Positions 1 to 64,000 of a DNA stretch of 64,000 nucleotides are shown here, in pieces. The DNA comes from an uncultured Pseudomonadota bacterium (lineage in GTDB: Bacteria > Oederibacteriota > Muellerivitia > Muellerivitales > Muellerivitaceae): positions 224,001 through 288,000 of the forward strand of contig CAWJKT010000004.1 in assembly GCA_963843375.1 (NCBI GenBank). The letters run 5' to 3'. The position numbers and the translations under genes are program-made. The notes beneath the pieces were generated by a model. The model was not told where the DNA came from. It ran no database searches and was given only the letters and a program-made list of their open reading frames with translations. The number at the start of each line of letters is the position of its first letter. Position 1 is the stretch's first letter.

Positions 1-2
1 CG

Positions 3-1134
3 GGAGTTGTCTTATACAACACGCCAAAGGAAGGTTTTCAATGGACCCTGGATAATTTTTTCACGCCTGTGTTCCTTGCCGGTTCTCTTTTCGCAGGGGC
101 GGGAGTGGCGGCCATTTGCCGGTGGTTCTCGAGAAAGGAAATGTCCCGACTTAGCCTCCCTCACACTGAGTGCCGCCTGCCTGGGCTTGGCTTTGATGCC
201 GTTGGCATTGAATTACGGAGCCAACGACCAAAGCGACTATACCGTTTCCTACGATGAGGGGCTAAATATGCTCAAGACCGCCAGCCGTAACGGGGTGATC
301 CTGTGCAACGGGGATATCGACATTCTTCCTTTATGGTACCTGCAGTTCGTGGAGGGAAAAAGGCCCGAGGTGGCGAGTTTCACCACCATGTTGGTGGGTC
401 TTCAATGGTACCGCGACGATATTTTCCGCCAGTGGCCCTCCCTCCAGACCGCCCTTCAAGGCGACGGGCCTTCCGATACGGTCGTGGAGGATATGATCCA
501 GGCCCACGGTTCCCAGCGGCCCTTTTACGTCACCAATATTTTTATCCAGGGTGCGGCCTGGCTTGGGAAGGACCATCTCATGGTTCCCGACGGCCTTTTG
601 TGGCGTCTGGCCGATACTCAGGGACAAAATTTTGCCTTCAACTCGGCACGGCTCAACCAGCTCTGGTCCAACTATGACCTGCGCAACCTGGGCCCCCCGA
701 AAGGAAAATACTGGGACGATTACACCGACGTCATGAAGGATTCCTACGGCCAGGCTTGTTCCTTTACCGGCGATGTGGCCATGAGAACCCAAAACCCGCA
801 ACTGGCCCAATGGAGCTATGAGAAAGCCTTGGAATATCACCAGCCCCAGCAAAGGGGAGTGACCTACCTAAGCCTGGCGGACGCCGAAATGGCGATGAGC
901 CGCCCCGTTGACGCTGTTTCCCACTATCAGCAGGCCTTTCGTTCCGGTCTCCCCCAGGCCTATGCCCCCTTTGTCTACGCCCGATTGGGGAATGCCTTTC
1001 TGATGGAAAAGGATTTTGTAAATGCGGAGGATGCCTTTCATTTATCCCTGCGGCTCAATCCCCAGCAGAAAGAGGCGTTGGACGGCTTGCGGCAATTGGA
1101 CCAACTCCGGGGAGAATCAAATCCCCGTTCTTGA
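3..1134 (+). CDS. C-terminal part of a DUF2723/TMEM260-like membrane glycosyltransferase with C-terminal TPRs; 5'-truncated by the window edge, apparent +1 frameshift near 135-150
   Basis: Frame 3 from base 3 reads GVVLYNTPKEGFQWTLDNFFTPVFLAGSLFAGAGVAAICRWF (TM segment). Frame 1 continues LALMPLALNYGANDQS...NGDIDILPLWYLQFVEGKRPEV, followed by TPR-like helices (YARLGNAFLMEKDFVNAEDAFHLSLRLNP). Confidence 0.65.
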   Translation, partial: ELSYTTRQRKVFNGPWIIFSRLCSLPVLFSQGREWRPFAGGSRERKCPDLASLTLSAACLGLALMPLALNYGANDQSDYTVSYDEGLNMLKTASRNGVILCNGDIDILPLWYLQFVEGKRPEVASFTTMLVGLQWYRDDIFRQWPSLQTALQGDGPSDTVVEDMIQAHGSQRPFYVTNIFIQGAAWLGKDHLMVPDGLLWRLADTQGQNFAFNSARLNQLWSNYDLRNLGPPKGKYWDDYTDVMKDSYGQACSFTGDVAMRTQNPQLAQWSYEKALEYHQPQQRGVTYLSLADAEMAMSRPVDAVSHYQQAFRSGLPQAYAPFVYARLGNAFLMEKDFVNAEDAFHLSLRLNPQQKEALDGLRQLDQLRGESNPRS

Positions 1135-1160
1135 TAGGTATCCGTGGATGGAGGCTGGAG

Positions 1161-1316
1161 ATGTTGGACAAAATGCCGAAGGAAGAACCTCGAAGCGAAT
1201 TAACCACTGAAAATAAGATTTTAATTATTGTTGTTGAACTTGGGTTGCTTTACTTGTTTTTTCAGGTCCTTGTTGGCGTTATTAAAGCTTTGACGAATGG
1301 GGAACTCATTACTTGA
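1161..1316 (+). CDS. small single-pass membrane protein, paralog 1 (51 aa)
   Basis: GAGG/GGAG RBS before ATG 1161; MLDKMPKEEPRSELTTENKILIIVVELGLLYLFFQVLVGVIKALTNGELIT; similar to the next two ORFs. Confidence 0.6.
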   Translation: MLDKMPKEEPRSELTTENKILIIVVELGLLYLFFQVLVGVIKALTNGELIT

Positions 1317-1367
1317 TTTCTTGCCAACATTAGTAGTTTTATATAATCCGATTCAGGGAGATTCTTA

Positions 1368-1532
1368 ATGTTGGATGAAATGCCGACAGAAGAACCCAGA
1401 GGTGAGACAACAACGATCAAAAAGTTTTTCATCATTGTTGTTTTTATTGGAATACTTTACTTGTTTTTTCGTTTTGGCGTCATTGGGGTTATTAAAGCAT
1501 TAGCGGGGGGCAGGGGTTTTGGAGCATCTTAG
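1368..1532 (+). CDS. small single-pass membrane protein, paralog 2 (54 aa; not in ORF track)
   Basis: Hand translation: MLDEMPTEEPRGETTTIKKFFIIVVFIGILYLFFRFGVIGVIKALAGGRGFGAS; GGGAG RBS upstream. Confidence 0.6.
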   Translation: MLDEMPTEEPRGETTTIKKFFIIVVFIGILYLFFRFGVIGVIKALAGGRGFGAS

Positions 1533-1547
1533 TTATTGAGGCTTGAA

Positions 1548-1688
1548 ATGCTGGATGAAGTGCCCATTGAAGAAAATCCCAAGACCCCTACAAGGTCCAT
1601 CAGGATCCTCGCCTTCATTCTGTTTGCGGGAATAGCCTGTCTCTTCTTTTACCTGGCCTACAAAGCCCTGACCATCGTCCGCTTTTGA
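1548..1688 (+). CDS. small single-pass membrane protein, paralog 3 (46 aa; not in ORF track)
   Basis: Hand translation: MLDEVPIEENPKTPTRSIRILAFILFAGIACLFFYLAYKALTIVRF; GAGG RBS upstream. Confidence 0.6.
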   Translation: MLDEVPIEENPKTPTRSIRILAFILFAGIACLFFYLAYKALTIVRF

Positions 1689-1813
1689 TCCATTCTTCCC
1701 AAGAACAACTTCAGGATAAAACTGGAAAACTATTCGGTTTTTGATATAGTCAATCCCGTTCAACACGCCTTCCGACACTTCCAATTCGACATCCCCACAA
1801 CCCAGGAGTTTTC

Positions 1814-2179
1814 ATGCGCAAGTTCGCCAAAACCCATGAGTGGTACGAAGATTTAGGCGCCGGCAAGATTAAGATCGGCATTTCCAAACACGCCGCCCAC
1901 GAACTCTCCGACGTGGTTTTCATTGAACTGCCTGATGTTGGAAAAAAACTTGCCGATAAGCAAAGCCTATGCGTCCTGGAATCGGTGAAGGCCGTGGCTG
2001 ACGCTTATTCCCCCGCTGGAACGGTAGTGGAAGTGAACACCAAACTGAAAGATCAAGCGGGACTCGTGAACCAAGACCCGGAAGGGGCGGGCTGGATCGC
2101 CATCGTGCAGTTGGACAATCCTAAAGCCCTGGATGAGTATTTAACCGAAGAACAATATCTCGCCACGCTCTCTCATTAA
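1814..2179 (+). CDS. gcvH: glycine cleavage system H protein
   Basis: THEW, IGISKHAAHELSDVVFIELP, lipoyl-Lys motif ESVKA, VNQDPEGAGWI; AGGAG RBS. Confidence 0.95.
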   Translation: MRKFAKTHEWYEDLGAGKIKIGISKHAAHELSDVVFIELPDVGKKLADKQSLCVLESVKAVADAYSPAGTVVEVNTKLKDQAGLVNQDPEGAGWIAIVQLDNPKALDEYLTEEQYLATLSH

Positions 2180-2191
2180 ACGGAGTTTTTT

Positions 2192-4918
2192 TTGGCCTAT
2201 ATTCCTATAACCCCTGAAGACGAAAAAGAAATGCTAAAGGTCATCGGCGTGAAAGCGCTGGACGACCTTTTTGCCGATGTATCCCCTTCCCAGATCCTCA
2301 AGAATGGTCTGAATCTTCCCCACGGACTTACCGAACCCGAGCTCAAACGCTTCTTTAATATGATCGGCAAAAACAACCAGCCGGTTTCCGACCGTCCCTG
2401 CTTTTTGGGCGCGGGGCTTTACTACCACGAGGTGCCGGCAGCGGTGAAGGCCGTGGTAACCCGACCCGAATTCCTTACCTCTTACACCCCTTATCAGCCG
2501 GAAATTGCGCAGGGAACCCTTCAAGTGTTATTCGACTTCCAAACTTACATGGTGGAACTGACGGGGTTGGAAGTTTCCAACGCCTCCCTTTACGACGGGG
2601 CTTCCGCCGTAGCTGAGGCCACTCTCCTGGCCCTTCGCATCAAAAAGGCGGAATCCTTTGTTTATGTGTCCCAAGCGGTCCATCCCGAATACCGCCAGAC
2701 TATCCAGACTTACCTGAATCCACTCGGCCATAAGATCCGGGAAATCGGGTTGAAGGGAACCGAAACCGATATTGAACAACTTAAAACCGAACTTTGGCCC
2801 AATTCGGTCGTCGTGATCCAATATCCCAATTTCTTCGGCACCATTGAGGATTTGGCGGCCATTTCCAAAATCTGCAAGGAGAAGAATTCCTATCTGGTGG
2901 TGGCCGTGGCGGAGGCGATGAACCTGGCCCTTTTGCCTACTCCCGCTTCCCTAGGAGCGGACGTCTGCGCCGGAAGCGCCCAATCCTTCGGAAATATTCT
3001 TGAATTCGGCGGGCCCCATGCGGGTTTCCTGACCGCCCGGTTCGACGATATCCGGCAAATGCCGGGCCGCATCGTGGGAGAAACAGTTGACCGAAACGGT
3101 AAAACGGCCTGCGTGCTCACCTTTCAGGCTCGCGAACAGCATATCCGCCGGGAGCGGGCGGCCTCTAACGTTTGCACCACCCAATCCCTGATGGCCAATT
3201 TCGCTTCCGCTTGGCTTTACTTCAAGGGCGGCAAGGGCGCCCAACAGGTTGCCAAAGACGGAGCCGCCACAGCCCATACGCTGGCCACCGAAATCCAAAA
3301 GATACCCGGATTCAAGGTTGAAACGGTCCGTTACGCCAATGAGTTCGTGGTCCGCCCGCCCTCTTCCGGTTTTGCCGATTTCATGGCCGAGTGGGGCTTG
3401 GTGGCCCCCTATGATTTGTCCCATGATTATCCCGAGTTCAAGGATTGTGTGCTGGTCGCTTGCACCGAATTGACGTCGTTGGAAGATATGGAAGCCTTCA
3501 TCTCCGCCTGCGAAGAATTTTCAACCAAAGGACACGCCGGAAAGGTCCACCAAAAGCCCACCGAACTTCCCAAATGGATCAAGCCCCGTATCCCCGCCGC
3601 TATTCAGGAACATCCTGAAGTGGATCTGGTGCGTTATTACACCGACCTGGCCCGCAAAAATTTTTGTATCGACAATGGTTTTTACCCGCTGGGCTCCTGC
3701 ACGATGAAGTACAACCCGAAAGTTCACGAGGAAATCGCCTTCGCCGACGCCTGGGCCAACCTTCATCCCGCCCAGCGCGAGGACGAGGCGCAAGGCGCCT
3801 TGCAGGTAATGTACGATCTGGAACATTGGCTTCAGGAAATCACCGGTTGCCACGCCCTGACGCTCCAGCCCGCCGCCGGGGCGCACGGGGAATTGACGGC
3901 CCTTTTGATGGCCAAGCGCTATTTCGCGGACAGGGGCGAGCACCAGAGGGTCAATGTGATCGTGCCGGACTCGGCTCATGGAACCAACCCGGCCTCCGCC
4001 ACCATGGCTGGCTGGAAGACCGTCTCCGTCCCTACCGATAGCCGGGGCAACATGGATCTGGAGGCCTTGAAGGCCAAACTAGGCAAGGACACGGCGGTTT
4101 TGATGCTGACAAACCCAAGCACGCTCGGGTTGTTCGAGGAGCATATTCTAGAGGTAGCAAAGCTGGTTCATGACGCGGGGGGTCTTCTTTATTACGATGG
4201 CGCGAATATGAACGCTATAGTGGGGATTTGTCGTCCGGCGGATATGGGATTCGACCTGGTGCACCTCAATTTACACAAGACATTTTCCACTCCACACGGC
4301 GGCGGGGGTCCGGGATCGGGGCCGGTGGGTTGTACGAAAACCCTCGAACCCTATTTGCCTGAGCCCAGGGTGGCCAAGGAAGGGAACCGTTATTTCCTGA
4401 AGTTTGGTTCGCCCCAATCGATCGGCCGGATGAAGGGAAATGTTGGCAATTTCGGCGTGCTGTTACGGGCGCTGGCCTATTGCAAGAGGAACGGCAAGGA
4501 AGGTTTGGAAAGAGTGGGCCGCATCGCCACCTTGAACGCCAATTACCTTTTAGCCCGGTTGAAAAATCACTATCCAGTGGCTTACGACCGCATTTGCAAA
4601 CATGAGTTTGTTCTAACCGCGGAGCCTTTGAAGAAGAAGTACGGCATTTCGGCGCTGGACATCGCCAAGCGCATCATCGATTTCAACTACCACCCGCCCA
4701 CCATTTATTTTCCGCTGGTGGTGCCTGAATCCATCATGGTGGAACCCACGGAGACCGAAACCAAGAAAACTTTAGACGAGTTCGTGGACGCGATGCTTAA
4801 GATCCGCACTGAGATGGAAATTAACCCGGACGTTTTTAAGAACGCGCCTTACTCGACGCCCGTCTCCCGGCTGGATGAGGTGAAAGCGGTTAAAGAACCC
4901 AAACTGGTTAAAAAATAA
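2192..4918 (+). CDS. gcvP: glycine dehydrogenase (decarboxylating), fused GcvPA + GcvPB-type halves
   Basis: N-half is GcvPA-like (YIPITPEDEKEML, FLTSYTPYQPEIAQG, AREQHIRRERAASNVCT). C-half is GcvPB-like (EVDLVRYYTDLARKNF, YPLGSCTMKYNP, PLP motif HLNLHKTFSTPHGGGGPG, MVEPTETE). TTG start. Confidence 0.92.
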   Translation: MAYIPITPEDEKEMLKVIGVKALDDLFADVSPSQILKNGLNLPHGLTEPELKRFFNMIGKNNQPVSDRPCFLGAGLYYHEVPAAVKAVVTRPEFLTSYTPYQPEIAQGTLQVLFDFQTYMVELTGLEVSNASLYDGASAVAEATLLALRIKKAESFVYVSQAVHPEYRQTIQTYLNPLGHKIREIGLKGTETDIEQLKTELWPNSVVVIQYPNFFGTIEDLAAISKICKEKNSYLVVAVAEAMNLALLPTPASLGADVCAGSAQSFGNILEFGGPHAGFLTARFDDIRQMPGRIVGETVDRNGKTACVLTFQAREQHIRRERAASNVCTTQSLMANFASAWLYFKGGKGAQQVAKDGAATAHTLATEIQKIPGFKVETVRYANEFVVRPPSSGFADFMAEWGLVAPYDLSHDYPEFKDCVLVACTELTSLEDMEAFISACEEFSTKGHAGKVHQKPTELPKWIKPRIPAAIQEHPEVDLVRYYTDLARKNFCIDNGFYPLGSCTMKYNPKVHEEIAFADAWANLHPAQREDEAQGALQVMYDLEHWLQEITGCHALTLQPAAGAHGELTALLMAKRYFADRGEHQRVNVIVPDSAHGTNPASATMAGWKTVSVPTDSRGNMDLEALKAKLGKDTAVLMLTNPSTLGLFEEHILEVAKLVHDAGGLLYYDGANMNAIVGICRPADMGFDLVHLNLHKTFSTPHGGGGPGSGPVGCTKTLEPYLPEPRVAKEGNRYFLKFGSPQSIGRMKGNVGNFGVLLRALAYCKRNGKEGLERVGRIATLNANYLLARLKNHYPVAYDRICKHEFVLTAEPLKKKYGISALDIAKRIIDFNYHPPTIYFPLVVPESIMVEPTETETKKTLDEFVDAMLKIRTEMEINPDVFKNAPYSTPVSRLDEVKAVKEPKLVKK

Positions 4919-4985
4919 CCCTCAATTCCCCGGTTCTTGGTTTTTGAGAGGGCTACCTGAGGGGCAACCTCTTGGTCAGCATCTC

Positions 4986-5348
4986 TTAACTTTTCATCAA
5001 GAATTCGTTCCCGTCGGGGTCCTTGAAAGAAGCGAAGGTTCCGAAGGGCATCCGATTCGGGGCCATTCCCATTTCCACCCCTTTATCCTTAAAATCCAGG
5101 AAGGTTTTTTCCACGTTGTCGCATTGGAAGACGAGGGAAGGGTTTTTCTTTTCCCAATCTTTCATGATCGACCGGGGGTAAAGAACAATTCTCGTTTGGA
5201 TTTTTGGAGGGCCCACTTCCAGCCAGTAGAGGCCGTTGCCCATTTCATTTTTGGCCAAGACCTCGAAGCCTACCTTCTTTACCCAGAAGTCCTCGGCTTT
5301 TTGCTGGTCGGTCACATAAACCGCTTGGGTGGCAATGTGTTGGATCAT
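4986..5348 (-). CDS. VOC/glyoxalase family protein
   Basis: AVYVTDQQKAEDFWVKKVGF...FASFKDPDGNEF. Confidence 0.9.
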   Translation of the reverse strand: MIQHIATQAVYVTDQQKAEDFWVKKVGFEVLAKNEMGNGLYWLEVGPPKIQTRIVLYPRSIMKDWEKKNPSLVFQCDNVEKTFLDFKDKGVEMGMAPNRMPFGTFASFKDPDGNEFLMKS

Positions 5349-5409
5349 TGCAGGCCTCCGTGTTTTTTAAAAGATACTTTCTTTTTTAACAGGAACCCGG
5401 CTGGACAGC

Positions 5410-6345
5410 TCAGGCCGACAGGGTGCCTTCGGCCAATTCCTCCATTTCGTTTTCCAATTGAATGCGGGCCATCTCCAGTTTTTTCTTGCGCTCCGACGTG
5501 ATTCTGGGGAATTCCAGACCCAGGGAAGTGATAGTTCCAGTCAGGATATCCGCCACCAGGGTACGAGAGGCCCATTTGTGATTGGAGGGTATCACGTACC
5601 AGGGCGCCCATTCAGTGGAGGTGGCGGCCAGGGCATCCTCGTAGGCCTTCATATAATCGTCCCAATAGGCCCGCTCGGGCAGGTCCGAATCCGAGAACTT
5701 CCAGTGCTTGGCAGGGTTGTTCAGCCTTTCCAAGAGGCGTTTGCGCTGTTCCTCTTTGGACATGTGCAGGTAGAACTTCAGCACAATGATGCCGTTTCGG
5801 GTGAGGTGCTTCTCAAAGTGGTTGATGTCGCTGTAACGGTGCCGCCAGATATTTTCGCCCTTCACCCCGGGCGGCAGTTTTTGGTTTTCCAGATATTCGG
5901 GATGCACCTTCACCACCAGGACGTCCTCATAATAGGAACGATTGAAGATGCCGATGCGTCCGCGCTGAGGTACGTTTTTCATGTAGCGCCAAAGGAAATT
6001 ATGGTCAAGCTCGTCGGGCGTGGGTTTCTTGAAATTGTGCACCTGGCAGGCTTGCGGGTTGAGGCCCGACATGACGTGTCGGATAATACCGTCTTTTCCC
6101 GCCGCGTCCATGGCTTGCAGAATAACCAGGATGCCGAATGTGTCCGAAGCCCACAAAAGGTTCTGCGCCTCGGCCAGGTTTTCCAGGTTGCGCTTGAGGA
6201 TTTTCTTGGCCAGCTTCATGACCCTTTCCTCGCCGAACTTGTCCAAGAGGTCCTTATGGGAGGCCCAACCTGGATCCAGGTCCTTGAAGTAAACGGGCTT
6301 GCCGGGCTTGACGACGAACTTGTTCAGAAAACTTTTCTGCATCAT
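5410..6345 (-). CDS. ppk2: polyphosphate kinase 2 family protein
   Basis: Walker A LQAMDAAGKDG, FNRSYYEDVLVV, KHWKFSDSD, APWYVIP. Confidence 0.93.
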   Translation of the reverse strand: MMQKSFLNKFVVKPGKPVYFKDLDPGWASHKDLLDKFGEERVMKLAKKILKRNLENLAEAQNLLWASDTFGILVILQAMDAAGKDGIIRHVMSGLNPQACQVHNFKKPTPDELDHNFLWRYMKNVPQRGRIGIFNRSYYEDVLVVKVHPEYLENQKLPPGVKGENIWRHRYSDINHFEKHLTRNGIIVLKFYLHMSKEEQRKRLLERLNNPAKHWKFSDSDLPERAYWDDYMKAYEDALAATSTEWAPWYVIPSNHKWASRTLVADILTGTITSLGLEFPRITSERKKKLEMARIQLENEMEELAEGTLSA

Positions 6346-6521
6346 GGAGTTTCTCCTCGGGAGATTCAGTTGAAGGCGGACTATTATGCAAAGGACCTGC
6401 CATCAGGTGTCCAGGGTCCCCTGATTTTAACCTAAATGTAACAAGCGCCCCTATTCAAGCATTTTTACTTACAAATCCTTCGTTTTTCCACAGTCAAGGG
6501 GAGCCGAACCCGTTAAAATCG

Positions 6522-8006
6522 ATGTTCATGAAAAATACCGACCATCCCAATCTCCTTCTCGACATCGCTGTGAAGGCCATGGTGGAAAAAGGTTTCGAAC
6601 CCGATTTTCCATCCGACGCCCTGAAACAATTGGCGAGCCTAACCGAACCTTCGCAAAGAGAGGAAGGTTCCCCGAAAGACCTAACTCATCTGCTTTGGTG
6701 CTCCATCGACAACGACGATTCCCGGGACCTGGACCAACTGACGGTGGGTGAAAATCTTCCGGAAAACCGGTTGAAAATTTACGTGGCCGTGGCGGACGTG
6801 GATGAGCTGGTGAAATTAGGAACGCCATTGGACCTTCACGCCAAAAAGAACACCACGTCGGTCTACACAGGCGTCAAAATTTTCCCCATGCTGCCTGAAA
6901 AGCTTTCTACCGACCTGACTTCCCTCAACGAAAACCAAAAGCGAGCGGCTTTGGTCATTGAAATGACCTTGGACGCAGAGGGTCATGTGGCGGTTTCGCT
7001 GGTCTACCGGGCCTGGGTTATAAACAAAGCCAAGCTTACTTATAACGGGATCGGGGCCTGGCTGGAGGGAAGGGGCACCCTACCGCCCACTGCGGCCAAG
7101 GTGACGGGCTTAGCCGAAAACCTGAAATTACAGGATGAAGCCGCCCAGCGACTGAAAAGCCTTCGACATCAACAAGGAGCCTTGGAACTGGAGACCCTCC
7201 AACCCCGTCCGGTGACCCTGGACGGGGAAGTGGTGGACCTGGCGTTGGAGTCCAAGAACCGCGCCGGGGAATTGATCGAGGATTTCATGATCGCGGCCAA
7301 TGGTGTTACCGCTCGCTTCCTGACAACCGCCGGCTTTCCCACCTTGCGCCGGGTGGTCAAGATTCCAGAGCGATGGGATCGTATCGTTTCCGTGGCGCAA
7401 GATCATGGGGAAAAATTGCCGACCGAACCCGACTCCAAGGCCCTCAACGAGTTTCTCCTGCGGCAAAAGAAAAAAGACCCGCTTCGTTTTCCGGACCTGT
7501 CCTTGACCGTCATCAAGCTTATGGGGCGGGGCGAATACGTAACGGAGATGCCAGGCCAGGCGCCCTTGGGCCATTTTGGTCTGGCGGTAAGGGATTACAA
7601 TCACTCCACTGCCCCCAACCGCCGTTACCCGGACCTGATCACCCATCGCCTCATAAAAGCCGCCCTAGTCAAGGAGTCGCCGCCTTACAGACGAGACGAT
7701 CTGAATTCGCTGGCTTTTCATTGCACCCAACAGGAGAACGCCGCGGACAAGGTGGAAAGGCAGGTGCGAAAATCCGCAAGCGCGCTCTTTCTTTCCAAGC
7801 GCATCGGCGAGCATTTCGATGCTTTGGTTACCGGCGCATCGGGCAAGGGCACTTGGATCAGGCTTTTGAAGCCGGTGGTGGAGGGGAAAGTGGTCCAGAA
7901 CACCCGGGGGTTGGACGTGGGGGATCGCATCCGGGTGAAACTGATCAACGTCAATGTGGAGCAGGGTTGGATTGACTTCGCCAATACGGGTCGCGCGGAT
8001 AGGTAG
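6522..8006 (+). CDS. RNB-domain exoribonuclease (RNase II/R family) with C-terminal S1 domain
   Basis: SIDNDDSRDLDQ, IEDFMIAAN, HFGL...YNHSTAPNRRYPDLITHR. Confidence 0.92.
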   Translation: MFMKNTDHPNLLLDIAVKAMVEKGFEPDFPSDALKQLASLTEPSQREEGSPKDLTHLLWCSIDNDDSRDLDQLTVGENLPENRLKIYVAVADVDELVKLGTPLDLHAKKNTTSVYTGVKIFPMLPEKLSTDLTSLNENQKRAALVIEMTLDAEGHVAVSLVYRAWVINKAKLTYNGIGAWLEGRGTLPPTAAKVTGLAENLKLQDEAAQRLKSLRHQQGALELETLQPRPVTLDGEVVDLALESKNRAGELIEDFMIAANGVTARFLTTAGFPTLRRVVKIPERWDRIVSVAQDHGEKLPTEPDSKALNEFLLRQKKKDPLRFPDLSLTVIKLMGRGEYVTEMPGQAPLGHFGLAVRDYNHSTAPNRRYPDLITHRLIKAALVKESPPYRRDDLNSLAFHCTQQENAADKVERQVRKSASALFLSKRIGEHFDALVTGASGKGTWIRLLKPVVEGKVVQNTRGLDVGDRIRVKLINVNVEQGWIDFANTGRADR

Positions 8007-8008
8007 AA

Positions 8009-8290
8009 ATGAAAAAATGCCACGCTTGCGGTGAAATGTGGGAAAGTTCGCCGGGCACCCAACCGGGCCGAAATGAAATCTGCGCCAAATGCGGGGCGGA
8101 TCTTCACTGCTGCCTCAACTGCGGTCTTCACGATGTTTCCCTCCATAACCAATGTTCCAGCCATTCCACCGAGTACGTGAAAGACAAGGAAAAGCGCAAT
8201 TTTTGCGATGAGTTTGAATTCTCCTCCAAAGGCGGCGGAAATAACCCGGGAGGCGGTATGGAAGAAAAATGGAAGGATTTGTTCAAATAA
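8009..8290 (+). CDS. small Cys-rich (zinc-ribbon-like) hypothetical protein
   Basis: CHAC...CAKCGADLHCCLNC...NFCDEF; starts directly after the RNB gene stop. Confidence 0.75.
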   Translation: MKKCHACGEMWESSPGTQPGRNEICAKCGADLHCCLNCGLHDVSLHNQCSSHSTEYVKDKEKRNFCDEFEFSSKGGGNNPGGGMEEKWKDLFK

Positions 8291-8327
8291 AAGGCTAGAA
8301 TCTCCAAACTTTGAAAGGAGGCTTCAA

Positions 8328-8504
8328 ATGAAAAACGTCGAAATGAAAGTGGAAGGCAATATTCTGACCCTCAAAATCGATCTCTCCAAAGAATTCGGGC
8401 CGTCGGCCTCTGGCAAAACCACCATCATTGCATCCACCGAAGGCAATATTTCGGTGCCGGACCGCGATGAGAAGGTTGGATTGAACGTTTATAAAAAGAA
8501 ATAA
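8328..8504 (+). CDS. small conserved-looking hypothetical protein (58 aa)
   Basis: Strong AAGGAGG RBS; MKNVEMKVEGNILTLKIDLSKEFGPSASGKTTIIASTEGN...GLNVYKKK. Confidence 0.8.
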   Translation: MKNVEMKVEGNILTLKIDLSKEFGPSASGKTTIIASTEGNISVPDRDEKVGLNVYKKK

Positions 8505-8519
8505 TTCCAAGGAGACCGC

Positions 8520-10688
8520 ATGCCTAAAGCCCTTTGTCTTTGTGCTTGGATAATGACCTTGGCCGCGCCTGTATTTTCGGCGCAGTTTAGTTCCGTTATC
8601 GATAACGGACCGGTAGGAAAGTTCGAGAAATTCGAAGCAACTTATAATTTGGGCCAAACCTATAAGAACCCTTTTGATCCGGCGCAAATCGACGTGACGG
8701 CGGTCTTTACCTCTCCCTCGGGGTTGACCCACGAAGTGAAAGGGTTCATCTTCCAGGATTTCACCCGCAGCGGCGATTCCAAGTCCGAGATCCTCACCCC
8801 TTTGGGCCCCCGGGTTTGGAAAATACGCTTCGCTCCCGACGAGACAGGCACCTGGACCTACAGCCTGCAAGCCACCGATGCTTCCGGCACCGCCCGGGTT
8901 CCCGTCCGGTCCTTTACCGTGACGTCTTCCACCAACAAAGGCTTTGTGCGCGTTTCCTCCAAGGATCCGGAATATTTCGCATTCGACAACGGCGAACCTT
9001 ATTTTCCCCTGGGTGAAAACATGGGATGGGGCGGCGGTGGTAAAACTTTCGATTACGATAAATGGCTAACCGGCCTTTCGGCGGCGGGTGGAAATTACAT
9101 CCGTCTGTGGCAGGCGCCCTGGAGCACCGAAATCGAATGGGCCTACTCTTACGACGCCGGCACCAAACTTCCGGGGGATTATAGCGACCGGCTGAGGGAG
9201 GCCTGGGAACTGGACTATATCCTTGACCTTTGCGCGCAAAAAAAAGTATATGCGCTTTTGTGTCTCATTAACCACGGTAAGTTTTCCTCCACCACCAACC
9301 CCAATTGGGATAACAATCCCTACAATAAAAAAGCCAACCCCAAGGGCGGTTTTCTGGATACGCCCGACCAGGTTTGGACTAGCCCCTTGGCAAAAGCCTA
9401 TCTGCAGCGTAACTGGCGCTACCTGATCGCCCGTTATGCCCATAACACGTCGTTGGAATCCTGGGAAATTTTTAACGAGATGGAATGGACCGACCATTAT
9501 TCCGACCACGTTTCGGACTCGGTGACATTCCATCAACAGATGGGTAATTTCTTGAAGGCCAACGACCCCTACAAACATTTGGTCACGACTAGCTACGCCA
9601 ACGCGCTCAAATGGCCCACGGGGGTTTGGGACAGCGGGATGCAATTTACCCAGGAGCATAATTACGGTGGATTGGACATGGCCCAAGTGGTGGATTCAAT
9701 CACCTCCCAAATGCGCGCCCGTAATCCGGGAAAACCCTTTTATGTTGGGGAAATGGGGATCGGGGGGGCGGGTGGGTCCGAAAACCAAAAGGATCCCACG
9801 GGTATCTTTATCCACAATACCAATTGGGGATCCTTGACCGCCAAAGCAGCAGGGGGAGGCTTCCCCTGGTGGTGGGATAATTACGTGGATCCCAACAACC
9901 TCTATTGGCGCTGGACGGGAATCGCCGGCTTCCTGACGGGCGAGGATATGGACGCCCACAACTACCAACCGGTGGCGTTCCAAGTGATCACGCCTGGCTT
10001 GTCAGATCTCACTTTTTCACCCGGCAACAATGGCTGGGGGGTGAAGGCCTCCGAAAATCACTTTACCCTGACTTCCGATGGCGGAGTAGTTCCCTCGGAA
10101 TCGAACCTGACGGGTTTCGTCTATAGCACTGCCAAAGCCGAATTCCGAAATCCACCCACTTTTCATATGGACTTGGCCCAATCCGCCAAGTTCCGAGTGA
10201 CGCTTAACACGGTTTCTTCCTGGGGCACACCGAAGTTGACCATCACCTTGGACGGAAAACCCACATCGTTGGCCGACACACCGGTGACAGCCAATGGCAA
10301 TTACGAAATCGACGTACCTGCTGGCACGCATGATTTGTTTGTGGATTCCACGGGCACGGATTGGGTTCAGGTTGCTTCCTATTCGATCAGCCATTACGTC
10401 GGTTCGCTCAGGTGCAAGGCTTTGGAAGGTACGCAGCGGATATTGGGACGGGTGCAGTCGCGTTTCTATACTTTTAGCAATCCCCAGACACCCAAAGTGG
10501 ATGGGGGCAAGCTGGAACTTAAGGGCTTGAACCCCGATGGGAAATGGAACCTTGATTGGTGGGATACGGACAAGGGTGTAAAGACGGGTGGAACCCAGGT
10601 GAATGTGATCCAAGGCGCGGCGGAAGTTCCGTTGCCCGAGATCACTACCGATATCGCCTTTAAGGTTTATTATCCTGAAGGGAAATAG
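8520..10688 (+). CDS. secreted glycoside hydrolase (DUF5060 N-domain plus GH5-like clan-A TIM barrel)
   Basis: Signal peptide; NPFDPAQIDVTAVFTSPSG and WKIRFAPDETGTWTY (DUF5060-like); acid/base WEIFNE and nucleophile-like YVGEMG. Confidence 0.8.
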   Translation: MPKALCLCAWIMTLAAPVFSAQFSSVIDNGPVGKFEKFEATYNLGQTYKNPFDPAQIDVTAVFTSPSGLTHEVKGFIFQDFTRSGDSKSEILTPLGPRVWKIRFAPDETGTWTYSLQATDASGTARVPVRSFTVTSSTNKGFVRVSSKDPEYFAFDNGEPYFPLGENMGWGGGGKTFDYDKWLTGLSAAGGNYIRLWQAPWSTEIEWAYSYDAGTKLPGDYSDRLREAWELDYILDLCAQKKVYALLCLINHGKFSSTTNPNWDNNPYNKKANPKGGFLDTPDQVWTSPLAKAYLQRNWRYLIARYAHNTSLESWEIFNEMEWTDHYSDHVSDSVTFHQQMGNFLKANDPYKHLVTTSYANALKWPTGVWDSGMQFTQEHNYGGLDMAQVVDSITSQMRARNPGKPFYVGEMGIGGAGGSENQKDPTGIFIHNTNWGSLTAKAAGGGFPWWWDNYVDPNNLYWRWTGIAGFLTGEDMDAHNYQPVAFQVITPGLSDLTFSPGNNGWGVKASENHFTLTSDGGVVPSESNLTGFVYSTAKAEFRNPPTFHMDLAQSAKFRVTLNTVSSWGTPKLTITLDGKPTSLADTPVTANGNYEIDVPAGTHDLFVDSTGTDWVQVASYSISHYVGSLRCKALEGTQRILGRVQSRFYTFSNPQTPKVDGGKLELKGLNPDGKWNLDWWDTDKGVKTGGTQVNVIQGAAEVPLPEITTDIAFKVYYPEGK

Positions 10689-10782
10689 CCTTCTTCATAC
10701 GATTTGACTCCTTTGAAATTTTTAATTTTGGAGTCTGAAAAAAGGGTGGAAATGGGGAGCGACTTTCCCCTACACTCGGGCC

Positions 10783-11607
10783 ATGTCATTCAAACCGCCC
10801 AAGCACATCGCTTCTTTCTCCCATGTCACGACCGAGATCCTTTCCTATCTTGGCCTCTCCGATGAAGTGACCACCTTAAAAGAATATTGCGAGGAAGAGC
10901 CTCCGACCAGCGACCGAAATAAACCGGAATATTGGTTCACCATGGCGGAGGGCCGTCTTAAAAGCTTGAGGTCCGATTTGGCCTTGACTTTTTCCGTGGC
11001 CCAACAAGATTTACAGAAGCGGCTGAAAGAAAAGGGTTTCACTGTTCTTCATTTAGACCCCCGTTCGTTGAGGGAAGTCGAGGATTCCTTTATCCAAATT
11101 GGGAAAGCCACGGGAACGCTGGATCAAGCCAAACGATTGGCCCAGGACTTTAACGGGGGCTTGTCAGGCCTTCAATCCAAGATTCCCCTGAACGCATATC
11201 GGCCCAAACTTTACGTCGAGCAATGGAATAAGCCCCCTTCCGCAGCGGGCGGGTGGTACTCCGAATTGATGCCGCTTGTGGGAGCCCATTATTTTCCGAT
11301 GCTGTCCAGAGAACTTAGCCGTTCGGTTAAAATCGAGGAAATGTTGAAATTCGACCCGGAGATCATCGTCTTTTCCGTTTATGGAGCCGGGCTTACTTTC
11401 GATCCCGCAGAGGCCCTGAAAAGGATCGGATGGGAAAAAATCAACGCCGTTAGGAAAAGAAGGATTTTCACCGTTGAAGAAACCCTTTTGAACCGTCCGG
11501 GGCCCCGGCTTGTGGATGGAGCCAAAGTCATCCAGTGGATTCTGGGAGAATCCTTTTGGGGCTGGCCCTTGGTGCAATCCGCTTTCGCGCGCAGGGTCGT
11601 AGATTAA
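10783..11607 (+). CDS. BtuF/helical-backbone cobalamin/iron-binding family protein, no signal peptide
   Basis: IASFSHVTTEILSYLG, RSLREVEDSFIQIGKATG, GWEKINAVRKRRIF, LNRPGPRLVDG. Confidence 0.75.
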   Translation: MSFKPPKHIASFSHVTTEILSYLGLSDEVTTLKEYCEEEPPTSDRNKPEYWFTMAEGRLKSLRSDLALTFSVAQQDLQKRLKEKGFTVLHLDPRSLREVEDSFIQIGKATGTLDQAKRLAQDFNGGLSGLQSKIPLNAYRPKLYVEQWNKPPSAAGGWYSELMPLVGAHYFPMLSRELSRSVKIEEMLKFDPEIIVFSVYGAGLTFDPAEALKRIGWEKINAVRKRRIFTVEETLLNRPGPRLVDGAKVIQWILGESFWGWPLVQSAFARRVVD

Positions 11608-11836
11608 AGCCGATTTTAAAACTCGCCTAAAAATATGTTTAAATTAGTAAAAATATTGAAAACAAGACATAATTCACACAGTACTTCCCACCAACCTGGT
11701 GAAATGGGTTTTAAATTCCAATAAAAATTTTGTTTTATACTTTGAATTTTACTATCCTAATCCTGTTTTTCGTTTAACCTTAAAATCTACGGTAAAATAT
11801 ATTCAGAGATTTACAGGGGAAGGGGACAATCTTTAA

Positions 11837-12346
11837 ATGAGTCAATTCGATTCTCCGGATGAAGTTCCTTCTTCCTTGCCTAAAATTCCGACCTCCTCCG
11901 AGTTGTACGATTTTTTCAATCCTTTTCTTTTGAATTGGTTGAAATTACCGTCCCAAAAGGTAGATATCCCCGATGACGATATCCAAACGCTTCCTAACGA
12001 GCATAGTCTTCTATTCACTCAACCGATGACTGGCATTTTGGTTCTTCGGACTTCGGATGAATTCGGGAAAGGATTGGCGAAATTGGCCAAGATCAAGGAT
12101 ATTCCTCATGATCTTTTTATGGAAATGATTGTCCTTTTTTGGCATAGGTTCGTTTCCCGTTTTTGGTCGTTGGATAGCCGGACCCTTCCAGCGGCTTCAT
12201 TTAAAAAATCCATTCCCAAGAATTGGCCTGATCGAAAGCCGGATTCCCTATTGATGGTATTCGTGATCCAACAGCCAGTGGAAATTCGTCTTTGGTTCAA
12301 TTTGAGCGAAACAGAGACAGAACGCTGGAAAAAGCGCTCTAATTAA
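11837..12346 (+). CDS. hypothetical protein, possibly a degenerate CheX-like fold
   Basis: Long ORF with RBS after an AT-rich intergenic region; FTQPMTGILVLRTSDEFGKGLA resembles CheX strand/helix spacing. Confidence 0.5.
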   Translation: MSQFDSPDEVPSSLPKIPTSSELYDFFNPFLLNWLKLPSQKVDIPDDDIQTLPNEHSLLFTQPMTGILVLRTSDEFGKGLAKLAKIKDIPHDLFMEMIVLFWHRFVSRFWSLDSRTLPAASFKKSIPKNWPDRKPDSLLMVFVIQQPVEIRLWFNLSETETERWKKRSN

Positions 12347-12463
12347 GGCCTTCCAACACCACAATCCTTGTTCGTTGATAAGACCAATCCTCTCCGATAA
12401 GATGGTTTTCCTTTTATTGATTTGGCGTGCTCCATTTTCTTCCAGGCGGCTAAGGCGAACGGT

Positions 12464-15400
12464 ATGGAATTTCCATTTGACCAAAAAACTTTTCTTTCTT
12501 TTTTTAATCTTTCATCGGAATTAATGGCGGTTCTGAGGGAAGACGGTTGTTTTTTGGAGATCAGTCCGGCCTGGGAGAAAAGCCTCGGAATTCGCCGCGC
12601 CGAGTTGATTTCAAGTCCTTTTTTTGACCTGATATATCCCGAAGACCTTTCGAAAACTCAAGTTGAGATCCGAAAGCTTTTTACTAGCTCCCAGCCCATC
12701 ATTTTTGAAAATCGATTGCGTCACAAAGATCAAACCCTCCTTTGGTTTCGATGGACGTGCCTTTTTTCCATAGAGGAGGGGCAATTTTATTTAACCGGAA
12801 AAGATATCAGCGACCTCAAGGAAGCCGGGAAAACCTTGGAGGAAAACCGGGCCAAATTCAAACGATTAGCTGAATCAACCACCGAAGGAATCGCCATCCA
12901 CGAAAAGGGCGTTGTTTTAGAGGCCAACTTGGCCCTGGCTCGGATTTTGGGTTATGAAAAGCCCGAGGAACTGATCGGATTGAATGGATTGGATTTTACC
13001 GCCCCCGAATACCGCCAACTCATTCTGACCAGCATTCTTTCGGGGTCGGAGGAACCTTACGAAGTGGTCGGCCTCCGCAAGGATGGGACAAGGTTCAACT
13101 GCCTTATTTCAGGTAAATCGATCCAATTCCAAGGCCGTCCCGCGAGAGTTTCCACTTTCTTGGATATCACCAAGATCAAAAAAAAAGAGCAAGAGCTTTA
13201 TGAAAGCCAGGAGCTGTTCCGGAAACTGACCGAGGCTTCGAAAGATGGCATCGCCGTCAGTGAAAGGGGAGTGGTGCTCATGGCCAATCCCGCCCTCGCC
13301 CTGATGTTCGGGCGCGAGATTTCCGAGATGATAGGTCACAATGCTCTGGAATTCACCGCCCCCGATTTCCGGGAAACTCTTTTAAAAAAGGTCCTGGATG
13401 AGTCAGAAACCAGCTATGAGGTCATGGGTTTACGGAAGGATGGGACCCGGTTTCCTGTGGAAATCACCCCGCGCATGACCACTTACCAGGGACGGCGGGT
13501 CAGGCTGGGTTTCTTTCGGGACATCACCCAGCGCAAGAAGATCGAAGAGGAGATTCTTCGACAGAAGGAATTTACCCAAAACATGATTAACAGCAGCACC
13601 GACGGACTTTTGGCCTTTGACCCGGAATGCCGCTATACCCTTTGGAATCCCGCCATGGAGCGCATCAGTGGACACTCACGGGAAGAGGTGATGGGACAGT
13701 GCGCTTTCGATGTTTTCCCCTTTCTGAAGCAAATCGGGGAGGACGCTCATTTCTATGGTGCGCTGAAAGGGAAGACTTCTTTCGCCCAGGAGAGGCCTTA
13801 TCGCACCCCTGCCGGACGACAGGGATTTTTTGAAGCCCATTACATGCCCATTAAAAACGCGCAGGGCGAAATCCTGGGAGGGTTGGGCATTATTCGTGAC
13901 ATTACGGACCGAAAGAAAACCCAAGAGGCCTTGCGGCAGTCCGAATTGAACTTGAAGGCGGTTTTCCAAAATACATTCCAAAACATCGTTCTCATGGACC
14001 TGGAGGGTCGGATTCGGGCATTCAACAACAACGCCGCCGTGGATATTAAGGAAAACTCCGGAAAGAATCTGGAGATCGGACGGCTCCTCTCCGATTATGT
14101 CCACGCGGAAAACGCCGAGCTTTTAAAAAAGAATCTCGCCCGGGCCCTCCGAGGGGAGGCCGTCCACTTGGAACGGGCCTACCGGATGGGCGATGGCGAA
14201 TCCCACTGGTTCGAACTCAACTATCATCCAGTCTTCGGCGAAGCGGGTGAGATCGAGGGAATCTGTATGACCTCCCTTAATATTGATGGCCGTAAAAAAT
14301 CCGAAGAAGCGGTCCAAAAATCGGAGGCTGACCTAAGGGCGGTCTTCAATAGCAGCCACCGAATGATCATCCTAGCGGGGCGTAACGGCAGAATCCGGGA
14401 ATTCAACCAAAATGCCAAACATGTTTTCCAGGAACTGCTGGGGTTGCGCCTGGAAACAGGACGTCCTTTGGCGGACTATGTCGAGCCTAATTTCCTTAAA
14501 CCTTTCCAGGAAAGGCTTCAAAAGGTTTTCAAGGGCGAGACTGTTCATTTGGAAAGGACTGTCAGGATTAAGGATGGACAAGATGTTTGGTTTGAGTTCG
14601 ATTATAACCCGGTGTTTGAACCGCATGGAAAGGTTACGGGAGCCTGTTTAATCATCACTTCCATTGACGATCGAAAAAAGACAGAAGAGTCCTTGAAGGA
14701 AAGTGAGGAAAAATTCCGGAGAGTTTTTGAGAAAGCCTCAGTGGGAATGACTCTGGTGGACAAAAATTCCCACTTCGCCCATGTCAACCGCGCTTTTTGT
14801 GATTTCCTTGGTTATACGCCGAAGGAACTCATTGGGAGAACCTTCCAAGAAGTCACCTATCCCGACGAACCTTCCAAAAAAATGATCTTCTCGGAGGATG
14901 TTAAAAGTGGAAAAGGATTCCAACGGCAGAAGCGATATCTCCACAAAAATGGAAACGTGCTTTGGGCCAATCTGACCGTCACCAGTTTCTTGGATGAGAA
15001 GGGCGAATTGCTCTACAGTCTGGGCATGGTGGAAGACATAACTCAAAGAAAACTGGCCGAAGAGGCCCTGCGAAAGTCCGAGGAAGAGTTAAGGGCTTTC
15101 TTCAACAGCGGCTCCCAGGTGACCATCTTGATCCGCCCGGATGGGAGGATCCAGGGGTTCAATAAGAGCGCCCAGGTCATGGCTCAACGGGTTCTTGGCC
15201 GCAAAATTGAAAAGGAAATGCTTTTCGTCGAAACCCTCCCTCCTGGCGCGAGCCCGGAGATGTTTCAAATCAGCTTCAACGCCGCCCTAGGGGGCCAAGA
15301 AAGCCAAGCCGAGAGGACCATCCGGTCGGCCGAAGGCAAGGAACGCTGGGTGGAGGTGAAATACCAGCCCGTTTTTAACGATCAGAATGGGGTCGACGGT

Positions 15401-16867
15401 GTTTGTTTCTCGCTTACTTTTATCGATGAGCGCAAGAAAACGGAAGCAGCGCTCAAGGAAAGTCAGGAACGTTTCGAACGACTGACCCAAGTTACGCAGG
15501 AAGGGCTACTCCTCCACGAGAATCCCAAAATCGTGGACGTGAACCCCGCCCTGGCCTCGATGATGGGTTATAGCGCGGAAGAAATGATCGGCAAAAACGG
15601 ATTCGATTTCCTCGCCCAGGAGAGCCACGAAACCGCCCGCCGCCATATGGTAGAAGGTTCTTTTGAGCCCTACGAGGCTTTGGCCCTCCGTAAGGACGGG
15701 AGTGTTTTTCCCATTGAGTTGCAAGGCCGGAACTTCTCCTATAAAGGGAAGGAACTAAGAGTGCTAAGCGTGCGGGACCTTACTTGGCGCAAGGAAACCG
15801 AACGCATTTTAAGGGAAAGCGAGGAAGGGTACCGGGGACTGGTTGAATTCTCGCCCGAGGCGGTCATGGTCCATGATGGAGAAAGAATTCTTTACGTGAA
15901 TCCCGCCGGTGTGCGGATTTTCGGCGCCAAAGACCAGGGGGAGGTGGTAGGACGAAGCATCTGGGACTTAGTGGACTCCGAGTTCCAGGAAATGGCACGC
16001 AAAAGGGTCCATTCCATTCTTAGGGACCGTCGTCCGAGCCAGACCATGGAGCAAAAATGGAGAAGCCTCGACGGTAAACCGGTCGAGGTTGAAGTCAAAG
16101 GCATTCCTTTCACGTTCAGGGGCCACCCGTCCATTATGACTATTCTTCGAGATGTCACGGAAAGCAAGAAAAACCACCAAACTCTTCTACGCTATGAACG
16201 TCTGGCCGCGGTGGGGAAAGTCATCGCCGCCATCGCCCACGATGTTCGCAATCCCCTGGCGGTGCTTTCGGGCATGAGTCAGATCCTCACGGCCAAATTG
16301 GAAGCCCGGAAGGAATATTCACAGGAATTGCAAACCATTCTGACTCAAGCGGACCGTCTCAAATATTTTATGAATGATATTTTGGATTATTCCCGGGAAA
16401 TGGAAATTCGGAAATCCGAAATAGATCCCAGGACCGTTCTGGAAGAATCTCTGGTAGTGGCCCAATCCCAAGCGGGATCCAAACAGGGTTCGGTCCAAGT
16501 GGAGTGGAAATGCGCTAAGGACTTGCCCCGTCTTTTCGCTGATGGCGAAAGGCTTGAACAGGTGATGATGAACCTCATGGTGAATGCTTATCAAGCGGTC
16601 GGGGAGGGTGGATGCATTCGCCTCTCGGCCGAGCTAAGGGAAGGAAAGATGCTCTTGGGAGTCGAGGATAATGGGTCTGGCATCAGCGAAGCCGATATGC
16701 CGCGGCTGTTCGAGCCTTTTTTCACCACCAAAAAACATGGGTCGGGTTTAGGCCTTTCCATCAGCCAAAAGATCGCCGAGGCCCATGGGGGAAAGATCGA
16801 GGTCGAACGTTTGAAGCCCAATGGAACAAAGTTTATCGTGGAGCTGCCTCTGGGAAAGGAACACTAG
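12464..16867 (+). CDS. cytoplasmic sensor histidine kinase with about 10 PAS domains
   Basis: Ten PAS/PAC units (DIT/DIS-type ends), H-box IAHDVRNPL, N-box MNLMVNAYQA, G1 VEDNGSGI, F FEPFFTTK, G2 GSGLGL; no TM segments. Start may be 12422 or 12464. Confidence 0.92.
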   Translation: MEFPFDQKTFLSFFNLSSELMAVLREDGCFLEISPAWEKSLGIRRAELISSPFFDLIYPEDLSKTQVEIRKLFTSSQPIIFENRLRHKDQTLLWFRWTCLFSIEEGQFYLTGKDISDLKEAGKTLEENRAKFKRLAESTTEGIAIHEKGVVLEANLALARILGYEKPEELIGLNGLDFTAPEYRQLILTSILSGSEEPYEVVGLRKDGTRFNCLISGKSIQFQGRPARVSTFLDITKIKKKEQELYESQELFRKLTEASKDGIAVSERGVVLMANPALALMFGREISEMIGHNALEFTAPDFRETLLKKVLDESETSYEVMGLRKDGTRFPVEITPRMTTYQGRRVRLGFFRDITQRKKIEEEILRQKEFTQNMINSSTDGLLAFDPECRYTLWNPAMERISGHSREEVMGQCAFDVFPFLKQIGEDAHFYGALKGKTSFAQERPYRTPAGRQGFFEAHYMPIKNAQGEILGGLGIIRDITDRKKTQEALRQSELNLKAVFQNTFQNIVLMDLEGRIRAFNNNAAVDIKENSGKNLEIGRLLSDYVHAENAELLKKNLARALRGEAVHLERAYRMGDGESHWFELNYHPVFGEAGEIEGICMTSLNIDGRKKSEEAVQKSEADLRAVFNSSHRMIILAGRNGRIREFNQNAKHVFQELLGLRLETGRPLADYVEPNFLKPFQERLQKVFKGETVHLERTVRIKDGQDVWFEFDYNPVFEPHGKVTGACLIITSIDDRKKTEESLKESEEKFRRVFEKASVGMTLVDKNSHFAHVNRAFCDFLGYTPKELIGRTFQEVTYPDEPSKKMIFSEDVKSGKGFQRQKRYLHKNGNVLWANLTVTSFLDEKGELLYSLGMVEDITQRKLAEEALRKSEEELRAFFNSGSQVTILIRPDGRIQGFNKSAQVMAQRVLGRKIEKEMLFVETLPPGASPEMFQISFNAALGGQESQAERTIRSAEGKERWVEVKYQPVFNDQNGVDGVCFSLTFIDERKKTEAALKESQERFERLTQVTQEGLLLHENPKIVDVNPALASMMGYSAEEMIGKNGFDFLAQESHETARRHMVEGSFEPYEALALRKDGSVFPIELQGRNFSYKGKELRVLSVRDLTWRKETERILRESEEGYRGLVEFSPEAVMVHDGERILYVNPAGVRIFGAKDQGEVVGRSIWDLVDSEFQEMARKRVHSILRDRRPSQTMEQKWRSLDGKPVEVEVKGIPFTFRGHPSIMTILRDVTESKKNHQTLLRYERLAAVGKVIAAIAHDVRNPLAVLSGMSQILTAKLEARKEYSQELQTILTQADRLKYFMNDILDYSREMEIRKSEIDPRTVLEESLVVAQSQAGSKQGSVQVEWKCAKDLPRLFADGERLEQVMMNLMVNAYQAVGEGGCIRLSAELREGKMLLGVEDNGSGISEADMPRLFEPFFTTKKHGSGLGLSISQKIAEAHGGKIEVERLKPNGTKFIVELPLGKEH

Positions 16868-16967
16868 CCGCAGTCCCACGCTGTTCATCCAGGGTTCAAA
16901 AATTGAAAACGGCGCCCGACTCCTTTTTATAAATGAATCAATAAAAATCACTTCAAAGGTTACTTGA

Positions 16968-19091
16968 TTGAAATCCCCTGCCCAAGCACCTTGTCCTTTG
17001 CCAAAGAGTATATGGTTTCTTTTTTTTATATTCACCGTTTCGAACTCGTTTTTAGCTTACGTCTCCCTGCCGGTGTTTTGGCAATGGGTTGTTGGAATCA
17101 TGGGGTTGGCCCTTCCCTGGGGATTGGGTTTGTTTTTTTACCGAAAAAATGAAAACAAATTAACGTCCTTTTCTCTTGAAGACTGGATCCCGGCTCCGCC
17201 TTTTTGGGTGATGGCGGTTTTCATTTTGGGCGCGGGTTTTTTACGATTCAATCAACTCACCACTCTTTCCTTATGGCCGCTCACGGACGAGGCAAAAAGC
17301 GCCTTTTACTCCCAACAAATAGCCACCCATGGCTCTTTCCAAATGATTTATGACTTCAGCCAATTGCCGCCGTTTTATATTTGGTTTCAAGGACTCTTTT
17401 TTAGGGTTTCGGGAATTTCCTTGTTTTCCCTTTGGTGTTTTCCCGCCATTCTTTCCCTGCTCACCGTGGGGGTGGCTTATTTCGCGGCTCGGTCGCATTT
17501 TAATAAAACATTTGCGCTGGTTTTTTCCGGCCTAGTGGCTTTTAGTTTTTGGCCCCTTTATGTTGCTCGTTTTTCGCATCAAGGTTCATTGCTTCTTTTA
17601 TGGGAATTCCTGGTTTTCGGTGCGTCGGGGCGACTCAACCTGGCGTCGGTTCCTGAAGGGGACAAAAAAAAACACGGATGGGATTTGGGTTTACTGGCGG
17701 GACTTGGTTTTTACACCTTTACTTCCTGGCCTACGGTGGCTTTATCCTTGACGCTTTGGGTCTTTTTTTTCCATCGGAAGGCGCTACTCTCGTTTCTTTG
17801 GGGGATGATTTTGATCTATCTTCCCCTGGGTTGGTCCTGGATCCAACAGCATTACGGTGGTTATATCCACCATGTATGGGCCTGGGACTTCGCACGCCCC
17901 TGGTCGGAGCAATTGCTTCAAAACCTTTCGGATTTTTCGGCCCTTTTCTGGAAATCAACCATTCCCGCCAATCTTTTCGCCTATAAACCCTTTTGGGGCG
18001 GTTACTTGAATCCCCTATTGGGGGCTTTGTTTTTCATCGGCGCCCTTGTTTTTATTCGAACAGAGGCTAAACCCAAATCCCTTTTTTTGATTTTAGCCTT
18101 TTTTATTTTTTATCTGCCGAGCCTTCTCACGGGAGGGGTGGAAATGTTTCGGATTCTTCCCCTTTTGCCGTTGTTGTTGGGGGGCGCGGTCTGGGGTCTT
18201 CTTTCGCTTTTGGCAACTTTAAAGCTTAAGTTCAAATGGATGGCCACGGCTTTCATCCTGGTCTTTTCCCTGGGTTTGGACGTGAACCATCTTTTCGGTG
18301 TTTACCACGGGGTCTGGACCCATCCCAAGGATAATTGGTTCGCCGTCAAGTCCTTGGAACGGTTAAGGGCTTATCAAATTTTAGAGGAGTGGCAAAGACA
18401 AAATGGACCGGGGTTCGTACTCTCCGAATTAGTCCCAGATCTCTTTGACCAAAGCCTCTCTCTGGCCGATTACGCCTTTAATTTGGAGCAAAACCCGGAT
18501 TTGAACCCGGGCCAGGCCCAGTGGGTCGCTCTTCTTATTAACATTCATTACCAACCCTATTTGAATAGAATTCTACCGGAAGGGAAATGGTACCGGCTGG
18601 CCCCGGACGTGGACCGGCCCGACGGGGGACTGATGTTGGCGGTTTTTCCCTTACCCGCCAAACATTCGGAGACACTTAACGGATGGATAGGGGCTGATAG
18701 GGCTTGCCATGATTTAGTGCCTTTAGTTTTTGATTACCGGGACTACAAATCCCGAAAACCCATTCTTGAAAAGCTTTATTCCCTCTATCCTTTGTTTAAG
18801 GGGAACCGATTCTTGGAATCTTGCTTTTGGGAAAAGATTGCGGAAAATGAATATGGAAATCGGAATTACGAAGGCCAAATAGGAGCCTTAAAACAAGCTA
18901 TTGAAAAAGGCTATCCCACTGCCCATCTTTATAATGACTTAGGGGCTCTTTTCCTTCGGCGCAGCAGGTTCCAGGAGGCTCGCGAGGCTTTTAAGAACGC
19001 CATGAAGTGCAACCCCGATTTCACTTCTGCGGCGACAGGACTTCAGGCTTTGGATGAAGAGGAGAAAACCGGGAAGCTTCCGAGGGATTAA
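16968..19091 (+). CDS. GT-C fold membrane glycosyltransferase (ArnT/PMT/GT39-like) with C-terminal TPR
   Basis: Multi-TM; LRFNQLTTLSLWPLTDE acidic loop motif, QLPPFY, GLGFYTF; TPR LYNDLGALFLRRSRFQEAREAFKNAMKCNP. Confidence 0.78.
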   Translation: MKSPAQAPCPLPKSIWFLFFIFTVSNSFLAYVSLPVFWQWVVGIMGLALPWGLGLFFYRKNENKLTSFSLEDWIPAPPFWVMAVFILGAGFLRFNQLTTLSLWPLTDEAKSAFYSQQIATHGSFQMIYDFSQLPPFYIWFQGLFFRVSGISLFSLWCFPAILSLLTVGVAYFAARSHFNKTFALVFSGLVAFSFWPLYVARFSHQGSLLLLWEFLVFGASGRLNLASVPEGDKKKHGWDLGLLAGLGFYTFTSWPTVALSLTLWVFFFHRKALLSFLWGMILIYLPLGWSWIQQHYGGYIHHVWAWDFARPWSEQLLQNLSDFSALFWKSTIPANLFAYKPFWGGYLNPLLGALFFIGALVFIRTEAKPKSLFLILAFFIFYLPSLLTGGVEMFRILPLLPLLLGGAVWGLLSLLATLKLKFKWMATAFILVFSLGLDVNHLFGVYHGVWTHPKDNWFAVKSLERLRAYQILEEWQRQNGPGFVLSELVPDLFDQSLSLADYAFNLEQNPDLNPGQAQWVALLINIHYQPYLNRILPEGKWYRLAPDVDRPDGGLMLAVFPLPAKHSETLNGWIGADRACHDLVPLVFDYRDYKSRKPILEKLYSLYPLFKGNRFLESCFWEKIAENEYGNRNYEGQIGALKQAIEKGYPTAHLYNDLGALFLRRSRFQEAREAFKNAMKCNPDFTSAATGLQALDEEEKTGKLPRD

Positions 19092-19157
19092 AATACCACA
19101 CCCGTTGCAAGCCATAGATTTCCAATAGATAATTAACGAATTATTTAAGGAGTTTTC

Positions 19158-20612
19158 TTGAGCATACCATCCTTTCAACGTCCGGCCGAGATTCCGCCCG
19201 AATTCGCCTTTGTTTCGCTTCCCAAGGCCCTGGCTCAATTTCACCATTTGCCCCTGCATGTGCCGATTTGGATTCATCGGCAGGAGGAGATCGAAAAAAA
19301 AGGCTATGATTTTGAGGAAGGGGTCCGGGTAATGGAGGCACTTCTCCAAGAAGCCCCGGGGATTCCCGGAGCCTATCTTTACCAGTTGTTTGTAAAGAAG
19401 TGGCCCAAGTTGGCGGTGATCAACCCTTTTTTCGAGTCGGGCCGAATAGCGGAGGCGATTCCCAAACTAGTGGAAATCCTCGACATCGATCCCGAGTGTC
19501 CCTTGGCATCCTTTCAATTGGGTTATTGTTTCAGAGTTACCGGAGAGTTAGAAAAGTCCGAATCATTCTATAAAAAAGCCCTGCGGATGGCCCCGGAAGC
19601 GGGATGGATATACAGCAACTTGGGACGCACCTACCAAGCGCTGGGGGATAAAGCCAAAGCAGCTGAGGTATTTTGGAAGGCTCTCGAACTCTTACCGGGC
19701 GACCTCTTTGTCCTAGAACAGTTGATCGGTTTAGGCGAACTTTTCATGTTGTCCCCACCCAAAGGAAAATCCGATGCCCAACCTTCCTTCGTTCGCCGGG
19801 CCGATTACGAGAAGAAAATGAGAGAAACCATCGAGAAAGAAAAAAATCCGGGGAATCTCGAAAAACTTGGTTGGAAGCTTCTTCAGGACCGACTGAACGA
19901 CTTGTCTTGCCAATGTTTTGAAAAGGCAAGAACGTTAGGATCCACCGAAGTCCACTCCGATATCCTCCAGGGGCTGGGAATGGCCCATTTGGAAGCGGGC
20001 CGTTTTAAGGAAGCGGAACGCTTCCTCCAAGAATATTTGGATTCGAATCCGGATTCCGCCATAGCCCATTTGAATCTTTTCAAGGTTTATTTGGCTTTGG
20101 AAGAAAGGGACTTGGCTTGGGATGAAATTCAAATCGCTGTGCGACTGGACCCGGAGCGTCTCGAAGCCCTCAAACAACTCTATTTTTTATTCCTCCAAAC
20201 CGATCGAAAAGAAGAAGGATTCGACTGGTTAGACCAACTTTCCATTGAACACCCTAAAAGTTTCGCTCCTCTGCTGGTGAAAGCTTGGGCCCTTACCGAT
20301 GACCAAAAATGGCCCGAGGCACAGGAAACACTGCAAGAAGCCTTGAGGAGGTCGCCTCACAACGAGGAAATTCTACTTTTTCTTTCTTCTGAATTGGGGA
20401 AGAGAGGCCAAAGGAAGGAAATCATCCAAGTGCTTCAAGCCGAATCCACACCCCTGCCTCTTTCCTTGACTATCAATTTAGCTTTGGCCTTCAGTCAGGA
20501 CGGCCGGTTGGAGGAGGGAAGAAAGATTTTACAGTCATTCCTGAAACGGCCAGGGCTGGACCCATTGGATCGAAATCGGGCTAAAGCGGTCCTCCAAGAA
20601 TTTGAGAAATAA
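19158..20612 (+). CDS. TPR-repeat protein
   Basis: Repeated TPR motifs (IYSNLGRTYQALGDKAKAAEVFWKALELLP); AAGGAG RBS, TTG start. Confidence 0.85.
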   Translation: MSIPSFQRPAEIPPEFAFVSLPKALAQFHHLPLHVPIWIHRQEEIEKKGYDFEEGVRVMEALLQEAPGIPGAYLYQLFVKKWPKLAVINPFFESGRIAEAIPKLVEILDIDPECPLASFQLGYCFRVTGELEKSESFYKKALRMAPEAGWIYSNLGRTYQALGDKAKAAEVFWKALELLPGDLFVLEQLIGLGELFMLSPPKGKSDAQPSFVRRADYEKKMRETIEKEKNPGNLEKLGWKLLQDRLNDLSCQCFEKARTLGSTEVHSDILQGLGMAHLEAGRFKEAERFLQEYLDSNPDSAIAHLNLFKVYLALEERDLAWDEIQIAVRLDPERLEALKQLYFLFLQTDRKEEGFDWLDQLSIEHPKSFAPLLVKAWALTDDQKWPEAQETLQEALRRSPHNEEILLFLSSELGKRGQRKEIIQVLQAESTPLPLSLTINLALAFSQDGRLEEGRKILQSFLKRPGLDPLDRNRAKAVLQEFEK

Positions 20613-20618
20613 TCCAGG

Positions 20619-21161
20619 TCAATCGTCCAACGAGACCACTTGAACAGAGGAAGAGGACGAGTATGGTTTTTCCCTGTTTTTCTTTTGAAGCATGGGGTTG
20701 ATCACGAAACCCTCCCCGCTATAGAGTTTTTGAATTCTCGCCAGTTCGGTTTTTTGGTTTTCGGACAAAAAATTGCAATTGTTCAAATGATCCGCTACCA
20801 GGCAAAAGCCAGTTCCTTGACGTTTCCAAAACTCCAATAAATTTTCCAAGATAATAACCGGGCCTTCCATGTTTTTTATCTTTTCTTCCTCCACAGGGTG
20901 GAGACCGTCGTTGTACACGAAAAAATAGTTAGAGTCAAACTTGTATTTGACCTTGCGGGCCGTGTCCATAAAAAAAACACCCGCGTCCGAAACCACTAGC
21001 TCGATGAAACGATCATTGTGGGTTTGGGTACGGAAGGCAAGGAAGCGAACGGGATCCACCGTCATGCCGGCAAAACCAAGGTTACGGTATTCGTCGTAGA
21101 TTTTTTTATTCATTCGACCGAGCGCATCGACTTGCTCGGGGGTCATGTGATCCAGAGTCAT
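20619..21161 (-). CDS. hypothetical protein
   Basis: 180-aa ORF with ATG start and AAGG RBS, filling the gap between flanking genes. Confidence 0.7.
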   Translation of the reverse strand: MTLDHMTPEQVDALGRMNKKIYDEYRNLGFAGMTVDPVRFLAFRTQTHNDRFIELVVSDAGVFFMDTARKVKYKFDSNYFFVYNDGLHPVEEEKIKNMEGPVIILENLLEFWKRQGTGFCLVADHLNNCNFLSENQKTELARIQKLYSGEGFVINPMLQKKNREKPYSSSSSVQVVSLDD

Positions 21162-21330
21162 GGAACAACCTTATTAATGTTGAATGGTATTAAACATCAT
21201 TCTCTTCAGGGGCTATGTACTATGTATTATTTTATCACAGGGAGTTTCAGAAAAATCGGATGGAAGGCCTGAATTCATCAGGTTTATGGCTTCACGATCA
21301 ACCGAAAACTGAAATCGGTTCAGGAAACCA

Positions 21331-21891
21331 CTATTGATCGTTCAAATGGTCGAGTGCGGCGTAGGACCGGGGTGAAACCAGAGTGATAAAACCCATGGAA
21401 AAAAATTCCAGATCCCGTATGACCGACCACCAAGTCGCTTTTTCCGTTGGGGCGGTCAAACCGCAACCGCAATTAATATCCACTCCCCGTAGCAAATCAA
21501 AACTAATAGCCAAGGCGTAAAGCGCCATCAAGCCGCAGAATAGCAAGGCCGCCCCTCGGTAACGAAATCCGAAAATAAGACAAAGGCCCGTAAAAAATTC
21601 GAGCCAGGGGATGACCACCCCGGCCATAGGAACCAAGTCGGGAGAAAGAATTTGATAGTTAGTTATCATTTGAGCGAAAGTCGAAGCGTTTCCCAATTTA
21701 TCCCCACTGGCGAAAATAAGAATAAATCCGCAAAGGGCACGGAAAAATGTGGCGCCGCAGGCTTCGGGGTATAAGCTTTTCCTGGCTTGGTTGGACGGTT
21801 TTAAGCCGTATTTAATTCCCGCCCATAGGGCTAAAAACAATAAACCCAAAAGGCAAAGAAGGGAGTCCGTAAAATAATCCGAAATGTTCAT
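21331..21891 (-). CDS. MauE/DoxX family membrane protein
   Basis: PWLEFFTGLCLIFG, RGVDINCGCG, VIRDL; start 21891 overlaps the rhodanese stop (ATGA). Confidence 0.85.
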   Translation of the reverse strand: MNISDYFTDSLLCLLGLLFLALWAGIKYGLKPSNQARKSLYPEACGATFFRALCGFILIFASGDKLGNASTFAQMITNYQILSPDLVPMAGVVIPWLEFFTGLCLIFGFRYRGAALLFCGLMALYALAISFDLLRGVDINCGCGLTAPTEKATWWSVIRDLEFFSMGFITLVSPRSYAALDHLNDQ

Positions 21892-22517
21892 GGATTTGCC
21901 CCAAGGGTTATGGGATAGCCGGCTTTTTTCCATTCGGGCCATCCCCCTGTGAAAATCTCCACGTGGGTATAGCCTGTTTCAATGAGGGACTTAGCCACCA
22001 GTAGAGAAAGGTCGCAATCTCCTCCATGGCAATAGGCGACTATTTCCTTATTCTTGTTCGGAATTTGAGGTATGACGCTGGGGGCAAATTGATCCAGTTC
22101 ATTACCATAGAAATTCAAGGCACCTGATATGTGGCCCTCCTTGTATTCTTCGGGTTTTCGAGCGTCGAGGAAGACACAATTCTTTTTGTCAAAACGGTCC
22201 TTGGTTCCAGACAGGCTTAGCCGGATGACGTTGTCTGAAGCTGCGGGAATGGGTGTGGGGGTTATCTGAAGCGCCCCCTGGGAAGCAGATGAATTGAAAC
22301 CGGAAATGGGAACGGGCGCCGATGGATGGAAACCTGTGTTTTCAGGCGGTTTAAATTTAAGTTCAATTCCATCAGCGTAAAAAGAGTTGAAGAGAATCGC
22401 AAACAGAAAAGAGAAAATGAAAAGGCCCCAAGCTTGAGAGATAATTTGATAACGGGAAAGGGACGATGAGAATTTAAAATTATTTTTCGAATCAGTCGAA
22501 TAACGGAATGGTTTCAT
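21888..22517 (-). CDS. membrane-anchored rhodanese-like protein
   Basis: FLDARKPEEYKEGHISGALN, YCHGGDCDLS, GGWPEWKKAGYP; N-terminal TM. Confidence 0.88.
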   Translation of the reverse strand: MKPFRYSTDSKNNFKFSSSLSRYQIISQAWGLFIFSFLFAILFNSFYADGIELKFKPPENTGFHPSAPVPISGFNSSASQGALQITPTPIPAASDNVIRLSLSGTKDRFDKKNCVFLDARKPEEYKEGHISGALNFYGNELDQFAPSVIPQIPNKNKEIVAYCHGGDCDLSLLVAKSLIETGYTHVEIFTGGWPEWKKAGYPITLGANP

Positions 22518-22725
22518 AAGTAATTCTATTTTAGGGTTGTGAAGGAATATTTCAAGAAATAGCCTTTGAATAGCCGGCGTCTATTCCGGGAAACGATTGA
22601 ATATGGCTTGTTAATCTCGTCGAGATGAGTGAAAAACAAGGACAAGCCAAGGTTTCCTTCTTGAATTCTACTGGTCGATCTCCGAATTAAATGTAGAATA
22701 TGCCACGAATTTCAAGGAGCTTTCC

Positions 22726-23835
22726 ATGGCCGACCAAATCAAGATATCACGGCAAAATATTTTCGTTATAGCCTTTTTCGTTTTTTTGATTGGCCTTTTA
22801 AGCCTTCTTTTTTCTCTCCTGGAACCTTTCCTCAGGTCTTTCGTTTGGGCCACGATTTTCGTCATGGTGTTTTATCCCTTTTATTCCTGGCTTTTCCACC
22901 GGACGGGAAGACGTTCGAGCTTGGCGGCCTTGATCGCCACTCTTGTGGTCATGGCTTTTCTCGCCTTGCCGGGTTTTTTCATTGTCATTAACTTGGGAAG
23001 GGAACTGCCCCGGGCTTACGCTTTCCTATCCACGGCCCAATGGGATGAAACGAGTCAGTGGTTCATGGGGAAGTTGAAAGACTTCAACGTTGGTTCCTGG
23101 CTTCAAAACTGGGGGATCGATTCAAGTCAGTATGAAGTTGTCATTCAAAAACAGATATCCACCGCCTTGGAGAATTTTTCTCACTTGGTTTTACAAAAAT
23201 TTTCGGAGGCTTTTCAAAACCTCGCGGGATTTTTCCTGGAGGTGGCTTTCGTTTGTGTCGCGCTTTTCTTTTTCTTCCGGGACGGAGCCCGGCTGGCCTT
23301 GCGGGCGACGGAGTTATTGCCCCTTGAGAAGAACCACCGCGAAAAAGTCGTTCATACTTTTTCTGTGACGGTGACGGCGGTAGTACGGGCCATATTCCTC
23401 ACGGCTTTGGCTCAGGGTGTCATGGCGGGAATAGGTTTTGTGGTGGCGGGTGTGCCGGTTCCCATCCTTTTAGGATTAGTGGCCTTTGTGAATTCTTTCA
23501 TTCCCTTCTTAGGGGCGGCTTCCGTGTGGATCCCGGTGACGATTTGGCTTTTTTATCAAAACCAAACCTTTGCGGCGGTGGGTCTTATCCTTTGGGGCAT
23601 TGTTATTACGTTCGTGGATTACGTGATGAAGCCTTGGATAATTGGGAGCGAGGCGAAACTTCCCCTGTTTTGGCTCTTCTTTACCACTATTGGTGGCTTG
23701 AAAGTTTATGGCATTCTCGGGATTTTCCTGGGCCCCATTATTCTTTCCTTGGGAATTGCCTTTCTGGCCATTTATCGGGAAGTCTATCTGGATTTGAAGA
23801 AACCCGTTTCCCACCGGGGGAATTCTAACCCTTAA
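22726..23835 (+). CDS. AI-2E family transporter
   Basis: LFFFFRDG, SFIPFLGAASVWIP, DYVMKPWIIG, GGLKVYGILGIFLGPII. Confidence 0.92.
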   Translation: MADQIKISRQNIFVIAFFVFLIGLLSLLFSLLEPFLRSFVWATIFVMVFYPFYSWLFHRTGRRSSLAALIATLVVMAFLALPGFFIVINLGRELPRAYAFLSTAQWDETSQWFMGKLKDFNVGSWLQNWGIDSSQYEVVIQKQISTALENFSHLVLQKFSEAFQNLAGFFLEVAFVCVALFFFFRDGARLALRATELLPLEKNHREKVVHTFSVTVTAVVRAIFLTALAQGVMAGIGFVVAGVPVPILLGLVAFVNSFIPFLGAASVWIPVTIWLFYQNQTFAAVGLILWGIVITFVDYVMKPWIIGSEAKLPLFWLFFTTIGGLKVYGILGIFLGPIILSLGIAFLAIYREVYLDLKKPVSHRGNSNP

Positions 23836-23947
23836 AGACCCTTGTTTTTGTTGGAAACGCTTTTTAGTGTTCTCGATAGTTGCATTCTATTTAAGAAACC
23901 CCAAGAATACTGGAAGTTCGCCCCTTACCCTTTTTTTAGGAGAATAT

Positions 23948-25090
23948 ATGCGTTACCGTTGGCTGGGAAATACCGGGCTTCGAGTCAGTGAAATCGGTTT
24001 TGGCGCTTGGGCCATCGGTGGAAAATGGTGGGGTCCCCAGGATGACACGGACTCCCGTTTGGCCCTTCATAAAGCCCTGGACATGGGCTGCACCTTTATT
24101 GATACCGCATGGGTTTATGGGGATGGGCACAGCGAAAAATTAATCGGTTCGGTCCTTCAAGAACGCCACGAAAGACCGGTGATCGCCACGAAAGTACCTC
24201 CTAAAAATTGGAATTGGGACAACAAATCCGGAACCCCTCTTTCCGAAACTTTCCCCTCCGAGTGGGTGGTGTCCAAAGCCGAGGAATCCCTTGGAAATTT
24301 GGGAGTGGATTGCCTGGATGTCTTGCAAATGCATACCTGGCATCAGGAATGGAATCATCAGGCAGAACCTCTTTTGCAGACCGTTGCCCGTCTGAAACGG
24401 GATGGAAAAATCCGGGCCTTTGGCATTTCCTTGAGGGATAAGGGACCGGAAGAAGCCAACGATTTGATCCGTTGGCGGCAGGTGGACAGCCTTCAGATTT
24501 TCTTCAACCTTTTCTACCAGGATCCAATTTGGAAAGTTTTTCCACTGGCCCAACAATATGGAGTGGGTGTTATCGCGCGTGTCCCTATAGCCTTTGGAGC
24601 CTTGAGCGGGCGATTTACTCCCCAGACGCGTTTCTACGGGGATGACCATCGACGGAATCTTTATGCCGGGGAAGGGCTGAAGACCGCCTTAAGGAAAGTT
24701 GAAAAATTGAAATTTCTTGCCTCTAAATCCATGTCGCTCAGTGAAGCGGCGATTAAATGGACCTTAAATTATCCGGCGGTTTCCACTTCCATCCCCGGGA
24801 TCCGTAATTTAAACCAAGCGACCATTAATTGCGCCGCGGGTGATGGAGAAAGAATTTCTACTCCAACCGTTCGAAAATCTGAAAAATTATACCGGTCTAA
24901 TTTTGGACTTCCAATCACGACCCTATCCTCCGATGACGGAATCCAAGCCGTTTTTATGTCCGGTGTTCGTTTGATAAAGTCCTCGAAGCGGAAGCTAAAG
25001 AAAGTTCCGGGGAAAAGAAACCAGGCACGGAAGTCCTTAAAAATTCGAAAGACGTTGAAAAAAGGCCGTTCAAAAAAGAAAAAAAAGTGA
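23948..25090 (+). CDS. aldo/keto reductase with Lys-rich C-terminal tail
   Basis: MRYRWLGNTGLRVSEIGFGAWAIGG, FIDTAWVYGDGHSE, IATK, IPGIRN. Confidence 0.92.
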   Translation: MRYRWLGNTGLRVSEIGFGAWAIGGKWWGPQDDTDSRLALHKALDMGCTFIDTAWVYGDGHSEKLIGSVLQERHERPVIATKVPPKNWNWDNKSGTPLSETFPSEWVVSKAEESLGNLGVDCLDVLQMHTWHQEWNHQAEPLLQTVARLKRDGKIRAFGISLRDKGPEEANDLIRWRQVDSLQIFFNLFYQDPIWKVFPLAQQYGVGVIARVPIAFGALSGRFTPQTRFYGDDHRRNLYAGEGLKTALRKVEKLKFLASKSMSLSEAAIKWTLNYPAVSTSIPGIRNLNQATINCAAGDGERISTPTVRKSEKLYRSNFGLPITTLSSDDGIQAVFMSGVRLIKSSKRKLKKVPGKRNQARKSLKIRKTLKKGRSKKKKK

Positions 25091-25626
25091 TAAAACCCTG
25101 GAAAAAAAACAAGCAGACAGTGGATTATGACTGTGGTTTTTTCCAGGTTCAGGTCCATCAAAGCGCATCCCCCACCACCGGCAAGGAACACCCCTTTTAT
25201 GTTCTTTCCACGAGAAACTGGACCAATATCGTCGCGCTTACCGGGGATCAAAAAGTCCTGATGGTTTCCCAATACCGCCATGGAACGGGCGAGGTGAGCC
25301 TGGAAATTCCAGGCGGAGCCGTGGACCTTCATGAAGAACCCTTGAAAGCCGCTCAAAGGGAATTACGCGAAGAAACCGGTTACGAATCCACCCAATGGCA
25401 TTTTCTTGGGCAAGTCCGCCCCAATCCGGCCATCTTGAGCAACACCTGTTACTTATATTTGGCTTTGGACGCGAAACATGTGGGGGAGTTGGATTTGGAC
25501 GAAGCGGAAGAACTGGAGGTTAGCCTGCATGACGTAAAGGAAATTCCCCGCCTTATTCGAAGAGGCCAAATCCAGCATTCGCTCGTTATCGCCGCTTTCC
25601 ATTTATTTGACCTTTTCCAAAAATAA
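25087..25626 (+). CDS. NUDIX hydrolase (ADP-ribose pyrophosphatase-like)
   Basis: Nudix box PGGAVDLHEEPLKAAQRELREETGY; QYRH upstream. Confidence 0.92.
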   Translation: MIKPWKKNKQTVDYDCGFFQVQVHQSASPTTGKEHPFYVLSTRNWTNIVALTGDQKVLMVSQYRHGTGEVSLEIPGGAVDLHEEPLKAAQRELREETGYESTQWHFLGQVRPNPAILSNTCYLYLALDAKHVGELDLDEAEELEVSLHDVKEIPRLIRRGQIQHSLVIAAFHLFDLFQK

Positions 25627-25801
25627 AAACCCGGCAAAATTTGAAAAAAACATTTTTAGAGCCCTTTCCGCCCAATATGTTAAGCAGTTCAGGAAAGGAA
25701 ATGAAAAACTCAAAAGACCCACTTGCGGGTGTTTCAAAAGAGGAGTAGCGTAGTTTCACGATTATTTTCCCATATTTGTCCCAATATGAAAGAGGTGTTT
25801 T

Positions 25802-26387
25802 ATGTCCCGTGTTTGTGTTTTCATCGATGGCAGCAATCTTTATTTCGCGCTCAAGCGCAATAACAAGATGACACGTGTGGATTATTACCAATTTTCCCTC
25901 GCCTTGACTGGAGAGCAGCGGAAATTGATCCGAACCTATTATTACAACGCGGTGTTTCGACGCGGCCCACTTTTCCGAAAAGGCCAAGAGCCAGCAATCC
26001 TTTTTTGATTCCTTGGATCGCACGCCTTATTTGGAACTTCGGTTGGGAAGAATCATCCAAAACCGGGAGGGGCACCGGATGGAGAAGGGCGTGGATGTAC
26101 GCATGGCCGCCGACATGGTTTATTACGCCGCCCGGGATTTTTACGATACGGCCATCGTGGTGACCGAGGACCAGGATTTTTCCCCCGCCATGGGGCTGGT
26201 CAAGGAACTGGGCAAGCATGTGGAACTGGCGGTATTTCCCGATGCCCAGAGCCGGGAAATGATCCGGGTGGCGGATAAGATCTTGAGTTTGGATGAAATC
26301 GTCAATGGCCAAGCTGCCCATATTTTCCCGCCGTCCCAAAACGCGGAAGAACGCGCGCCGGACGCGGAAATGGCATTCGGCGTTTAA
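25802..26387 (+). pseudogene. NYN/LabA (DUF88) domain protein interrupted by a +1 frameshift (possible sequencing error)
   Basis: VFIDGSNLY in the first ORF; EKGVDVRMAADM and IVVTEDQDFSP in the second. Removing one T from TTT at 25955-25957 gives the continuous read AVFDAAHFSEKAKSQQSFFDSLDRTPY. Confidence 0.8.
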
Positions 26388-26401
26388 ACATTTACAAAGA
26401 T

Positions 26402-27457
26402 TTAATTTTTAAAAATCCCCGGTGTTATCCAAGGGCTTTTCATTCGTACGGAAAAAGTTTTTGTTCTTTCAACAAAACCCGATTTGCCAAGGTACCCACT
26501 TAGGATCATAGTATGTTTATCCCCGAAGAGTGCCCGCCACCTTGTTTTTAACCCCCATTTTTCCTTGAAAAATTTTACTTTCTCGTAAAGCGATTCCACG
26601 TAACTTTCCGGGGGATAGGCTCGGGATCCGTAAAGCTTCAAAGTCTGCTCGAAAGCCAGCCGGTTGTATTTTTTCAGCACATGGTAATAGTAGCCTTTGA
26701 CCACCTGTCCCCGAAGCCTCAGGACGTTGTAAACAAAATAATCCACGCCTATTTCAGCTCCCATTTGGATCATTCCCTCGATCGCCTCATCCGTATCCGT
26801 CAGGAAGGGGATAATGGGCATCAAGTGAATCCCACAGGGGACGCCATAGGCTTTTAACTGACGGAGGGCTTCCAGGCGCCTTTCAATAGTAACCGCGTGG
26901 GGCTCCAGAAATTTCTGCAAATACGGATCCAAAGTCGTCAAAGTCATGGCCACGCCCCCATTCGCCCGGTCCACTACTTCCTTTAAAACATCTAGATCCC
27001 TCAAGACCAGGTCGGATTTGGTGGAAAAAACAGCGGGCCAAGAATACTTGGCCAGGAGCTTGAAAGCCCCACGCGCCAAACCGTATTTTTTCTCGGCGGG
27101 CTGGTAAGGGTCGGTGGCCGCGCCCAGACTGATCCAGTCCCTTTTCCTCCGTGGATTGGAAAGTTCCCGTTCGAGCACCTCCAGCAGGTTCATTTTGACT
27201 TGGATCTTCCTTTGAAAATCAAAAGAGTTTTGGAAACCCAGGAACCAATGGGTGTATCGGGCGAAACAAAAGGGGCACCCGTGGCGGCATCCACGGTAAA
27301 GATTGAGGGTGTAAAAGAAAGGTTTGGGACTATAAGGAAGGCGGGTGTGATGAAGGGCGGATTTCACTTTGATTTCAATGTATTCCACTTCCCGAGGATC
27401 GTCATCGACTTCGGTATAAGTGGGCGAAAAAGAAGTTGAAAGAAGAGGATCGATCAT
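26402..27457 (-). CDS. radical SAM protein, SplB/Rv2578c-like family
   Basis: NLYRGCRHGCPFCFAR (CxxxCxxC), ATDPYQPAE, STKSDLVLRDLD, MPIIPFLTD. Start uncertain. Confidence 0.88.
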   Translation of the reverse strand: MIDPLLSTSFSPTYTEVDDDPREVEYIEIKVKSALHHTRLPYSPKPFFYTLNLYRGCRHGCPFCFARYTHWFLGFQNSFDFQRKIQVKMNLLEVLERELSNPRRKRDWISLGAATDPYQPAEKKYGLARGAFKLLAKYSWPAVFSTKSDLVLRDLDVLKEVVDRANGGVAMTLTTLDPYLQKFLEPHAVTIERRLEALRQLKAYGVPCGIHLMPIIPFLTDTDEAIEGMIQMGAEIGVDYFVYNVLRLRGQVVKGYYYHVLKKYNRLAFEQTLKLYGSRAYPPESYVESLYEKVKFFKEKWGLKTRWRALFGDKHTMILSGYLGKSGFVERTKTFSVRMKSPWITPGIFKN

Positions 27458-27598
27458 AAAAAACCATCCGGTGAAAATCAAGTTTTCTTGGGAGGAAGAA
27501 TAATGAAAAGGTATTTCCCCAGCTTGCGGAAACAAGGGAACGGAATGCTAAGACATAGTTATCACCACAAGAATTTTAAGTTTTGAATGTAAGACCGG

Positions 27599-28216
27599 CT
27601 AGCGGGGGCTGAAGACACCCACAACTTTCCCGATTATCCGGAAATCTTGGTCTTCGCCAATCACAATAGGGGAATATTTTGGATTAGCCGGTTCCAAGAT
27701 TACTTTGGAACTGGTTTTGCGGAAAGTTTTAACCGTCGCTTCGCCTTCAATCAAAGCTACCACAATTTCCCCGGGTGAAGCATGGGTGGTTTGTTGCACG
27801 ATCACCTTATCACCTGGAAGAATATGGGCGTTCAACATGGAATCGCCCCGCACCGTCAAGGCGAAAAGGTTCCGGCCGCCGCGGGCCATGGAAGGGTCCA
27901 CCACCATGGTTCCCTCGCGGTTTTCCTCAGCCAGCAAGGGGGAACCAGCCGCCACCTTTCCTAAGATGGGAATGGAAACACCGACGGAAGAATCTTCCAC
28001 GATTTTCAAACCACGGGCCGTGTGGTCCTCCCGTTCGAGATAACCCTTCTCCTCCAAAGCCAGCAGGTGCTTGCGGGCGCTTTGGGGGGAGTTCCATTTG
28101 AAATGTCGCATGACTTCCCTCACGGTTGGGGGGCGGTGGGTTTGAGTCAGGTGTTCCTGGACGTAGTCCAGTACGTCCCTTTGAATGTGGGTTAGAGTTT
28201 CGTCGGATGGCGCCAT
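27599..28216 (-). CDS. lexA: SOS repressor LexA
   Basis: wHTH PPTVREVMRHFKWNS...LEEKGY, Ala-Gly cleavage site VAAGSP, catalytic Ser GDSM and Lys ATVK; GGAGG RBS. Confidence 0.95.
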   Translation of the reverse strand: MAPSDETLTHIQRDVLDYVQEHLTQTHRPPTVREVMRHFKWNSPQSARKHLLALEEKGYLEREDHTARGLKIVEDSSVGVSIPILGKVAAGSPLLAEENREGTMVVDPSMARGGRNLFALTVRGDSMLNAHILPGDKVIVQQTTHASPGEIVVALIEGEATVKTFRKTSSKVILEPANPKYSPIVIGEDQDFRIIGKVVGVFSPR

Positions 28217-28240
28217 GTTGTTCCTCCGCACAAATTTTTA

Positions 28241-28290
28241 TTGAAAAAGAATACGGCTGTATACTAGTATACGAGTGTATTCTTAGTCAA
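28241..28290. promoter_or_regulatory. overlapping divergent sigma70-like promoters with a palindromic putative LexA operator
   Basis: AAGAATAC-ggct-GTATACTAGTATAC-gagt-GTATTCTT (28247-28284). It is flanked by TTGAAA (+, 28241) and TTGACT (-, 28290), each 18 bp from a TAGTAT -10 element. Confidence 0.65.
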
Positions 28291-28416
28291 GTGAAAAAGT
28301 TAGAAAAATCATAGTGGAATTTCAAAAAACCACGGGTTTGGAAATCGCCAGTGAAAAAGTGCTCCCCTTGGGGCTAAGGACGTCTGATACCTAAAATAAA
28401 TTAAAGGAGGTTTTTT

Positions 28417-28755
28417 ATGGAAGAAGCAGCGATGAAAGTGGTTTTGATGGTCGACCTTTTTCAAAAGGTCAAGAAGCGCGTTCCGCGACATTGGAGGGAA
28501 GTCAAGGATTGCATCGTGGGATTGGGATATCCCGTGGAAGTCTCGGAGTTTCATAACCTGAAACTGGAGGCCCTGTCTCACCAAAAACTGCTGATCGAAT
28601 ACTCGGTTTTCACCGGGGCCAACGAGTGGACACCCAGCCGGAAATTGGAAATGACTTCCTTTGACGATGAGTTAACCAGACCGGACGGGGTTCTTTCCAG
28701 ACTGAAACTGGAGAGCTTTGATCCGAACTGGGTTGAAGAGCTGCGATTTTCATAA
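28417..28755 (+). CDS. hypothetical protein, paralog of the next gene
   Basis: AAGGAGG RBS; aligns by eye with 28778..29131. Confidence 0.78.
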   Translation: MEEAAMKVVLMVDLFQKVKKRVPRHWREVKDCIVGLGYPVEVSEFHNLKLEALSHQKLLIEYSVFTGANEWTPSRKLEMTSFDDELTRPDGVLSRLKLESFDPNWVEELRFS

Positions 28756-28777
28756 ATCAATCACGGGAGGACGCGCC

Positions 28778-29131
28778 ATGGAAAAAGACAAGAATCTTTA
28801 TAAGGTGATGATGATGTCGGGTATTTTTCGTTTGGACCACGGCCGCTGGCCGCAAAGCGCCGCCGAGTTGAAAGACTTTACGGAACAAAAGGGATGGAAT
28901 CTGGACTTCTCCCCTTATTACACACTGACCTTCCAAACCGATGACTGGCGCTGCTTAGTGGTGGAAGTTTCCTGGTTGGAAGACGGGGACTGGCTGACGC
29001 GCCGAAGGTTCGAAATCGAGCCCTATTTCTTTGAGAAGGGTTTGGACCAAAGCATTCCCTTGAGGATCCGTTCCCGGGCCCTGCCTCCCCTCAAGGCAGA
29101 GGTAAAAACCTATTGTCCCTTGGCTTCCTAA
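28778..29131 (+). CDS. hypothetical protein, paralog of the previous gene
   Basis: GGGAGG RBS before ATG 28778; MEKDKNLYKVMMMSGIFRLDHGRWPQSAAELKDF. Confidence 0.78.
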   Translation: MEKDKNLYKVMMMSGIFRLDHGRWPQSAAELKDFTEQKGWNLDFSPYYTLTFQTDDWRCLVVEVSWLEDGDWLTRRRFEIEPYFFEKGLDQSIPLRIRSRALPPLKAEVKTYCPLAS

Positions 29132-29136
29132 ATCTT

Positions 29137-29943
29137 TTAGGAAGCCGGGGTGCCTTCTTCCTTTTTCTCGTCGAAATGCATGCCCACGATATTGGCTCCG
29201 GCGTCCACGTAAATAATCTCGCCCGTCACCCCCGAGGCCCAGGAACTGGCCAGGTAGGTAGCGGTATTGCCGACTTCATCCTGGGAAACATTTCGTTTCA
29301 AGGGCGTCATGTCTCCCGCGGTCTTGAGCATGCTCTTGAAACCGCCCACGCCGGAGGCGGCCAGGGTTTTGATGGGCCCGGCGGAGATGGCGTTCACCCG
29401 GATACCCTTCGAACCCAAATCATAGGCCAGGTAGCGCACGGAACATTCCAAGGCGGCTTTAGCCACTCCCATCACGTTGTAATTGGGAATCACCTTCTCG
29501 GAACCGTAATAGGTAAGGGTAATGACGCTTCCGCCTTCATTTAAGAGAGGGACGGCGGGCCGGGTAATGCCGATCAGGCTATAGGATGAAATATCCAAGG
29601 CTAGATGGAACCCGGCACGGCTGGTGTTGGAAAAGGCCCCCGAAAGCTCGTCCTTGTTGGCAAAAGCGATGCAATGCACCAAGATGTCAAACTTGCCCCA
29701 GACTTTCGCGACTTCTTTATAGAGAGTTTCAATCTCCGCGTCCTTGGAGACGTCGCAGGGAAGGATCAGCTTGGCGTTCACCGATTCGGCCAGTGGACGC
29801 ACCCGCTTTTCCAATGCTTCGCCCAGGAAGTTAAAGCCGAGTTCGGCCCCCTCTGTGTGGAAAGCCTTGGCAATGCCCCAGGCAATCGACCTATCGTTTG
29901 CGACCCCGAAGATGAAAGCTTTTTTCCCGGTTAGTAATCCCAT
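29137..29943 (-). CDS. fabI: enoyl-ACP reductase
   Basis: GVANDRSIAWGIA, YNVMGVAKAALE, NAISAGPIKTLAA. Confidence 0.96.
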   Translation of the reverse strand: MGLLTGKKAFIFGVANDRSIAWGIAKAFHTEGAELGFNFLGEALEKRVRPLAESVNAKLILPCDVSKDAEIETLYKEVAKVWGKFDILVHCIAFANKDELSGAFSNTSRAGFHLALDISSYSLIGITRPAVPLLNEGGSVITLTYYGSEKVIPNYNVMGVAKAALECSVRYLAYDLGSKGIRVNAISAGPIKTLAASGVGGFKSMLKTAGDMTPLKRNVSQDEVGNTATYLASSWASGVTGEIIYVDAGANIVGMHFDEKKEEGTPAS

Positions 29944-30116
29944 TTCCAATTCCTCCATTGGCTTTTAGAAGAGCCTCTTGCGGACCTAACTTAACGGTTT
30001 TTCAAGGCACTTTAAAGTACAAAAAGCCCGCAAAAAGACGGGAAGACCTTTATTTTGGAACAAGCTTTACGAATAATGTTTACCACGAAGGACAGACTAT
30101 TCACCAAAGGACAAGG

Positions 30117-30419
30117 ATGATCAAGCATCTGGTTCTGTGGAAATTAAAAGATAGCGCCGAAGGGAAGACCCGGCAGGAAAACGCCTTGGAATTGAAAGCG
30201 GCTTTGGAAGATTTGAAAGGCAAGGTGCCGGAAATCCACATGCTGGAAGTGGGTTTGAATTTCAACCCGGCCGATACCGCCTGCGACCTTTCGCTTTATT
30301 CCGAGTTCAAGTCGCGGGAAGACCTGGAAAAGTACCAGAGGCATCCGGAACATTTGAAGGTCGTGGAGTTGGTGAAGAAAGTGACACAAGAACGCCGCGT
30401 GTCGGATTATGAAATTTAA
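30117..30419 (+). CDS. Dabb (stress-responsive A/B barrel) protein
   Basis: MIKHLVLWKLK...YQRHPEH...DYE. Confidence 0.9.
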   Translation: MIKHLVLWKLKDSAEGKTRQENALELKAALEDLKGKVPEIHMLEVGLNFNPADTACDLSLYSEFKSREDLEKYQRHPEHLKVVELVKKVTQERRVSDYEI

Positions 30420-30489
30420 TATTCAATAACGGATGAACGTTAAAAAATTATTTATCCGTTCTCATCCGTCGAAATTTAAGGAGATCCCC

Positions 30490-31371
30490 ATGCCAAAGTC
30501 ATCCCATCCCCCATCCAAATCGTCGAAAGTCCCTAAGGGTAAATCTGCGACGGCGAAGCCGTCGAAATCAAAATCCGGCGCAGGCGGAGCTTCAGGCAAT
30601 CTCAAAATCGCTACCTTCAACGCCAATTCCATCCGGGTGCGCATGGGCATTCTATTGGACTGGCTGAAAAAAGAAAAACCGGACGTTTTGGCGGTGCAGG
30701 AAACCAAAGTCCAAGACCATGAGTTTCCCCGGGAACCCCTGGAGGCTGACGGGTGGAACGTGGTTTTTCACGGCCAAAAAAGCTACAACGGCGTGGCCTT
30801 CATTTCCCAAAAGCCGCTCGAAAAAGTGGAAATGGGTTTTTACAAGAAGCCGGATGAACAAGCGAGATTCATCACAGGGGAGATTGGGGGCGTCCGGCTT
30901 TTTAATACGTACATTCCGCAAGGGTTCGACATCGAATCCGAAAAATATCAGTACAAGCTAAAGTACTTGGCGGATTTGAAAAAATATTTCGAGAAGAACG
31001 TGCCCAACTCCATGCCCGCTCTTTGGATGGGCGACCTCAACGTTGCCCGTACCGAAATCGACCTCAATAATCCCAAGGGCAACCAGGACCATCCTTGCTT
31101 TCACATCGACGCACGCAACGCTCTGGAGGAAGTGATGAAAGGGAAATGGACCGACCTTTTCCGGGAAAAAGAAAAAGGGCCCGGCCACTATACCTTTTGG
31201 GATATGCGCCAGCCGGGCACCTTTCAGCGGAACCTGGGGTGGAGGATCGATTTGATCCTGGGCACCCAGCCGATGGTAGATCGCCTCCAAAAAATCTGGA
31301 TTGATACCAAGCCTCGTGGCCTGGAAAAGCCCTCGGACCATACCTTTTTAATTGGGGAATTTACCCGGTAG
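30490..31371 (+). CDS. xth: exodeoxyribonuclease III with a Lys/Ser-rich N-terminal extension
   Basis: KIATFNANSIR, VQETK, YNGVA, GDLN, GWRID, PSDH. Confidence 0.94.
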   Translation: MPKSSHPPSKSSKVPKGKSATAKPSKSKSGAGGASGNLKIATFNANSIRVRMGILLDWLKKEKPDVLAVQETKVQDHEFPREPLEADGWNVVFHGQKSYNGVAFISQKPLEKVEMGFYKKPDEQARFITGEIGGVRLFNTYIPQGFDIESEKYQYKLKYLADLKKYFEKNVPNSMPALWMGDLNVARTEIDLNNPKGNQDHPCFHIDARNALEEVMKGKWTDLFREKEKGPGHYTFWDMRQPGTFQRNLGWRIDLILGTQPMVDRLQKIWIDTKPRGLEKPSDHTFLIGEFTR

Positions 31372-31454
31372 CTCCCTTTGGGGTCCCCCGATTTTCAAAC
31401 ACCGGGGATGGTGATGGGGTTTGACTCGTTTTACCTGATTTTCTTCACCTTTTA

Positions 31455-31483
31455 TTGACTAATAAAACCAGGGGGTGGATAAT
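31455..31483 (+). promoter_or_regulatory. putative sigma70 promoter of the pilin-like operon
   Basis: TTGACT-17 bp-GATAAT, about 110 bp upstream of ATG 31593. Confidence 0.5.
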
Positions 31484-31592
31484 CAACACGGGTAGGTTTT
31501 TATAATGTTTCCCGCCGGAGTTGCCGCTCCCCCGTTTTTCCTTATTTCATGCTAAAATTCAGCTGAAAAACATCGATTTTGGAGCGGCGTCT

Positions 31593-32573
31593 ATGGGTCA
31601 TATATCGTTGCAATCTAAGCTTTCACGATTCGCCAATGCCTTTGGGCAGTTCTTGGGTGTTTCCTCTCATTCCACCGAGCGGTTTCCTTTTTCCAAAATT
31701 CAAGATTCCCGGGGTTCCGCTCTGGTGATGGCGGCTATTTTCATGCTAGTGGCCTCGGTGCTCATCACGGTGGGTGTCAAGCTGGTCGCTAACGCTTCCC
31801 GTGGTGCCAAGGAAAAAGAACTCTACGTCGGCGAGGCGGAAAACGTGGCAAGAGCGGGGCTCATCGACGCGCTCGCCTGGTTCCGCAGGCAAGCCGGCAA
31901 CGGCGGTGTCGTCAGCGCTTACACGGGAGGCGCGGCAGTGCCGGGGCAATCGTCCGTCACTTGGGCAATCAACCCCGATATCAAGGTTCCTCCCTCGCCC
32001 ACGCCCACCCCCACGAGCTACACTTATACCTACGTGGACGAAGCTTTCAATCCTCAAGGCAATACTACCGATCCCCAGCTTGCGGACACCATCGCGGCTA
32101 GTATTGGCCTCGTCGGCGAATATCCCTTGAGCGATCCTGTGACGGCTAACTGTCTTTATTGGGCGAGGTTCGAGGTGCCCAAACAGGGCGCTGGCGCCAT
32201 GGCCACGACTGCGGTCCACGACATTACCGGGGAACGAACCGGCGACGTGAACGGCGACGGGTTCGTCTGGTCCATCCAGTCGACGGGTTACGTTTATAAA
32301 AGATTGGATAAAAGAGTCGACATCTACGGCAACTGGATCGTCCCTTATAATTCAGCCCCCAACACCGTTGTGGCTAAGGCCGAATTTTCCACCGAGTTAA
32401 GAAAATTAGGTTTGAACCTGCCCGTGCCCACACCCGGTCCTAGCGTTTATTCATCGGGGCTTTACGTATACAACGCGGGCCAGTGCGTTACCCTCACATC
32501 CGGTGAAAGCCTCCTGGACGGGGCGGTGTCCCAAATCGATACCTTCGGAGTGATCGGGCTATCGAGCCCTTAG
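31593..32573 (+). CDS. PilX/GspK-like minor pilin, N-terminal part
   Basis: Class III-type leader SRG|SALVMAAIFMLVASVLITVG lacking Glu5 (typical of PilX/GspK), then EAENVARAGL and WSIQSTGYV. Confidence 0.7.
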   Translation: MGHISLQSKLSRFANAFGQFLGVSSHSTERFPFSKIQDSRGSALVMAAIFMLVASVLITVGVKLVANASRGAKEKELYVGEAENVARAGLIDALAWFRRQAGNGGVVSAYTGGAAVPGQSSVTWAINPDIKVPPSPTPTPTSYTYTYVDEAFNPQGNTTDPQLADTIAASIGLVGEYPLSDPVTANCLYWARFEVPKQGAGAMATTAVHDITGERTGDVNGDGFVWSIQSTGYVYKRLDKRVDIYGNWIVPYNSAPNTVVAKAEFSTELRKLGLNLPVPTPGPSVYSSGLYVYNAGQCVTLTSGESLLDGAVSQIDTFGVIGLSSP

Positions 32574-32637
32574 GGGGAACGAAGGGGGAAAGCAAAAGCC
32601 GCGCGAAACGAGTTGAATTTTTCAAGGGGGTCGAGAG

Positions 32638-34605
32638 ATGAGGGTTCGGGTCAAAAAAATTTTTCGGAAGGTCTTTGCTTTGGGGTTCCTGAAGCCATGG
32701 CTTCTCCTTGTCCTGGCCCTGTTTTTACTGACCCAAGTTTCCTATGCCGCTCCTACTTCCACTCCCAGCAAAACCCCGACCAGCACCATCACTGAAACCT
32801 TCACGAAGACTGCGACCAGCACTATCACCCAAACCTTAACTCAGACCCCAACCAGCACTTACACGAATACCGCGACCAGTACCATCACCGAAACCTTAAC
32901 GAAAACCGCGACCAACACTTTCACCAATACTGCGACCAGCACCATTACCCAAACCTTAACCCAAACCCCGACCAATACCCCTACGACTACCCCGACCAGC
33001 ACCATCACCGAAACCTTAACGAAAACCGCGACCAGTACCGCGACCAATACCATCACCCAAACCTTAACGCAAACCCCGACCAACACACCCTCGAATACCA
33101 CGACCAGCACCATCACCCAAACCTTAACGCAAACCCCGACCAATACCGCGACCAATACCATCACCCAAACATTGACGAAAACCGCGACCAGTACCGCGAC
33201 CAATACAATCACCCAAACTTTAACGCAAACCCCGACCAACACACCCTCGAATACCACGACCAGCACCATCACCCAAACCTTAACGCAAACCCCGACCAAT
33301 ACCGCGACCAATACCATCACCCAAACATTGACGAAAACCGCGACTAGTACGACCACTCCCACTTTCACCTATACTCCAACCCTCACCCAAACCAATAGTG
33401 TGACGAGTTCACCGACCTATACAGCCACCCCAACGGCAACTAATACCATCACCCAAACCTTAACGAAAACTCAGACCAATAGCCCGACCTATACCACCAC
33501 AAGAACGGCAACCTTTACCATCACTGAAACTTTAACTACTACCGCGACCAATTCCCCGACCCCGACTAAGACCTTTACCGCGACCAATTCCCCGACCTTG
33601 ACTAAGACCTTTACCACGACCAATACCCCCACTAAAACGGCTTCTTACACCACCACCTTTACTCAGACCAAAACAGACACCAATTCCCCGACCGTTACCC
33701 TGACCTTTACCACCACCAAAACTACGACAGCAACCCCGTCCTTTACCCCCAGCGGGACACCTACCAATACCCCATGTTTCGTTATTCTTCACGGGATCGA
33801 AGTCCTCTGCACCAATACGCCCGGGATACCCACAAATACCTTTACTCCCTACATTACCCCCACCCCCACCATTACCAATACTTTCACCAATACCTATACC
33901 TTCACCAATTCCCCGACCATCACCAATACCCCCACTCCCTGTTACGTCACCAATAGCGGTGGGGCGACGGTTCTTTGTTCCTGCGATGAGCCCCAAAACG
34001 CTAATGCGGGCGACTTCCAGGGTGGGGTCACCTGCTTCAACGGTCCCGCCTCTCTCCTGACTTCGGAAAGCGTCTTCGGGATGAACCTGGCCGACGTCAA
34101 AAATGTCGCCGACTATATCGGCAGTTCCTCCAATGGGACCTCCATTGTCCTGGATATCACCTCCGATTGGAAACTCTCCTATTTCGATGGACCGGTCACC
34201 TATGGCCCTGATCAGCCCTTTCCCTATACCACCTTGGGCGCTCCCAAAACCGACACCACCCCGCAGACAAGCGGCTTCGGTATCCTGGTTGTCAACGGCG
34301 ACTTGACCTTGCAGGAAGGCAGCGGAAGCACCCTACCCAGTTCCTGGGGCGGTGTGATTTATTGCACTGGTAACCTAACCGTGGGGGGCGGGTGCGTCAT
34401 CACCGGGGCGGTCATCATGGGAATTCCCGATTCCAACGCGGCGGACGGCAACTACGGAACCATCACCCTTACCGGAAGCGCGGGTAATTTCGGACAGGTT
34501 ATCTATAGCCCCACCCTGGTGACGACGGCCGAGGAACTGGTGGGCGTTTACCGGGAAGATATCAGTGAAACGAAAAAGCTGCTGGCGATTCCCTTTTCCC
34601 AATAA
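32638..34605 (+). CDS. secreted protein: signal peptide, ~400-aa (Thr-X)n stalk and PilX-like C-terminal beta domain
   Basis: Sec signal ending VSYA; Thr at alternate positions over 32752-33939; C-terminal VFGMNLADVKNVAD...GILVVNGDLTL...GGVIYCTGNLTV...GAVI...YRE. Confidence 0.75.
   Translation: MRVRVKKIFRKVFALGFLKPWLLLVLALFLLTQVSYAAPTSTPSKTPTSTITETFTKTATSTITQTLTQTPTSTYTNTATSTITETLTKTATNTFTNTATSTITQTLTQTPTNTPTTTPTSTITETLTKTATSTATNTITQTLTQTPTNTPSNTTTSTITQTLTQTPTNTATNTITQTLTKTATSTATNTITQTLTQTPTNTPSNTTTSTITQTLTQTPTNTATNTITQTLTKTATSTTTPTFTYTPTLTQTNSVTSSPTYTATPTATNTITQTLTKTQTNSPTYTTTRTATFTITETLTTTATNSPTPTKTFTATNSPTLTKTFTTTNTPTKTASYTTTFTQTKTDTNSPTVTLTFTTTKTTTATPSFTPSGTPTNTPCFVILHGIEVLCTNTPGIPTNTFTPYITPTPTITNTFTNTYTFTNSPTITNTPTPCYVTNSGGATVLCSCDEPQNANAGDFQGGVTCFNGPASLLTSESVFGMNLADVKNVADYIGSSSNGTSIVLDITSDWKLSYFDGPVTYGPDQPFPYTTLGAPKTDTTPQTSGFGILVVNGDLTLQEGSGSTLPSSWGGVIYCTGNLTVGGGCVITGAVIMGIPDSNAADGNYGTITLTGSAGNFGQVIYSPTLVTTAEELVGVYREDISETKKLLAIPFSQ
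33019..33350 (+). repeat. near-perfect 156-bp (52-aa) tandem duplication inside the Thr-rich coding repeat
   Basis: Unit TKTATSTATNTITQTLTQTPTNTPSNTTTSTITQTLTQTPTNTATNTITQTL starts at 33019 and 33175, with a partial third copy at 33331. Shorter ACCATCACCCAAACCTTAAC sub-repeats occur throughout. Confidence 0.9.
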
Positions 34606-34628
34606 GGAAAGCCGAAGGGTCTAAACAA

Positions 34629-37600
34629 ATGAGCGTGAAAAAACTTTCCCAAGCCGGGTTCAATCTGGTGGAACTGATGATCGCCGTGGGCATTCTTGCG
34701 GGGCTCTCTTCCGCCGTAATGATGGCCCGGTCCTACATGGCCAAACAAACGGTCAGCACCAACGACAAGGCTTATGCCACCCAAAAAGCCATCCAAATGT
34801 TCGAGGAACTCAAGGCCCTGGTGAATGGCAGCGAGAACTCGGTTAATGTTTTGGACAACTACAGCGACGGAACCAATTACAACCCCATTCTCACCACCGA
34901 TACCACCGTGAACAATGGCGTCACCGCCAACGCGGGGAACGCCTTGAGCGGAAACAAGCCCACACAAGGCGGCGCCTGGCGCTACCTACGGCAGATCCAG
35001 GTCAACCATGTGGCCAACGACGCCTACACCCGCCAGATCATCATCAAAGTTTGGCTCTACCAGTCGGACGCCAATCCCACCCTGCCCGGTACGCTCCTGT
35101 CCGAAATCGGGGGCAACCTGAGGACCATCGCCAGCACTTTCCCCCCCACACAGGTCATGGATGTTTACGTGCTGGCCATCAATAACATCGCCGGATGGTG
35201 GGCCCATGAGCCGGTCCTTTACCAGACCTTCCAAAGCATCATCAACGATATCCAAGGCCGGAACCCGGGGTTTGCCATCCGGCCCCACTATATCACTCGC
35301 ACTTCCTATGGGCGCGACAGCCAATACTTGCCTTACATCAATATTTATCCCTATAACACCGACGGAAATAACGACGCCACCGGCTCTCTCGTCACCACCT
35401 CCACCACGATCGGAAATATGCCTTTCGTTTACATGTATCCCGGCTATACCTACGAGGACGCCGCCGATGGCAGCGTGAGCGACTGCTTTTACGATCCGGG
35501 GCAGTCTCAGGACATCCCCCTGGGGGTTTGCCTGGACGGGAATTTCGACGTGGGGGGTTCCTACGACGATACCAGCCTGCAATTCACCAACTGTCCCAAT
35601 TACACCGTGGCGGACATGTATAACAACAGCATGCGTTACCCCGACGAACTGGCCATGTACCAGGCCGTCACCTCGGCCGCCTCCAGTGCCGTCCCCGCCG
35701 TCCCCGCCCAGGATTCGGTCACTGAAATCAGCTGGCGCATGTTGATGGAAGGAATGCTGGACGAACCCCAATCCTTCACCAACGCCCTCATCGTCAACCT
35801 TCACGGCGAACTTTGTCCCCTTCCGCCCATGCGTAATTATTCGGACCCCGCCAAGGACCCTGGCAGCCTGGACAACGCCAACGACACTAACATCCGAGTC
35901 GTCACCCACCCGCAAATGCTCTATTACCCCGGCAATTCAACAACCAGCGCAAATGTTGGGGTCACCCTCAATGTTTACGCCTATTACGACGGAATGGACG
36001 CCGCAGTCTCCCTGGACAGCCTCTACTCCCCGGTCAACGATCCTAAAACCAACATCAGTCTGTTCTTTCCCGACCTCAATACCGGCGCCAGCATCTTGGG
36101 GGTGACCGCCATCATCGGCAATTCGAGCCAGGCCTCGACTGTGGCTCCCGCCACGGGCCCCGTCACCTATCAATATGACGCCTTCACCATTCCAACCGGA
36201 GGATCGGGCAGCACACCTGGTATTTATAATGGAAGCCTTGCGGACGGAACCAACATCACGGGTCAGGGTCCCGTGAGCGTTGGCGTCAGTTACGTGGGGG
36301 CCAATAAGCAAATGCTCATCACCCTTTACAATACCCGTTTGCGCTGTCCTAGCGGACCCTCCACGTCGGTCGCGGCGAATGGCGCCACAATTGGCGGTTT
36401 GAACATCTTTGACCGTTTATACGGCTTGGAATATATCCCCTGCAGCCCAGACATGAGTTCCCTGACCAGTCCCGTTACTTTTACCAAGCAGGATTTGACC
36501 GATCCCGCTGCAAACGGAACGCCCAAAAATACCGCCCGTTGGCTGGTCAGCCTTTCCGTGCCTGTCACCTCAGGATTCCCCTTTGTCACCGCTGCCACCC
36601 CCTTAACGATCCAAAACGCAAGCGGCATACCCCAGATTTATGACAAACCCGTCACTTTCATTGGGCAACACACTATTGAGACCCGCATCGGCGCTGCGGT
36701 GACTTCCAACGGAGCCCCCAGCAACCTTTCCCGCACTTACCTATGGACCGGCTGGTCGGCCGTTGCGGACGAGGGATCGTCCTATGTCACCACGGGAACA
36801 TTCCCCCCGACCACCGAACAATACCAATTCCTGGGCGACCCTCGGCATGAACCTTACCTGGACGTCAAAGTCGGTGGCATCAATAACGGTCAAGCCGTCG
36901 TCATCCAGAAAAATGGCTACAACTGGTATTTCAAGGATGGGGCGAGGCCCACGACGGGCGTGCCGGTCGCCAACTCGGTGGGGATGAACAATGACGGTTA
37001 TGTCAGTTTCGGAATCGCGGGGGACACCAGCGGATCACTGCAAAACGGCCCCGGCACCCGGTATGGGGGCTGGTGGGGCGCCGATGGCAATTTCGTGGAC
37101 CTCCCCCGGTTCCACTCCATGGTCATGAATGGCCTTTTAAACGCCACCGGGGTCTGGACCACCATGAACGGTTGGACCTATTACTATTATGGAATGGGGG
37201 GAGAATTTGGGAGCGACCAGCCGCCCTTCCAGAATGGCATCACTATTAATGCATCCCTTTACAGCACCACGGCCAACGCCGCCGTCGACTACGTTTCTGA
37301 GATCATTCCATATACCGATGGGGGCGCGGCCTCTATCACCTCCTTGCACCTGCCCGCCAATACCCAACAAACCTGGTACGCGAAGACTTGGCTGGGGGAA
37401 CTTTATCCCGACAGCATGTACACCGCTTGGAGTTTTTACGGAAACCTTCCCTCGGCAAATATCGGGGGGCCTTCGAAGTTCACTTTTTACCGGGAGGATT
37501 TTGGAAGCATCCCCACCACCCTTTACAGCGGAACCGTGACTGTTTCCTACGGCAACGGAAATTCCCTGACCGGGTTTGGGCGCCAAGTCACCAACCGTGC

Positions 37601-38663
37601 CGGCGCGAACGGCTGTTCGTCTTTCTATAACGGTTCTGCCAACGGCTCCGGAACGGATAATACCTTTAACCATGAAGGGACGGGTGACACGGATTCCACC
37701 ACCAGCATGGCCGCTTCCTGTTTCAACATTTTTCAATATCCCCTTCCGGTGGAAGTAGTCAACTCATCCGGGCGTCCTTGGGCGTTGAATCAAGGGAACT
37801 ACCCTCCCCAATGGAATATCGCCCCCTATTCCACCCATAACACGCTGACCGTTCCAGAGGTCAACGGGACGTCACGCGTTTTTTATACCACCTCCGCGGG
37901 TTCACCCTGGACTGGCACGGGTGTGGTCCAGATCACGAATCCCAACGGCCTCGCCAATGGAGAGCCCGTCACCCAGGTCGCCTATGTGGTGGAATCGGGA
38001 TTGTCCATTTCCGCCCAAGTGGGGACCTCCGATCTGGGTGAAACGGCATTGGTGGCCCTACTCAGGACCTTTTTGGACGGGGGAAATTACGCGAGCCCCG
38101 GCCATATCACCCAAGTTCCCCTAATCGAATGTTATGTCGACAGCCCCACCAACCAGTATTACCAGCCCTCCGTTATCAACGTGATCGTGGATGGGGCTGT
38201 GACGACGGGGACCGCCACTTCGGTCACTCTCGTCGGCGGCGCTGTTACAACGCTCAGTACCGGGCCCACCAACAACATTTGGTACCGTTATCCGGGGCTC
38301 ACGTCCAGCACCGCCAATTTTTACACCGAGGAATATCCCGGTTATCCCACCCTTGCCAGCAGTACCTATGTCGAAACCGGCGGTAGCGGCACAACTCCCA
38401 TCAATCTGGACATGAACTTCAAGTATTCCACGGACAGCGGGAATACATGGTTGTTCATGAATAATAACGGACCAGCCACCTTCGGTGTCTTGGATTCCAG
38501 CGCCGACGGCAATTTGTACACCAGTAATAGTTTTCCCTACAGTTTCGCCTGGAACGTGAATAGCTTCCCCCAGGGGAATTATGAAATCATGGTGGAAGCT
38601 TACCGGCAAAATATGCCCCTGGATTACGCCTACCATATTCTTACGGTCACAATCGACCAATGA
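34629..38663 (+). CDS. giant (1344 aa) type IV prepilin-motif protein: PilV-like N-terminus plus a large extracellular region
   Basis: QAG|FNLVELMIAVGILAGL N-methylation motif; AYATQKAIQMFEELK helix; C-terminal Ig-like segment FAWNVNSFPQGNYEIMVEAY. Confidence 0.8.
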   Translation: MSVKKLSQAGFNLVELMIAVGILAGLSSAVMMARSYMAKQTVSTNDKAYATQKAIQMFEELKALVNGSENSVNVLDNYSDGTNYNPILTTDTTVNNGVTANAGNALSGNKPTQGGAWRYLRQIQVNHVANDAYTRQIIIKVWLYQSDANPTLPGTLLSEIGGNLRTIASTFPPTQVMDVYVLAINNIAGWWAHEPVLYQTFQSIINDIQGRNPGFAIRPHYITRTSYGRDSQYLPYINIYPYNTDGNNDATGSLVTTSTTIGNMPFVYMYPGYTYEDAADGSVSDCFYDPGQSQDIPLGVCLDGNFDVGGSYDDTSLQFTNCPNYTVADMYNNSMRYPDELAMYQAVTSAASSAVPAVPAQDSVTEISWRMLMEGMLDEPQSFTNALIVNLHGELCPLPPMRNYSDPAKDPGSLDNANDTNIRVVTHPQMLYYPGNSTTSANVGVTLNVYAYYDGMDAAVSLDSLYSPVNDPKTNISLFFPDLNTGASILGVTAIIGNSSQASTVAPATGPVTYQYDAFTIPTGGSGSTPGIYNGSLADGTNITGQGPVSVGVSYVGANKQMLITLYNTRLRCPSGPSTSVAANGATIGGLNIFDRLYGLEYIPCSPDMSSLTSPVTFTKQDLTDPAANGTPKNTARWLVSLSVPVTSGFPFVTAATPLTIQNASGIPQIYDKPVTFIGQHTIETRIGAAVTSNGAPSNLSRTYLWTGWSAVADEGSSYVTTGTFPPTTEQYQFLGDPRHEPYLDVKVGGINNGQAVVIQKNGYNWYFKDGARPTTGVPVANSVGMNNDGYVSFGIAGDTSGSLQNGPGTRYGGWWGADGNFVDLPRFHSMVMNGLLNATGVWTTMNGWTYYYYGMGGEFGSDQPPFQNGITINASLYSTTANAAVDYVSEIIPYTDGGAASITSLHLPANTQQTWYAKTWLGELYPDSMYTAWSFYGNLPSANIGGPSKFTFYREDFGSIPTTLYSGTVTVSYGNGNSLTGFGRQVTNRAGANGCSSFYNGSANGSGTDNTFNHEGTGDTDSTTSMAASCFNIFQYPLPVEVVNSSGRPWALNQGNYPPQWNIAPYSTHNTLTVPEVNGTSRVFYTTSAGSPWTGTGVVQITNPNGLANGEPVTQVAYVVESGLSISAQVGTSDLGETALVALLRTFLDGGNYASPGHITQVPLIECYVDSPTNQYYQPSVINVIVDGAVTTGTATSVTLVGGAVTTLSTGPTNNIWYRYPGLTSSTANFYTEEYPGYPTLASSTYVETGGSGTTPINLDMNFKYSTDSGNTWLFMNNNGPATFGVLDSSADGNLYTSNSFPYSFAWNVNSFPQGNYEIMVEAYRQNMPLDYAYHILTVTIDQ

Positions 38664-39856
38664 GGCCCGGCATGGAACAACCCTTTAACCTCTACTCGCC
38701 CCCTAGGAGCCACTCCCAGCATTCCAATGAGAAAGGATTTACCCTGATCGAGCTAATGATCGTGACGGCTTTGATCGCTATTATCACCCCGGCGATTACC
38801 TATCTTTTCAGCAAGGTCAGTCAAGGCATGGCCGCCGATGAAATGCATCTCCAACTGCAAGCTTTGAACGAACAGACCATGTTGCGCATGCACGAAAAGC
38901 TGATCACCGGCCGCCACCTATTCCAAAATGATTCCTCGGGTGCTTCCTTTTTAGGGGCTGTGACCGCGGGCATGTCGGCCAACACTCTCGCTCAATATCC
39001 GATTCTTCCCGGAACCAAACTGGCCACGGACTTTCCGGCCAGCATCACCACCTCCTTTTCCCCATCCACTGTGGTCGCGCCTTATTTCGGCAACAGTATC
39101 CTGGTCGGGGGCTACGATACGCCCCAGACATTCGGTACCTTGATTTATAACGCCCCAGCCACGGCCTACTACACCACGACCGGCAACAGCTATGTGACTT
39201 ACGGGGCCGCCAATGGGAGCGGGCCAGCCACACAGATCATTGACCTTTACCGTTTTACCTACTATTACTTGACCGCCAATAACCCCAGAGGCCTGCGCAA
39301 CACGGCCAGTTATGGGCTGGTGGAATGGCAGAGTGTCCAATATGCGGACTATAACGAGATCAATGAATTGTTGTCCATTGATCCGGTTCTTTGCTCAAAT
39401 GTCATCACCTGGCTGGAAACCCCCGGCAACGTCTCGCCCAATGACCCCACCTACGCGGTCACTTGGGCCTGGGATCCTACTCAATACAGCCCTGCGCCCA
39501 CTTCCACGACGGCCGGTTTTTACACCTTCAGCGGCGGCGTAGCCAGTCCGGTCTGGCCCGTGGCCATCCAGGAAGGCTATGTCACCTATCTGACCCATGT
39601 TTCCTCCGGGCTTTTGAGCAACGGCTTTTTTTATGGGATCAGCCCCAACAGTTCCATTTGGCAAGGCGTCCCGAAAGCGGTCCCTGAATACGCAAATGCG
39701 TCCGGAAGTTTCCCCGGTGGGTTCGAAACGGGGATATCCGGAAACGCCGCCGGAACAGAAGTGATGATCCGGTCTCTCCTTGTGGCTCAGGGCGCCGCTC
39801 CCCGGGTTGTCTGGAACGATCAGACGATGGTCAACAACGTCCGAGATGTTTGGTAA
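38660..39856 (+). CDS. type IV prepilin-motif protein (PilW/GspJ-like, 398 aa)
   Basis: EKG|FTLIELMIVTALIAII; overlaps the upstream stop (ATGA). Confidence 0.82.
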   Translation: MRPGMEQPFNLYSPPRSHSQHSNEKGFTLIELMIVTALIAIITPAITYLFSKVSQGMAADEMHLQLQALNEQTMLRMHEKLITGRHLFQNDSSGASFLGAVTAGMSANTLAQYPILPGTKLATDFPASITTSFSPSTVVAPYFGNSILVGGYDTPQTFGTLIYNAPATAYYTTTGNSYVTYGAANGSGPATQIIDLYRFTYYYLTANNPRGLRNTASYGLVEWQSVQYADYNEINELLSIDPVLCSNVITWLETPGNVSPNDPTYAVTWAWDPTQYSPAPTSTTAGFYTFSGGVASPVWPVAIQEGYVTYLTHVSSGLLSNGFFYGISPNSSIWQGVPKAVPEYANASGSFPGGFETGISGNAAGTEVMIRSLLVAQGAAPRVVWNDQTMVNNVRDVW

Positions 39857-40155
39857 GGGGGAAGTGAAAACTCCAAAAGAAAGTTGAAAAAATAGCTGTA
39901 AAACCATGAATGGTTGGAAGTTGTTCATCTCTGGGCTTGTTACTTGAAAGTAACGGCCAAAATCAAATAATCGGATGGCGATAATGCTTTGGTTTCGGGT
40001 GAACAGCCTGAGATTGGGCATTGGCCCCTCTCGTCCCGGCTAGGGCTGGACCCCGCGCTAATTAATATATTAAAGATAAAATCTACATACGAAGGGCGCA
40101 CCACGCGCAAAACCCTTTTCTTGATTACCCTTAAAAATAAGGATATTCTTAACCG

Positions 40156-43100
40156 ATGGATTCAAAACTAATGGAAAAACTTCTCCTCAATCCTAACCGT
40201 TTAACCTTCTTTTCTATCTTTACGCTGTTAGCTTTCCTTCTGTTTCCTTTTCAAGCCTTAGCTACCGATACTTTTAATTTTGTGGTTCCTCCCACCTCTG
40301 CTTATGCGGGAGTGACCTATCAGGTAAACAGCGCGGTGACCTTCAACGTCCAGGCTCTGAACGGCGCGTCTGTGGATAATTCGTTCAACGACGTGGTGAC
40401 GGTGGGGCTCTACAACACCGCCACGAGCCAGTTGGCCGATCCCCAGGCTGTTTTTGTCCCTAGTGGTTATGCGCCCGTCGTCGGTGCGACCGCTCCCATG
40501 ACATTCCAAAATGGCCTTTTGAATTTCGGCGTCACCCTGACCGCCGGGTGCAATTCCATGCAGGTCAGCATCCAGGACGCCTCCGTCACCGCCTCTACCG
40601 CCACTTATCCCGGAGCTATCGGGAACACCTCGGGACCGGGATACGTGGTGGAGGGCTTTTTCCAATCCTATTTTCTCGCAGCCTCGAGTGGAACTACCAT
40701 CCCCGCCCAATATCCACCCAACACGGATCTGCTCCTGACCAGCCCGGTGACCAATTCCAATTACGCGGTAACCGTCATCTCGGGCAGCAGCGTCACCAAT
40801 TCTCTTTGTTTCGCCGTGACAGGGGTGACAGGGGGATATGCGGGGTTGAACGCTGGGGTAGCGGCACATTTTGAGGCTTTCAAGGACGTAAACGCCACCG
40901 CCGCAGTCAGCTATGAAGTGATACTGGATTACAACGGCACCCTGGCGGATTACAACAACCCGGACCTAACCCCGGGGGACCCCAACGAAGACACGGTTTA
41001 TTTCGGGTCAGTTCCCAACATCGCGGAAAGTTATAGCCTCGTCTCCGGATTTTCCTCTACTACTGGTGCTGCCCCCGCCACCTACATGAACAACGGCCAG
41101 GTGATCGTGCGCTTTTGGACCAGCGCCCCAGTCACCAACACGGTCAACCTCCAATGGTCCTCCAACGAGGGTATTCTTTCCTATATCAACGTTCCTTATT
41201 CCAATAGCAACGTCCAACCGGTGACGGCCGGCATGAGCCCCTCCATCATCGAGGACAGCGTCTCCACCCCCGTGACCTACACCATCAACAACCAATATTC
41301 CCTGCCCATCACTTACCTGACCATTCAAATACCCACGAACAATCCCTCGGGTTCAGGAACACCCTTTAGCGTCAGCGTGCCCAGCTCCGTTCCCGGCCTT
41401 CCCGGCAGCAGCCTGGGCGTTTCCCAAGCCACCAACACAACCACCGGGGCCATCACATTGATTTCCGCTTCGAACCCGATCACTGTCAACCAAGTGGTTC
41501 AGATTCCTTTAACCATCACCTGTTCTAGTCAAACCAACAGCGCCTGGGACTTTCCCCTCCTGTCGGTTTTGTCCAACACGGGCCTAGCCGTGCCCTCTGT
41601 TTCGGGCGGGGCGGTCATTGCCTCCGAGGCCCCGCCTCCGGCGCCTTCGTCCTTTACGGCTTCGGTGATCCCCTACATCAACAGCGGCGGGGGAAGCGTG
41701 AGTCTCAACTGGAGCCAGGTGACGGCCCAGACCAACCTGGGTTACGTCCTCAGCCGCAGTCCAACCCCTGCGACAGGGGCCTTTTCTGCTTCCGTCACAC
41801 TTCCCAACGGAACAATTGTCCCCAACGCGGTGACCTTCACCCCCAATACCACCCTGGGTTACATTGACTCTGCGGTGACCAACCTGACGGCTTACACCTA
41901 CAATCTTACGGCTTATAACGCAGTGGCCCAATCGACGCCGGTCACTACCGCCTCCGCCACGCCTTACGCCAATCCCGGACCGCCCTCCAGTGTTCAAGCC
42001 TTGACCGGAGGAACCACTATTGAACTCAATTGGGCGACACCTGTTGCCGTGCCTGGCTCTTATCCCGTGACGGGATACCAAATTTACCGGGGAACCTCTT
42101 CGGGGGGGAAAGCGGGACTCCCATCGCCCAAGTGGGGCTAGTGACCACTTTCAAGGATACGACCGTCAGTGCGGGGACGAATTATTATTATTATCTTTCC
42201 AGCATGGACAATCTTTACAGCGGTGGAGCGCCACTGGGCGCCCACGACAGCGGGCCTTCTTCTGAAGTCTCCGGTTATCCCAACGGCTGGCCCCCCACGG
42301 GACTCATCTCCAACCTGGTTTCACCCAGCCCGGCCACCATCGGTCTGAGTTGGACGGCACCTAGTTCAACACTGGTTTTGAACCAACCGATAGAGAATTA
42401 TCTGATTTATAAGGCACTGGCCCCTGGTGCCCCGGTTTATTATGCTTCGGTCGGCAGCAATGCCACGACCTTCGCGGATAGCACGGGCTTAGTGCAGGGC
42501 GACAGTTATATCTATCAAGTGGCGGCGATAGACAGCCAAGGGGTGACCTCCAACCTTTCAGGACCTGTCACTGAATCGGACGGGGCCTCGGCTCCCACGG
42601 GCCTCACCGCATCCCCCTCCGGAAGCGGCATCACTCTTACTTGGTCGGCCAACCCGGTAGCCCAAGGGGTCACCCAATACGGGGTCTACCAAAACGGAGT
42701 TTCCATTGGAAGTACGGCTGGTGTCAGTTTTCTGGTTTCGGCCGCGACCGCCGTCCAGGGCCAAAATGATATCTATACTTTGAACGCAATCGCACAAGGA
42801 TTTACGTCGCTTTTTTCAGCCCCCGTCACCTCGGCCCTGTTTCCGGTGGGGGAAACAGGCTTTACGGTGGCCTCGGCCTTGAACCCCAATACAACTGTCA
42901 ACCTTAGCTGGGCGACACTGATTGCGGGCAACGCCAACGCGACCGGTTACAATATTTATCGCAACCCTACAAGCAACAGCTACCCCTCAGGGGCCGTGGC
43001 CGTGACTCTGGGTATGGCCGTGACGGCGGCGGGGAACCCGGTGACTTCACTTCAGGACCTGGGACTCTCAGCGGGGACCACTTATTTTTATTTCCTCCAG

Positions 43101-46100
43101 GCCGTTAATCCCTCTGGTGTGGGGCCGGTCACCGAACAAGCCCTTCAAATCCCGCCTAACCCGCCGGGAACTCCTACGGTGACTTCATCCACCAGCGCCG
43201 TGACCCTCACTTGGACGGCCAACAGCGCCAGCCAGAACGTTTCCCAATACACCATCTACCGTTCCCAATTGCCCTCGGGAACACCCGTGGCCGTGGGGAC
43301 GGCTACCCCTGGAACCGCCACCAGTTTCACCGACATCGGCCCCTTGACCCAGGGCGTTAGCTATGTTTACGACCTGACGGCTACAAATCCTGGTGGGGGT
43401 GCGGGCATACCTGGCGGGGTCAGCCAGCCTTCCGCCTCTGTCACATGGGGTTTGTTGCCATTGGCTTCCACGGGCTTGGCGATTACGGGAATTACCCAGT
43501 CCAACAATATCTCCGTCACCTGGACCAACGTGACGACAGCCGACCCCAATGCCAGCGCCGTCTCGATTTTTGTCAATACTAACCACGCATCTCCCAACGG
43601 CGGAACCACTGTTAATATCACGCCAGTTTCAAGCCTGGGCGTTACCGATACGGGCTTCTTGAGCGGTGTCAGCGGGGAAGCGCCGGATACTTCCTATTAT
43701 TACTGGCTCCAGGTGACTGATCCATTTGGGGCGAGCGCCTACGAGGGCCCTGTCACTCAATTGACCTACCCCGGCGCCGTTAATCTGTCGCCGGTAACGC
43801 TGGCTTCGGACGGAGTTTCCCGAATTCTGGAATGGACCACCCTTCCCTCCGACGTGACTGGCTATACGGTCACCCAGGTAGGCGGAGGAGTTACCCTCAC
43901 CCAAGCTTATCCCGCTAGCGCTGCAGGAGCGCCGGTGACCCTGACCCTCGCCACCCAGCCGGGAGTGGCCTATATCTATACCGTTACGGCTACGAACGCC
44001 ACTGGCACGGGCCCGGCCTCTAATTCACAAACCTTCAGTTCACTCCCTTCCTCTCCGGTGAGTGTGACAGCGATTTCGGGCACGAGCAACACGGGAGTCA
44101 CCGTGGTCATTTCCTGGTCGGCCCCGGTTTCCGCTTCCCAAGAAGGGGTCACGGCTTATTCGGTTTACCGGGCCACGGCCTTGGCCGGACCCTACATGGC
44201 AGTGGTTTCGGGGCTCACAGCCCCTCTCACTTATGCCGATTCGGGCGCAGCTGTAACCGGGTTGGGCGTTTATTACTATATCGTCGTGTCGGATGACAAC
44301 ATGGGCCAACAGAGCCCGGTGACGTCTGTCGACGCTGTGCCGGTAACGGCCTTCGCCCTGCCCAACCCGCCTGGGACGCCGAACGACGTTCCCGCCAACA
44401 GTTCCGTTACTTTAACCTGGACCCCGGGTTCGGCCACCACCTATCCGGTTTCCATTTATGACATCAGCCGTGTAAACGCGGGGGTTACCACGGTCATACC
44501 AACCGCCGCAGTGACTTTCGACGACACTACCGTGCTGAATGGAATGACCTATGTCTACTTCCTCCAAACTGTGGATAGCCAGGGCAACCTGAGCCCCGCG
44601 ACCTTGCCCGTGACCGTGACGCCATTAAATACCCCCGGCCCTCCTCAAAACCTGGGCGTTGGGGTGGGGGATCAGGAACTATTATTGACATGGAAAGCGG
44701 GAACGGCTGGAACCCTGCCTATCGGCAGTTACCTCATCTATCCGATTACAATTACGGGCACGGGCCCGATGACCGCTTCCGCCCCGGTTTCCGTCAGTTC
44801 AACCTTGACGGGATATTTGGACACCGGATTAATGGATGGGGTCACTTATAGTTTTTACATGCAATCGGTCGATACGACCGGGGTCACCACGGGTTTGGAT
44901 ATCAGTCCTCCCTCGGCTTTGGTTTCGGGAGTTCCTGTTTCCCTTACCGCAAACCCCCCGAGCAATTTGGCCGCCACCGGGGGTGTCTCCCAAGTAATTC
45001 TCTCCTGGACGGATTCAGTTACGGTAATTGGCGGAACCAATGTCACGGGTTACAACATTTACCGAAGCACCGCACCTAATTTCTCCAGTCCCACGACCTT
45101 GGCGTTCGTATCCGCTCCTGGAGGCGGTGTCACCGCCCAGGCCGTCACCGATACGGGCCTGATTAATGACACAACTTATTACTATTACATGACCGCCTCG
45201 GCCCCTGGAACGGTCAGCGCCGATAGCGCCACTGTGTTCGGTATTCCTGCGGTGCCGCCCGCGGCCCCAGCGACCTTGATCGTCACGGCCGGAAACCAGC
45301 AGGTTCTAATCGATTGGCCTCCATCCTCCCCGGTGGTCGGAGCCCTTCCCGTTTCTTTCTATATAGTCACCATCAACGGTGCTCCGGTTACGGTGCCCGC
45401 GACCCAAACTTGGTATTTGGATTCTGGCTTGACTAATCCGACTCCGGTCACGGTCACAATTCAGGCCATGGATTCTCTGGGGGTTACCACCGGAAACAAC
45501 GCCAGTACGATCGTAGGCCCTCTTTCGGCCACCACCAGCGGCTCGGACTTGAACCCTCCTAACGCCTTGACCGCAGCCGTCACGGGAACGAACTCCATCA
45601 AACTCACCTGGGGGCCCCCCAACGCCGATGGTTATCCCGTCACGGCCTATAACCTCTACCGCGCCACCACTTTCACCACCAGTTTCCTTAGCCCCTTAGC
45701 CACCCTTTCTAATAGTTCTCCTGTTACTTCCTATCTCGATACCAACCTCGCGGCCAATACCACCTACTATTACGTTCTTCAGGCAATGTATTCCTCCGGG
45801 CCCGGCGGGGCTGTCTCGTTGGAAAGCCCTTATTCTAATCACGCTGAAGCGACCACTCCCGCCCCGAGTGCGGCCGTGCCGCCGGTCACCCTGGGAGTGA
45901 TGGCCTTCGATGCCAATGTCTTGAAGCCCCTGACGGGCCAGCAACTAGGGATTTATTTCGTGGCTCCCGAAAGCGGGCCGGTGGAACTGGACATTTATAA
46001 TATTTCGGCCCATCCCATCCGGGCACTTTATGCCACGGCCATCGCAAACATAACTGTTAGTTTGACGTGGGACGGCAAGGACCGTGAGGGTAGTTGGGTC

Positions 46101-46175
46101 GCCTCCGGGGTTTACCTAATTGAAATCAAGGCCCCAGGTCTGCACCAGATCAAGAAAGTGCTGGTGGTTAAGTAA
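40156..46175 (+). CDS. ~2000-aa secreted multi-FN3 protein with a C-terminal FlgD-Ig/T9SS-like domain; -1 frameshift at G7 (42102-42108)
   Basis: Signal peptide ending QALA. About 14 FN3 repeats (P..P..L.A....V.L.W...Y.IYR...D......YYY) span ORFs 40156..42141 and 42030..46175; one FN3 is split exactly at the G run (YRGTSSGG|ESGTPIAQV). C-terminal VELDIYNISAHPIRAL...WDGKDREGSWVASGVYLIEIK...KKVLVVK. Confidence 0.8.
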
Positions 46176-48121
46176 TGATCGAAAAAGAAAGCCCTGAGTC
46201 CTTCTTTTTGAGCCCTCAGTTGCTAAGAATTTTCAATTTCAAAGTTCAAATTGAGAATTCCCTTCGCCGCCTAAATTCCGCCGTCAGTTCCTTCTTGCTC
46301 GCTTCCTGTTTGATATTGGGACTACAGGTGGCGGCACAGGCCCAACAGCTCACCAGTGGCGCGGATTTCCTTACCATCGACAGCGGCGCCCGCAGCGAGG
46401 GCATGGGCGAGGCTTTCACCGCAATGGCCGATGACGTGACGGCCCTCACCTGGAATCCGGCGGGCATTGCGCTTTTAAGCCGCCCCCAAGTGGGCTATCT
46501 CCACCTGCTTTACCTGAACAGTATCGGCTACAATTTCGGCGGGGTGGTAGTGCCCCTTCCCGCGGGCGAAGACACCTTCGGGCTCGGCGCAGGGCTGGTC
46601 AACCTGGGGACCGGCAGTTTCGACAGCACCTTGGGGCTGGCCCCGGCGGTTTCCGCTGGGGATAACGCCTTTTTGCTTTCCCTTGCTTACCGCGTGAAAA
46701 GGATTATTTCCTTCGGGGTGACGGCCAAGTACATCCAGGAAGAGCTAGCCGGGTACAACGCCTCCGCTTTCGCGGGCGACGCGGGCGTGCTTTTCACCCC
46801 CGGTGACCGGGTTAGAATCGGACTGGGAGTATTTGATTTCGGACAAGAAGTCCAGTTTATTTCCGCCGCTGATCCCCTTCCTTTCAGTGGCCGGTTGGGC
46901 TTGGCCTGGAAGATCCTTGACCTTCCCCGTCACACCCTGACGCTGTCCGCCGATAACGGTTGGGAATTTACCACCCAAACCTACACCGGCGCGGCGGGGG
47001 CTGAATATTGGTTCGACCGGATACTGGCTTTGCGGGCGGGGTTCACGGGCGACTCCTACCAACAGCATCCCACCGCCGGCGTGGGAATTAATGTGGACCC
47101 GGTTGAGTTCGATTACGCCTTTTCGCCCCAGGGCACCCTGGGCGACACCCACCGGTTTTCCCTTGTGCTGAGTTTCGGCAATGAGGCTGTGGAAGGATTG
47201 ATAGCGCCCACGGGCTTTAACGCCATTTCGTCGGATGGGTCCATCTCTCTTCATTGGAAGCCCGTTCCTTCCAACTTGGTCGTGGGTTATAACGTCTACG
47301 TCAAAAAGCCCAATACCGATAGCATGTTGCTGGTCACGAAAAGGCCCTTGGGCATCGGTGAATTATCGGTTCGGTTGAACCATCTAGTGAACGGACAAAC
47401 CTATACTTTTGGTTTGGCCTCGGTTAGCGCGGCGGGAAGCGAAAGCTCCCTGGTGACCCTGACGGCGGTGCCAAGCGCGGTGGTGGCGGCAGCGCCCTCA
47501 CCCACTCCCGTTTTCCCGGCACCCACCGGCTTCAAGGCGACCGCCACAGCGGAGGGTTTCAACCTGACTTGGGATAAAGCCCTCTCTTCCGACGTGACGG
47601 GTTTTTATCTTTACCTCGTCGGCGATCCCGGCACGCCGGTTAAAAAAATATCACCCACCCAGATCACGGATAATATCATCATCCTTAAAAAGGTGAATCC
47701 GGACAAAACCTACCAGTTCCTTTTAACCGCCGTGAACAAAGCCGAAACGGAGAGCGCGGCGGCGACCCTCACCGCGAATTTCACCGAATTGAAAAAGGCC
47801 CAACTGGCCGCCCAGTATCCTCCGCCCGCTCACTTAGCCCTTCTGGTGAATGCCGCTAAAGTCACCCTGAGCTGGAATAACGGAGGGGCGGGGATGAAAT
47901 ATAATGTTTACGTTTCCCACGATGGGGTTAGTTACAAGCTTTTGACCCCCACCGGCACCCTCAAGACTCAAGCTGTATTAGGTCCGCTGAAGCCCAGTAC
48001 CGTTTATTATTTTGGTGTTACCGCTTTGTATCCCGATGGTAAGGAAAGCGATAAGTCCCTTCAGCAATTAACCACGCCCGCTCCCGTCGCAAATGAGACC
48101 CCGACCCCCAATCCAGGTTGA
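46175..48121 (+). CDS. PorV/PorQ-family outer-membrane beta-barrel fused to three FN3 domains
   Basis: GADFLTIDSGARSEGMGEAFTAMADDVTALTWNPAG; barrel end FDYAFSPQGTLGDTHRFSL; then 3 FN3 repeats. Translationally coupled (TAATG). Confidence 0.82.
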   Translation: MIEKESPESFFLSPQLLRIFNFKVQIENSLRRLNSAVSSFLLASCLILGLQVAAQAQQLTSGADFLTIDSGARSEGMGEAFTAMADDVTALTWNPAGIALLSRPQVGYLHLLYLNSIGYNFGGVVVPLPAGEDTFGLGAGLVNLGTGSFDSTLGLAPAVSAGDNAFLLSLAYRVKRIISFGVTAKYIQEELAGYNASAFAGDAGVLFTPGDRVRIGLGVFDFGQEVQFISAADPLPFSGRLGLAWKILDLPRHTLTLSADNGWEFTTQTYTGAAGAEYWFDRILALRAGFTGDSYQQHPTAGVGINVDPVEFDYAFSPQGTLGDTHRFSLVLSFGNEAVEGLIAPTGFNAISSDGSISLHWKPVPSNLVVGYNVYVKKPNTDSMLLVTKRPLGIGELSVRLNHLVNGQTYTFGLASVSAAGSESSLVTLTAVPSAVVAAAPSPTPVFPAPTGFKATATAEGFNLTWDKALSSDVTGFYLYLVGDPGTPVKKISPTQITDNIIILKKVNPDKTYQFLLTAVNKAETESAAATLTANFTELKKAQLAAQYPPPAHLALLVNAAKVTLSWNNGGAGMKYNVYVSHDGVSYKLLTPTGTLKTQAVLGPLKPSTVYYFGVTALYPDGKESDKSLQQLTTPAPVANETPTPNPG

Positions 48122-48186
48122 AATCCTTTTTAAACAAGTAACCTTATTCTTTTTTAAATCCTAATATCAGTTACGGAGGTTTGACT

Positions 48187-48531
48187 ATGGAATCCAACGT
48201 CCCCGATAAACTATCGGATAGAAAGTGCAAGCCCTGCGAGGGAGGCACCCGACCTTTGAACCTGATCATGATCAAGGGCCACCTGGCCCAATTGCCGGGC
48301 TGGGAGTTGATGGAAGGGTGGATCGTGAAGACTTTCACCTTCAAAAACTACTACGAAACAATGGCTTTTGTGAATGCGGTGGCTTGGATCGCTCACCGGG
48401 AGGACCACCATCCCGACATGGAAGTGGGTTATAAAACCTGCAAAGTACGCTACATGACCCACGCTATCAAGGGTCTGTCGGAAAATGACTTTATCTGCGC
48501 CGCAAAAATCAACAAACTTTTGGAAAGCTAG
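48187..48531 (+). CDS. phhB: pterin-4-alpha-carbinolamine dehydratase
   Basis: CKPCEGG, EDHHPD, THAIKGLSENDFICAAKI. Confidence 0.93.
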   Translation: MESNVPDKLSDRKCKPCEGGTRPLNLIMIKGHLAQLPGWELMEGWIVKTFTFKNYYETMAFVNAVAWIAHREDHHPDMEVGYKTCKVRYMTHAIKGLSENDFICAAKINKLLES

Positions 48532-48554
48532 TTTAATTCTCACTGGAGGGAATT

Positions 48555-50420
48555 ATGGCGACCACAACGGATCCCGAACTATTGACTCTTCCAAAATTCC
48601 TGGAGAAATATCCCTGGCCGGCGGAATGGCTGAGGAAGGGCAAGCCTATGCATTTCTTCTGGAGGTTCGACCTGCCTGTTCCCGTAGAAAGGCTTTGGCC
48701 TTACATCGCCGACCTTTCGTCCTTCAACAAAAGGGTGGGTATGGGGGAAATGAAATTCACCGAGAAAAACGGCCGCCTCCAGGGTTTTGCGGTCAATGTT
48801 GGCACGAAGATGTATTGGGAAGAAGTTCCCTGGGAATGGGAATATGGGAAAGAGTTCAGTCATGCCCGCATTTACAGCAAGGGATTGCCGTATTACATGC
48901 GGGCCAGATACCTTTTTGAGGAGACCCAACCAGGAAAATGCCGTCTCTATGTTTATTTATCCTGGATTCCCCGGGGACCCGTGAGCCGCCTCTTGATCAA
49001 CATCGGTCTCAAGCAGATTAAAAAGGGCTACGAGAAGGCCTTAAAGGAAATTACCTCCGCCATTCAGCGACAAGAGGTTTTAAAGCCCCCAGCGGCACCC
49101 GTCAAGTTATCCGCGACAGTGGTAGAACAGTTGAAAAATATTCGCCAAAAACTTTTAGAAGGGGGAACCTCAACTGAATTGGCGGACCGGCTTGTGCGCT
49201 ACGTGGAAACCGAACCCGACGAAACTCTTTACCGCATCCGGGTGAAATCCCTGGCACGGGAATGGGGGGTGAAGGAAAAAGACCTGCTGTTGGTTTTCCT
49301 GGCCGCCACCCGCCTGGGGCTTTTTAACCTGACGTGGGACGTTCTTTGCCCCCATTGCCGGGGAGTCCGCAATGAGGCAAAAAACCTAGGAGACCTTCCC
49401 AAACGGGGAAACTGCGAAGTCTGCAAGATCGATTTCGACGCGACGTCCTTCAACGTGCTGGAGGTGACTTTCCATGTCCATAATTCCATTCGAACCGTGG
49501 AAAAAAGGGTCTATTGTGCGGCCGAACCCGGCACCAAGCCTCACATAAAGATGCAAAAAACCATCCGGCCCAAGGAAGAACTGGCCCTGAAAACTCTCCT
49601 CAGCTTGGGAAGATATCGCCTGCGGTTGCAAGGCATGGAGGTCTATAACCTGCTAGACATCATTGAAGACTCCTCCGCAAACCAGGTTTTGTGGCAGGAT
49701 TCCCTGGCCCAACAGAATTTCAAGAGCGCGCATTTTCCGACTATGGTTCTCCAAAACACCTCCCCTGAGGCGAAAACCTTCATCCTGGAAGAGAACAAGG
49801 CGGATCAGGATACCTTGCGGCCCGTAGACCTCTTCTCATTCCAGGGTTTCCGAGACCTTTTCTCACAGGAAGCCCTGGCCGCCGACATCAAATTGGAAAT
49901 CGGCGTCCAGACCATCCTTTTCACTGATCTAGTGGGTTCCACCAAGTTTTACGAGCAGGAAGGGGACACGGTGGCCTTCGCGGAGGTGCGGCAGCATTTC
50001 CTCAAAACTTATGAGGTGGTTAAGAACCATAACGGCGCAGTGGTGAAAACCATTGGGGACGCGGTAATGGCGGCCTTCGTGCGGCCTCTGGACGCCCTGC
50101 GGGCGGCGGTGGACCTACAGCGCTATTTCAACGGGAACAATCCGGAGTCCCGCTTGCGCCTGCGGGTGACCCTGAACAGCGGGTCCTGCCTGGCGGTGAA
50201 CTTGAACAGCAACATAGATTATTTCGGGAATACAGTGAATTTCGCGGCCAAGATCCAATCCATCGCCGACGCGGGACAAATCGGATTTACCGAAAGCGTC
50301 TTCAACGAAAATGAGATACTCCCCTACCTGAGGGAACAAAATCTGTCCTGCGAGAAGCTGGGTTTCGAAACCAAATGGGCCAAGCGGACTGTTCCGGTTT
50401 ATCGAGTGGAAGTGAAGTAG
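48555..50420 (+). CDS. class III adenylate/guanylate cyclase with SRPBCC-like N-domain and DUF5939-like Cys-containing middle domain
   Basis: FTDLVGST, VKTIGDAVMA, DYFGNTVNFAAK; CPHC...CEVC; N-terminal PVERLWPYIAD. Confidence 0.85.
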   Translation: MATTTDPELLTLPKFLEKYPWPAEWLRKGKPMHFFWRFDLPVPVERLWPYIADLSSFNKRVGMGEMKFTEKNGRLQGFAVNVGTKMYWEEVPWEWEYGKEFSHARIYSKGLPYYMRARYLFEETQPGKCRLYVYLSWIPRGPVSRLLINIGLKQIKKGYEKALKEITSAIQRQEVLKPPAAPVKLSATVVEQLKNIRQKLLEGGTSTELADRLVRYVETEPDETLYRIRVKSLAREWGVKEKDLLLVFLAATRLGLFNLTWDVLCPHCRGVRNEAKNLGDLPKRGNCEVCKIDFDATSFNVLEVTFHVHNSIRTVEKRVYCAAEPGTKPHIKMQKTIRPKEELALKTLLSLGRYRLRLQGMEVYNLLDIIEDSSANQVLWQDSLAQQNFKSAHFPTMVLQNTSPEAKTFILEENKADQDTLRPVDLFSFQGFRDLFSQEALAADIKLEIGVQTILFTDLVGSTKFYEQEGDTVAFAEVRQHFLKTYEVVKNHNGAVVKTIGDAVMAAFVRPLDALRAAVDLQRYFNGNNPESRLRLRVTLNSGSCLAVNLNSNIDYFGNTVNFAAKIQSIADAGQIGFTESVFNENEILPYLREQNLSCEKLGFETKWAKRTVPVYRVEVK

Positions 50421-50421
50421 T

Positions 50422-51090
50422 TTATTTTTTTTTCGCTGATTTATTTGGAACGGTTTTGTCTTTAGAGCGGCCAAGTAAAAACTTCACCACCTGTACCGCC
50501 GAGGGTATCAAAGAAACCGCGACGATCCCCAAGATGACCAATTCGAAATTTTTCTGCACGATTTCCAAATTGCCGAAGAAATAACCCGAAAAAATACAAA
50601 TGGTGGTCCAAAGCAATACTCCCGTAAGGTTATATCGAAAAAATTTTCCATAAGTCATTTTGCCGACGCCGGCCACAAAGGGGGCAAAGGTGCGGAAAAT
50701 GGGCGCGAACTGGAACAAGATGAGAGTTTGGACGCCGTGGCGTTCGTAAATCTCGTGGGTCTTGTCCAGGTACTTGCGGTTGATCAGTTTTCCAAAGACA
50801 TTGGGGCCGAAAAACCGGCCGATCCAATAATTGCTGTGATCCCCTAGAAGAGCCGCAGCCGTGAGTAAGAGATAGGAAAAGGCGATGTTCAATTTGGCAG
50901 TCGCGCAAAGGGCTCCGACGGTGAAGAGCAGGGAATCCCCGGGCAGAACCGGCGTTACCACCAGCCCGGTTTCGCAAAAAATAACCCCGAAAAGGATGGC
51001 ATAAATCAGAGTCCCGTAACTTTGAACCAGATCGGGTAGATATCGATTCAAATGAAGTATGGAAGAAACCATTTGATGCAGGGAATCCAT
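50422..51090 (-). CDS. DedA family membrane protein
   Basis: FCETGLVVTPVLPGDSLLF, RTFAPFVAGVGKM. Confidence 0.93.
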   Translation of the reverse strand: MDSLHQMVSSILHLNRYLPDLVQSYGTLIYAILFGVIFCETGLVVTPVLPGDSLLFTVGALCATAKLNIAFSYLLLTAAALLGDHSNYWIGRFFGPNVFGKLINRKYLDKTHEIYERHGVQTLILFQFAPIFRTFAPFVAGVGKMTYGKFFRYNLTGVLLWTTICIFSGYFFGNLEIVQKNFELVILGIVAVSLIPSAVQVVKFLLGRSKDKTVPNKSAKKK

Positions 51091-51173
51091 GTAAGTCCTT
51101 TTAAACGGGGATTAAAAACGCCGATAGTTTACCATAGAAAATCAGCTGTCATCCCTTCGCTATCATTTAATGG

Positions 51174-52667
51174 CTAAATCTTCGGGGTCGGGGGTTCGTC
51201 CGGTTTGGAACCCTCGGAAGCAGGCTCCGCTGGTTTTACAGAAACGGCCGTCGCCGGTTGTTTTTCCTCGGTGGGGTTAACGGAACCGGACTCCTCGCCA
51301 TTCCCATTGCCGTCGGATTTTCCATTCACCTTTGGCCTGGGTTTGTATTGGCGCTTGCGGGGGTAGAAAATCTTTTGGGTATCCTCGTCATAGGCAAAGA
51401 GGTTGCCGAACATCGCCCAATGGATAAAAGTTTCGAAGGTTTTCTCGAAATTCTCCGAAGGCAGATTGAAAATGATGATTTCTTGGACTAGATCCGCGTC
51501 CAACCGGGCCCGGGGATGTTTGGCCAGCATATCGTTGACCTGTTTGAAGAGCCTCAATTTCAAAAGCTGTTCCTTCCAAATGTTTTGCCTCTCCTGGGAG
51601 GTGGCTTTGATGAATCTTTGGCCTTCGGGGGTCAGAACCACGAGTCGTTTGGGGGTATCGACAAAATCCAACAACTCGGCGGACTTGACCACCTTGATGA
51701 CTTCACCAAACTCCCTCTCGGTTTCGGTGGCGATCTTGAAAACATCTTCCTTGCCTTCGCGGGCGTCCAGGTATTCCAAAATACCCACAATTTCGCTGGG
51801 CTTTGCGTCTGGAAGGGATTCGGCGGGAGGCAACTCGTTGGGTTGAAGGACAGGCTCCGGGGCATCGGGGATTTCATGGCCGGTGATGATTTCGTGCAGT
51901 TGATCCACCAACTTACTAAAATCGGGGGAGCGGTAGTCGCGCGGGCGCGGAAGTTTGTTTTCAACTACCTTGACGATATGCCCGGGATTGGTGCCCAAGA
52001 CCACGATACGGTCGGCCATGTAAACCACTTCTGGAATGTCGTGGCTGACCATCAGAATGGAGGAGGGATTCTTATCGTGGGCCGCCCAAATGTCGATGAC
52101 CTCCGCCCGTAGAGATTCAGCGGTTAGGGCGTCGACGTGGCTGAAAGGTTCGTCCATGAAAAGAATTTCCGGGTCCACCGAAAGGGCCCGGGCCATACCG
52201 ACCCTTTGTTTCATGCCGCCTGAAAGCTCCCGGGGATAGGTTTCCTCGAAGCCGGCTAAGCCTACCATTTGAATGGCCTTTTGGGCACGATCCTCGATTT
52301 CGTTGGCCGGAAAACCACGGGACTGGAGGGCGGTTTGGATGTTCTCGGCCACGGTCATCCAAGGGAATAGGGCAAAACTCTGAAAAACGATGCTGACGCC
52401 GGTGTTCAAGTCATGAAGGGGCTGATCATGATATAAAACCTCGCCTTTGGTAGGCGGGATCAGGCCGGCCAGGACGCGCAACAGGGTGGATTTGCCGCAG
52501 CCCGAGGGGCCAAGGAGGGCCACTACTTCCCTCTTATTTATACAAAGATTGATATTTTCCAACACTTTCAACTCTTTACCGTTGGGAAGCTTGAATTCCT
52601 GCGAGACATTTTTGACTTCGCTGAGTTTTAGATTTTCTTGGGCTTCCGTTTTTATATCCACCGCCAT
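51174..52667 (-). CDS. NitT/TauT-type ABC transporter ATP-binding protein with C-terminal AAA-associated domain
   Basis: GPSGCGKST, LSGGMKQR, FMDEPF, MVSHD; extended C-terminal domain. Confidence 0.92.
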   Translation of the reverse strand: MAVDIKTEAQENLKLSEVKNVSQEFKLPNGKELKVLENINLCINKREVVALLGPSGCGKSTLLRVLAGLIPPTKGEVLYHDQPLHDLNTGVSIVFQSFALFPWMTVAENIQTALQSRGFPANEIEDRAQKAIQMVGLAGFEETYPRELSGGMKQRVGMARALSVDPEILFMDEPFSHVDALTAESLRAEVIDIWAAHDKNPSSILMVSHDIPEVVYMADRIVVLGTNPGHIVKVVENKLPRPRDYRSPDFSKLVDQLHEIITGHEIPDAPEPVLQPNELPPAESLPDAKPSEIVGILEYLDAREGKEDVFKIATETEREFGEVIKVVKSAELLDFVDTPKRLVVLTPEGQRFIKATSQERQNIWKEQLLKLRLFKQVNDMLAKHPRARLDADLVQEIIIFNLPSENFEKTFETFIHWAMFGNLFAYDEDTQKIFYPRKRQYKPRPKVNGKSDGNGNGEESGSVNPTEEKQPATAVSVKPAEPASEGSKPDEPPTPKI

Positions 52668-52738
52668 AGTCGCCTCCCGCAAAAAATTTTTAGTTCTAAG
52701 TGTTTAGTTTTAAGTTAGGGTCTTTTAAACCTTTGGAA

Positions 52739-54523
52739 TTATTTGCTTAAAGAATACTTCTCCTCGGCCAAACGATAAAGCCTCTTCCAAACCAATCGGT
52801 TGAAAGTCACCACCATGAGGGACATCACCACCACGCTAGCGGCTAACATAGGGAAGTCGGCTTTAGCGGCGGCGTCGCTGATTTGGGATCCAAGGCCAAA
52901 GGCGGTGAGGGTTTGGCCTTTGTCGGTTACATATTCGGCTACGATACTGGCGTTCCATGTCCCACCGGCGGAGGTCACCATGCCGGTAACTAAATAGGGA
53001 AAGATTCCCGGCAGATAAACCTTCCGGAACCTTTGCCAGCCGATGATATGGTACATCCGGGCGGCCTCCAAAAGATCGGAAGGGATCGCCATGGCCCCGG
53101 CCACGACGTTGAACAAAATGTACCATTGGGCGCCTAAGACCATCAGGGCGATGGAGCCCCAATTCAATGATATCCCCATAAATTTCAAGACGATTATGAC
53201 ATAAGAAAAAAGCATGGGGGCCGGGAAAGAGGCGGCCACTTGGACAAAGGGCTGGGCGAGACGGGAAAGCCGGGGGGAGAGTCCGATCCAAAGGCCCACG
53301 GGAATAGTCCAAATCGCTGAAACCCCCACAGCCACCAGCACTCGTCCCAATGTCACAAGGGCTTCACTAATGATGAGTTTCCATTGGTCCAAGCTCACTT
53401 TGCTGAAAAGCTCGATGATTTTCCAGGCTCCGAACAACATTAAACCCACGAGTGTGAGGAAGGCGAAAATCGAAAACATCTTCAATGAAATTTTATCGGA
53501 AGGTTTGGAGGAGGCAGCCGGTTTTGCTCCCACTTTGTCCAGGGGTGGCATGTTTTGGGAAGAGGAGGTTTGTTTTGTTTTAAAAAGGTTTTGAAAAAAC
53601 TGGAATATTTGAGAACGATTAAGAAAATCCAAAAACCAAGAATGCATGCCTTCCTCGTTGCCGCCTTCCTCGACCCGAAATTTTTGTCCCCAAACCACCA
53701 GAGGTCTCCAAAGGAACTGGTCCAGAAATACGATCATGATGACCATGGCGATGACACCGTAAAATTTCGCCCAATTGTCGCCTTTATCATTGGCTACGCT
53801 CATATAAGAACCCAGGCCGGGAAGGCGAAAATCCTTGTCGCCCAACTGAAAAGCCTCGGTGACGGTTAAGAAAAACCAGCCGCCCGCCATGCTCATCATG
53901 CTGTTCCAGATAAGCCCGATACCGGAAAAGGGGATTTCCAGCTTGGTGGCTTTTTGCCACCAGTTGAAGCGATAGACTGCCGCCGCTTCAAGAAGATATT
54001 GAGGAACGGACCGTAGTGACTGGTAGAAGCTGAAAGTCATATTCCAAACCTGCCCAGTGAAGATCATAATGACCGCCGCCAATTCCAAGCCGATATTGCT
54101 GTTTGGGAAAATGGCCACCAGGGCCAGCACCAAGCCCGGAAGAAATCCAAGGACGGGAATGCTTTGAAGAATATCCAGCATGGGAATAAGGACTTTTTCC
54201 GCTACATGGTCTTTTGCCGCCCAATAGCCATAAGCGAAGGTGAAAAGAAGCGAAAGGATATAAGCCAGCAATCCTCGGCACAAAGAAAAAAAGGTGTATT
54301 TAGGAAGGGCCCAGGGAGAAAGGTCGATTTCCACCGTTGGGCGATGAATGCCTGTCCATTCATGGGCCACATTGATGATGCCGAAAATAAGCCCAATCAG
54401 GCCCAGCAAAAGCGAAACATCGATCCACCAGATTTTCTGATAGCGGGTGATCAGGGCGCTTGCATTGCCCCATATTTTGCGGAACGGTAGGATGTTCTTG
54501 CGTTCTAGGTCCGAAATCGGCAT
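52739..54523 (-). CDS. NitT/TauT-type ABC transporter permease (duplicated permease domains)
   Basis: LDILQSIPVLGF, WNSMMSMAGGWFF, AASFPAP, GGTWNASIVAE. Confidence 0.92.
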   Translation of the reverse strand: MPISDLERKNILPFRKIWGNASALITRYQKIWWIDVSLLLGLIGLIFGIINVAHEWTGIHRPTVEIDLSPWALPKYTFFSLCRGLLAYILSLLFTFAYGYWAAKDHVAEKVLIPMLDILQSIPVLGFLPGLVLALVAIFPNSNIGLELAAVIMIFTGQVWNMTFSFYQSLRSVPQYLLEAAAVYRFNWWQKATKLEIPFSGIGLIWNSMMSMAGGWFFLTVTEAFQLGDKDFRLPGLGSYMSVANDKGDNWAKFYGVIAMVIMIVFLDQFLWRPLVVWGQKFRVEEGGNEEGMHSWFLDFLNRSQIFQFFQNLFKTKQTSSSQNMPPLDKVGAKPAASSKPSDKISLKMFSIFAFLTLVGLMLFGAWKIIELFSKVSLDQWKLIISEALVTLGRVLVAVGVSAIWTIPVGLWIGLSPRLSRLAQPFVQVAASFPAPMLFSYVIIVLKFMGISLNWGSIALMVLGAQWYILFNVVAGAMAIPSDLLEAARMYHIIGWQRFRKVYLPGIFPYLVTGMVTSAGGTWNASIVAEYVTDKGQTLTAFGLGSQISDAAAKADFPMLAASVVVMSLMVVTFNRLVWKRLYRLAEEKYSLSK

Positions 54524-54682
54524 GGAAGGACAACCTATTCAAGATTTTAAAAGTCCGGGAAATCATAAGCCAGGGGCAGTTGATGGACAAAGCAAAAAGT
54601 TTTTAAAATGGCCGGAAAGACTTGATGTTAAACTGAGCCCGGTCATGAAAATCAAATCCAAGTCCCGGAAAACTTTACAAAG

Positions 54683-55576
54683 ATGAAACGCGTGAACCGA
54701 TTGGTTCCTTTTGCCTTTTTAGGCTTCAGCCTTGCGGCCCTGGTATGGGGCCAATCGGGTTCGATGGACTGGAAACCGGTGGCGGATATCCTTGGAAGGA
54801 ATGGGATTGACCAAGTCGGTTCCCTCCAAGTTCTTTTTCCCCGGCTAGACCTGAACGTCGTGGTCAAGGGCGTACCCTTGGAACCGGAAGAGTTGACCAG
54901 TTGGTTCCTCTTTAAGTCTGAAAATAATGGAACCATACTGGTGGGTGACATGGTTTTGCTGGACACGGAAGTGTCCAAAGCAATGGCCCAAGCCCTTCGT
55001 AACGGATTGGAAATAACGGCTCTTTATAGCCCCTTTTTAGAAGAATCCCCGAGAATTAAGCGCCTGCGGGTTCGGGGAAAAGGCGCCAAATCCAACCTGG
55101 CTTGGGCGGTCAAGCTGATCCTATCTTCTACCGGAACCTCCATGGGTTCGATGGATCCAAACCCTACCCCGGAAAATCAGATCCTCTTGGATTGGTCCAA
55201 AACAGAGGCCATTCTTGGCCCGGGGGCGCATAGGGGCCGTGTGCTCCAATTTGAAATTCCACAAACGAAGGCTAACTCGGAAAAGGGGATTGAAACTCAA
55301 TGGAAATCGGACTTGGCCGCCAATCTTTTTCTGCAAAAAACCGGTAAAGGCAATAGCGCGGCGATGGGCACGTTTGATTTGCCCGATGAAAAGGCGAACG
55401 AAGTAATTGAGACCCTTTCCAAACACCATTTCACCGTAACCTCGTTTCGAAGCCAAAGTTCATACGAAGGGGAGGGGTTTTTCTTTTTGAATTTTTGGGT
55501 GGTGGGCTCGGAGGAGGACGTGGCGGAAGGCTTGAAAGACGCTTTGGATCAGGCCGGTTTATCCCAAGACCCATAA
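54683..55576 (+). CDS. DUF1259 (LppY/LpqO)-like exported protein, His motifs degenerate
   Basis: Two-repeat layout: FPRLDLNVVVKGV, VGDMVLLDTEV..GLEITAL, LDWSKTEAILG, GNSAAMGTFDL. Confidence 0.7.
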   Translation: MKRVNRLVPFAFLGFSLAALVWGQSGSMDWKPVADILGRNGIDQVGSLQVLFPRLDLNVVVKGVPLEPEELTSWFLFKSENNGTILVGDMVLLDTEVSKAMAQALRNGLEITALYSPFLEESPRIKRLRVRGKGAKSNLAWAVKLILSSTGTSMGSMDPNPTPENQILLDWSKTEAILGPGAHRGRVLQFEIPQTKANSEKGIETQWKSDLAANLFLQKTGKGNSAAMGTFDLPDEKANEVIETLSKHHFTVTSFRSQSSYEGEGFFFLNFWVVGSEEDVAEGLKDALDQAGLSQDP

Positions 55577-57630
55577 TTCAGTAAAATACCTCCGGTGGCT
55601 AAGGCAATGATCAGCAGGGTTAAAAATAACCCCAACCGGAAAGACGCAGGTTCATACCGAAAATCGACTTTGCGCATGTTTCCACCCGGCACCGGTAGGC
55701 CCATGAAAAGCCCGTAGGCGCGCAGGATCGGATAAGGTTTCCCATCTATCCAGGCATGCCAACCGGGGGCGTAAGTTTCATTGAAAATAACGTAACCTGG
55801 TTTGGAAAAGGATTCCATTAAGGAAGCCCGGCCCGCGCTTTCCCTCAAGTAACCCGTTTTTTGTTGGGCCACCAGCGAAAGGGACCGTTTGACAGCTGAT
55901 AAATTCGTGAACAGCCCATCGGCGTTCTTTTCTAAATAAGTTTTTTTCTCCCACTCTGTTCCAGGCGACATAAGAGAATTCAGGACAGCTGGGCGGTCAG
56001 GATACTCGGTTTTTTCACCCACCCACCACAGATTGGGAGAAGCCTGGGTATTGAGAATGAGAAAATCATTATTCCATTTTCCGGCCACCTTATATTTGGT
56101 AGCGGAAAGGGGCTGCGTCAGCAGGAAAAGCCGTACCCCCGCCACATCCAATAAACTTCCATCGTAGGGGAAACCTTTGTTGAAATACTTCACCAAGTTT
56201 TCAGAGCCATTCACCTGAAGAAAAAGATAGCGGTCGGGAGACCGCAGCCCCCAGACCGAGTTGGAATTTGCCAGGAAAGTCCCGGTTTGGAGTCCGAAAG
56301 TTCGCTTCATCGCTTGGTCCTGCGTTCCAGTGGATTCCATTTCATTGATGGTGTGAAGGCTCAATGTTCGGCCACCGTTCGCAAGTGTGCGTAGTTTTTG
56401 AGCCTCGCCCTGGATTTCCGCATTTTGATATGGGTCGGGCATTGGTTGAAGAAGAAGAAATGGCATTCGCCCGATATCCCCTATCCAGAACAGGGTCAAA
56501 AACGCGATACCTGCCCCTGAGGAAAAAGTTACCGGCCATTTCTCTGAAAGGGATGGAAGGGACAAAGCCACTGAGGTTACAGCACAAAAAAGGAAGAGCC
56601 CCACGGCCTTGGAGGGTTCCATCCACTGGAGAAATTGAAGCGGCAAAAAATCCCAAAGGGGGAGGCGTGCTCCGGCCAGCCAGAGCAGCCAGCCCAGTGC
56701 GCATAGAGTCCAAAAACGGTTTTTCAATTGTTGCAGGAGGGATAGCCCATTCAAAACTAAAATCACCAAGGGAATAAGACCGAAGTATAGATTGAAATTT
56801 CCATTGGCGAAGGCGCCGCGATAAGAAGTGGAGCCCAAAAGACCCAGAACGTCCGGTTTTAACAGGGTCAGGTAATCCAAAGGCCGGTCAAAGTAGGGAT
56901 AATCACCCCAGGAATCGGGCTTAGCGTAAGTGAGCAGTTCCAGGAAAGGAAGCCACTGCAAGCAGGTCGCCAGGGCGGCTCCGCCTAAAGTAAGCCAAAA
57001 CCGGATTCTTATATGAGAGGCGGGTTTTTGGAATTCAAACCAAACCACCAGGAATAGCACCGTGTAAAAAGTAAAAAAGGGATAACCAGCCAAGATCTGC
57101 AGGCTTAAGGCCAGACCCAGGAGGAAGCTGTTTTTAAAGACCGGTTTTTCCAGGGTGCGATGAGCGGCCCAGAAAATCCAGGGAATCCAGGCCGCTGTGG
57201 CGATAAATGGAAGATTGGCCCAACAGCGGGTAAGGTGAGCGGAACCCGCAAAGGAAAGGGCGCAAAGGGCGCACCAAAGCGGAGTGATTTTTTGGCGTCT
57301 AAGCCAAAGGTAACAGCCGAAAAAAGCCAAGCCCGTATGCGCTAAAGCCATCCATATCAACCAATTGGAGAGGCCCGTTAGATTGAACAGCCAAAAGGGC
57401 GGGTAAAGACAAGCCGATTGCCAATTAGCTAAATGGGGCGTGCCACAGCCAATATAAGGGTTCCATAATGGCAAAAGTCCCTGGCGGAAGGAATCCAGGT
57501 TAATCCAATGGTCTGGATAAGTGTAAAGGGAGGCGTCTATATAATAGGGAAGATGTCCTTTCCATAAATAAGCCCAGAAAATCAAAGCGAAGAGGTAAAG
57601 AGCGATGACTGTTTTGGAAAGAAGGGACAA
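55549..57630 (-). CDS. YfhO-family (GT-C-like) membrane protein
   Basis: LPLWNPYIGCGTPHLANWQSACLYPP; C-terminal ETYAPGWHAWIDGK...VDFRYEPASFRLG. Confidence 0.85.
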   Translation of the reverse strand: MSLLSKTVIALYLFALIFWAYLWKGHLPYYIDASLYTYPDHWINLDSFRQGLLPLWNPYIGCGTPHLANWQSACLYPPFWLFNLTGLSNWLIWMALAHTGLAFFGCYLWLRRQKITPLWCALCALSFAGSAHLTRCWANLPFIATAAWIPWIFWAAHRTLEKPVFKNSFLLGLALSLQILAGYPFFTFYTVLFLVVWFEFQKPASHIRIRFWLTLGGAALATCLQWLPFLELLTYAKPDSWGDYPYFDRPLDYLTLLKPDVLGLLGSTSYRGAFANGNFNLYFGLIPLVILVLNGLSLLQQLKNRFWTLCALGWLLWLAGARLPLWDFLPLQFLQWMEPSKAVGLFLFCAVTSVALSLPSLSEKWPVTFSSGAGIAFLTLFWIGDIGRMPFLLLQPMPDPYQNAEIQGEAQKLRTLANGGRTLSLHTINEMESTGTQDQAMKRTFGLQTGTFLANSNSVWGLRSPDRYLFLQVNGSENLVKYFNKGFPYDGSLLDVAGVRLFLLTQPLSATKYKVAGKWNNDFLILNTQASPNLWWVGEKTEYPDRPAVLNSLMSPGTEWEKKTYLEKNADGLFTNLSAVKRSLSLVAQQKTGYLRESAGRASLMESFSKPGYVIFNETYAPGWHAWIDGKPYPILRAYGLFMGLPVPGGNMRKVDFRYEPASFRLGLFLTLLIIALATGGILLNYGSWDKPA

Positions 57631-57773
57631 GTTGATTTTTTTCCGTCTTTTGACTTTGTCGTTATAAATATCGGCTTCGTTAATTATAGCCGGGGGCAGT
57701 CTTTTTTCGGGAGAGGTTCATGTTAAAATGCGCCTTCGTTCAAAGGGGCAAACTTCAAAAGGGGAGGCGGGTT

Positions 57774-59216
57774 ATGACGGCAACGGCGGAACAATTAAAA
57801 TTGGCGGACTTCGGGGTTTTGGGAATCGCGGTGATGGGTGAAAACCTAGCCATGAATATCGAGGACCATGGGTTTTCGGTGGCGGTTTGCAATCTCCGGA
57901 GCGACCGGGTCACCCCCTTTATGAAGCGCAACGAGGGCAAAAAATTCATTGGCGCCCATACCCTGCAAGATTTCGTGAAAGCCCTCAAGCCCCCCCGGCG
58001 GGTGATGCTCATGGTCAAAGCGGGAGACCCCGTTGACGACGCCATTAAACTTTTGAAGCCCCTCTTATCCAAAGGCGACATCATTATTGACGGCGGGAAT
58101 TCCTGGTTCAAGGACACCCAACGCCGGGAAGCGGAACTCACCAAAGAAGGTTTTTATTTTTTCGGCGCCGGTGTTTCCGGTGGTGAAGAGGGAGCCCGGT
58201 TTGGCCCTTCCATCATGCCGGGCGGAAGCCCCCAGGCCTATGAGTTCGTGAAGCCCATCTTCGAGGCCATCTCGGCCAAAACCAACTCCGGTCCCTGTGT
58301 GACCCATTGTGGCCCTGATGGCGCGGGCCATTTCGTGAAAATGGTCCACAACGGCATTGAGTACGGAGATATGCAATTGATCGCCGAATCCTATGACATT
58401 CTCCGAAAGGTTCTGGGACTGAAAGCCGCCGAATTAGGGGAAATCTTTACCGAATGGAACAAAGGCATCCTGGATTCTTTCCTGATCGAGCTTACCGCAA
58501 AGGTTTTCACCGTGAAGGATGATGAAACGGGTAATCCACTGGTGGACATGATATTAGACAAGGCGGGTCAGAAGGGGACGGGCAAGTGGACGGCCCAAAT
58601 CGCGCTCGACATGGGCGTCCAAATTCCCACCATTGCTGCGGCTATCGACGGTAGGGGACTATCCAGCATCAAGGAAGAACGGGTAGAGGCTTCCAAGCAA
58701 ATCAAGGGGCCGGCCGCAATGACGAAGGAAGACAAAAAGCAGCTCATCGACGCGGTGCGGGACGCCCTTTATGATTCCAAGGTTTGTTCCTATACCCAAG
58801 GCATGAGGCTGATCAAGGCCGCTTCGGACGAGTACAAATGGGGCGTCAACCTAAAGGAGATGGCCCGCATTTGGAAAGGCGGCTGCATCATCCGAGCAAA
58901 ATTACTGGACGAGATCATGAAGGCTTATGATCGTAATCCGAACCTTCATTCCCTGCTGTTGGATGAATCTTTTAAAAAGCAGGTGGAATCCACACAGGCT
59001 AATTGGCGCAAGGTCGTTTCGGTGGCAGTCACCAACGGAATTCCGGTGCCAGCCATGAGCGGAAGCCTGGCCTATTTTGATAGCTACCGCACGGCGAACC
59101 TTCCCCAAAACCTGACCCAGGCCCAAAGAGATTTCTTTGGGGCCCATACCTACGAGCGGACGGACCACCCGGAAAGGGGCTTTATCCATACCGATTGGTT
59201 GTCAAAAACGAAATAG
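57774..59216 (+). CDS. gndA: NADP-dependent 6-phosphogluconate dehydrogenase
   Basis: GIAVMGENLA, VSGGEEGA, KMVHNGIEYGDMQ, QKGTGKWT, QAQRDFFGAHTY. Confidence 0.96.
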   Translation: MTATAEQLKLADFGVLGIAVMGENLAMNIEDHGFSVAVCNLRSDRVTPFMKRNEGKKFIGAHTLQDFVKALKPPRRVMLMVKAGDPVDDAIKLLKPLLSKGDIIIDGGNSWFKDTQRREAELTKEGFYFFGAGVSGGEEGARFGPSIMPGGSPQAYEFVKPIFEAISAKTNSGPCVTHCGPDGAGHFVKMVHNGIEYGDMQLIAESYDILRKVLGLKAAELGEIFTEWNKGILDSFLIELTAKVFTVKDDETGNPLVDMILDKAGQKGTGKWTAQIALDMGVQIPTIAAAIDGRGLSSIKEERVEASKQIKGPAAMTKEDKKQLIDAVRDALYDSKVCSYTQGMRLIKAASDEYKWGVNLKEMARIWKGGCIIRAKLLDEIMKAYDRNPNLHSLLLDESFKKQVESTQANWRKVVSVAVTNGIPVPAMSGSLAYFDSYRTANLPQNLTQAQRDFFGAHTYERTDHPERGFIHTDWLSKTK

Positions 59217-59331
59217 ACAATAGTTAGCTGTTTAACCTTAGTGGTTAGCGACCTCATAGGGTGAAACCTGGATGTTGCTGGGAACGTCTAAAAGGCGTGG
59301 GGTAAAGACTGCCGTATTTAGGAGGAGAGAG

Positions 59332-59907
59332 ATGAAAATTAAAATTTTGACTTTGGCACTGTTACTGACGGGGGTGACGGTGATTCAAGCTTCAGCCCAG
59401 TCTTTCAATTTGGGATTGGAAGCAGGCGCCAATTTCTCGAATTTTATCGGGAGTGGCGTTAGTCAGATTAACAACAACAATGTCAGTGATTCAAAACTTG
59501 GATTTGTCGGAGGGGGGTTCTTGAGCTTGAATTTCGGCAACTCTTTCGCCATCAGACCAGAAGTGCTTTATGAGCAAAAAGGCAACCAGATTTCGGGAAC
59601 CAATACCACGACCGAACTGGATTATATTGAAGTTCCTGTGCTCTTAAAGCTTGGGCTGGGTACCCCAGTGTTCAATCCAGCGATTCTTTTGGGCCCTTCC
59701 TTTAGTTGGAACCTTTTAGCCCAGTCAGGTGGAACAAATTTGAACGGGATCAATAGCTCGGATGTTGGATTGGTCGGCGGTGTGGAACTGGACCTCAGCA
59801 AGTTCCTGATTTCGGGTCGTTATGAATTGGGCTTGGATAACGTGAGGACCAATACCAACGTCCAAAATGGAACGATCACCTTATTGATAGGTTATTCTTT
59901 AATGTAA
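59332..59907 (+). CDS. outer-membrane beta-barrel (porin family) protein
   Basis: Signal peptide ending ASA; GLEAGANFS, RPEVLYEQKG, LDYIEVPVLLK, GRYELGL; AGGAGG RBS. Confidence 0.85.
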   Translation: MKIKILTLALLLTGVTVIQASAQSFNLGLEAGANFSNFIGSGVSQINNNNVSDSKLGFVGGGFLSLNFGNSFAIRPEVLYEQKGNQISGTNTTTELDYIEVPVLLKLGLGTPVFNPAILLGPSFSWNLLAQSGGTNLNGINSSDVGLVGGVELDLSKFLISGRYELGLDNVRTNTNVQNGTITLLIGYSLM

Positions 59908-59933
59908 AAAGAGTCGTTAATTTAAGAGAAACT

Positions 59934-59967
59934 ATAAAAGGTCCAGGATTTCCCGGGCCTTTTTTAT
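59934..59967 (+). terminator. rho-independent terminator
   Basis: AAAAGGTCCAGG-ATTT-CCCGGGCCTTTTTT hairpin with T tract, downstream of the porin gene. Confidence 0.65.
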
Positions 59968-60010
59968 TTCCACCAATGGATAGTAGGACTGAAAAATGAG
60001 GACCCAGGGC

Positions 60011-60140
60011 TTGTGAAATCTTTCACATTAAAATTTGTCAAAGTTCCATTTTGACTTAAAATCGGAGCAATAAAGGGAGAGAAAAAGACAAGTTTGTGAA
60101 ATATTTCACATTGAAATTTCGGCCTTTAGCCCCCTATAAT
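60011..60140 (+). promoter_or_regulatory. two Rex-type operators and a sigma70 promoter upstream of the nuo operon
   Basis: TTGTGAA-ATCT-TTCACAT (60011-60028) and TTGTGAA-ATAT-TTCACAT (60094-60111) match the Rex consensus TTGTGAA-N4-TTCACAA. TTGAAA(60111)-18 bp-TATAAT(60135). Confidence 0.75.
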
Positions 60141-60223
60141 CCATCAAATTTCGCCCTTAAATTTCCTCTAAGCCTGTAAAACTCCTCGGGGGGCGGCATT
60201 ACCTTCTTTTGGGGGTTCCGGGC

Positions 60224-60601
60224 ATGAATTTCGAAACAATCGAAAATCTTCTTCCGATAGTCCTGGCCCTTGTTCTAGCCATGGCGGTTCCAGCAGCCAT
60301 GATGATTTTATCCGCTTCACTCGGCCTACGGCGGGATAACGAAACCAAACTTTCCTCTTACGAATGCGGTATCCAGTCTTCCGCAGTATCCGGTGACGCC
60401 CGGCATCATTTCAACGTGAAGTTCTATCTGGTCGCCATGTGCTTCCTGGTCTTCGATGTGGAGGTGGTTTTCCTTTTTCCCTGGGCGGTTTTGTTCCAGA
60501 AGATGGCCTGGGGCGGGTTTCTTTCCATGTTGGGATTTCTCGGTGTTCTCGGCTTTGGCTGGTTTTACCTCTTGAAAAGGGGGGCCTTGGAATGGGAGTA
60601 G
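60224..60601 (+). CDS. nuoA: NADH-quinone oxidoreductase subunit A
   Basis: [33 protein letters not shown]. Confidence 0.95.
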
Positions 60602-61095
60602 AAACTTTTCCAGTACTCACCACTCGTAAGGACGCGGTCATCGCTTGGGGACAAAAAAACTCCCTTTGGCCAATGCCCTTTGGTACGGCTTGTTGCGCTA
60701 TCGAATTCATGGGAGTGGTATCCTCGGTATTCGACCTGGCCCGCTTCGGGGCCGAACTAGTTCGTTTTTCCCCCCGGCAATCGGACCTTCTCTTGGTGGC
60801 GGGAACGGTCACCTTCAAACAAGCGCCTATCCTGAAACAAATCTACGAACAGATGTGCGAACCCAAGTGGGTGATTTCGATGGGGGTCTGCGCCTCAGCG
60901 GGCGGTTTTTATAACAACTATTGCACAGTGCAGGGGATCGACCAGGTTATCCCGGTAGATGTTTATATTTCCGGATGTCCCCCCCGGCCCGAAGCCATCT
61001 TGCAGGCCGTCTTGAAACTCCAACACAAAATCGAAAACCCTAACACAACACCTCCGGCCCAGTTCAGGGTAGCGGAACCGCATTTCGATTATTAA
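60592..61095 (+). CDS. nuoB: NADH-quinone oxidoreductase subunit B
   Basis: [28 protein letters not shown]. Confidence 0.95.
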
Positions 61096-61122
61096 ATAAC
61101 CGTTCACAGGCGAGGCGAAAGA

Positions 61123-61662
61123 ATGATCAACGAAGATTTATTAACCCAATTAACCCAAAAGCATCCCCAGGCCCTATTGGGTTCCCAAGATCGGTTTGGG
61201 GCGCTGGAAATACAAGTGGATCGGGCGGCCATTGTCGATGTGGTGAAAATCCTGAAGGATGATCCGCAATTTAGTTTCAATATGCTAATCGACCTGGTCT
61301 CGATTGATTATTCCAATTATCCCGAATGGAAGGGAGATCGATTTGGTCTCGCCTACTTGTTGAAATCCCTTACGCTAGGGCATCGGCTCCAATTGAAAAC
61401 GACAGTGTCCGAAGATGAGCCGGTGGTTCCGACGATCTCGGGACTTTACCGCAACGCCGATTGGTTGGAGCGGGAGGCTTATGACCAGATGGGCATCCGT
61501 TTTGCCCAGCACCCGAATTTGAAACGCCTTCTAAACCATCATGAGTTTGTGGGACACCCGCTTCGCAAGGACTATCCCATCACCCGCCGCCAATGGCTTT
61601 CGGCTAATGAATCCCTGATGGATGAGATGGAAGTTCGATTGAAAGTAAAGGGATACGAATGA
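61123..61662 (+). CDS. nuoC: NADH-quinone oxidoreductase subunit C
   Basis: ADWLEREAYDQMGI, GHPLRKDYP. Confidence 0.95.
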   Translation: MINEDLLTQLTQKHPQALLGSQDRFGALEIQVDRAAIVDVVKILKDDPQFSFNMLIDLVSIDYSNYPEWKGDRFGLAYLLKSLTLGHRLQLKTTVSEDEPVVPTISGLYRNADWLEREAYDQMGIRFAQHPNLKRLLNHHEFVGHPLRKDYPITRRQWLSANESLMDEMEVRLKVKGYE

Positions 61663-62912
61663 CGACCGCACTCGATTCGAAAACTTTATTGCCGATTGCC
61701 TTGGAAAGTTCCGCGTCGGGATTGGATTCGGCCCGGCATAAGGATAAAAAAGACTTGGTCTTTGTAAACCTGGGGCCCAGTCACCCGGCCACGCATGGAA
61801 CTTTAAGGGCCCTCTGCGCCCTGGATGGGGAAACCATCGTTGCGGCGGTAACTGAAATGGGGTACCTTCACCGGGGTTTCGAAAAAGATTGCGAAGTTCA
61901 CACCTTTCAGCAGGTCATTCCCTATACCGACCGGCTTAATTACGTTTCCGCCATCATGAACAACGTTGGCTTCTGCAAGGCCGTGGAGCGCATGTTGAAT
62001 GTTCCGGTGCCGGAAAGGGCGATTTATATCCGTGTGATTACCTGCGAATTGAACCGTATTATCGACCACTTGGTTTCGGTGGGAGCCAACCTGGTGGATA
62101 TCGGTGCCCTTACAAATTTCTGGTATTCCTTCAATGCGAGAGAAAAGGTCTATGACATTCTCGAGAAACTTTGCGGGGCGCGCCTGACATCCAGCTATAC
62201 CAGGCTCGGAGGCCTTTCCCGAGACGTTTATCCCGCTTTCGGAGATGAAGTGAAGATTGTTCTCAAGGAAATCAAAAAAAGCGTGGGGGAGATTCAAGGG
62301 CTTGTTTCCAAGAACCGCATCTTCTTGGACCGTACCAAGGACCTTTGCGTGGTTTCTAAGGAAATGGCGATTTCCTACGGCTGGACGGGACCTACCCTGA
62401 GGGCTTCAGGCGTCGAGTACGACCTGCGCAAGGCCGAACCCTATTACCATTACGAGGATTTCAAGTTTGAAGTTCCAGTGGGGAGCAAGGGCGACATTTA
62501 CGATCGCATCTTCGTGCGGCTTTTGGAGATCGAGGAATCCTCTTCCATCATTGAGCAGGCGCTTCGAAAGCTCCCCAAAGGCCCCATCATAACCGACGAC
62601 AAGCGAGTGGCCTTGCCGCCCAAGCAACAGGCCTACGGCAATATCGAGGGACTCATGAATCACTTCAAAATTATCATGCACGGCATCTGCCCTGAGCCTG
62701 GTGAAATCTACGATTTCACCGAGGCCGCAAACGGTGAGCTGGGTTTTTACGTGGTGGCGGACGGGAGCAAGAATCCCTACCGTGTGAAATGCCGGCCTCC
62801 TTGTTTCATGAATTTCGCCGCTTTCCACGAGATGATCGAGGGAGGAATGATCGCCGACGCGGTGGCGAATTTGGGTTCAATCAATATCATCGCGGGTGAG
62901 TTGGATAGATAA
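61659..62912 (+). CDS. nuoD: NADH-quinone oxidoreductase subunit D
   Basis: NLGPSHPATHG, GYLHRGFEK, GELDR. Confidence 0.96.
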   Translation: MTTALDSKTLLPIALESSASGLDSARHKDKKDLVFVNLGPSHPATHGTLRALCALDGETIVAAVTEMGYLHRGFEKDCEVHTFQQVIPYTDRLNYVSAIMNNVGFCKAVERMLNVPVPERAIYIRVITCELNRIIDHLVSVGANLVDIGALTNFWYSFNAREKVYDILEKLCGARLTSSYTRLGGLSRDVYPAFGDEVKIVLKEIKKSVGEIQGLVSKNRIFLDRTKDLCVVSKEMAISYGWTGPTLRASGVEYDLRKAEPYYHYEDFKFEVPVGSKGDIYDRIFVRLLEIEESSSIIEQALRKLPKGPIITDDKRVALPPKQQAYGNIEGLMNHFKIIMHGICPEPGEIYDFTEAANGELGFYVVADGSKNPYRVKCRPPCFMNFAAFHEMIEGGMIADAVANLGSINIIAGELDR

Positions 62913-62929
62913 ACGATCAAAGGATTTTT

Positions 62930-63409
62930 ATGCCGGTAACCTTTAAGCCTGAAGTCGTTAAAGAATTCGAGGGCATTGCTTCCCGCTATCCCCAGCGGCG
63001 AGCGGCCTTGTTACCCGCTCTTTGGCTGGCACAGAGGGAATTCGGGTTCATTTCCGTGGACGCCATGAAAGCCGTGGCTGACTTGGTGGGTTGTTCGCCC
63101 GCCCAGGTTTTGGAAACCGCGAACTTTTACACCATGTATCAAAAGCAAAAGCCGGGTAAATACCACTTACAAGTATGCCAAACCATTTCCTGCCTCTTAA
63201 GCGGGTCGGAAGAGATCAAAAAGAAGATCCAGGAAAAATTGGGAATCAAAAACGGCGAGACCACGAAAGACGGCCAGTTCAGTTACCAGGCCGTGGAATG
63301 CCTGGCCTCCTGCCACACGGCGCCCTGCATGCAAGTAAACGATGATTACCACGAGAACCTGACACCGGAAAGTGTCGAGAATCTGATCGACGAATTAAAA
63401 AAGAAATAA
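62930..63409 (+). CDS. nuoE: NADH-quinone oxidoreductase subunit E
   Basis: [21 protein letters not shown]. Confidence 0.95.
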
Positions 63410-63420
63410 CGGAAGAGTAT

Positions 63421-64000
63421 ATGCCTGAATTTGAAGCACAACTGACCAAGCGATTCGGCCTGAAGGACAGCCACACCTTGAAAGTGTTCCTGGAGACGGG
63501 AGGCTACGCCTCCTTGAAAAAGCTTTTCACCAAGAAACCTCCCGAAGTCATCGAGGAAGTAAAGGCATCAGGGCTCAAAGGCAGGGGTGGGGCGGGTTTT
63601 CCCGCAGGGATGAAATGGTCATTCGTACCCCAAAATACCGGGAAGCCCATTTACCTGGCGGTCAACGCCGACGAAAGTGAACCGGGCACTTTTACGGACC
63701 GATTCGTGCTTTTAAATGATCCCCATTTATTAATCGAAGGGATCATTTGCGCCAGCTATGCCATCAACTGCCATACGGCGTATATCTATGTCCGCGGGGA
63801 GTTCTTTGGGCAGATCAAGCGGCTGAACGCAGCCATCGAAGAAGCGAAAAATGCCAATTACCTTGGAAAAAATATTCAGGGATCGGGTTTCGACCTAGAG
63901 GTTTACGTGCACCGCGGGGCAGGGGCTTACATTTGCGGTGAGGAAACCGGACTTTTGGAATCCCTGGAGGGTAAACCCGGGAAGCCCCGTATCAAGCCGC
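63421..64000 (+). CDS. nuoF: NADH-quinone oxidoreductase subunit F (3'-truncated by the window edge)
   Basis: Hand translation from ATG 63421: [46 protein letters not shown]. Confidence 0.95.

Follow-up and report, generated by a model that had tools for sequence, protein, structure and literature searches.

Does a run of pilin genes lying directly beside a T9SS-like cargo and barrel encode a single surface machine, or are two separate systems merely neighbors there? The question arises from a 64,000-nucleotide stretch of DNA (hereafter the window) whose host belongs to candidate division FCPU426, and whose genome is 80% complete and prone to indels. The initial annotation described a co-oriented series of genes, two pairs of them overlapping, and read it as one appendage system. 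The genes are real: the ORFs all lie on the plus strand where they had been placed, V and W overlap through ATGA, and cargo and barrel overlap through TAATG (Table 1). They nevertheless form two modules. The first is probably the tip complex of a type IVa pilus in which the halves of a split K pilin re-associate, and the second a dispensable cargo–barrel neighbor.

Table 1. Features of the locus (window coordinates)
Feature	Position	Strand	Basis or remark
Promoter-like site TTGACT-17-GATAAT, upstream of pilin cassette	31455..31483	+	Consensus scan, 10/12 matches
PilX/K N-terminal half, 326 aa	31593..32573	+	Alignment to single-ORF orthologue L055
PilX/K C-terminal half ("Thr-stalk" ORF), 655 aa	32638..34605	+	Alignment to L055
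Putative donor strand (C-beta), residues 638-650 of C-half	34549..34587	+	Alignment to fused model
Giant PilV/GspI-type prepilin, 1344 aa	34629..38663	+	TIGR02532; homologue model
PilW/GspJ-type prepilin, 398 aa	38660..39856	+	N_methyl and TIGR02532 matches
299-bp gap with promoter-like site at 39944-39971	39857..40155	+	Likely module boundary
Secreted FN3-repeat cargo, ~2006 aa if one frame	40156..46175	+	fn3, FlgD_ig
PorV/PorQ-family outer-membrane barrel, 648 aa, three C-terminal FN3	46175..48121	+	NF033709

A pilin cassette apart from its machine

As had been observed, the pilB/C/D/Q families are missing among the 40 window proteins scanned. The assembly machinery thus expected elsewhere was indeed found outside the window, where a pilB-T-C-A-M-N-O-P-Q cluster on another contig contains no minor pilins. 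It is right to regard the window pilins as the K/I/J-type tip set of this type IVa pilus machine. Congruent with this, the only N_methyl matches of G003, a 99% complete genome, are two major-type pilins together with V and W; the second secretin of this genome is part of a Tad-like cluster. The usual gene order of core minor pilins is I-J-K; in the window and the examined loci it is K-I-J, save for one inverted K in L128. The cassette (PilX, PilV, PilW) also occurs in Elusimicrobiota, Acidobacteriota and Planctomycetota. A possible promoter had been proposed in the gap that follows it, and a TTGAAA-16-AATAAT site is indeed present in these 299 bp, but the region as a whole shows no excess of promoter-like sites over chance (10 versus 9.6 ± 3.1 in a consensus scan).

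A K pilin in two pieces

The PilX-like gene was correctly described as devoid of Glu5: its class III-like leader, G41|SALVM, places a methionine at +5, where M, L, I, W and V are the five commonest residues among 70 orthologues. The ORF behind it, by contrast with its earlier description as a separate Thr-stalk gene, is the C-terminal half of PilX. The two are collinear with the single-ORF orthologue L055, the N-half aligning to residues 1-262 at 44% identity and the C-half to 275-480 at 45%. The N-half comprises the helix and sheet of a pilin along with the initial strands of a beta-solenoid, and lacks the last pilin strand. The C-half bears a putative signal peptide (~1-37), a 341-residue Thr-rich stalk as its passenger (38-378; 49% Thr), the remainder of the solenoid (~448-625) and the terminal strand; tandem repeats were detected in it, and no Pfam match. 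Since 11 of the 26 X-bearing genomes of the phylum are split (the window and 10 others; 13 are single-ORF and 2 unresolved), with the break at the same profile position and the stop of the N-half spanned by independent contigs, the split is not an artefact. The gap between the halves ranges from -4 to 68 bp, and contigs of runs X2 and X4 carry the window's stop at 32571-32573 without alteration. The fused form is evidently the older state, as none of the 57 full-length X matches at loci from outside the family is split. The tree requires three changes and does not reject a single split clade (p-AU 0.24); it is compatible with one fission or with several, so that re-fusion is possible.

What the undivided protein looks like was read from a model of the fused L055 (pLDDT 90.8). 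Its top Foldseek match is ComZ (6qvi, E 4.4e-6), to which a sequence-level search found no match, and it also matches GspK and XcpX. Residues 219-451 form a solenoid of the ice-binding type (VIA Z 11.9, rmsd 3.5, 173 aligned), situated between the penultimate and last pilin strands, the latter at 463-475. This placement is borne out by the superpositions: L055 31..475 aligns with GspK chain 29..315 (VIA Z 6.9, rmsd 2.8, 104 aligned), and pilin structures including GspK align through residue 475 to their own chain end, while XcpV and Thermus PilA2 align with the model only up to ~222. Judged by this model, the unsplit orthologues are ComZ-like pilins into which a beta-solenoid has been inserted ahead of the last strand. 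In alignment with the fused model, the terminal 208 residues of the C-half correspond to its solenoid and last strand, the donor strand falling on E463-475; its Tyr is kept in 66 and its Arg in 57 of 70 aligned orthologues.

The C-half probably supplies this strand to the N-half in trans, as PilY1 does. Predicted as a complex, the N-half and the final 40 residues of the C-half scored 0.39 against 0.00 for the best control, a weak value that gives no interface; the runs agree in at least 53% of contacts, with partner pLDDT of at least 50. Of 157 solved complexes 116 reach the mark applied, as do 2 of 215 mismatches; those that do so at 0.60 or less, however, are only 18 of the solved complexes but both of the mismatches, and split-gene halves can pass the mark through their likeness to ComZ.

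How would the second half reach its partner? All nine split forms examined begin with a hydrophobic segment and an Ala/Ser-ending cleavage-like site (hydropathy, by eye), and none of the nine carries a prepilin motif, pointing to export via Sec and signal peptidase I by a putative signal peptide. Six stand-alone halves led by a signal peptide, of 369-866 aa and all bearing the family tail, were found among the best 150 representatives. Passengers in relatives are lectin-like or Cys-rich domains, Thr-rich stalks or a DUF1349-like domain, and differ freely between genomes. Such free variation would also be expected had the split been decay or release, leaving the pilin half alone or non-functional and the second protein an independent secreted or periplasmic one, and in G064 the cassette is broken after the first half. 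This is a most improbable reading: at least 9 of the 11 split genomes have both halves whole and side by side, the further breaks, in G010 and G063, fall in indel-prone assemblies, and the tail is held at 33-77% identity with its terminal motif across split forms. Nor does the second protein have a CTD-like tail for another export route.

We return to re-association, for which the following sequence of events is proposed. The ancestral K would have been a ComZ-like pilin that, its solenoid being inserted before the last strand, gave this "licensing" strand in cis. In part of the family its gene would have broken at one constant site, a little way into the solenoid. The first half would have remained a prepilin; the second, keeping solenoid and terminal strand, would have acquired a signal peptide for Sec and a passenger that can be exchanged. 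Once exported, the second half would re-join the pilin half to make the solenoid whole and contribute the strand in trans. Re-association would let K join the giant I subunit and J in the core complex that initiates the type IVa pilus of this genome and forms its tip, with the passenger carried there. The logic of PilC/PilY1 would thus have been reached independently, through gene fission.

Assembly of type IV filaments is licensed by one terminal beta-strand, which comes in cis from the K pilin in GspK, ComZ and CpaL, and in trans from a large adhesin in PilC/PilY1 and, by prediction, MshQ; the mechanism has been shown experimentally for PilC/PilY1 and CpaL, and the origin of the trans arrangement is an open question (PMC13533445). 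ComZ of Thermus thermophilus (PDB 6QVI), a DNA-binding competence pilin, and the cyanobacterial solenoid PilX proteins are likewise K-type pilins without Glu5 that carry an ice-binding-protein-like solenoid before the last strand, bear extra domains grafted onto it in some lineages, and have been suggested as a cap in place of PilY1 (PMC6561018, PMC13759059). Unlike them, the window K consists of two ORFs, with solenoid and last strand in the signal-peptide protein, and its I partner is a 1344-aa multi-domain pilin. PilC/PilY1 and MshQ, which act with the PilIJK (PilVWX) tip complex, are Sec-exported non-pilins with variable N-terminal modules whose gene adjoins K (PMC13533445), as the C-half would be too, and the extreme C-terminus is predicted here to complete the K sheet in trans as theirs does. 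The C-half differs in being the former C-terminal part of K, with unsplit orthologues in sister genomes, in having neither a beta-propeller nor a PF05567 match, and in lying between K and I, whereas the PilC/PilY1 gene follows I-J-K. We propose that it is a PilY1 analogue, not a PilY1 homologue. In Geobacter, too, the stick and head of a pilin are two proteins (PMC10191384), but that split concerns the head of the major pilin rather than the last strand and solenoid of a tip K.

Both states of the K gene occur in sister genomes, one of them with a fixed break, a new signal peptide and passengers that change freely. Should the halves re-associate, this would be a natural cis-to-trans conversion and a birth route for non-pilin tip adhesins; the split K gene may show how PilY1-type adhesins arise.

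The giant I pilin and the task of the tip

The 1344-aa and 398-aa ORFs are prepilins, as first annotated, scoring 19.2 and 25.9 bits against TIGR02532 (cut-off 16.3). Glu+5 is present in 112 of 114 V rows and invariant in the W alignment. By a model of the homologue P0008 (51% identical, pLDDT 87.7), with positions mapped onto the window protein, PilV consists of a pilin domain (~11-165), a GATase-like/Rossmann scaffold (~177-1152) into which an adhesin-like beta domain is inserted (~407-725), and a C-terminal Ig/FN3-like domain (~1162-1344). Residues 38-165 of the model superpose on XcpV with 88 of 89 aligned (VIA Z 8.0, rmsd 2.9), and the pilin domain reaches Z of 7.7 to GspI and 7.2 to EpsI; on this modeled fold, PilV is an I subunit of GspI type. 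The other domains resemble GH42/ThuA-type proteins (Z up to 10.1), RbmA (8.1) and CppA, FimP and SdrD (~7). PilW follows V in 74 of 79 loci, the five misses being contig ends; a profile search matches it to solved pilins by its N-terminal helix only, and its GspJ-type assignment is by elimination. With PilV, an unannotated family of I-type pilins of 1000-1500 aa is defined; 337 stretches in GTDB genomes, spread over several phyla, match it. The grafting of adhesive domains onto pilins is familiar from the modular minor pilins PilB and PilC of Streptococcus sanguinis (PMC10191384); here the graft is on a diderm I-type core pilin, spans ~1150 residues and belongs to no known family.

The initial annotation, finding no PilY1, placed the adhesin inside this giant pilin. 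Large extra domains are there, some with adhesin-like folds, but the role of the "missing PilY1" is most plausibly held by the C-half of PilX, beside the giant pilin. The likeliest task of the tip would be surface adhesion, shared between the C-half and the extra domains of PilV, although for the window passenger this is uncertain, since it is a Thr-rich stalk without an evident adhesin domain at its end.

Conceivably, the same assembly could instead serve DNA uptake, as Thermus ComZ does. ComZ is its nearest structure, ComEC occurs in 4 of 5 family genomes searched, and several PilT-type ATPases are present. We consider this unlikely, as the modeled parts are acidic (N-half pI 4.7, V pI 4.4), the solenoid tail has a pI of 4.05 with 6 K/R versus 20 D/E, and the median net charge over 70 fused orthologues is -3. 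The passengers, Thr-rich stalks or a DUF1349-like domain, likewise speak against it, and cyanobacterial solenoid PilX proteins have a role in competence or in adhesion alike (PMC13759059).

A short periplasmic pseudopilus primed by the trio, in place of a surface pilus, is very unlikely. The pilin domains are nearest to the T2SS pseudopilins GspI and GspK, and G000 and G001 contain a second, T2SS-like secretin/ATPase cluster. That cluster, however, owns three GFxxxE pilins and a K-like gene, and G003 carries the trio without it; a likeness to GspK and GspI is likewise seen in ComZ and Thermus PilA2, although these belong to pili (PMC6561018). The reading starts from the heads (~1150 residues on I, a solenoid on K, 350 residues on J), which may be too large to pass through the secretin.

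The cargo–barrel pair as a separable neighbor

The second module begins with a protein earlier described as a single FN3 polypeptide of ~2000 aa. Its fn3 domains are seen again, but as assembled it is two ORFs (661 and 1381 aa), offset at a run of seven G at 42101-42107; in G001, of the same genus, it is one ORF of 2008 aa. The extra G appears in contigs of three of four public runs, and the fourth has none at a depth of 30.9. The frameshift is probably an assembly indel, phase variation being the other option. The cargo has an unannotated N-terminal region, ~14 FN3-like repeats (counted from motif spacing in the G001 orthologue) and a FlgD-Ig/CTD-like tail, which in the window falls just under the FlgD_ig cut-off (22.6 versus 27); the G001 orthologue scores 32.7 there, and 19.8 bits against a cut-off of 23 for the type A model TIGR04183. 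The PorV/PorQ-like barrel with FN3s is as annotated: it scores 157.9 bits for NF033709 (cut-off 90), has three fn3 stretches, and lies under the cut-offs of the PorV (55.2 versus 250) and PorQ equivalogs. That the two are a dedicated pair is upheld by a CTD-ended gene directly upstream of the barrel at all 32 related barrel loci, from which the barrel would be the cognate carrier that binds the cargo. A SprA homologue is encoded outside the window (the G001 protein scores 226.6 bits, cut-off 200), with matches in 39 of 41 genomes, over the cut-off in 2, and a frameshifted gene in G000; GldM and GldN were matched in none of five genomes, in a search whose controls were silent too.

Is this pair linked to the pilins? 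The proposed genetic link, and with it co-conservation in relatives, holds in one direction only. All 13 resolvable copies of the cargo family come immediately after a minor-pilin cassette, and these cassettes are of three unrelated types, so that some cargo–pilin link is possible; the W–cargo gap is 24-506 bp across 12 genomes. The trio, however, is also found without the pair: in 9 of the 21 family genomes in which the region behind W is visible, and at all 63 trio loci outside the family, where no pair is nearby. When the pair is absent, W is followed by a cyclase-domain gene, the same one that stands downstream in the window. The cargo–barrel pair is a separable module, and coupling to the pilins is possible.

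One coupled machine in which tip set and pair cooperate, the FN3 protein serving for instance as a surface partner of the pilus, or the pilus motor driving a GldLM-less SprA/PorV route, is distinctly unlikely. Beyond the constant adjacency, it draws on G017, where the cargo follows two V-W-X cassettes lacking any BLAST similarity to the window trio, on G029, of another family, with a V-W-X cassette, a 1835-aa CTD cargo and a PorV-FN3 barrel, and on G032, in which two PilB-type ATPases come after the pair. Besides the trios without a pair, it has to contend with four genomes of 98-99% completeness (G002, G003, G010 and G013) in which the cargo query is matchless genome-wide, with 13 of 15 further barrel loci that have no pilin cassette though the gene upstream of the cargo is visible, and with SprA, which persists in 39 of 41 genomes all the same. 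Synteny extends to the housekeeping genes on the flanks, so that most cargo copies are accounted for by inherited adjacency.

More adventurous, and very improbable, is a hybrid surface machine of FCPU426-type bacteria. In it, a motor-less SprA/PorV route would cooperate with a type IVa pilus whose tip bears a fission-born PilY1 analogue and a giant I pilin; the FN3 cargo on its private barrel would be the surface partner of the pilus, or pilus dynamics would stand in for GldLM as the source of energy, and the recurrent position of this cargo family after three unrelated cassettes would be the mark that coupling has left in the genomes.

The reading of two adjacent modules takes the pair as one of many cargo-plus-private-barrel pairs on a T9SS-like SprA/PorV route. 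The FN3 cargo would be exported by Sec and recognized by its CTD-like tail, and a PorV-FN3 barrel of its own would then retain it on the surface; the module would be an old neighbor of pilin cassettes, dispensable for the pilus. Its closest parallel is the type B CTD cargo of the Bacteroidota T9SS with PorP/SprF shuttles, in which the cargo gene is directly followed by its own small barrel (PMC12618676), and in which, as here, there are many pairs per genome and the SprA translocon is encoded elsewhere. The present barrel differs in belonging to the PorV/PorQ family with three FN3, in a host outside Bacteroidota, and the cargo tail in scoring as FlgD-Ig and weakly as type A CTD. Pairs of a cargo with a private PorV, together with SprA, are now recorded well outside Bacteroidota.

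A K-type pilin divided between two reading frames

The two proteins of 326 and 655 aa that open the pilin cassette align end to end to one orthologue of 480 residues (L055) encoded by a single, fused ORF, and so constitute the N- and C-terminal halves of one K-type PilX pilin (X). The second had been taken in the initial annotation for a separate Thr-stalk protein; its signal-peptide-like start holds, but it is the second part of the K pilin, not a separate kind of protein. The L055 model (pLDDT 90.8) is ComZ-like (Foldseek E 4.4e-6) and runs from the pilin domain into a solenoid (residues 219–451) resembling DUF3494 ice-binding proteins (Z 11.9), followed by a helix and a last strand (463–475). 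GspK and XcpX align to this model through residue 475, to their own chain ends, while the alignment of I-type pilins ends near residue 222. In the window, the last pilin strand corresponds to residues 638–650 of the second ORF.

Sequencing error was rejected as the origin of the split: among 79 genomes of candidate division FCPU426, X was found in 26, as 11 split, 13 single-ORF and 2 unassigned forms, with intergenic gaps of −4 to 68 bp and independent contigs spanning the stop. Split forms are confined to the window's own taxonomic family, and the break falls at one profile position throughout. Because the outgroups are fused, the split is the derived state; the tree is compatible with one or several origins, a single origin not being rejected (p-AU 0.24). 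The fused X of G009 carries an insertion of ~160 residues at the split site and is a possible intermediate. All second halves examined open with a signal-peptide-like segment (9/9; G016 and G063 lie outside the survey table), and their passengers vary from Thr-rich stalks to Cys-rich beta domains and a DUF1349-like domain. Among the best 150 representatives in a tail-profile search, 99 were full fused pilins, 14 partial, and 37 without the N-domain; six of the 37 are stand-alone proteins that start with a signal peptide and share the family's tail; the others look like contig fragments. In G064, an unrelated ORF cuts the cassette after the K N-half (L205).

What such a division might achieve is suggested by strand donation. 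According to PMC13533445, assembly is licensed when a terminal strand completes the sheet of K; PilC/PilY1 can supply this strand in trans, or K itself in cis, and Thermus is named as one of the systems in which a large insertion precedes the donor strand. PMC6561018 and PMC13759059 describe Thermus and cyanobacterial K pilins bearing a solenoid, proposed as PilY1 substitutes, and modular pilins and a two-part Geobacter pilin are noted in PMC10191384. Splitting the gene would turn cis supply of the strand into trans supply, such that the N-half would need a second protein to finish both pilin sheet and solenoid; we infer that this second protein would re-associate with the N-half and be displayed at the pilus tip. 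Predicting a complex between the N-half and the final 40 residues of the C-half lends this slight support (0.39, best control 0.00; contact agreement at least 53%, partner pLDDT at least 50 across runs). Among solved complexes, 116 of 157 reached the mark used, as did 2 of 215 mismatches; only 18 of the 157, and both mismatches, did so at or below 0.60. Likeness to ComZ may also have helped the score. The second half shares with PilY1 an export signal and a modular build, but lacks a propeller and is thus not a PilY1. Likewise, ComZ is one chain while the window K pilin occupies two ORFs, placing it outside the single-chain ComZ proteins. A ComZ-like role of the whole V/W/X trio in DNA uptake would accord with the presence of ComEC in four of five relatives searched, but the surfaces of the modelled parts (both K halves and V) are acidic, on which ground we favour adhesion over ComZ-like DNA binding.

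The giant V pilin and its probable pilus

The 1344-aa PilV (V) and 398-aa PilW (W) match only the prepilin motif in Pfam and NCBIfam, and searches of Pfam, NCBIfam and PDB sequences with V, X and the N-terminus of the downstream FN3 cargo returned no family beyond that motif. A GTDB scan yielded 337 stretches encoding V relatives, of which 79 V loci were retained (FCPU426, Elusimicrobiota, Acidobacteriota, Planctomycetota and others). X and W each accompany V in 74/79; every W miss, and all X misses except one, fall at contig ends. As modelled for the V homologue P0008 (pLDDT 87.7, pTM 0.83), the chain begins with a pilin domain of GspI/XcpV type (Z 8.0, rmsd 2.9, 88 aligned). A scaffold resembling GATase comes next (best Z 10.1, rmsd 3.6, 194 aligned) and bears long insertions, one being a beta domain akin to Gram-positive pilin/adhesin domains (Z about 7); an Ig/FN3-like domain (RbmA Z 8.1) closes the chain. 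Only the pilin match covers its whole target; the others are middling and silent on function. Since these assignments derive from the whole-chain model, the similarities at Z 7–10 may reflect no more than common arrangements. Submitted to Foldseek in full, the V model matched nothing meaningful, and the ESM Atlas gave no usable match for V residues 165–1344; for W, the latter returned unnamed N_methyl clusters only. The window genome (G000) also encodes a stand-alone pilin resembling PilV, with 41% identity to the giant's pilin domain over 157 aa; short copies of this kind occur in 8/31 family genomes and could provide an alternative, headless I subunit. Multiple trio copies per genome occur in Elusimicrobiota (L071, L073, L074, L124, L119); in L071 and L074, W is directly followed by another V-like gene, and L119 has further genes of X/W type upstream.

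The assembly machinery had been predicted to lie outside the window, and so it does: G000 (80% complete) encodes a prepilin peptidase and a pilB-T-C-A-M-N-O-P-Q cluster devoid of minor pilins, together with a T2SS-like cluster that has its own pseudopilins. In G003 (99% complete), the N_methyl model detects nothing besides two major-type pilins and V and W; a second secretin there sits, as read from ORF starts, within a Tad-like cluster. For these reasons, the simplest reading is that the trio provides the type IVa pilus with its core minor pilins. Profile searches for PilY1 (PF05567) had matches in 0/1 and 0/41 genomes, but the controls were silent too, making them uninformative on absence. 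PilT-family ATPases in open frames of ~780 aa have counterparts in G001, G003, G009, G013 and G017 (644 aa in the last), and tandem PilT pairs occur in four of five relatives searched.

Each component would work after an established model: the I/J/K complex at the tip, ComZ for the K pilin, PilY1 for strand donation, and a cognate shuttle for the cargo. The novelty lies in a K pilin split in nature whose unsplit sisters still exist, and in the unannotated giant I-pilin family. No published account of FCPU426 pili, a split PilX or this giant PilV was found in searches of literature that lacked most subscription journals; related cases may stand in Dataset S1 or the figures of PMC13533445, or among the structure clusters in the supplement of PMC13759059.

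The cargo–barrel pair and its linkage to the pilins

The region comprises same-strand ORFs of 326, 655, 1344, 398, 661+1381 and 648 aa; co-orientation and two gene overlaps, V/W and cargo/barrel, were both confirmed. The cargo matches fn3 and FlgD_ig, and the last gene a PorV-family barrel with fn3. The cargo of ~2000 aa described initially is treated here as one gene, albeit assembled as ORFs of 661 and 1381 aa. Two genuine genes were considered and rejected, a single frame carrying an indel at a G7 run being preferred: the counterpart in G001, of the same genus, is a single 2008-aa ORF, and contigs of 3/4 public runs carry an extra G at the run, none being listed in the fourth. Further indels mark the G000 assembly, for example in SprA. 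Promoter and terminator scans returned sites at chance level.

The cargo lies directly behind W in 12 family genomes (G000, G001, G005, G006, G009, G012, G018, G020, G021, G022, G024, G065) and is absent there from nine (G002, G003, G007, G010, G013, G019, G023, G063, G085), genomes whose contig ends before this region being excluded. For most of these nine, the gene next after W is the one with a cyclase domain that comes after the barrel in the window; in four genomes 98–99% complete, the cargo query matched nothing anywhere. Presence of the pair varies inside genera g2 and g10, does not track with split or fused X, and near V loci outside the family is 0/63, some flanks being short. The pair is thus dispensable for the pilus, and the proposed co-conservation fails from the side of the trio (absent pair in 9/21 family genomes). 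From the side of the cargo it stands: of 14 copies of this cargo family, 13 have a visible upstream gene, and a pilin cassette precedes 13/13, a count that excludes G016 (contig of the barrel, L042–L043, apparently chimeric upstream of the cargo) and G004 (cargo starting at a contig edge). That trio and pair work together as a single machine would fit this adjacency, but given the many trios without a pair we hold it to be quite improbable. The G017 cargo copies follow two V-W-X cassettes without BLAST relation to the window trio, a comparable arrangement in G029 involves a distant cargo, behind the G032 barrel lie genes of PilB type, and 13/15 paralogous pairs with a visible upstream gene have no pilins there. 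An old neighbourhood with cassette exchange explains the adjacency; functional coupling, suggested by gene order only, is possible. The G017/G029 cassettes encode I-type pilins of 726–908 aa and K-type pilins of 520–1080 aa; behind each cassette come a CTD cargo and then a PorV-FN3 barrel, and two-component genes lie upstream.

The T9SS core search of G000 recovered a SprA homologue, alongside 35 FlgD_ig and 7 UPF0164/PorV-like matches; PorV-like barrels occur in 41/41 genomes searched. The dedicated pairing of cargo and barrel was upheld, a gene ending in a T9SS-like C-terminal domain (CTD) lying directly upstream of full-length related barrels at 20/20 and 12/12 fetched loci, chosen as best matches and not at random, with cargos from 164 aa to >5000 aa. 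The same gene logic appears in the paired arrangement of type B CTD cargos and PorP/SprF shuttles (PMC12618676), from which the window pair differs in its PorV-family barrel. GldM and GldN searches gave 0/5 genomes with equally silent controls, and are uninformative on absence. In the PorV tree, pilin-linked barrels do not all group together. In G001 a 1545-aa gene follows the SprA homologue; in G000, frameshifts break each of these two genes into several pieces.

Coordinates of individual features in the window and related genomes
Feature	Genome	Location	Remark
Histidine kinase, 1481 aa	window	12422–16867	~nine PAS domains
G7 run interrupting cargo frame	window	42101–42107	
DUF5939 + adenylate/guanylate cyclase protein	window	48555–50420	conserved downstream of cassette with or without pair
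PilT-family ATPase	G000	C15:70853	
PilV-like pilin, 189 aa	G000	C2:22617–23186 (L159:6618–7187, − strand)	stand-alone
SprA homologue	G000; G001	C15:110180–115440 (L156); C1 (L157)	beside skp-lpxD-lpxC-fabZ-lpxA-lpxI-lptFG (from ORF starts)
Other large V-W-X cassettes, two families	G017; G029	L044:12162–17198, L045:14701–19095; L149:1–6728	
TodX-like barrel + two tandem MshEN-PilB ATPases	G032	L052:5827–11173	directly behind FN3 cargo/PorV-FN3 pair
Mini-cargos, 164–177 aa	G078; G079	L163:16958–17491; L167:7217–7711	signal peptide + CTD only; precede PorV-FN3 barrel; relatives' cargos there 3000–5000 aa or more

Follow-up and report, generated by a model that had tools for sequence, protein, structure and literature searches.

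ORFs A and B, which lie one after the other at positions 31593-32573 and 32638-34605 of the window (the whole stretch of 64,000 nucleotides that was analysed), correspond to the N- and C-terminal parts of a protein encoded by a single gene in related genomes. We consider it likely that a single ancestral tip minor pilin, of the PilX/PilK/GspK kind and with ComZ architecture, has been divided between their products, which would now dock onto each other in trans. The locus is best read as a natural cis-to-trans conversion that would have led to a PilY1-like modular tip adhesin. With considerable reserve, we also incline to the view that it records the passage from a tip pilin completing itself in cis to a two-protein system in trans, with a shared solenoid core and a donated strand.

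Layout of the locus and the junction

The features of the locus are as follows.

31455..31483, + strand: promoter-like site TTGACT-17-GATAAT upstream of ORF A (10/12 matches; weak evidence)
31593..32573, + strand: ORF A, encoding the N-terminal half (326 aa) of a tip pilin of the ComZ/PilX type, with putative leader, hydrophobic pilin-type helix, pilin-like sheet and first beta-solenoid rungs; aligns to residues ~16-325 of the fused proteins
31713..31778, + strand: residues 41-62 of A, GSALVMAAIFMLVASVLITVGV, a hydrophobic N-terminal helix segment of pilin type
32436..32570, + strand: A tail, residues 282-326, orphan first solenoid rungs and predicted interface with B
32571..32637, + strand: fission junction with the TAG stop of A, a 64-nt spacer, TGA and the RBS-like AAGGGGG
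32638..32748, + strand: residues 1-37 of ORF B, a Sec-type signal peptide with cleavage predicted between SYA and AP (heuristic)
32749..33975, + strand: Thr-rich stalk of ORF B, residues 38-446, 409 aa, (T-x)n, imperfect tandem repeats
33976..34605, + strand: residues 447-655 of ORF B, its C-terminal domain, which comprises an apical loop with Cys-Cys, a long helix, the other solenoid rungs and a final beta-strand with YRE motif; in the fused proteins the last ~210 aa are homologous to it
34629..38663, + strand: ORF C, 1344 aa, prepilin-type N-terminus GFNLVELM; TIGR02532 at 19.2 bits
38660..39856, + strand: ORF D, 398 aa, minor-pilin-like, N_methyl motif, PF07963 at 30.4 bits; 4-nt overlap with C

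ORF A starts with the ATG at 31593, its frame being also open up to a TTG at 31521, and its C-terminus ...FGVIGLSSP is followed by TAG at 32571-32573. As the original prediction had noted, ORF B (+ strand) is read in a different frame (31593 mod 3 = 0, 32638 mod 3 = 1) and has an in-frame TGA (32614-32616) upstream of its start. The RBS-like AAGGGGG is located at 32624-32630, 7 nt 5' of the ATG of ORF B. Programmed frameshifting or read-through joining A and B was rejected because of the TAG in the frame of A, the intervening TGA in that of B, and spacings or overlaps that vary among the genomes. Promoter-like sites number four in the region, against a mean of 5.2 in shuffled sequences and thus without excess, and the scan of the region for promoters and terminators gave counts no higher than in the shuffles.

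The N-terminus of ORF B contains seven K/R followed by WLLLVLALFLLT and the SYA-AP site, as judged by a hydropathy/AxA heuristic, and by the same kind of heuristic a signal-peptide-like N-terminus was found in all ten B genes of the split genomes. The fresh Sec signal with some 400 residues of Thr-X claimed from the first inspection is thus matched by a signal-like segment and a stalk of 409 residues, which contains 188 Thr, 159 of them with a second Thr two residues on, and 35 Pro. The underlying DNA consists of imperfect tandem repeats, e.g. with a period of 156 in 2.4-2.7 copies and 88-94% matches; stalk length and copy number are those of the assembly, in which the core at ~32914-33315 is covered by short unitigs only. 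In other genera the stalk is replaced in the N-terminal extension of B by Ig-like, DUF1349 and other modules borne on Thr/Pro linkers. One such N-terminal module was modelled as an Ig-like beta-sandwich of a generic type (pLDDT 71.6) with best TM values of 0.4-0.5 to unrelated proteins in the PDB, and a search of five genomes for its paralogs, as possible donors of a cassette, returned only the query itself and one linker match.

Family searches contributed little to these assignments. Neither Pfam nor NCBIfam provided a usable match for A or B, so that no family was recognised; the N_methyl motif was not matched in ORF A in the Pfam scan, and matches of ORF B to DUF445 and a lipase were dismissed as low-complexity noise. 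In ORF A the helix segment is preceded by a 40-aa leader with an Arg-Gly end, the junction lying between SRG and SALVMAAIFMLVASVLITVG, and residues G41, S42, A43, A47, F50 and M51 are invariant across the alignment; a missing Glu at +5 is typical of GspK/PilX. The label 'PilX-like' given originally holds by fold and architecture and fails by Pfam, as PilX_N reaches in a fused ortholog an E value of only 0.052, under its cut-off.

Fused and split orthologs

The comparison was based on positional orthologs in 20 relatives together with the source genome. Both parts were located in all 21 genomes, 11 with the fused and 10, including the source genome, with the split form. The ancestral single gene that had been postulated is represented by one ORF of 441-726 aa spanning both parts in the 11 fused genomes, which include members of other families, and by fused full-length proteins in 103 of the best 150 representative clusters; the fused state was found in all five Elusimicrobia-titled loci and in two genomes of other families (G025 and G026). 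All split A proteins end at one alignment column and all B C-terminal domains begin just past it. On the fused protein of G018, A aligns up to residue 314-319 and the C-terminal domain of B begins a few residues on, in line with the earlier observation that the end of B resembles the C-terminal domain of PilX-like proteins, since it is homologous to the last ~210 aa of the fused proteins. The proposed insertion of a 1.4-kb cassette is valid as the net difference between the two states, which may have arisen by one insertion or in several steps.

Orthologs of ORF A were detected in 23 of the 41 genomes searched, and no more than one copy each of A and B was found per genome. Pairwise comparison of G000 with G001 of the same genus yielded dN/dS values of 0.21 for the whole of A and 0.25 for the C-terminal domain of B, indicative of purifying selection, and of 0.30 for the stalk. 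The most constrained part of A is its tail with a dN/dS of 0.064, compared to 0.20 for the rest of A. The conserved orthologs and the purifying selection relative to G001 imply that ORFs A and B are more than chance reading frames.

The split form is spread over six genus-level groups. In the tree of the C-terminal part the nine split rows are set apart from the others by a single branch (support 75/72; present in 80% of the bootstrap trees), and for the N-terminal part monophyly of the split forms is not rejected by the AU test (p 0.454). The trees are therefore compatible with a single origin of the fission, as far as these alignments go. Fused and split states co-occur in two genus-level groups (g2 and g5), so that one origin would require a later exchange of the locus, the other solution being several fissions. 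The lineage of the split clade is uncultured and titled candidate division FCPU426 in the records of the relatives.

Fold, predicted interface and alternative explanations

The modelled structure of a fused ortholog revealed an IBP-like beta-solenoid that follows the penultimate strand of the pilin sheet and precedes the last one. The long helix 59-116 corresponds to the region of the presumed pilin helix of A, strands 167-278 are modelled in the presumed pilin region, and no GspK chain is among the matches listed for the whole fold. The tail of A is equivalent to strands 292-327 within the IBP-like fold 276-508. Based on secondary structure, the aligned ranges and a linear offset to residues 116-136 of FfIBP (PMC10853241), the break is predicted to fall within the solenoid, either at the apical cap or adjoining it.

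The idea that the two halves might re-associate, for which co-folding had been proposed as a check, was pursued with residues 33-326 of A and 447-655 of B in three runs and with three controls. The A:B pair scored 0.87, 0.86 and 0.87 and so passed the mark applied, the best of the controls 0.00; of 157 solved complexes 116 attain this mark, and of 215 mismatched pairs 2. At least 96% of the contacts, 317-335 in number, are common to the runs, and the pLDDT of the partner is at least 85. In the predicted complex the interface is formed by residues 286-312 and 317-326 of A and by residues 2-36, 127-150, 160-179 and 182-209 of the C-terminal domain of B. The rungs are stacked via residues 290-292 of A on 145-148 of B and 299-300 of A on 163-165 of B, while the last strand is attached to the pilin sheet and helix by contacts of residues 269-270 and F97 of A with Y192/R193 of B. 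As the chains are two halves of one fold and the alignments of both included fused homologs, the co-fold result indicates that the halves fit the ancestral fold rather than that they bind in the cell. ComZ provides a solved relative, which is to be kept in mind for the co-fold. An inter-chain disulfide between A and B, suggested by the Cys patterns, was dropped in view of the A protein of G012, which contains no Cys.

We propose the following scenario. The ancestral protein would have consisted of a pilin helix and beta-sheet with an IBP-like solenoid inserted before the last strand, followed by this strand. In one clade the gene may have been interrupted within the solenoid, at the apical cap or beside it, such that A would retain the membrane-anchored pilin part plus the first rungs. 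B would have acquired an RBS and a signal peptide of Sec type, together with a free extension at its N-terminus, here the 409-aa Thr-rich stalk. B is presumably exported via Sec and relieved of its signal peptide. In the periplasm it would dock on A in two ways, its solenoid rungs being stacked on the orphan rungs of A and its C-terminal strand (VGVYREDISE...) being given to the pilin sheet of A; this donation would correspond to the beta-strand complementation in trans that is described between PilC/PilY1 and pilins of the PilK family. The A:B unit, together with the pilin-like C and D, would then prime and cap a type IV filament. The stalk of B would project outward from the tip and serve for adhesion or as a spacer, and may be mucin-like, i.e. 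glycosylated, at the pilus tip.

Former halves can pass a co-fold by ancestry alone, and neither A nor B matches a family that implies a complex. Moreover, B resembles many free adhesins in having an export signal to itself and N-terminal modules that vary strongly. The two products could thus have diverged after the fission, A being a shortened tip pilin without need of B, and B an ordinary Sec-exported surface or secreted protein with a leftover solenoid domain. We judge this explanation unlikely, since ~45 residues of orphan rungs are kept by A in all ten split genomes and in nine A-type representative clusters, and it is precisely this tail that is most constrained. Furthermore, B keeps the terminal YRE strand, which is part of the pilin sheet in the fused forms and in ComZ, and the two single-copy genes are adjacent in all ten split genomes.

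A distinctly less probable alternative considers B as cargo or transient passenger of a type II-secretion-like pseudopilus, docked on A by complementation just for its passage through the secretin and then released. It would agree with the two secretins and several ATPases of the genome, with the A-D locus standing apart from the machinery clusters, and with the requirement, given in the accessible part of a preprint, that payloads of the T2SS leave the tip (bioRxiv 10.64898/2026.02.14.705861). However, the predicted interface is very large and combines a shared hydrophobic core with strand insertion, which is easier to reconcile with a permanent assembly than with a releasable one, and the same part of that preprint presents T2SS cargoes without strand complementation on the PilK homolog (bioRxiv 10.64898/2026.02.14.705861).

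A split due to misassembly at the repeat, sequencing error or pseudogene formation might be suspected in an assembly of 80% completeness with other interrupted genes, an unbridged repeat core and a B gene frameshifted in 2 of the 10 split genomes, but is hardly credible and largely refuted by the same stop position, new start and signal peptide in ten genomes, six genus-level groups and independent clusters, by dN/dS values well under 1 in both halves, and by contigs from other runs. For the latter comparison, Logan contigs of four runs from three studies were inspected over 31500-34700; no RNA run is among the sequencing runs listed. Three of them (X1, 31500-32687; X3, 31500-32914; X2, 32478-33004) cross the stop of A and the start of B with 0 differences, and neither joints nor indels are listed in the contigs over this range, the repeat core 32914-33315 not being bridged. 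The check for a chimeric join that had been recommended was thus passed at the junction, which is reproduced by contigs of three studies.

Relation to known tip pilins and genomic setting

Returning to A and B as probable halves of one tip pilin, their nearest structural counterparts are found among pilins with an inserted solenoid. In ComZ and cyanobacterial PilX the solenoid lies, according to the portions of the reports at hand, between the penultimate and last strands (PMC6561018, PMC13759059). ComZ of Thermus thermophilus (PDB 6QVI) is one polypeptide, in contrast to the two here, its solenoid comprises ~380 residues versus ~230, and DNA binding was demonstrated for it, as stated in the accessible sections (PMC6561018). 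A profile of 96 family members against PDB sequences did not match ComZ at E <= 1, and the likeness is one of fold and topology only. In the cyanobacterial tip pilins PilXCom and PilXEPS the C-terminal strand of the pilin fold is likewise preceded by an inserted triangular IBP-like solenoid, and the available text places their extra domains within one chain (PMC13759059). In the present locus, by contrast, the break lies near the corresponding distal position, and the extra modules reside on the free N-terminus of B, which is predicted to be exported separately. The fold of DUF3494/IBP-1 ice-binding proteins (e.g. 6bg8, 5b5h, 4nu2) is here a module of a pilin, with a marginal DUF3494 sequence signal (E 0.01) and no sign of ice binding.

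The last strand of PilK-family pilins is supplied either in cis, as in GspK and CpaL, or in trans by PilC/PilY1, as outlined in the accessible part of the preprint (bioRxiv 10.64898/2026.02.14.705861). PilC/PilY1, as described there, is a Sec-exported non-pilin anchored at the tip by donating its C-terminal strand to the sheet of the apical minor pilin, and B is predicted to act alike toward A. B shares with it a signal-like N-terminus (heuristic), the lack of a pilin helix and, in the co-fold, a C-terminal strand in contact with the sheet of A. No PilY1/PilC domain or beta-propeller was matched in ORF B by Pfam or NCBIfam, and its C-terminal domain is a solenoid; B would therefore be PilY1-like in its working and not a member of that family. 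It differs further in sharing, besides the strand, a whole solenoid core with the pilin, and in an origin by fission from the pilin that can be read in the fused orthologs.

A split pilin is also known from Geobacter, where PilA-N and PilA-C (GSU1496/GSU1497) are encoded by adjacent genes, the C part having its own signal peptide, and both are present in the filament, as far as the consulted parts of the reports describe (PMC5174107, PMC12954529). Adjacent N and C genes, fused orthologs in relatives and a signal peptide on the C part equally apply to A and B. The Geobacter split, in these partial sources, concerns a major pilin cut between helix and globular domain without added modules, whereas a tip pilin is cut here inside an inserted solenoid and its second half bears a long variable extension. 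A limited literature search found no split solenoid tip pilin.

The type IV filament field is converging on the concept that an apical pilin of the PilK/PilX/GspK type needs a last beta-strand, either its own or that of a large tip adhesin. With fused and split forms at the same chromosomal place, the transition is open to study with natural sequence pairs. If the proposal is correct, it offers a concrete way in which tip adhesins like PilY1/PilC could evolve: severing the chain would turn an internal apical loop into a free N-terminus, on which stalks or binding modules of any size could be swapped while export and assembly of the pilin are left undisturbed. The long stalks and carbohydrate-binding-like modules displayed on the freed end suggest why the cut was kept. 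The modelled complex would also constitute a natural case of periplasmic protein-fragment complementation within a beta-solenoid. For annotation, the ~320-aa 'truncated PilX-like' genes and adjoining 'Thr-rich secreted proteins' of this lineage would have to be treated as one functional unit.

In favour of the main reading, the genome encodes two secretins, four T2SSE-family ATPases and additional pilin genes at other places. Interruptions in the assembly affect one PilB-like gene as well as the sole prepilin peptidase gene detected, so that pilus function in the strain is not assured. A and B are placed beside the minor pilin-like genes C and D in an arrangement conserved across related loci. 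ORF C, presumed to be a partner in the tip complex, adjoins A/B in all 20 related loci; it was assigned to no further family and no solved relative, its atlas matches being sub-threshold only (0.82). ORF D is present in 17 of the 20, two of the others stopping short of D and G026 being without a match. The gene order A(B)-C(-D) is maintained in 20/20 related loci, and 15 of the 20 have an exonuclease III gene upstream.

Gene layout and the A–B junction

Four genes lie on one strand with gaps that are short or absent:

31593-32573, + strand: ORF A, N-terminal half of a putative tip pilin (326 aa), C-terminus ...FGVIGLSSP followed by TAG
32638-34605, + strand: ORF B (655 aa), in a frame different from that of A, its ATG 7 nt past AAGGGGG
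34629-38663, + strand: ORF C (1344 aa), its N-terminal GFNLVELM matching the prepilin motif TIGR02532
38660-39856, + strand: ORF D (398 aa), Pfam N_methyl, 30.4 bits

Pfam and NCBIfam scans recognised no family in A or B, and neither a family nor a solved relative was found for ORF C. The original prediction had described A and B as a PilX-like gene split in two, with the C-terminal half re-exported on its own signal peptide and a Thr stalk. The sequence confirms that A stops and that B is read in another frame, which is interrupted upstream of the B start by a TGA at 32614. The N-terminus of B, with seven K/R followed by WLLLVLALFLLT and then SYA|AP, is signal-peptide-like by a heuristic criterion, as are those of all B genes of split genomes (10/10). 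The stalk is present as described and comprises, as assembled, 409 residues, of which 188 are Thr and 35 are Pro; 159 Thr have a further Thr at position +2, and the underlying DNA consists of imperfect tandem repeats. Over 32749-33975 the Thr-rich sequence of the stalk is not random but keeps to a strict (T-x)n alternation, by which all Thr side chains would point the same way if the chain is extended; the stalk might be a glycosylated spacer or an ordered structure.

A misassembly at the repeat had been named as a possible source of the split. Contigs from four public runs of three studies were compared over 31500-34700, and neither a joint nor an indel was found among them in this range. The junction, from the A stop to the B start, is seen with 0 differences in three contig records (X1 31500-32687, X3 31500-32914 and X2 32478-33004). 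The repeat core (ca. 32914-33315) is present solely in short unitigs of raised depth, such that the repeat copy number, and hence the exact stalk length, is given by the assembly alone.

Fused and split forms in related genomes

A search of 41 genomes, including the window's own, with A and B residues 447-655 (the B C-domain) as queries gave matches in 23 and 22 genomes, respectively. In the 20 related loci compared, the order A(B)-C is kept throughout, D is next in 17 (two loci end earlier and one gave no match), 15 have an exonuclease III gene upstream, and FabI and Dabb genes are found in most. The shared gene order and flanks identify fused and split loci as positional orthologs. Ten genomes carry separate A and B genes, and 11 carry a single open frame of 441-726 aa spanning both parts, in line with the predicted division of one gene; two genomes with the N part alone at a contig end and one with a C-part match alone were left unclassified.

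State of the A/B gene and N-terminal extension of B in related genomes (G000, the window's own genome; G001, same genus; G025 and G026, other families)
Fused: G003, G007, G009, G011, G013, G018, G019, G020, G023, G025, G026
Split, Thr/Pro stalk alone: G000, G001, G005, G024
Split, one or two Ig-like modules: G002, G010, G016, G021, G022
Split, DUF1349-like domain: G012

The titles of 19 related loci from named records read candidate division FCPU426 (8), Elusimicrobia (5), 'Proteobacterium' (3) and 'Uncultured bacterium' (3); the five Elusimicrobia loci are all fused (410-445 aa). When the fused G018 protein was searched against 1.84 billion representatives, 257 proteins were found at E <= 0.001, the best 150 of which comprise 103 full-length fused proteins, nine A-type proteins ending at the junction, ten B-type proteins with an N-terminal extension of at least 60 aa and 28 fragments or unclear cases. 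Together with the fused Elusimicrobia and other families, these counts indicate that the fused form is the common and outgroup state.

In a tree of the C-terminal part, a branch with support 75/72, recovered in 80% of bootstrap trees, separates the nine split rows from all others; the nearest fused rows are G018 and G009. The tree of the N-terminal part gave no resolution, and a single split clade is not rejected by the AU test (p 0.454). Two genus-level groups (g2 and g5) each contain both split and fused forms within conserved flanks, and the ORF C tree reveals two deep types not tracking the genus codes, G002 and G021 grouping with G020; these mixed states and the ORF C tree hint at locus exchange between lineages. 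One fission followed by such exchange fits the data best, and repeated cutting of the same loop is a possible, less favoured alternative.

Position of the cut and fit of the two halves

Every split A ends at one common alignment column (...GAVSxxGxxxxxxMxxP), and a Cys...Cys loop opens every B C-domain directly past it. In the fused G018 protein the A-like and B-like segments are contiguous. The fused G009 protein (locus L030, gene 2698-4653) carries an extra domain of ca. 185 aa, and the fused representative P0004 a Cys-rich insert, both exactly at the loop cut in the split form, which is therefore an insertion-tolerant site. The fused G007 protein (L029 259-2436) contains a Thr/Pro-flanked insert of ca. 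300 aa elsewhere, within the pilin domain.

An AF2 model of fused G018, built with 96 homologs, has a mean pLDDT of 86.8 and a pTM of 0.81; its best PDB match by Foldseek is the Thermus competence pilin ComZ (6qvi, E 2.7e-7), with a global TM-score of only 0.16. Strands 292-297, 311-314 and 321-327 lead up to the break at residue ca. 322-332. Past it, a loop leads into a long helix (361-375), and the chain then completes its remaining rungs before the last strand (520-532). As solenoid strands are found on both sides of the break, the cut lies inside the solenoid and not between domains. Judged by linear offset, it would correspond roughly to residues 116-136 of FfIBP, the 'capping head' immediately ahead of the long helix of that protein (PMC10853241). 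The locus is best read as a tip pilin of the ComZ/PilX type that has undergone natural fission within its solenoid, in a form conserved among relatives; no account of such a tip-pilin split was found in the literature searched.

Co-folding of the two chains (A 33-326 and B 447-655), suggested with the original prediction, scored 0.87, 0.86 and 0.87 in three runs, against 0.00 for the best of three controls; 116 of 157 solved complexes attain the pass mark, as do two of 215 mismatched pairs. At least 96% of the contacts agree between runs, the partner pLDDT is at least 85, and the predicted interface comprises 317-335 contacts:

A 286-312 and 317-326 with B 127-150 and 160-179, the rungs stacking on each other
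A 258-282 and helix residues 75-107 with B 182-209
B Y192/R193 (of the 'YRE' named in the original prediction) on A L269/R270 and F97

Since the chains are halves of one fold, fused homologs occur in both alignments and a solved relative exists, the pass speaks for compatibility of A and the B C-domain with the ancestral fold and not for an interaction in the cell. Selection lends support to the fit independently of the co-fold. Between G000 and G001, dN/dS is 0.21 over A as a whole but 0.064 in the orphan rungs that form its last 45 residues; the B C-domain has 0.25 and the stalk 0.30, and the values of C and D are 0.27 and 0.17.

Proposed strand completion in trans and the variable modules

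In pilins of the PilK/PilX/GspK family, the sheet is reported to need a last strand for completion, provided in cis in GspK and CpaL and in trans by the C-terminus of the PilC/PilY1 adhesin; this completion licenses assembly of the tip complex (10.64898/2026.02.14.705861). In analogy, the fused relatives would represent the cis case and the split genes a trans case derived from it. B is proposed to work like PilY1 but, containing no PilY1 domain in the Pfam/NCBIfam scans, is not a member of that family. The closest precedent is Geobacter PilA-N/PilA-C, in which a pilin gene is likewise split and its second half exported on its own; there a major pilin is cut, at a site unlike that between A and B (PMC5174107, PMC12954529). 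The cut may have been retained for the free end that it creates at the tip protein's apex, where stalks and binding modules could be displayed and exchanged. The export of B, its docking on A, the placement of the pair at the tip and the proposed function of the stalk are predictions.

The N-terminal extension of B varies with the lineage. In a B-type representative of 866 aa (P0036), the conserved C-domain is preceded by two stretches that match DUF1349 at 36 bits, a score exceeding the cut-off, and by a CBM_3 match below threshold (19 bits, cut-off 22.4), which suggests carbohydrate-binding modules on some stalks. FCPU426 has been equated with Goldbacteria, a lineage having a cellulose-degrading member (PMC7031533), which hints only loosely that the variable B modules might bind polysaccharide. 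B is frameshifted once each in G010 (L031 3000-3100, at a run of eight C) and G016 (L035, about 4100-4260), which could reflect assembly error, decay or phase variation.

Among the genes elsewhere in the G000 genome are those for two secretins and four T2SSE-family ATPases, along with additional pilin genes. The sole prepilin peptidase gene found in the assembly is broken into two frames (L064, G000:C14:177600-179200), and a PilB-like ATPase gene is interrupted by a TGA in frame near 1630 of L065 (G000:C1:228800-231000), after which the conserved C-terminal part resumes in the same frame; error, decay or recoding might account for these interruptions. Two ORFs that follow the pilin operon (40156-42141 and 42030-46175) overlap, are read in different frames and code for surface-protein sequence rich in repeats. 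Both correspond to a single long open frame in several relatives (e.g. L025 11206-15000 and L033 3-5054), which suggests that this giant gene of G000 carries a frameshift, whether genuine or introduced by the assembly.
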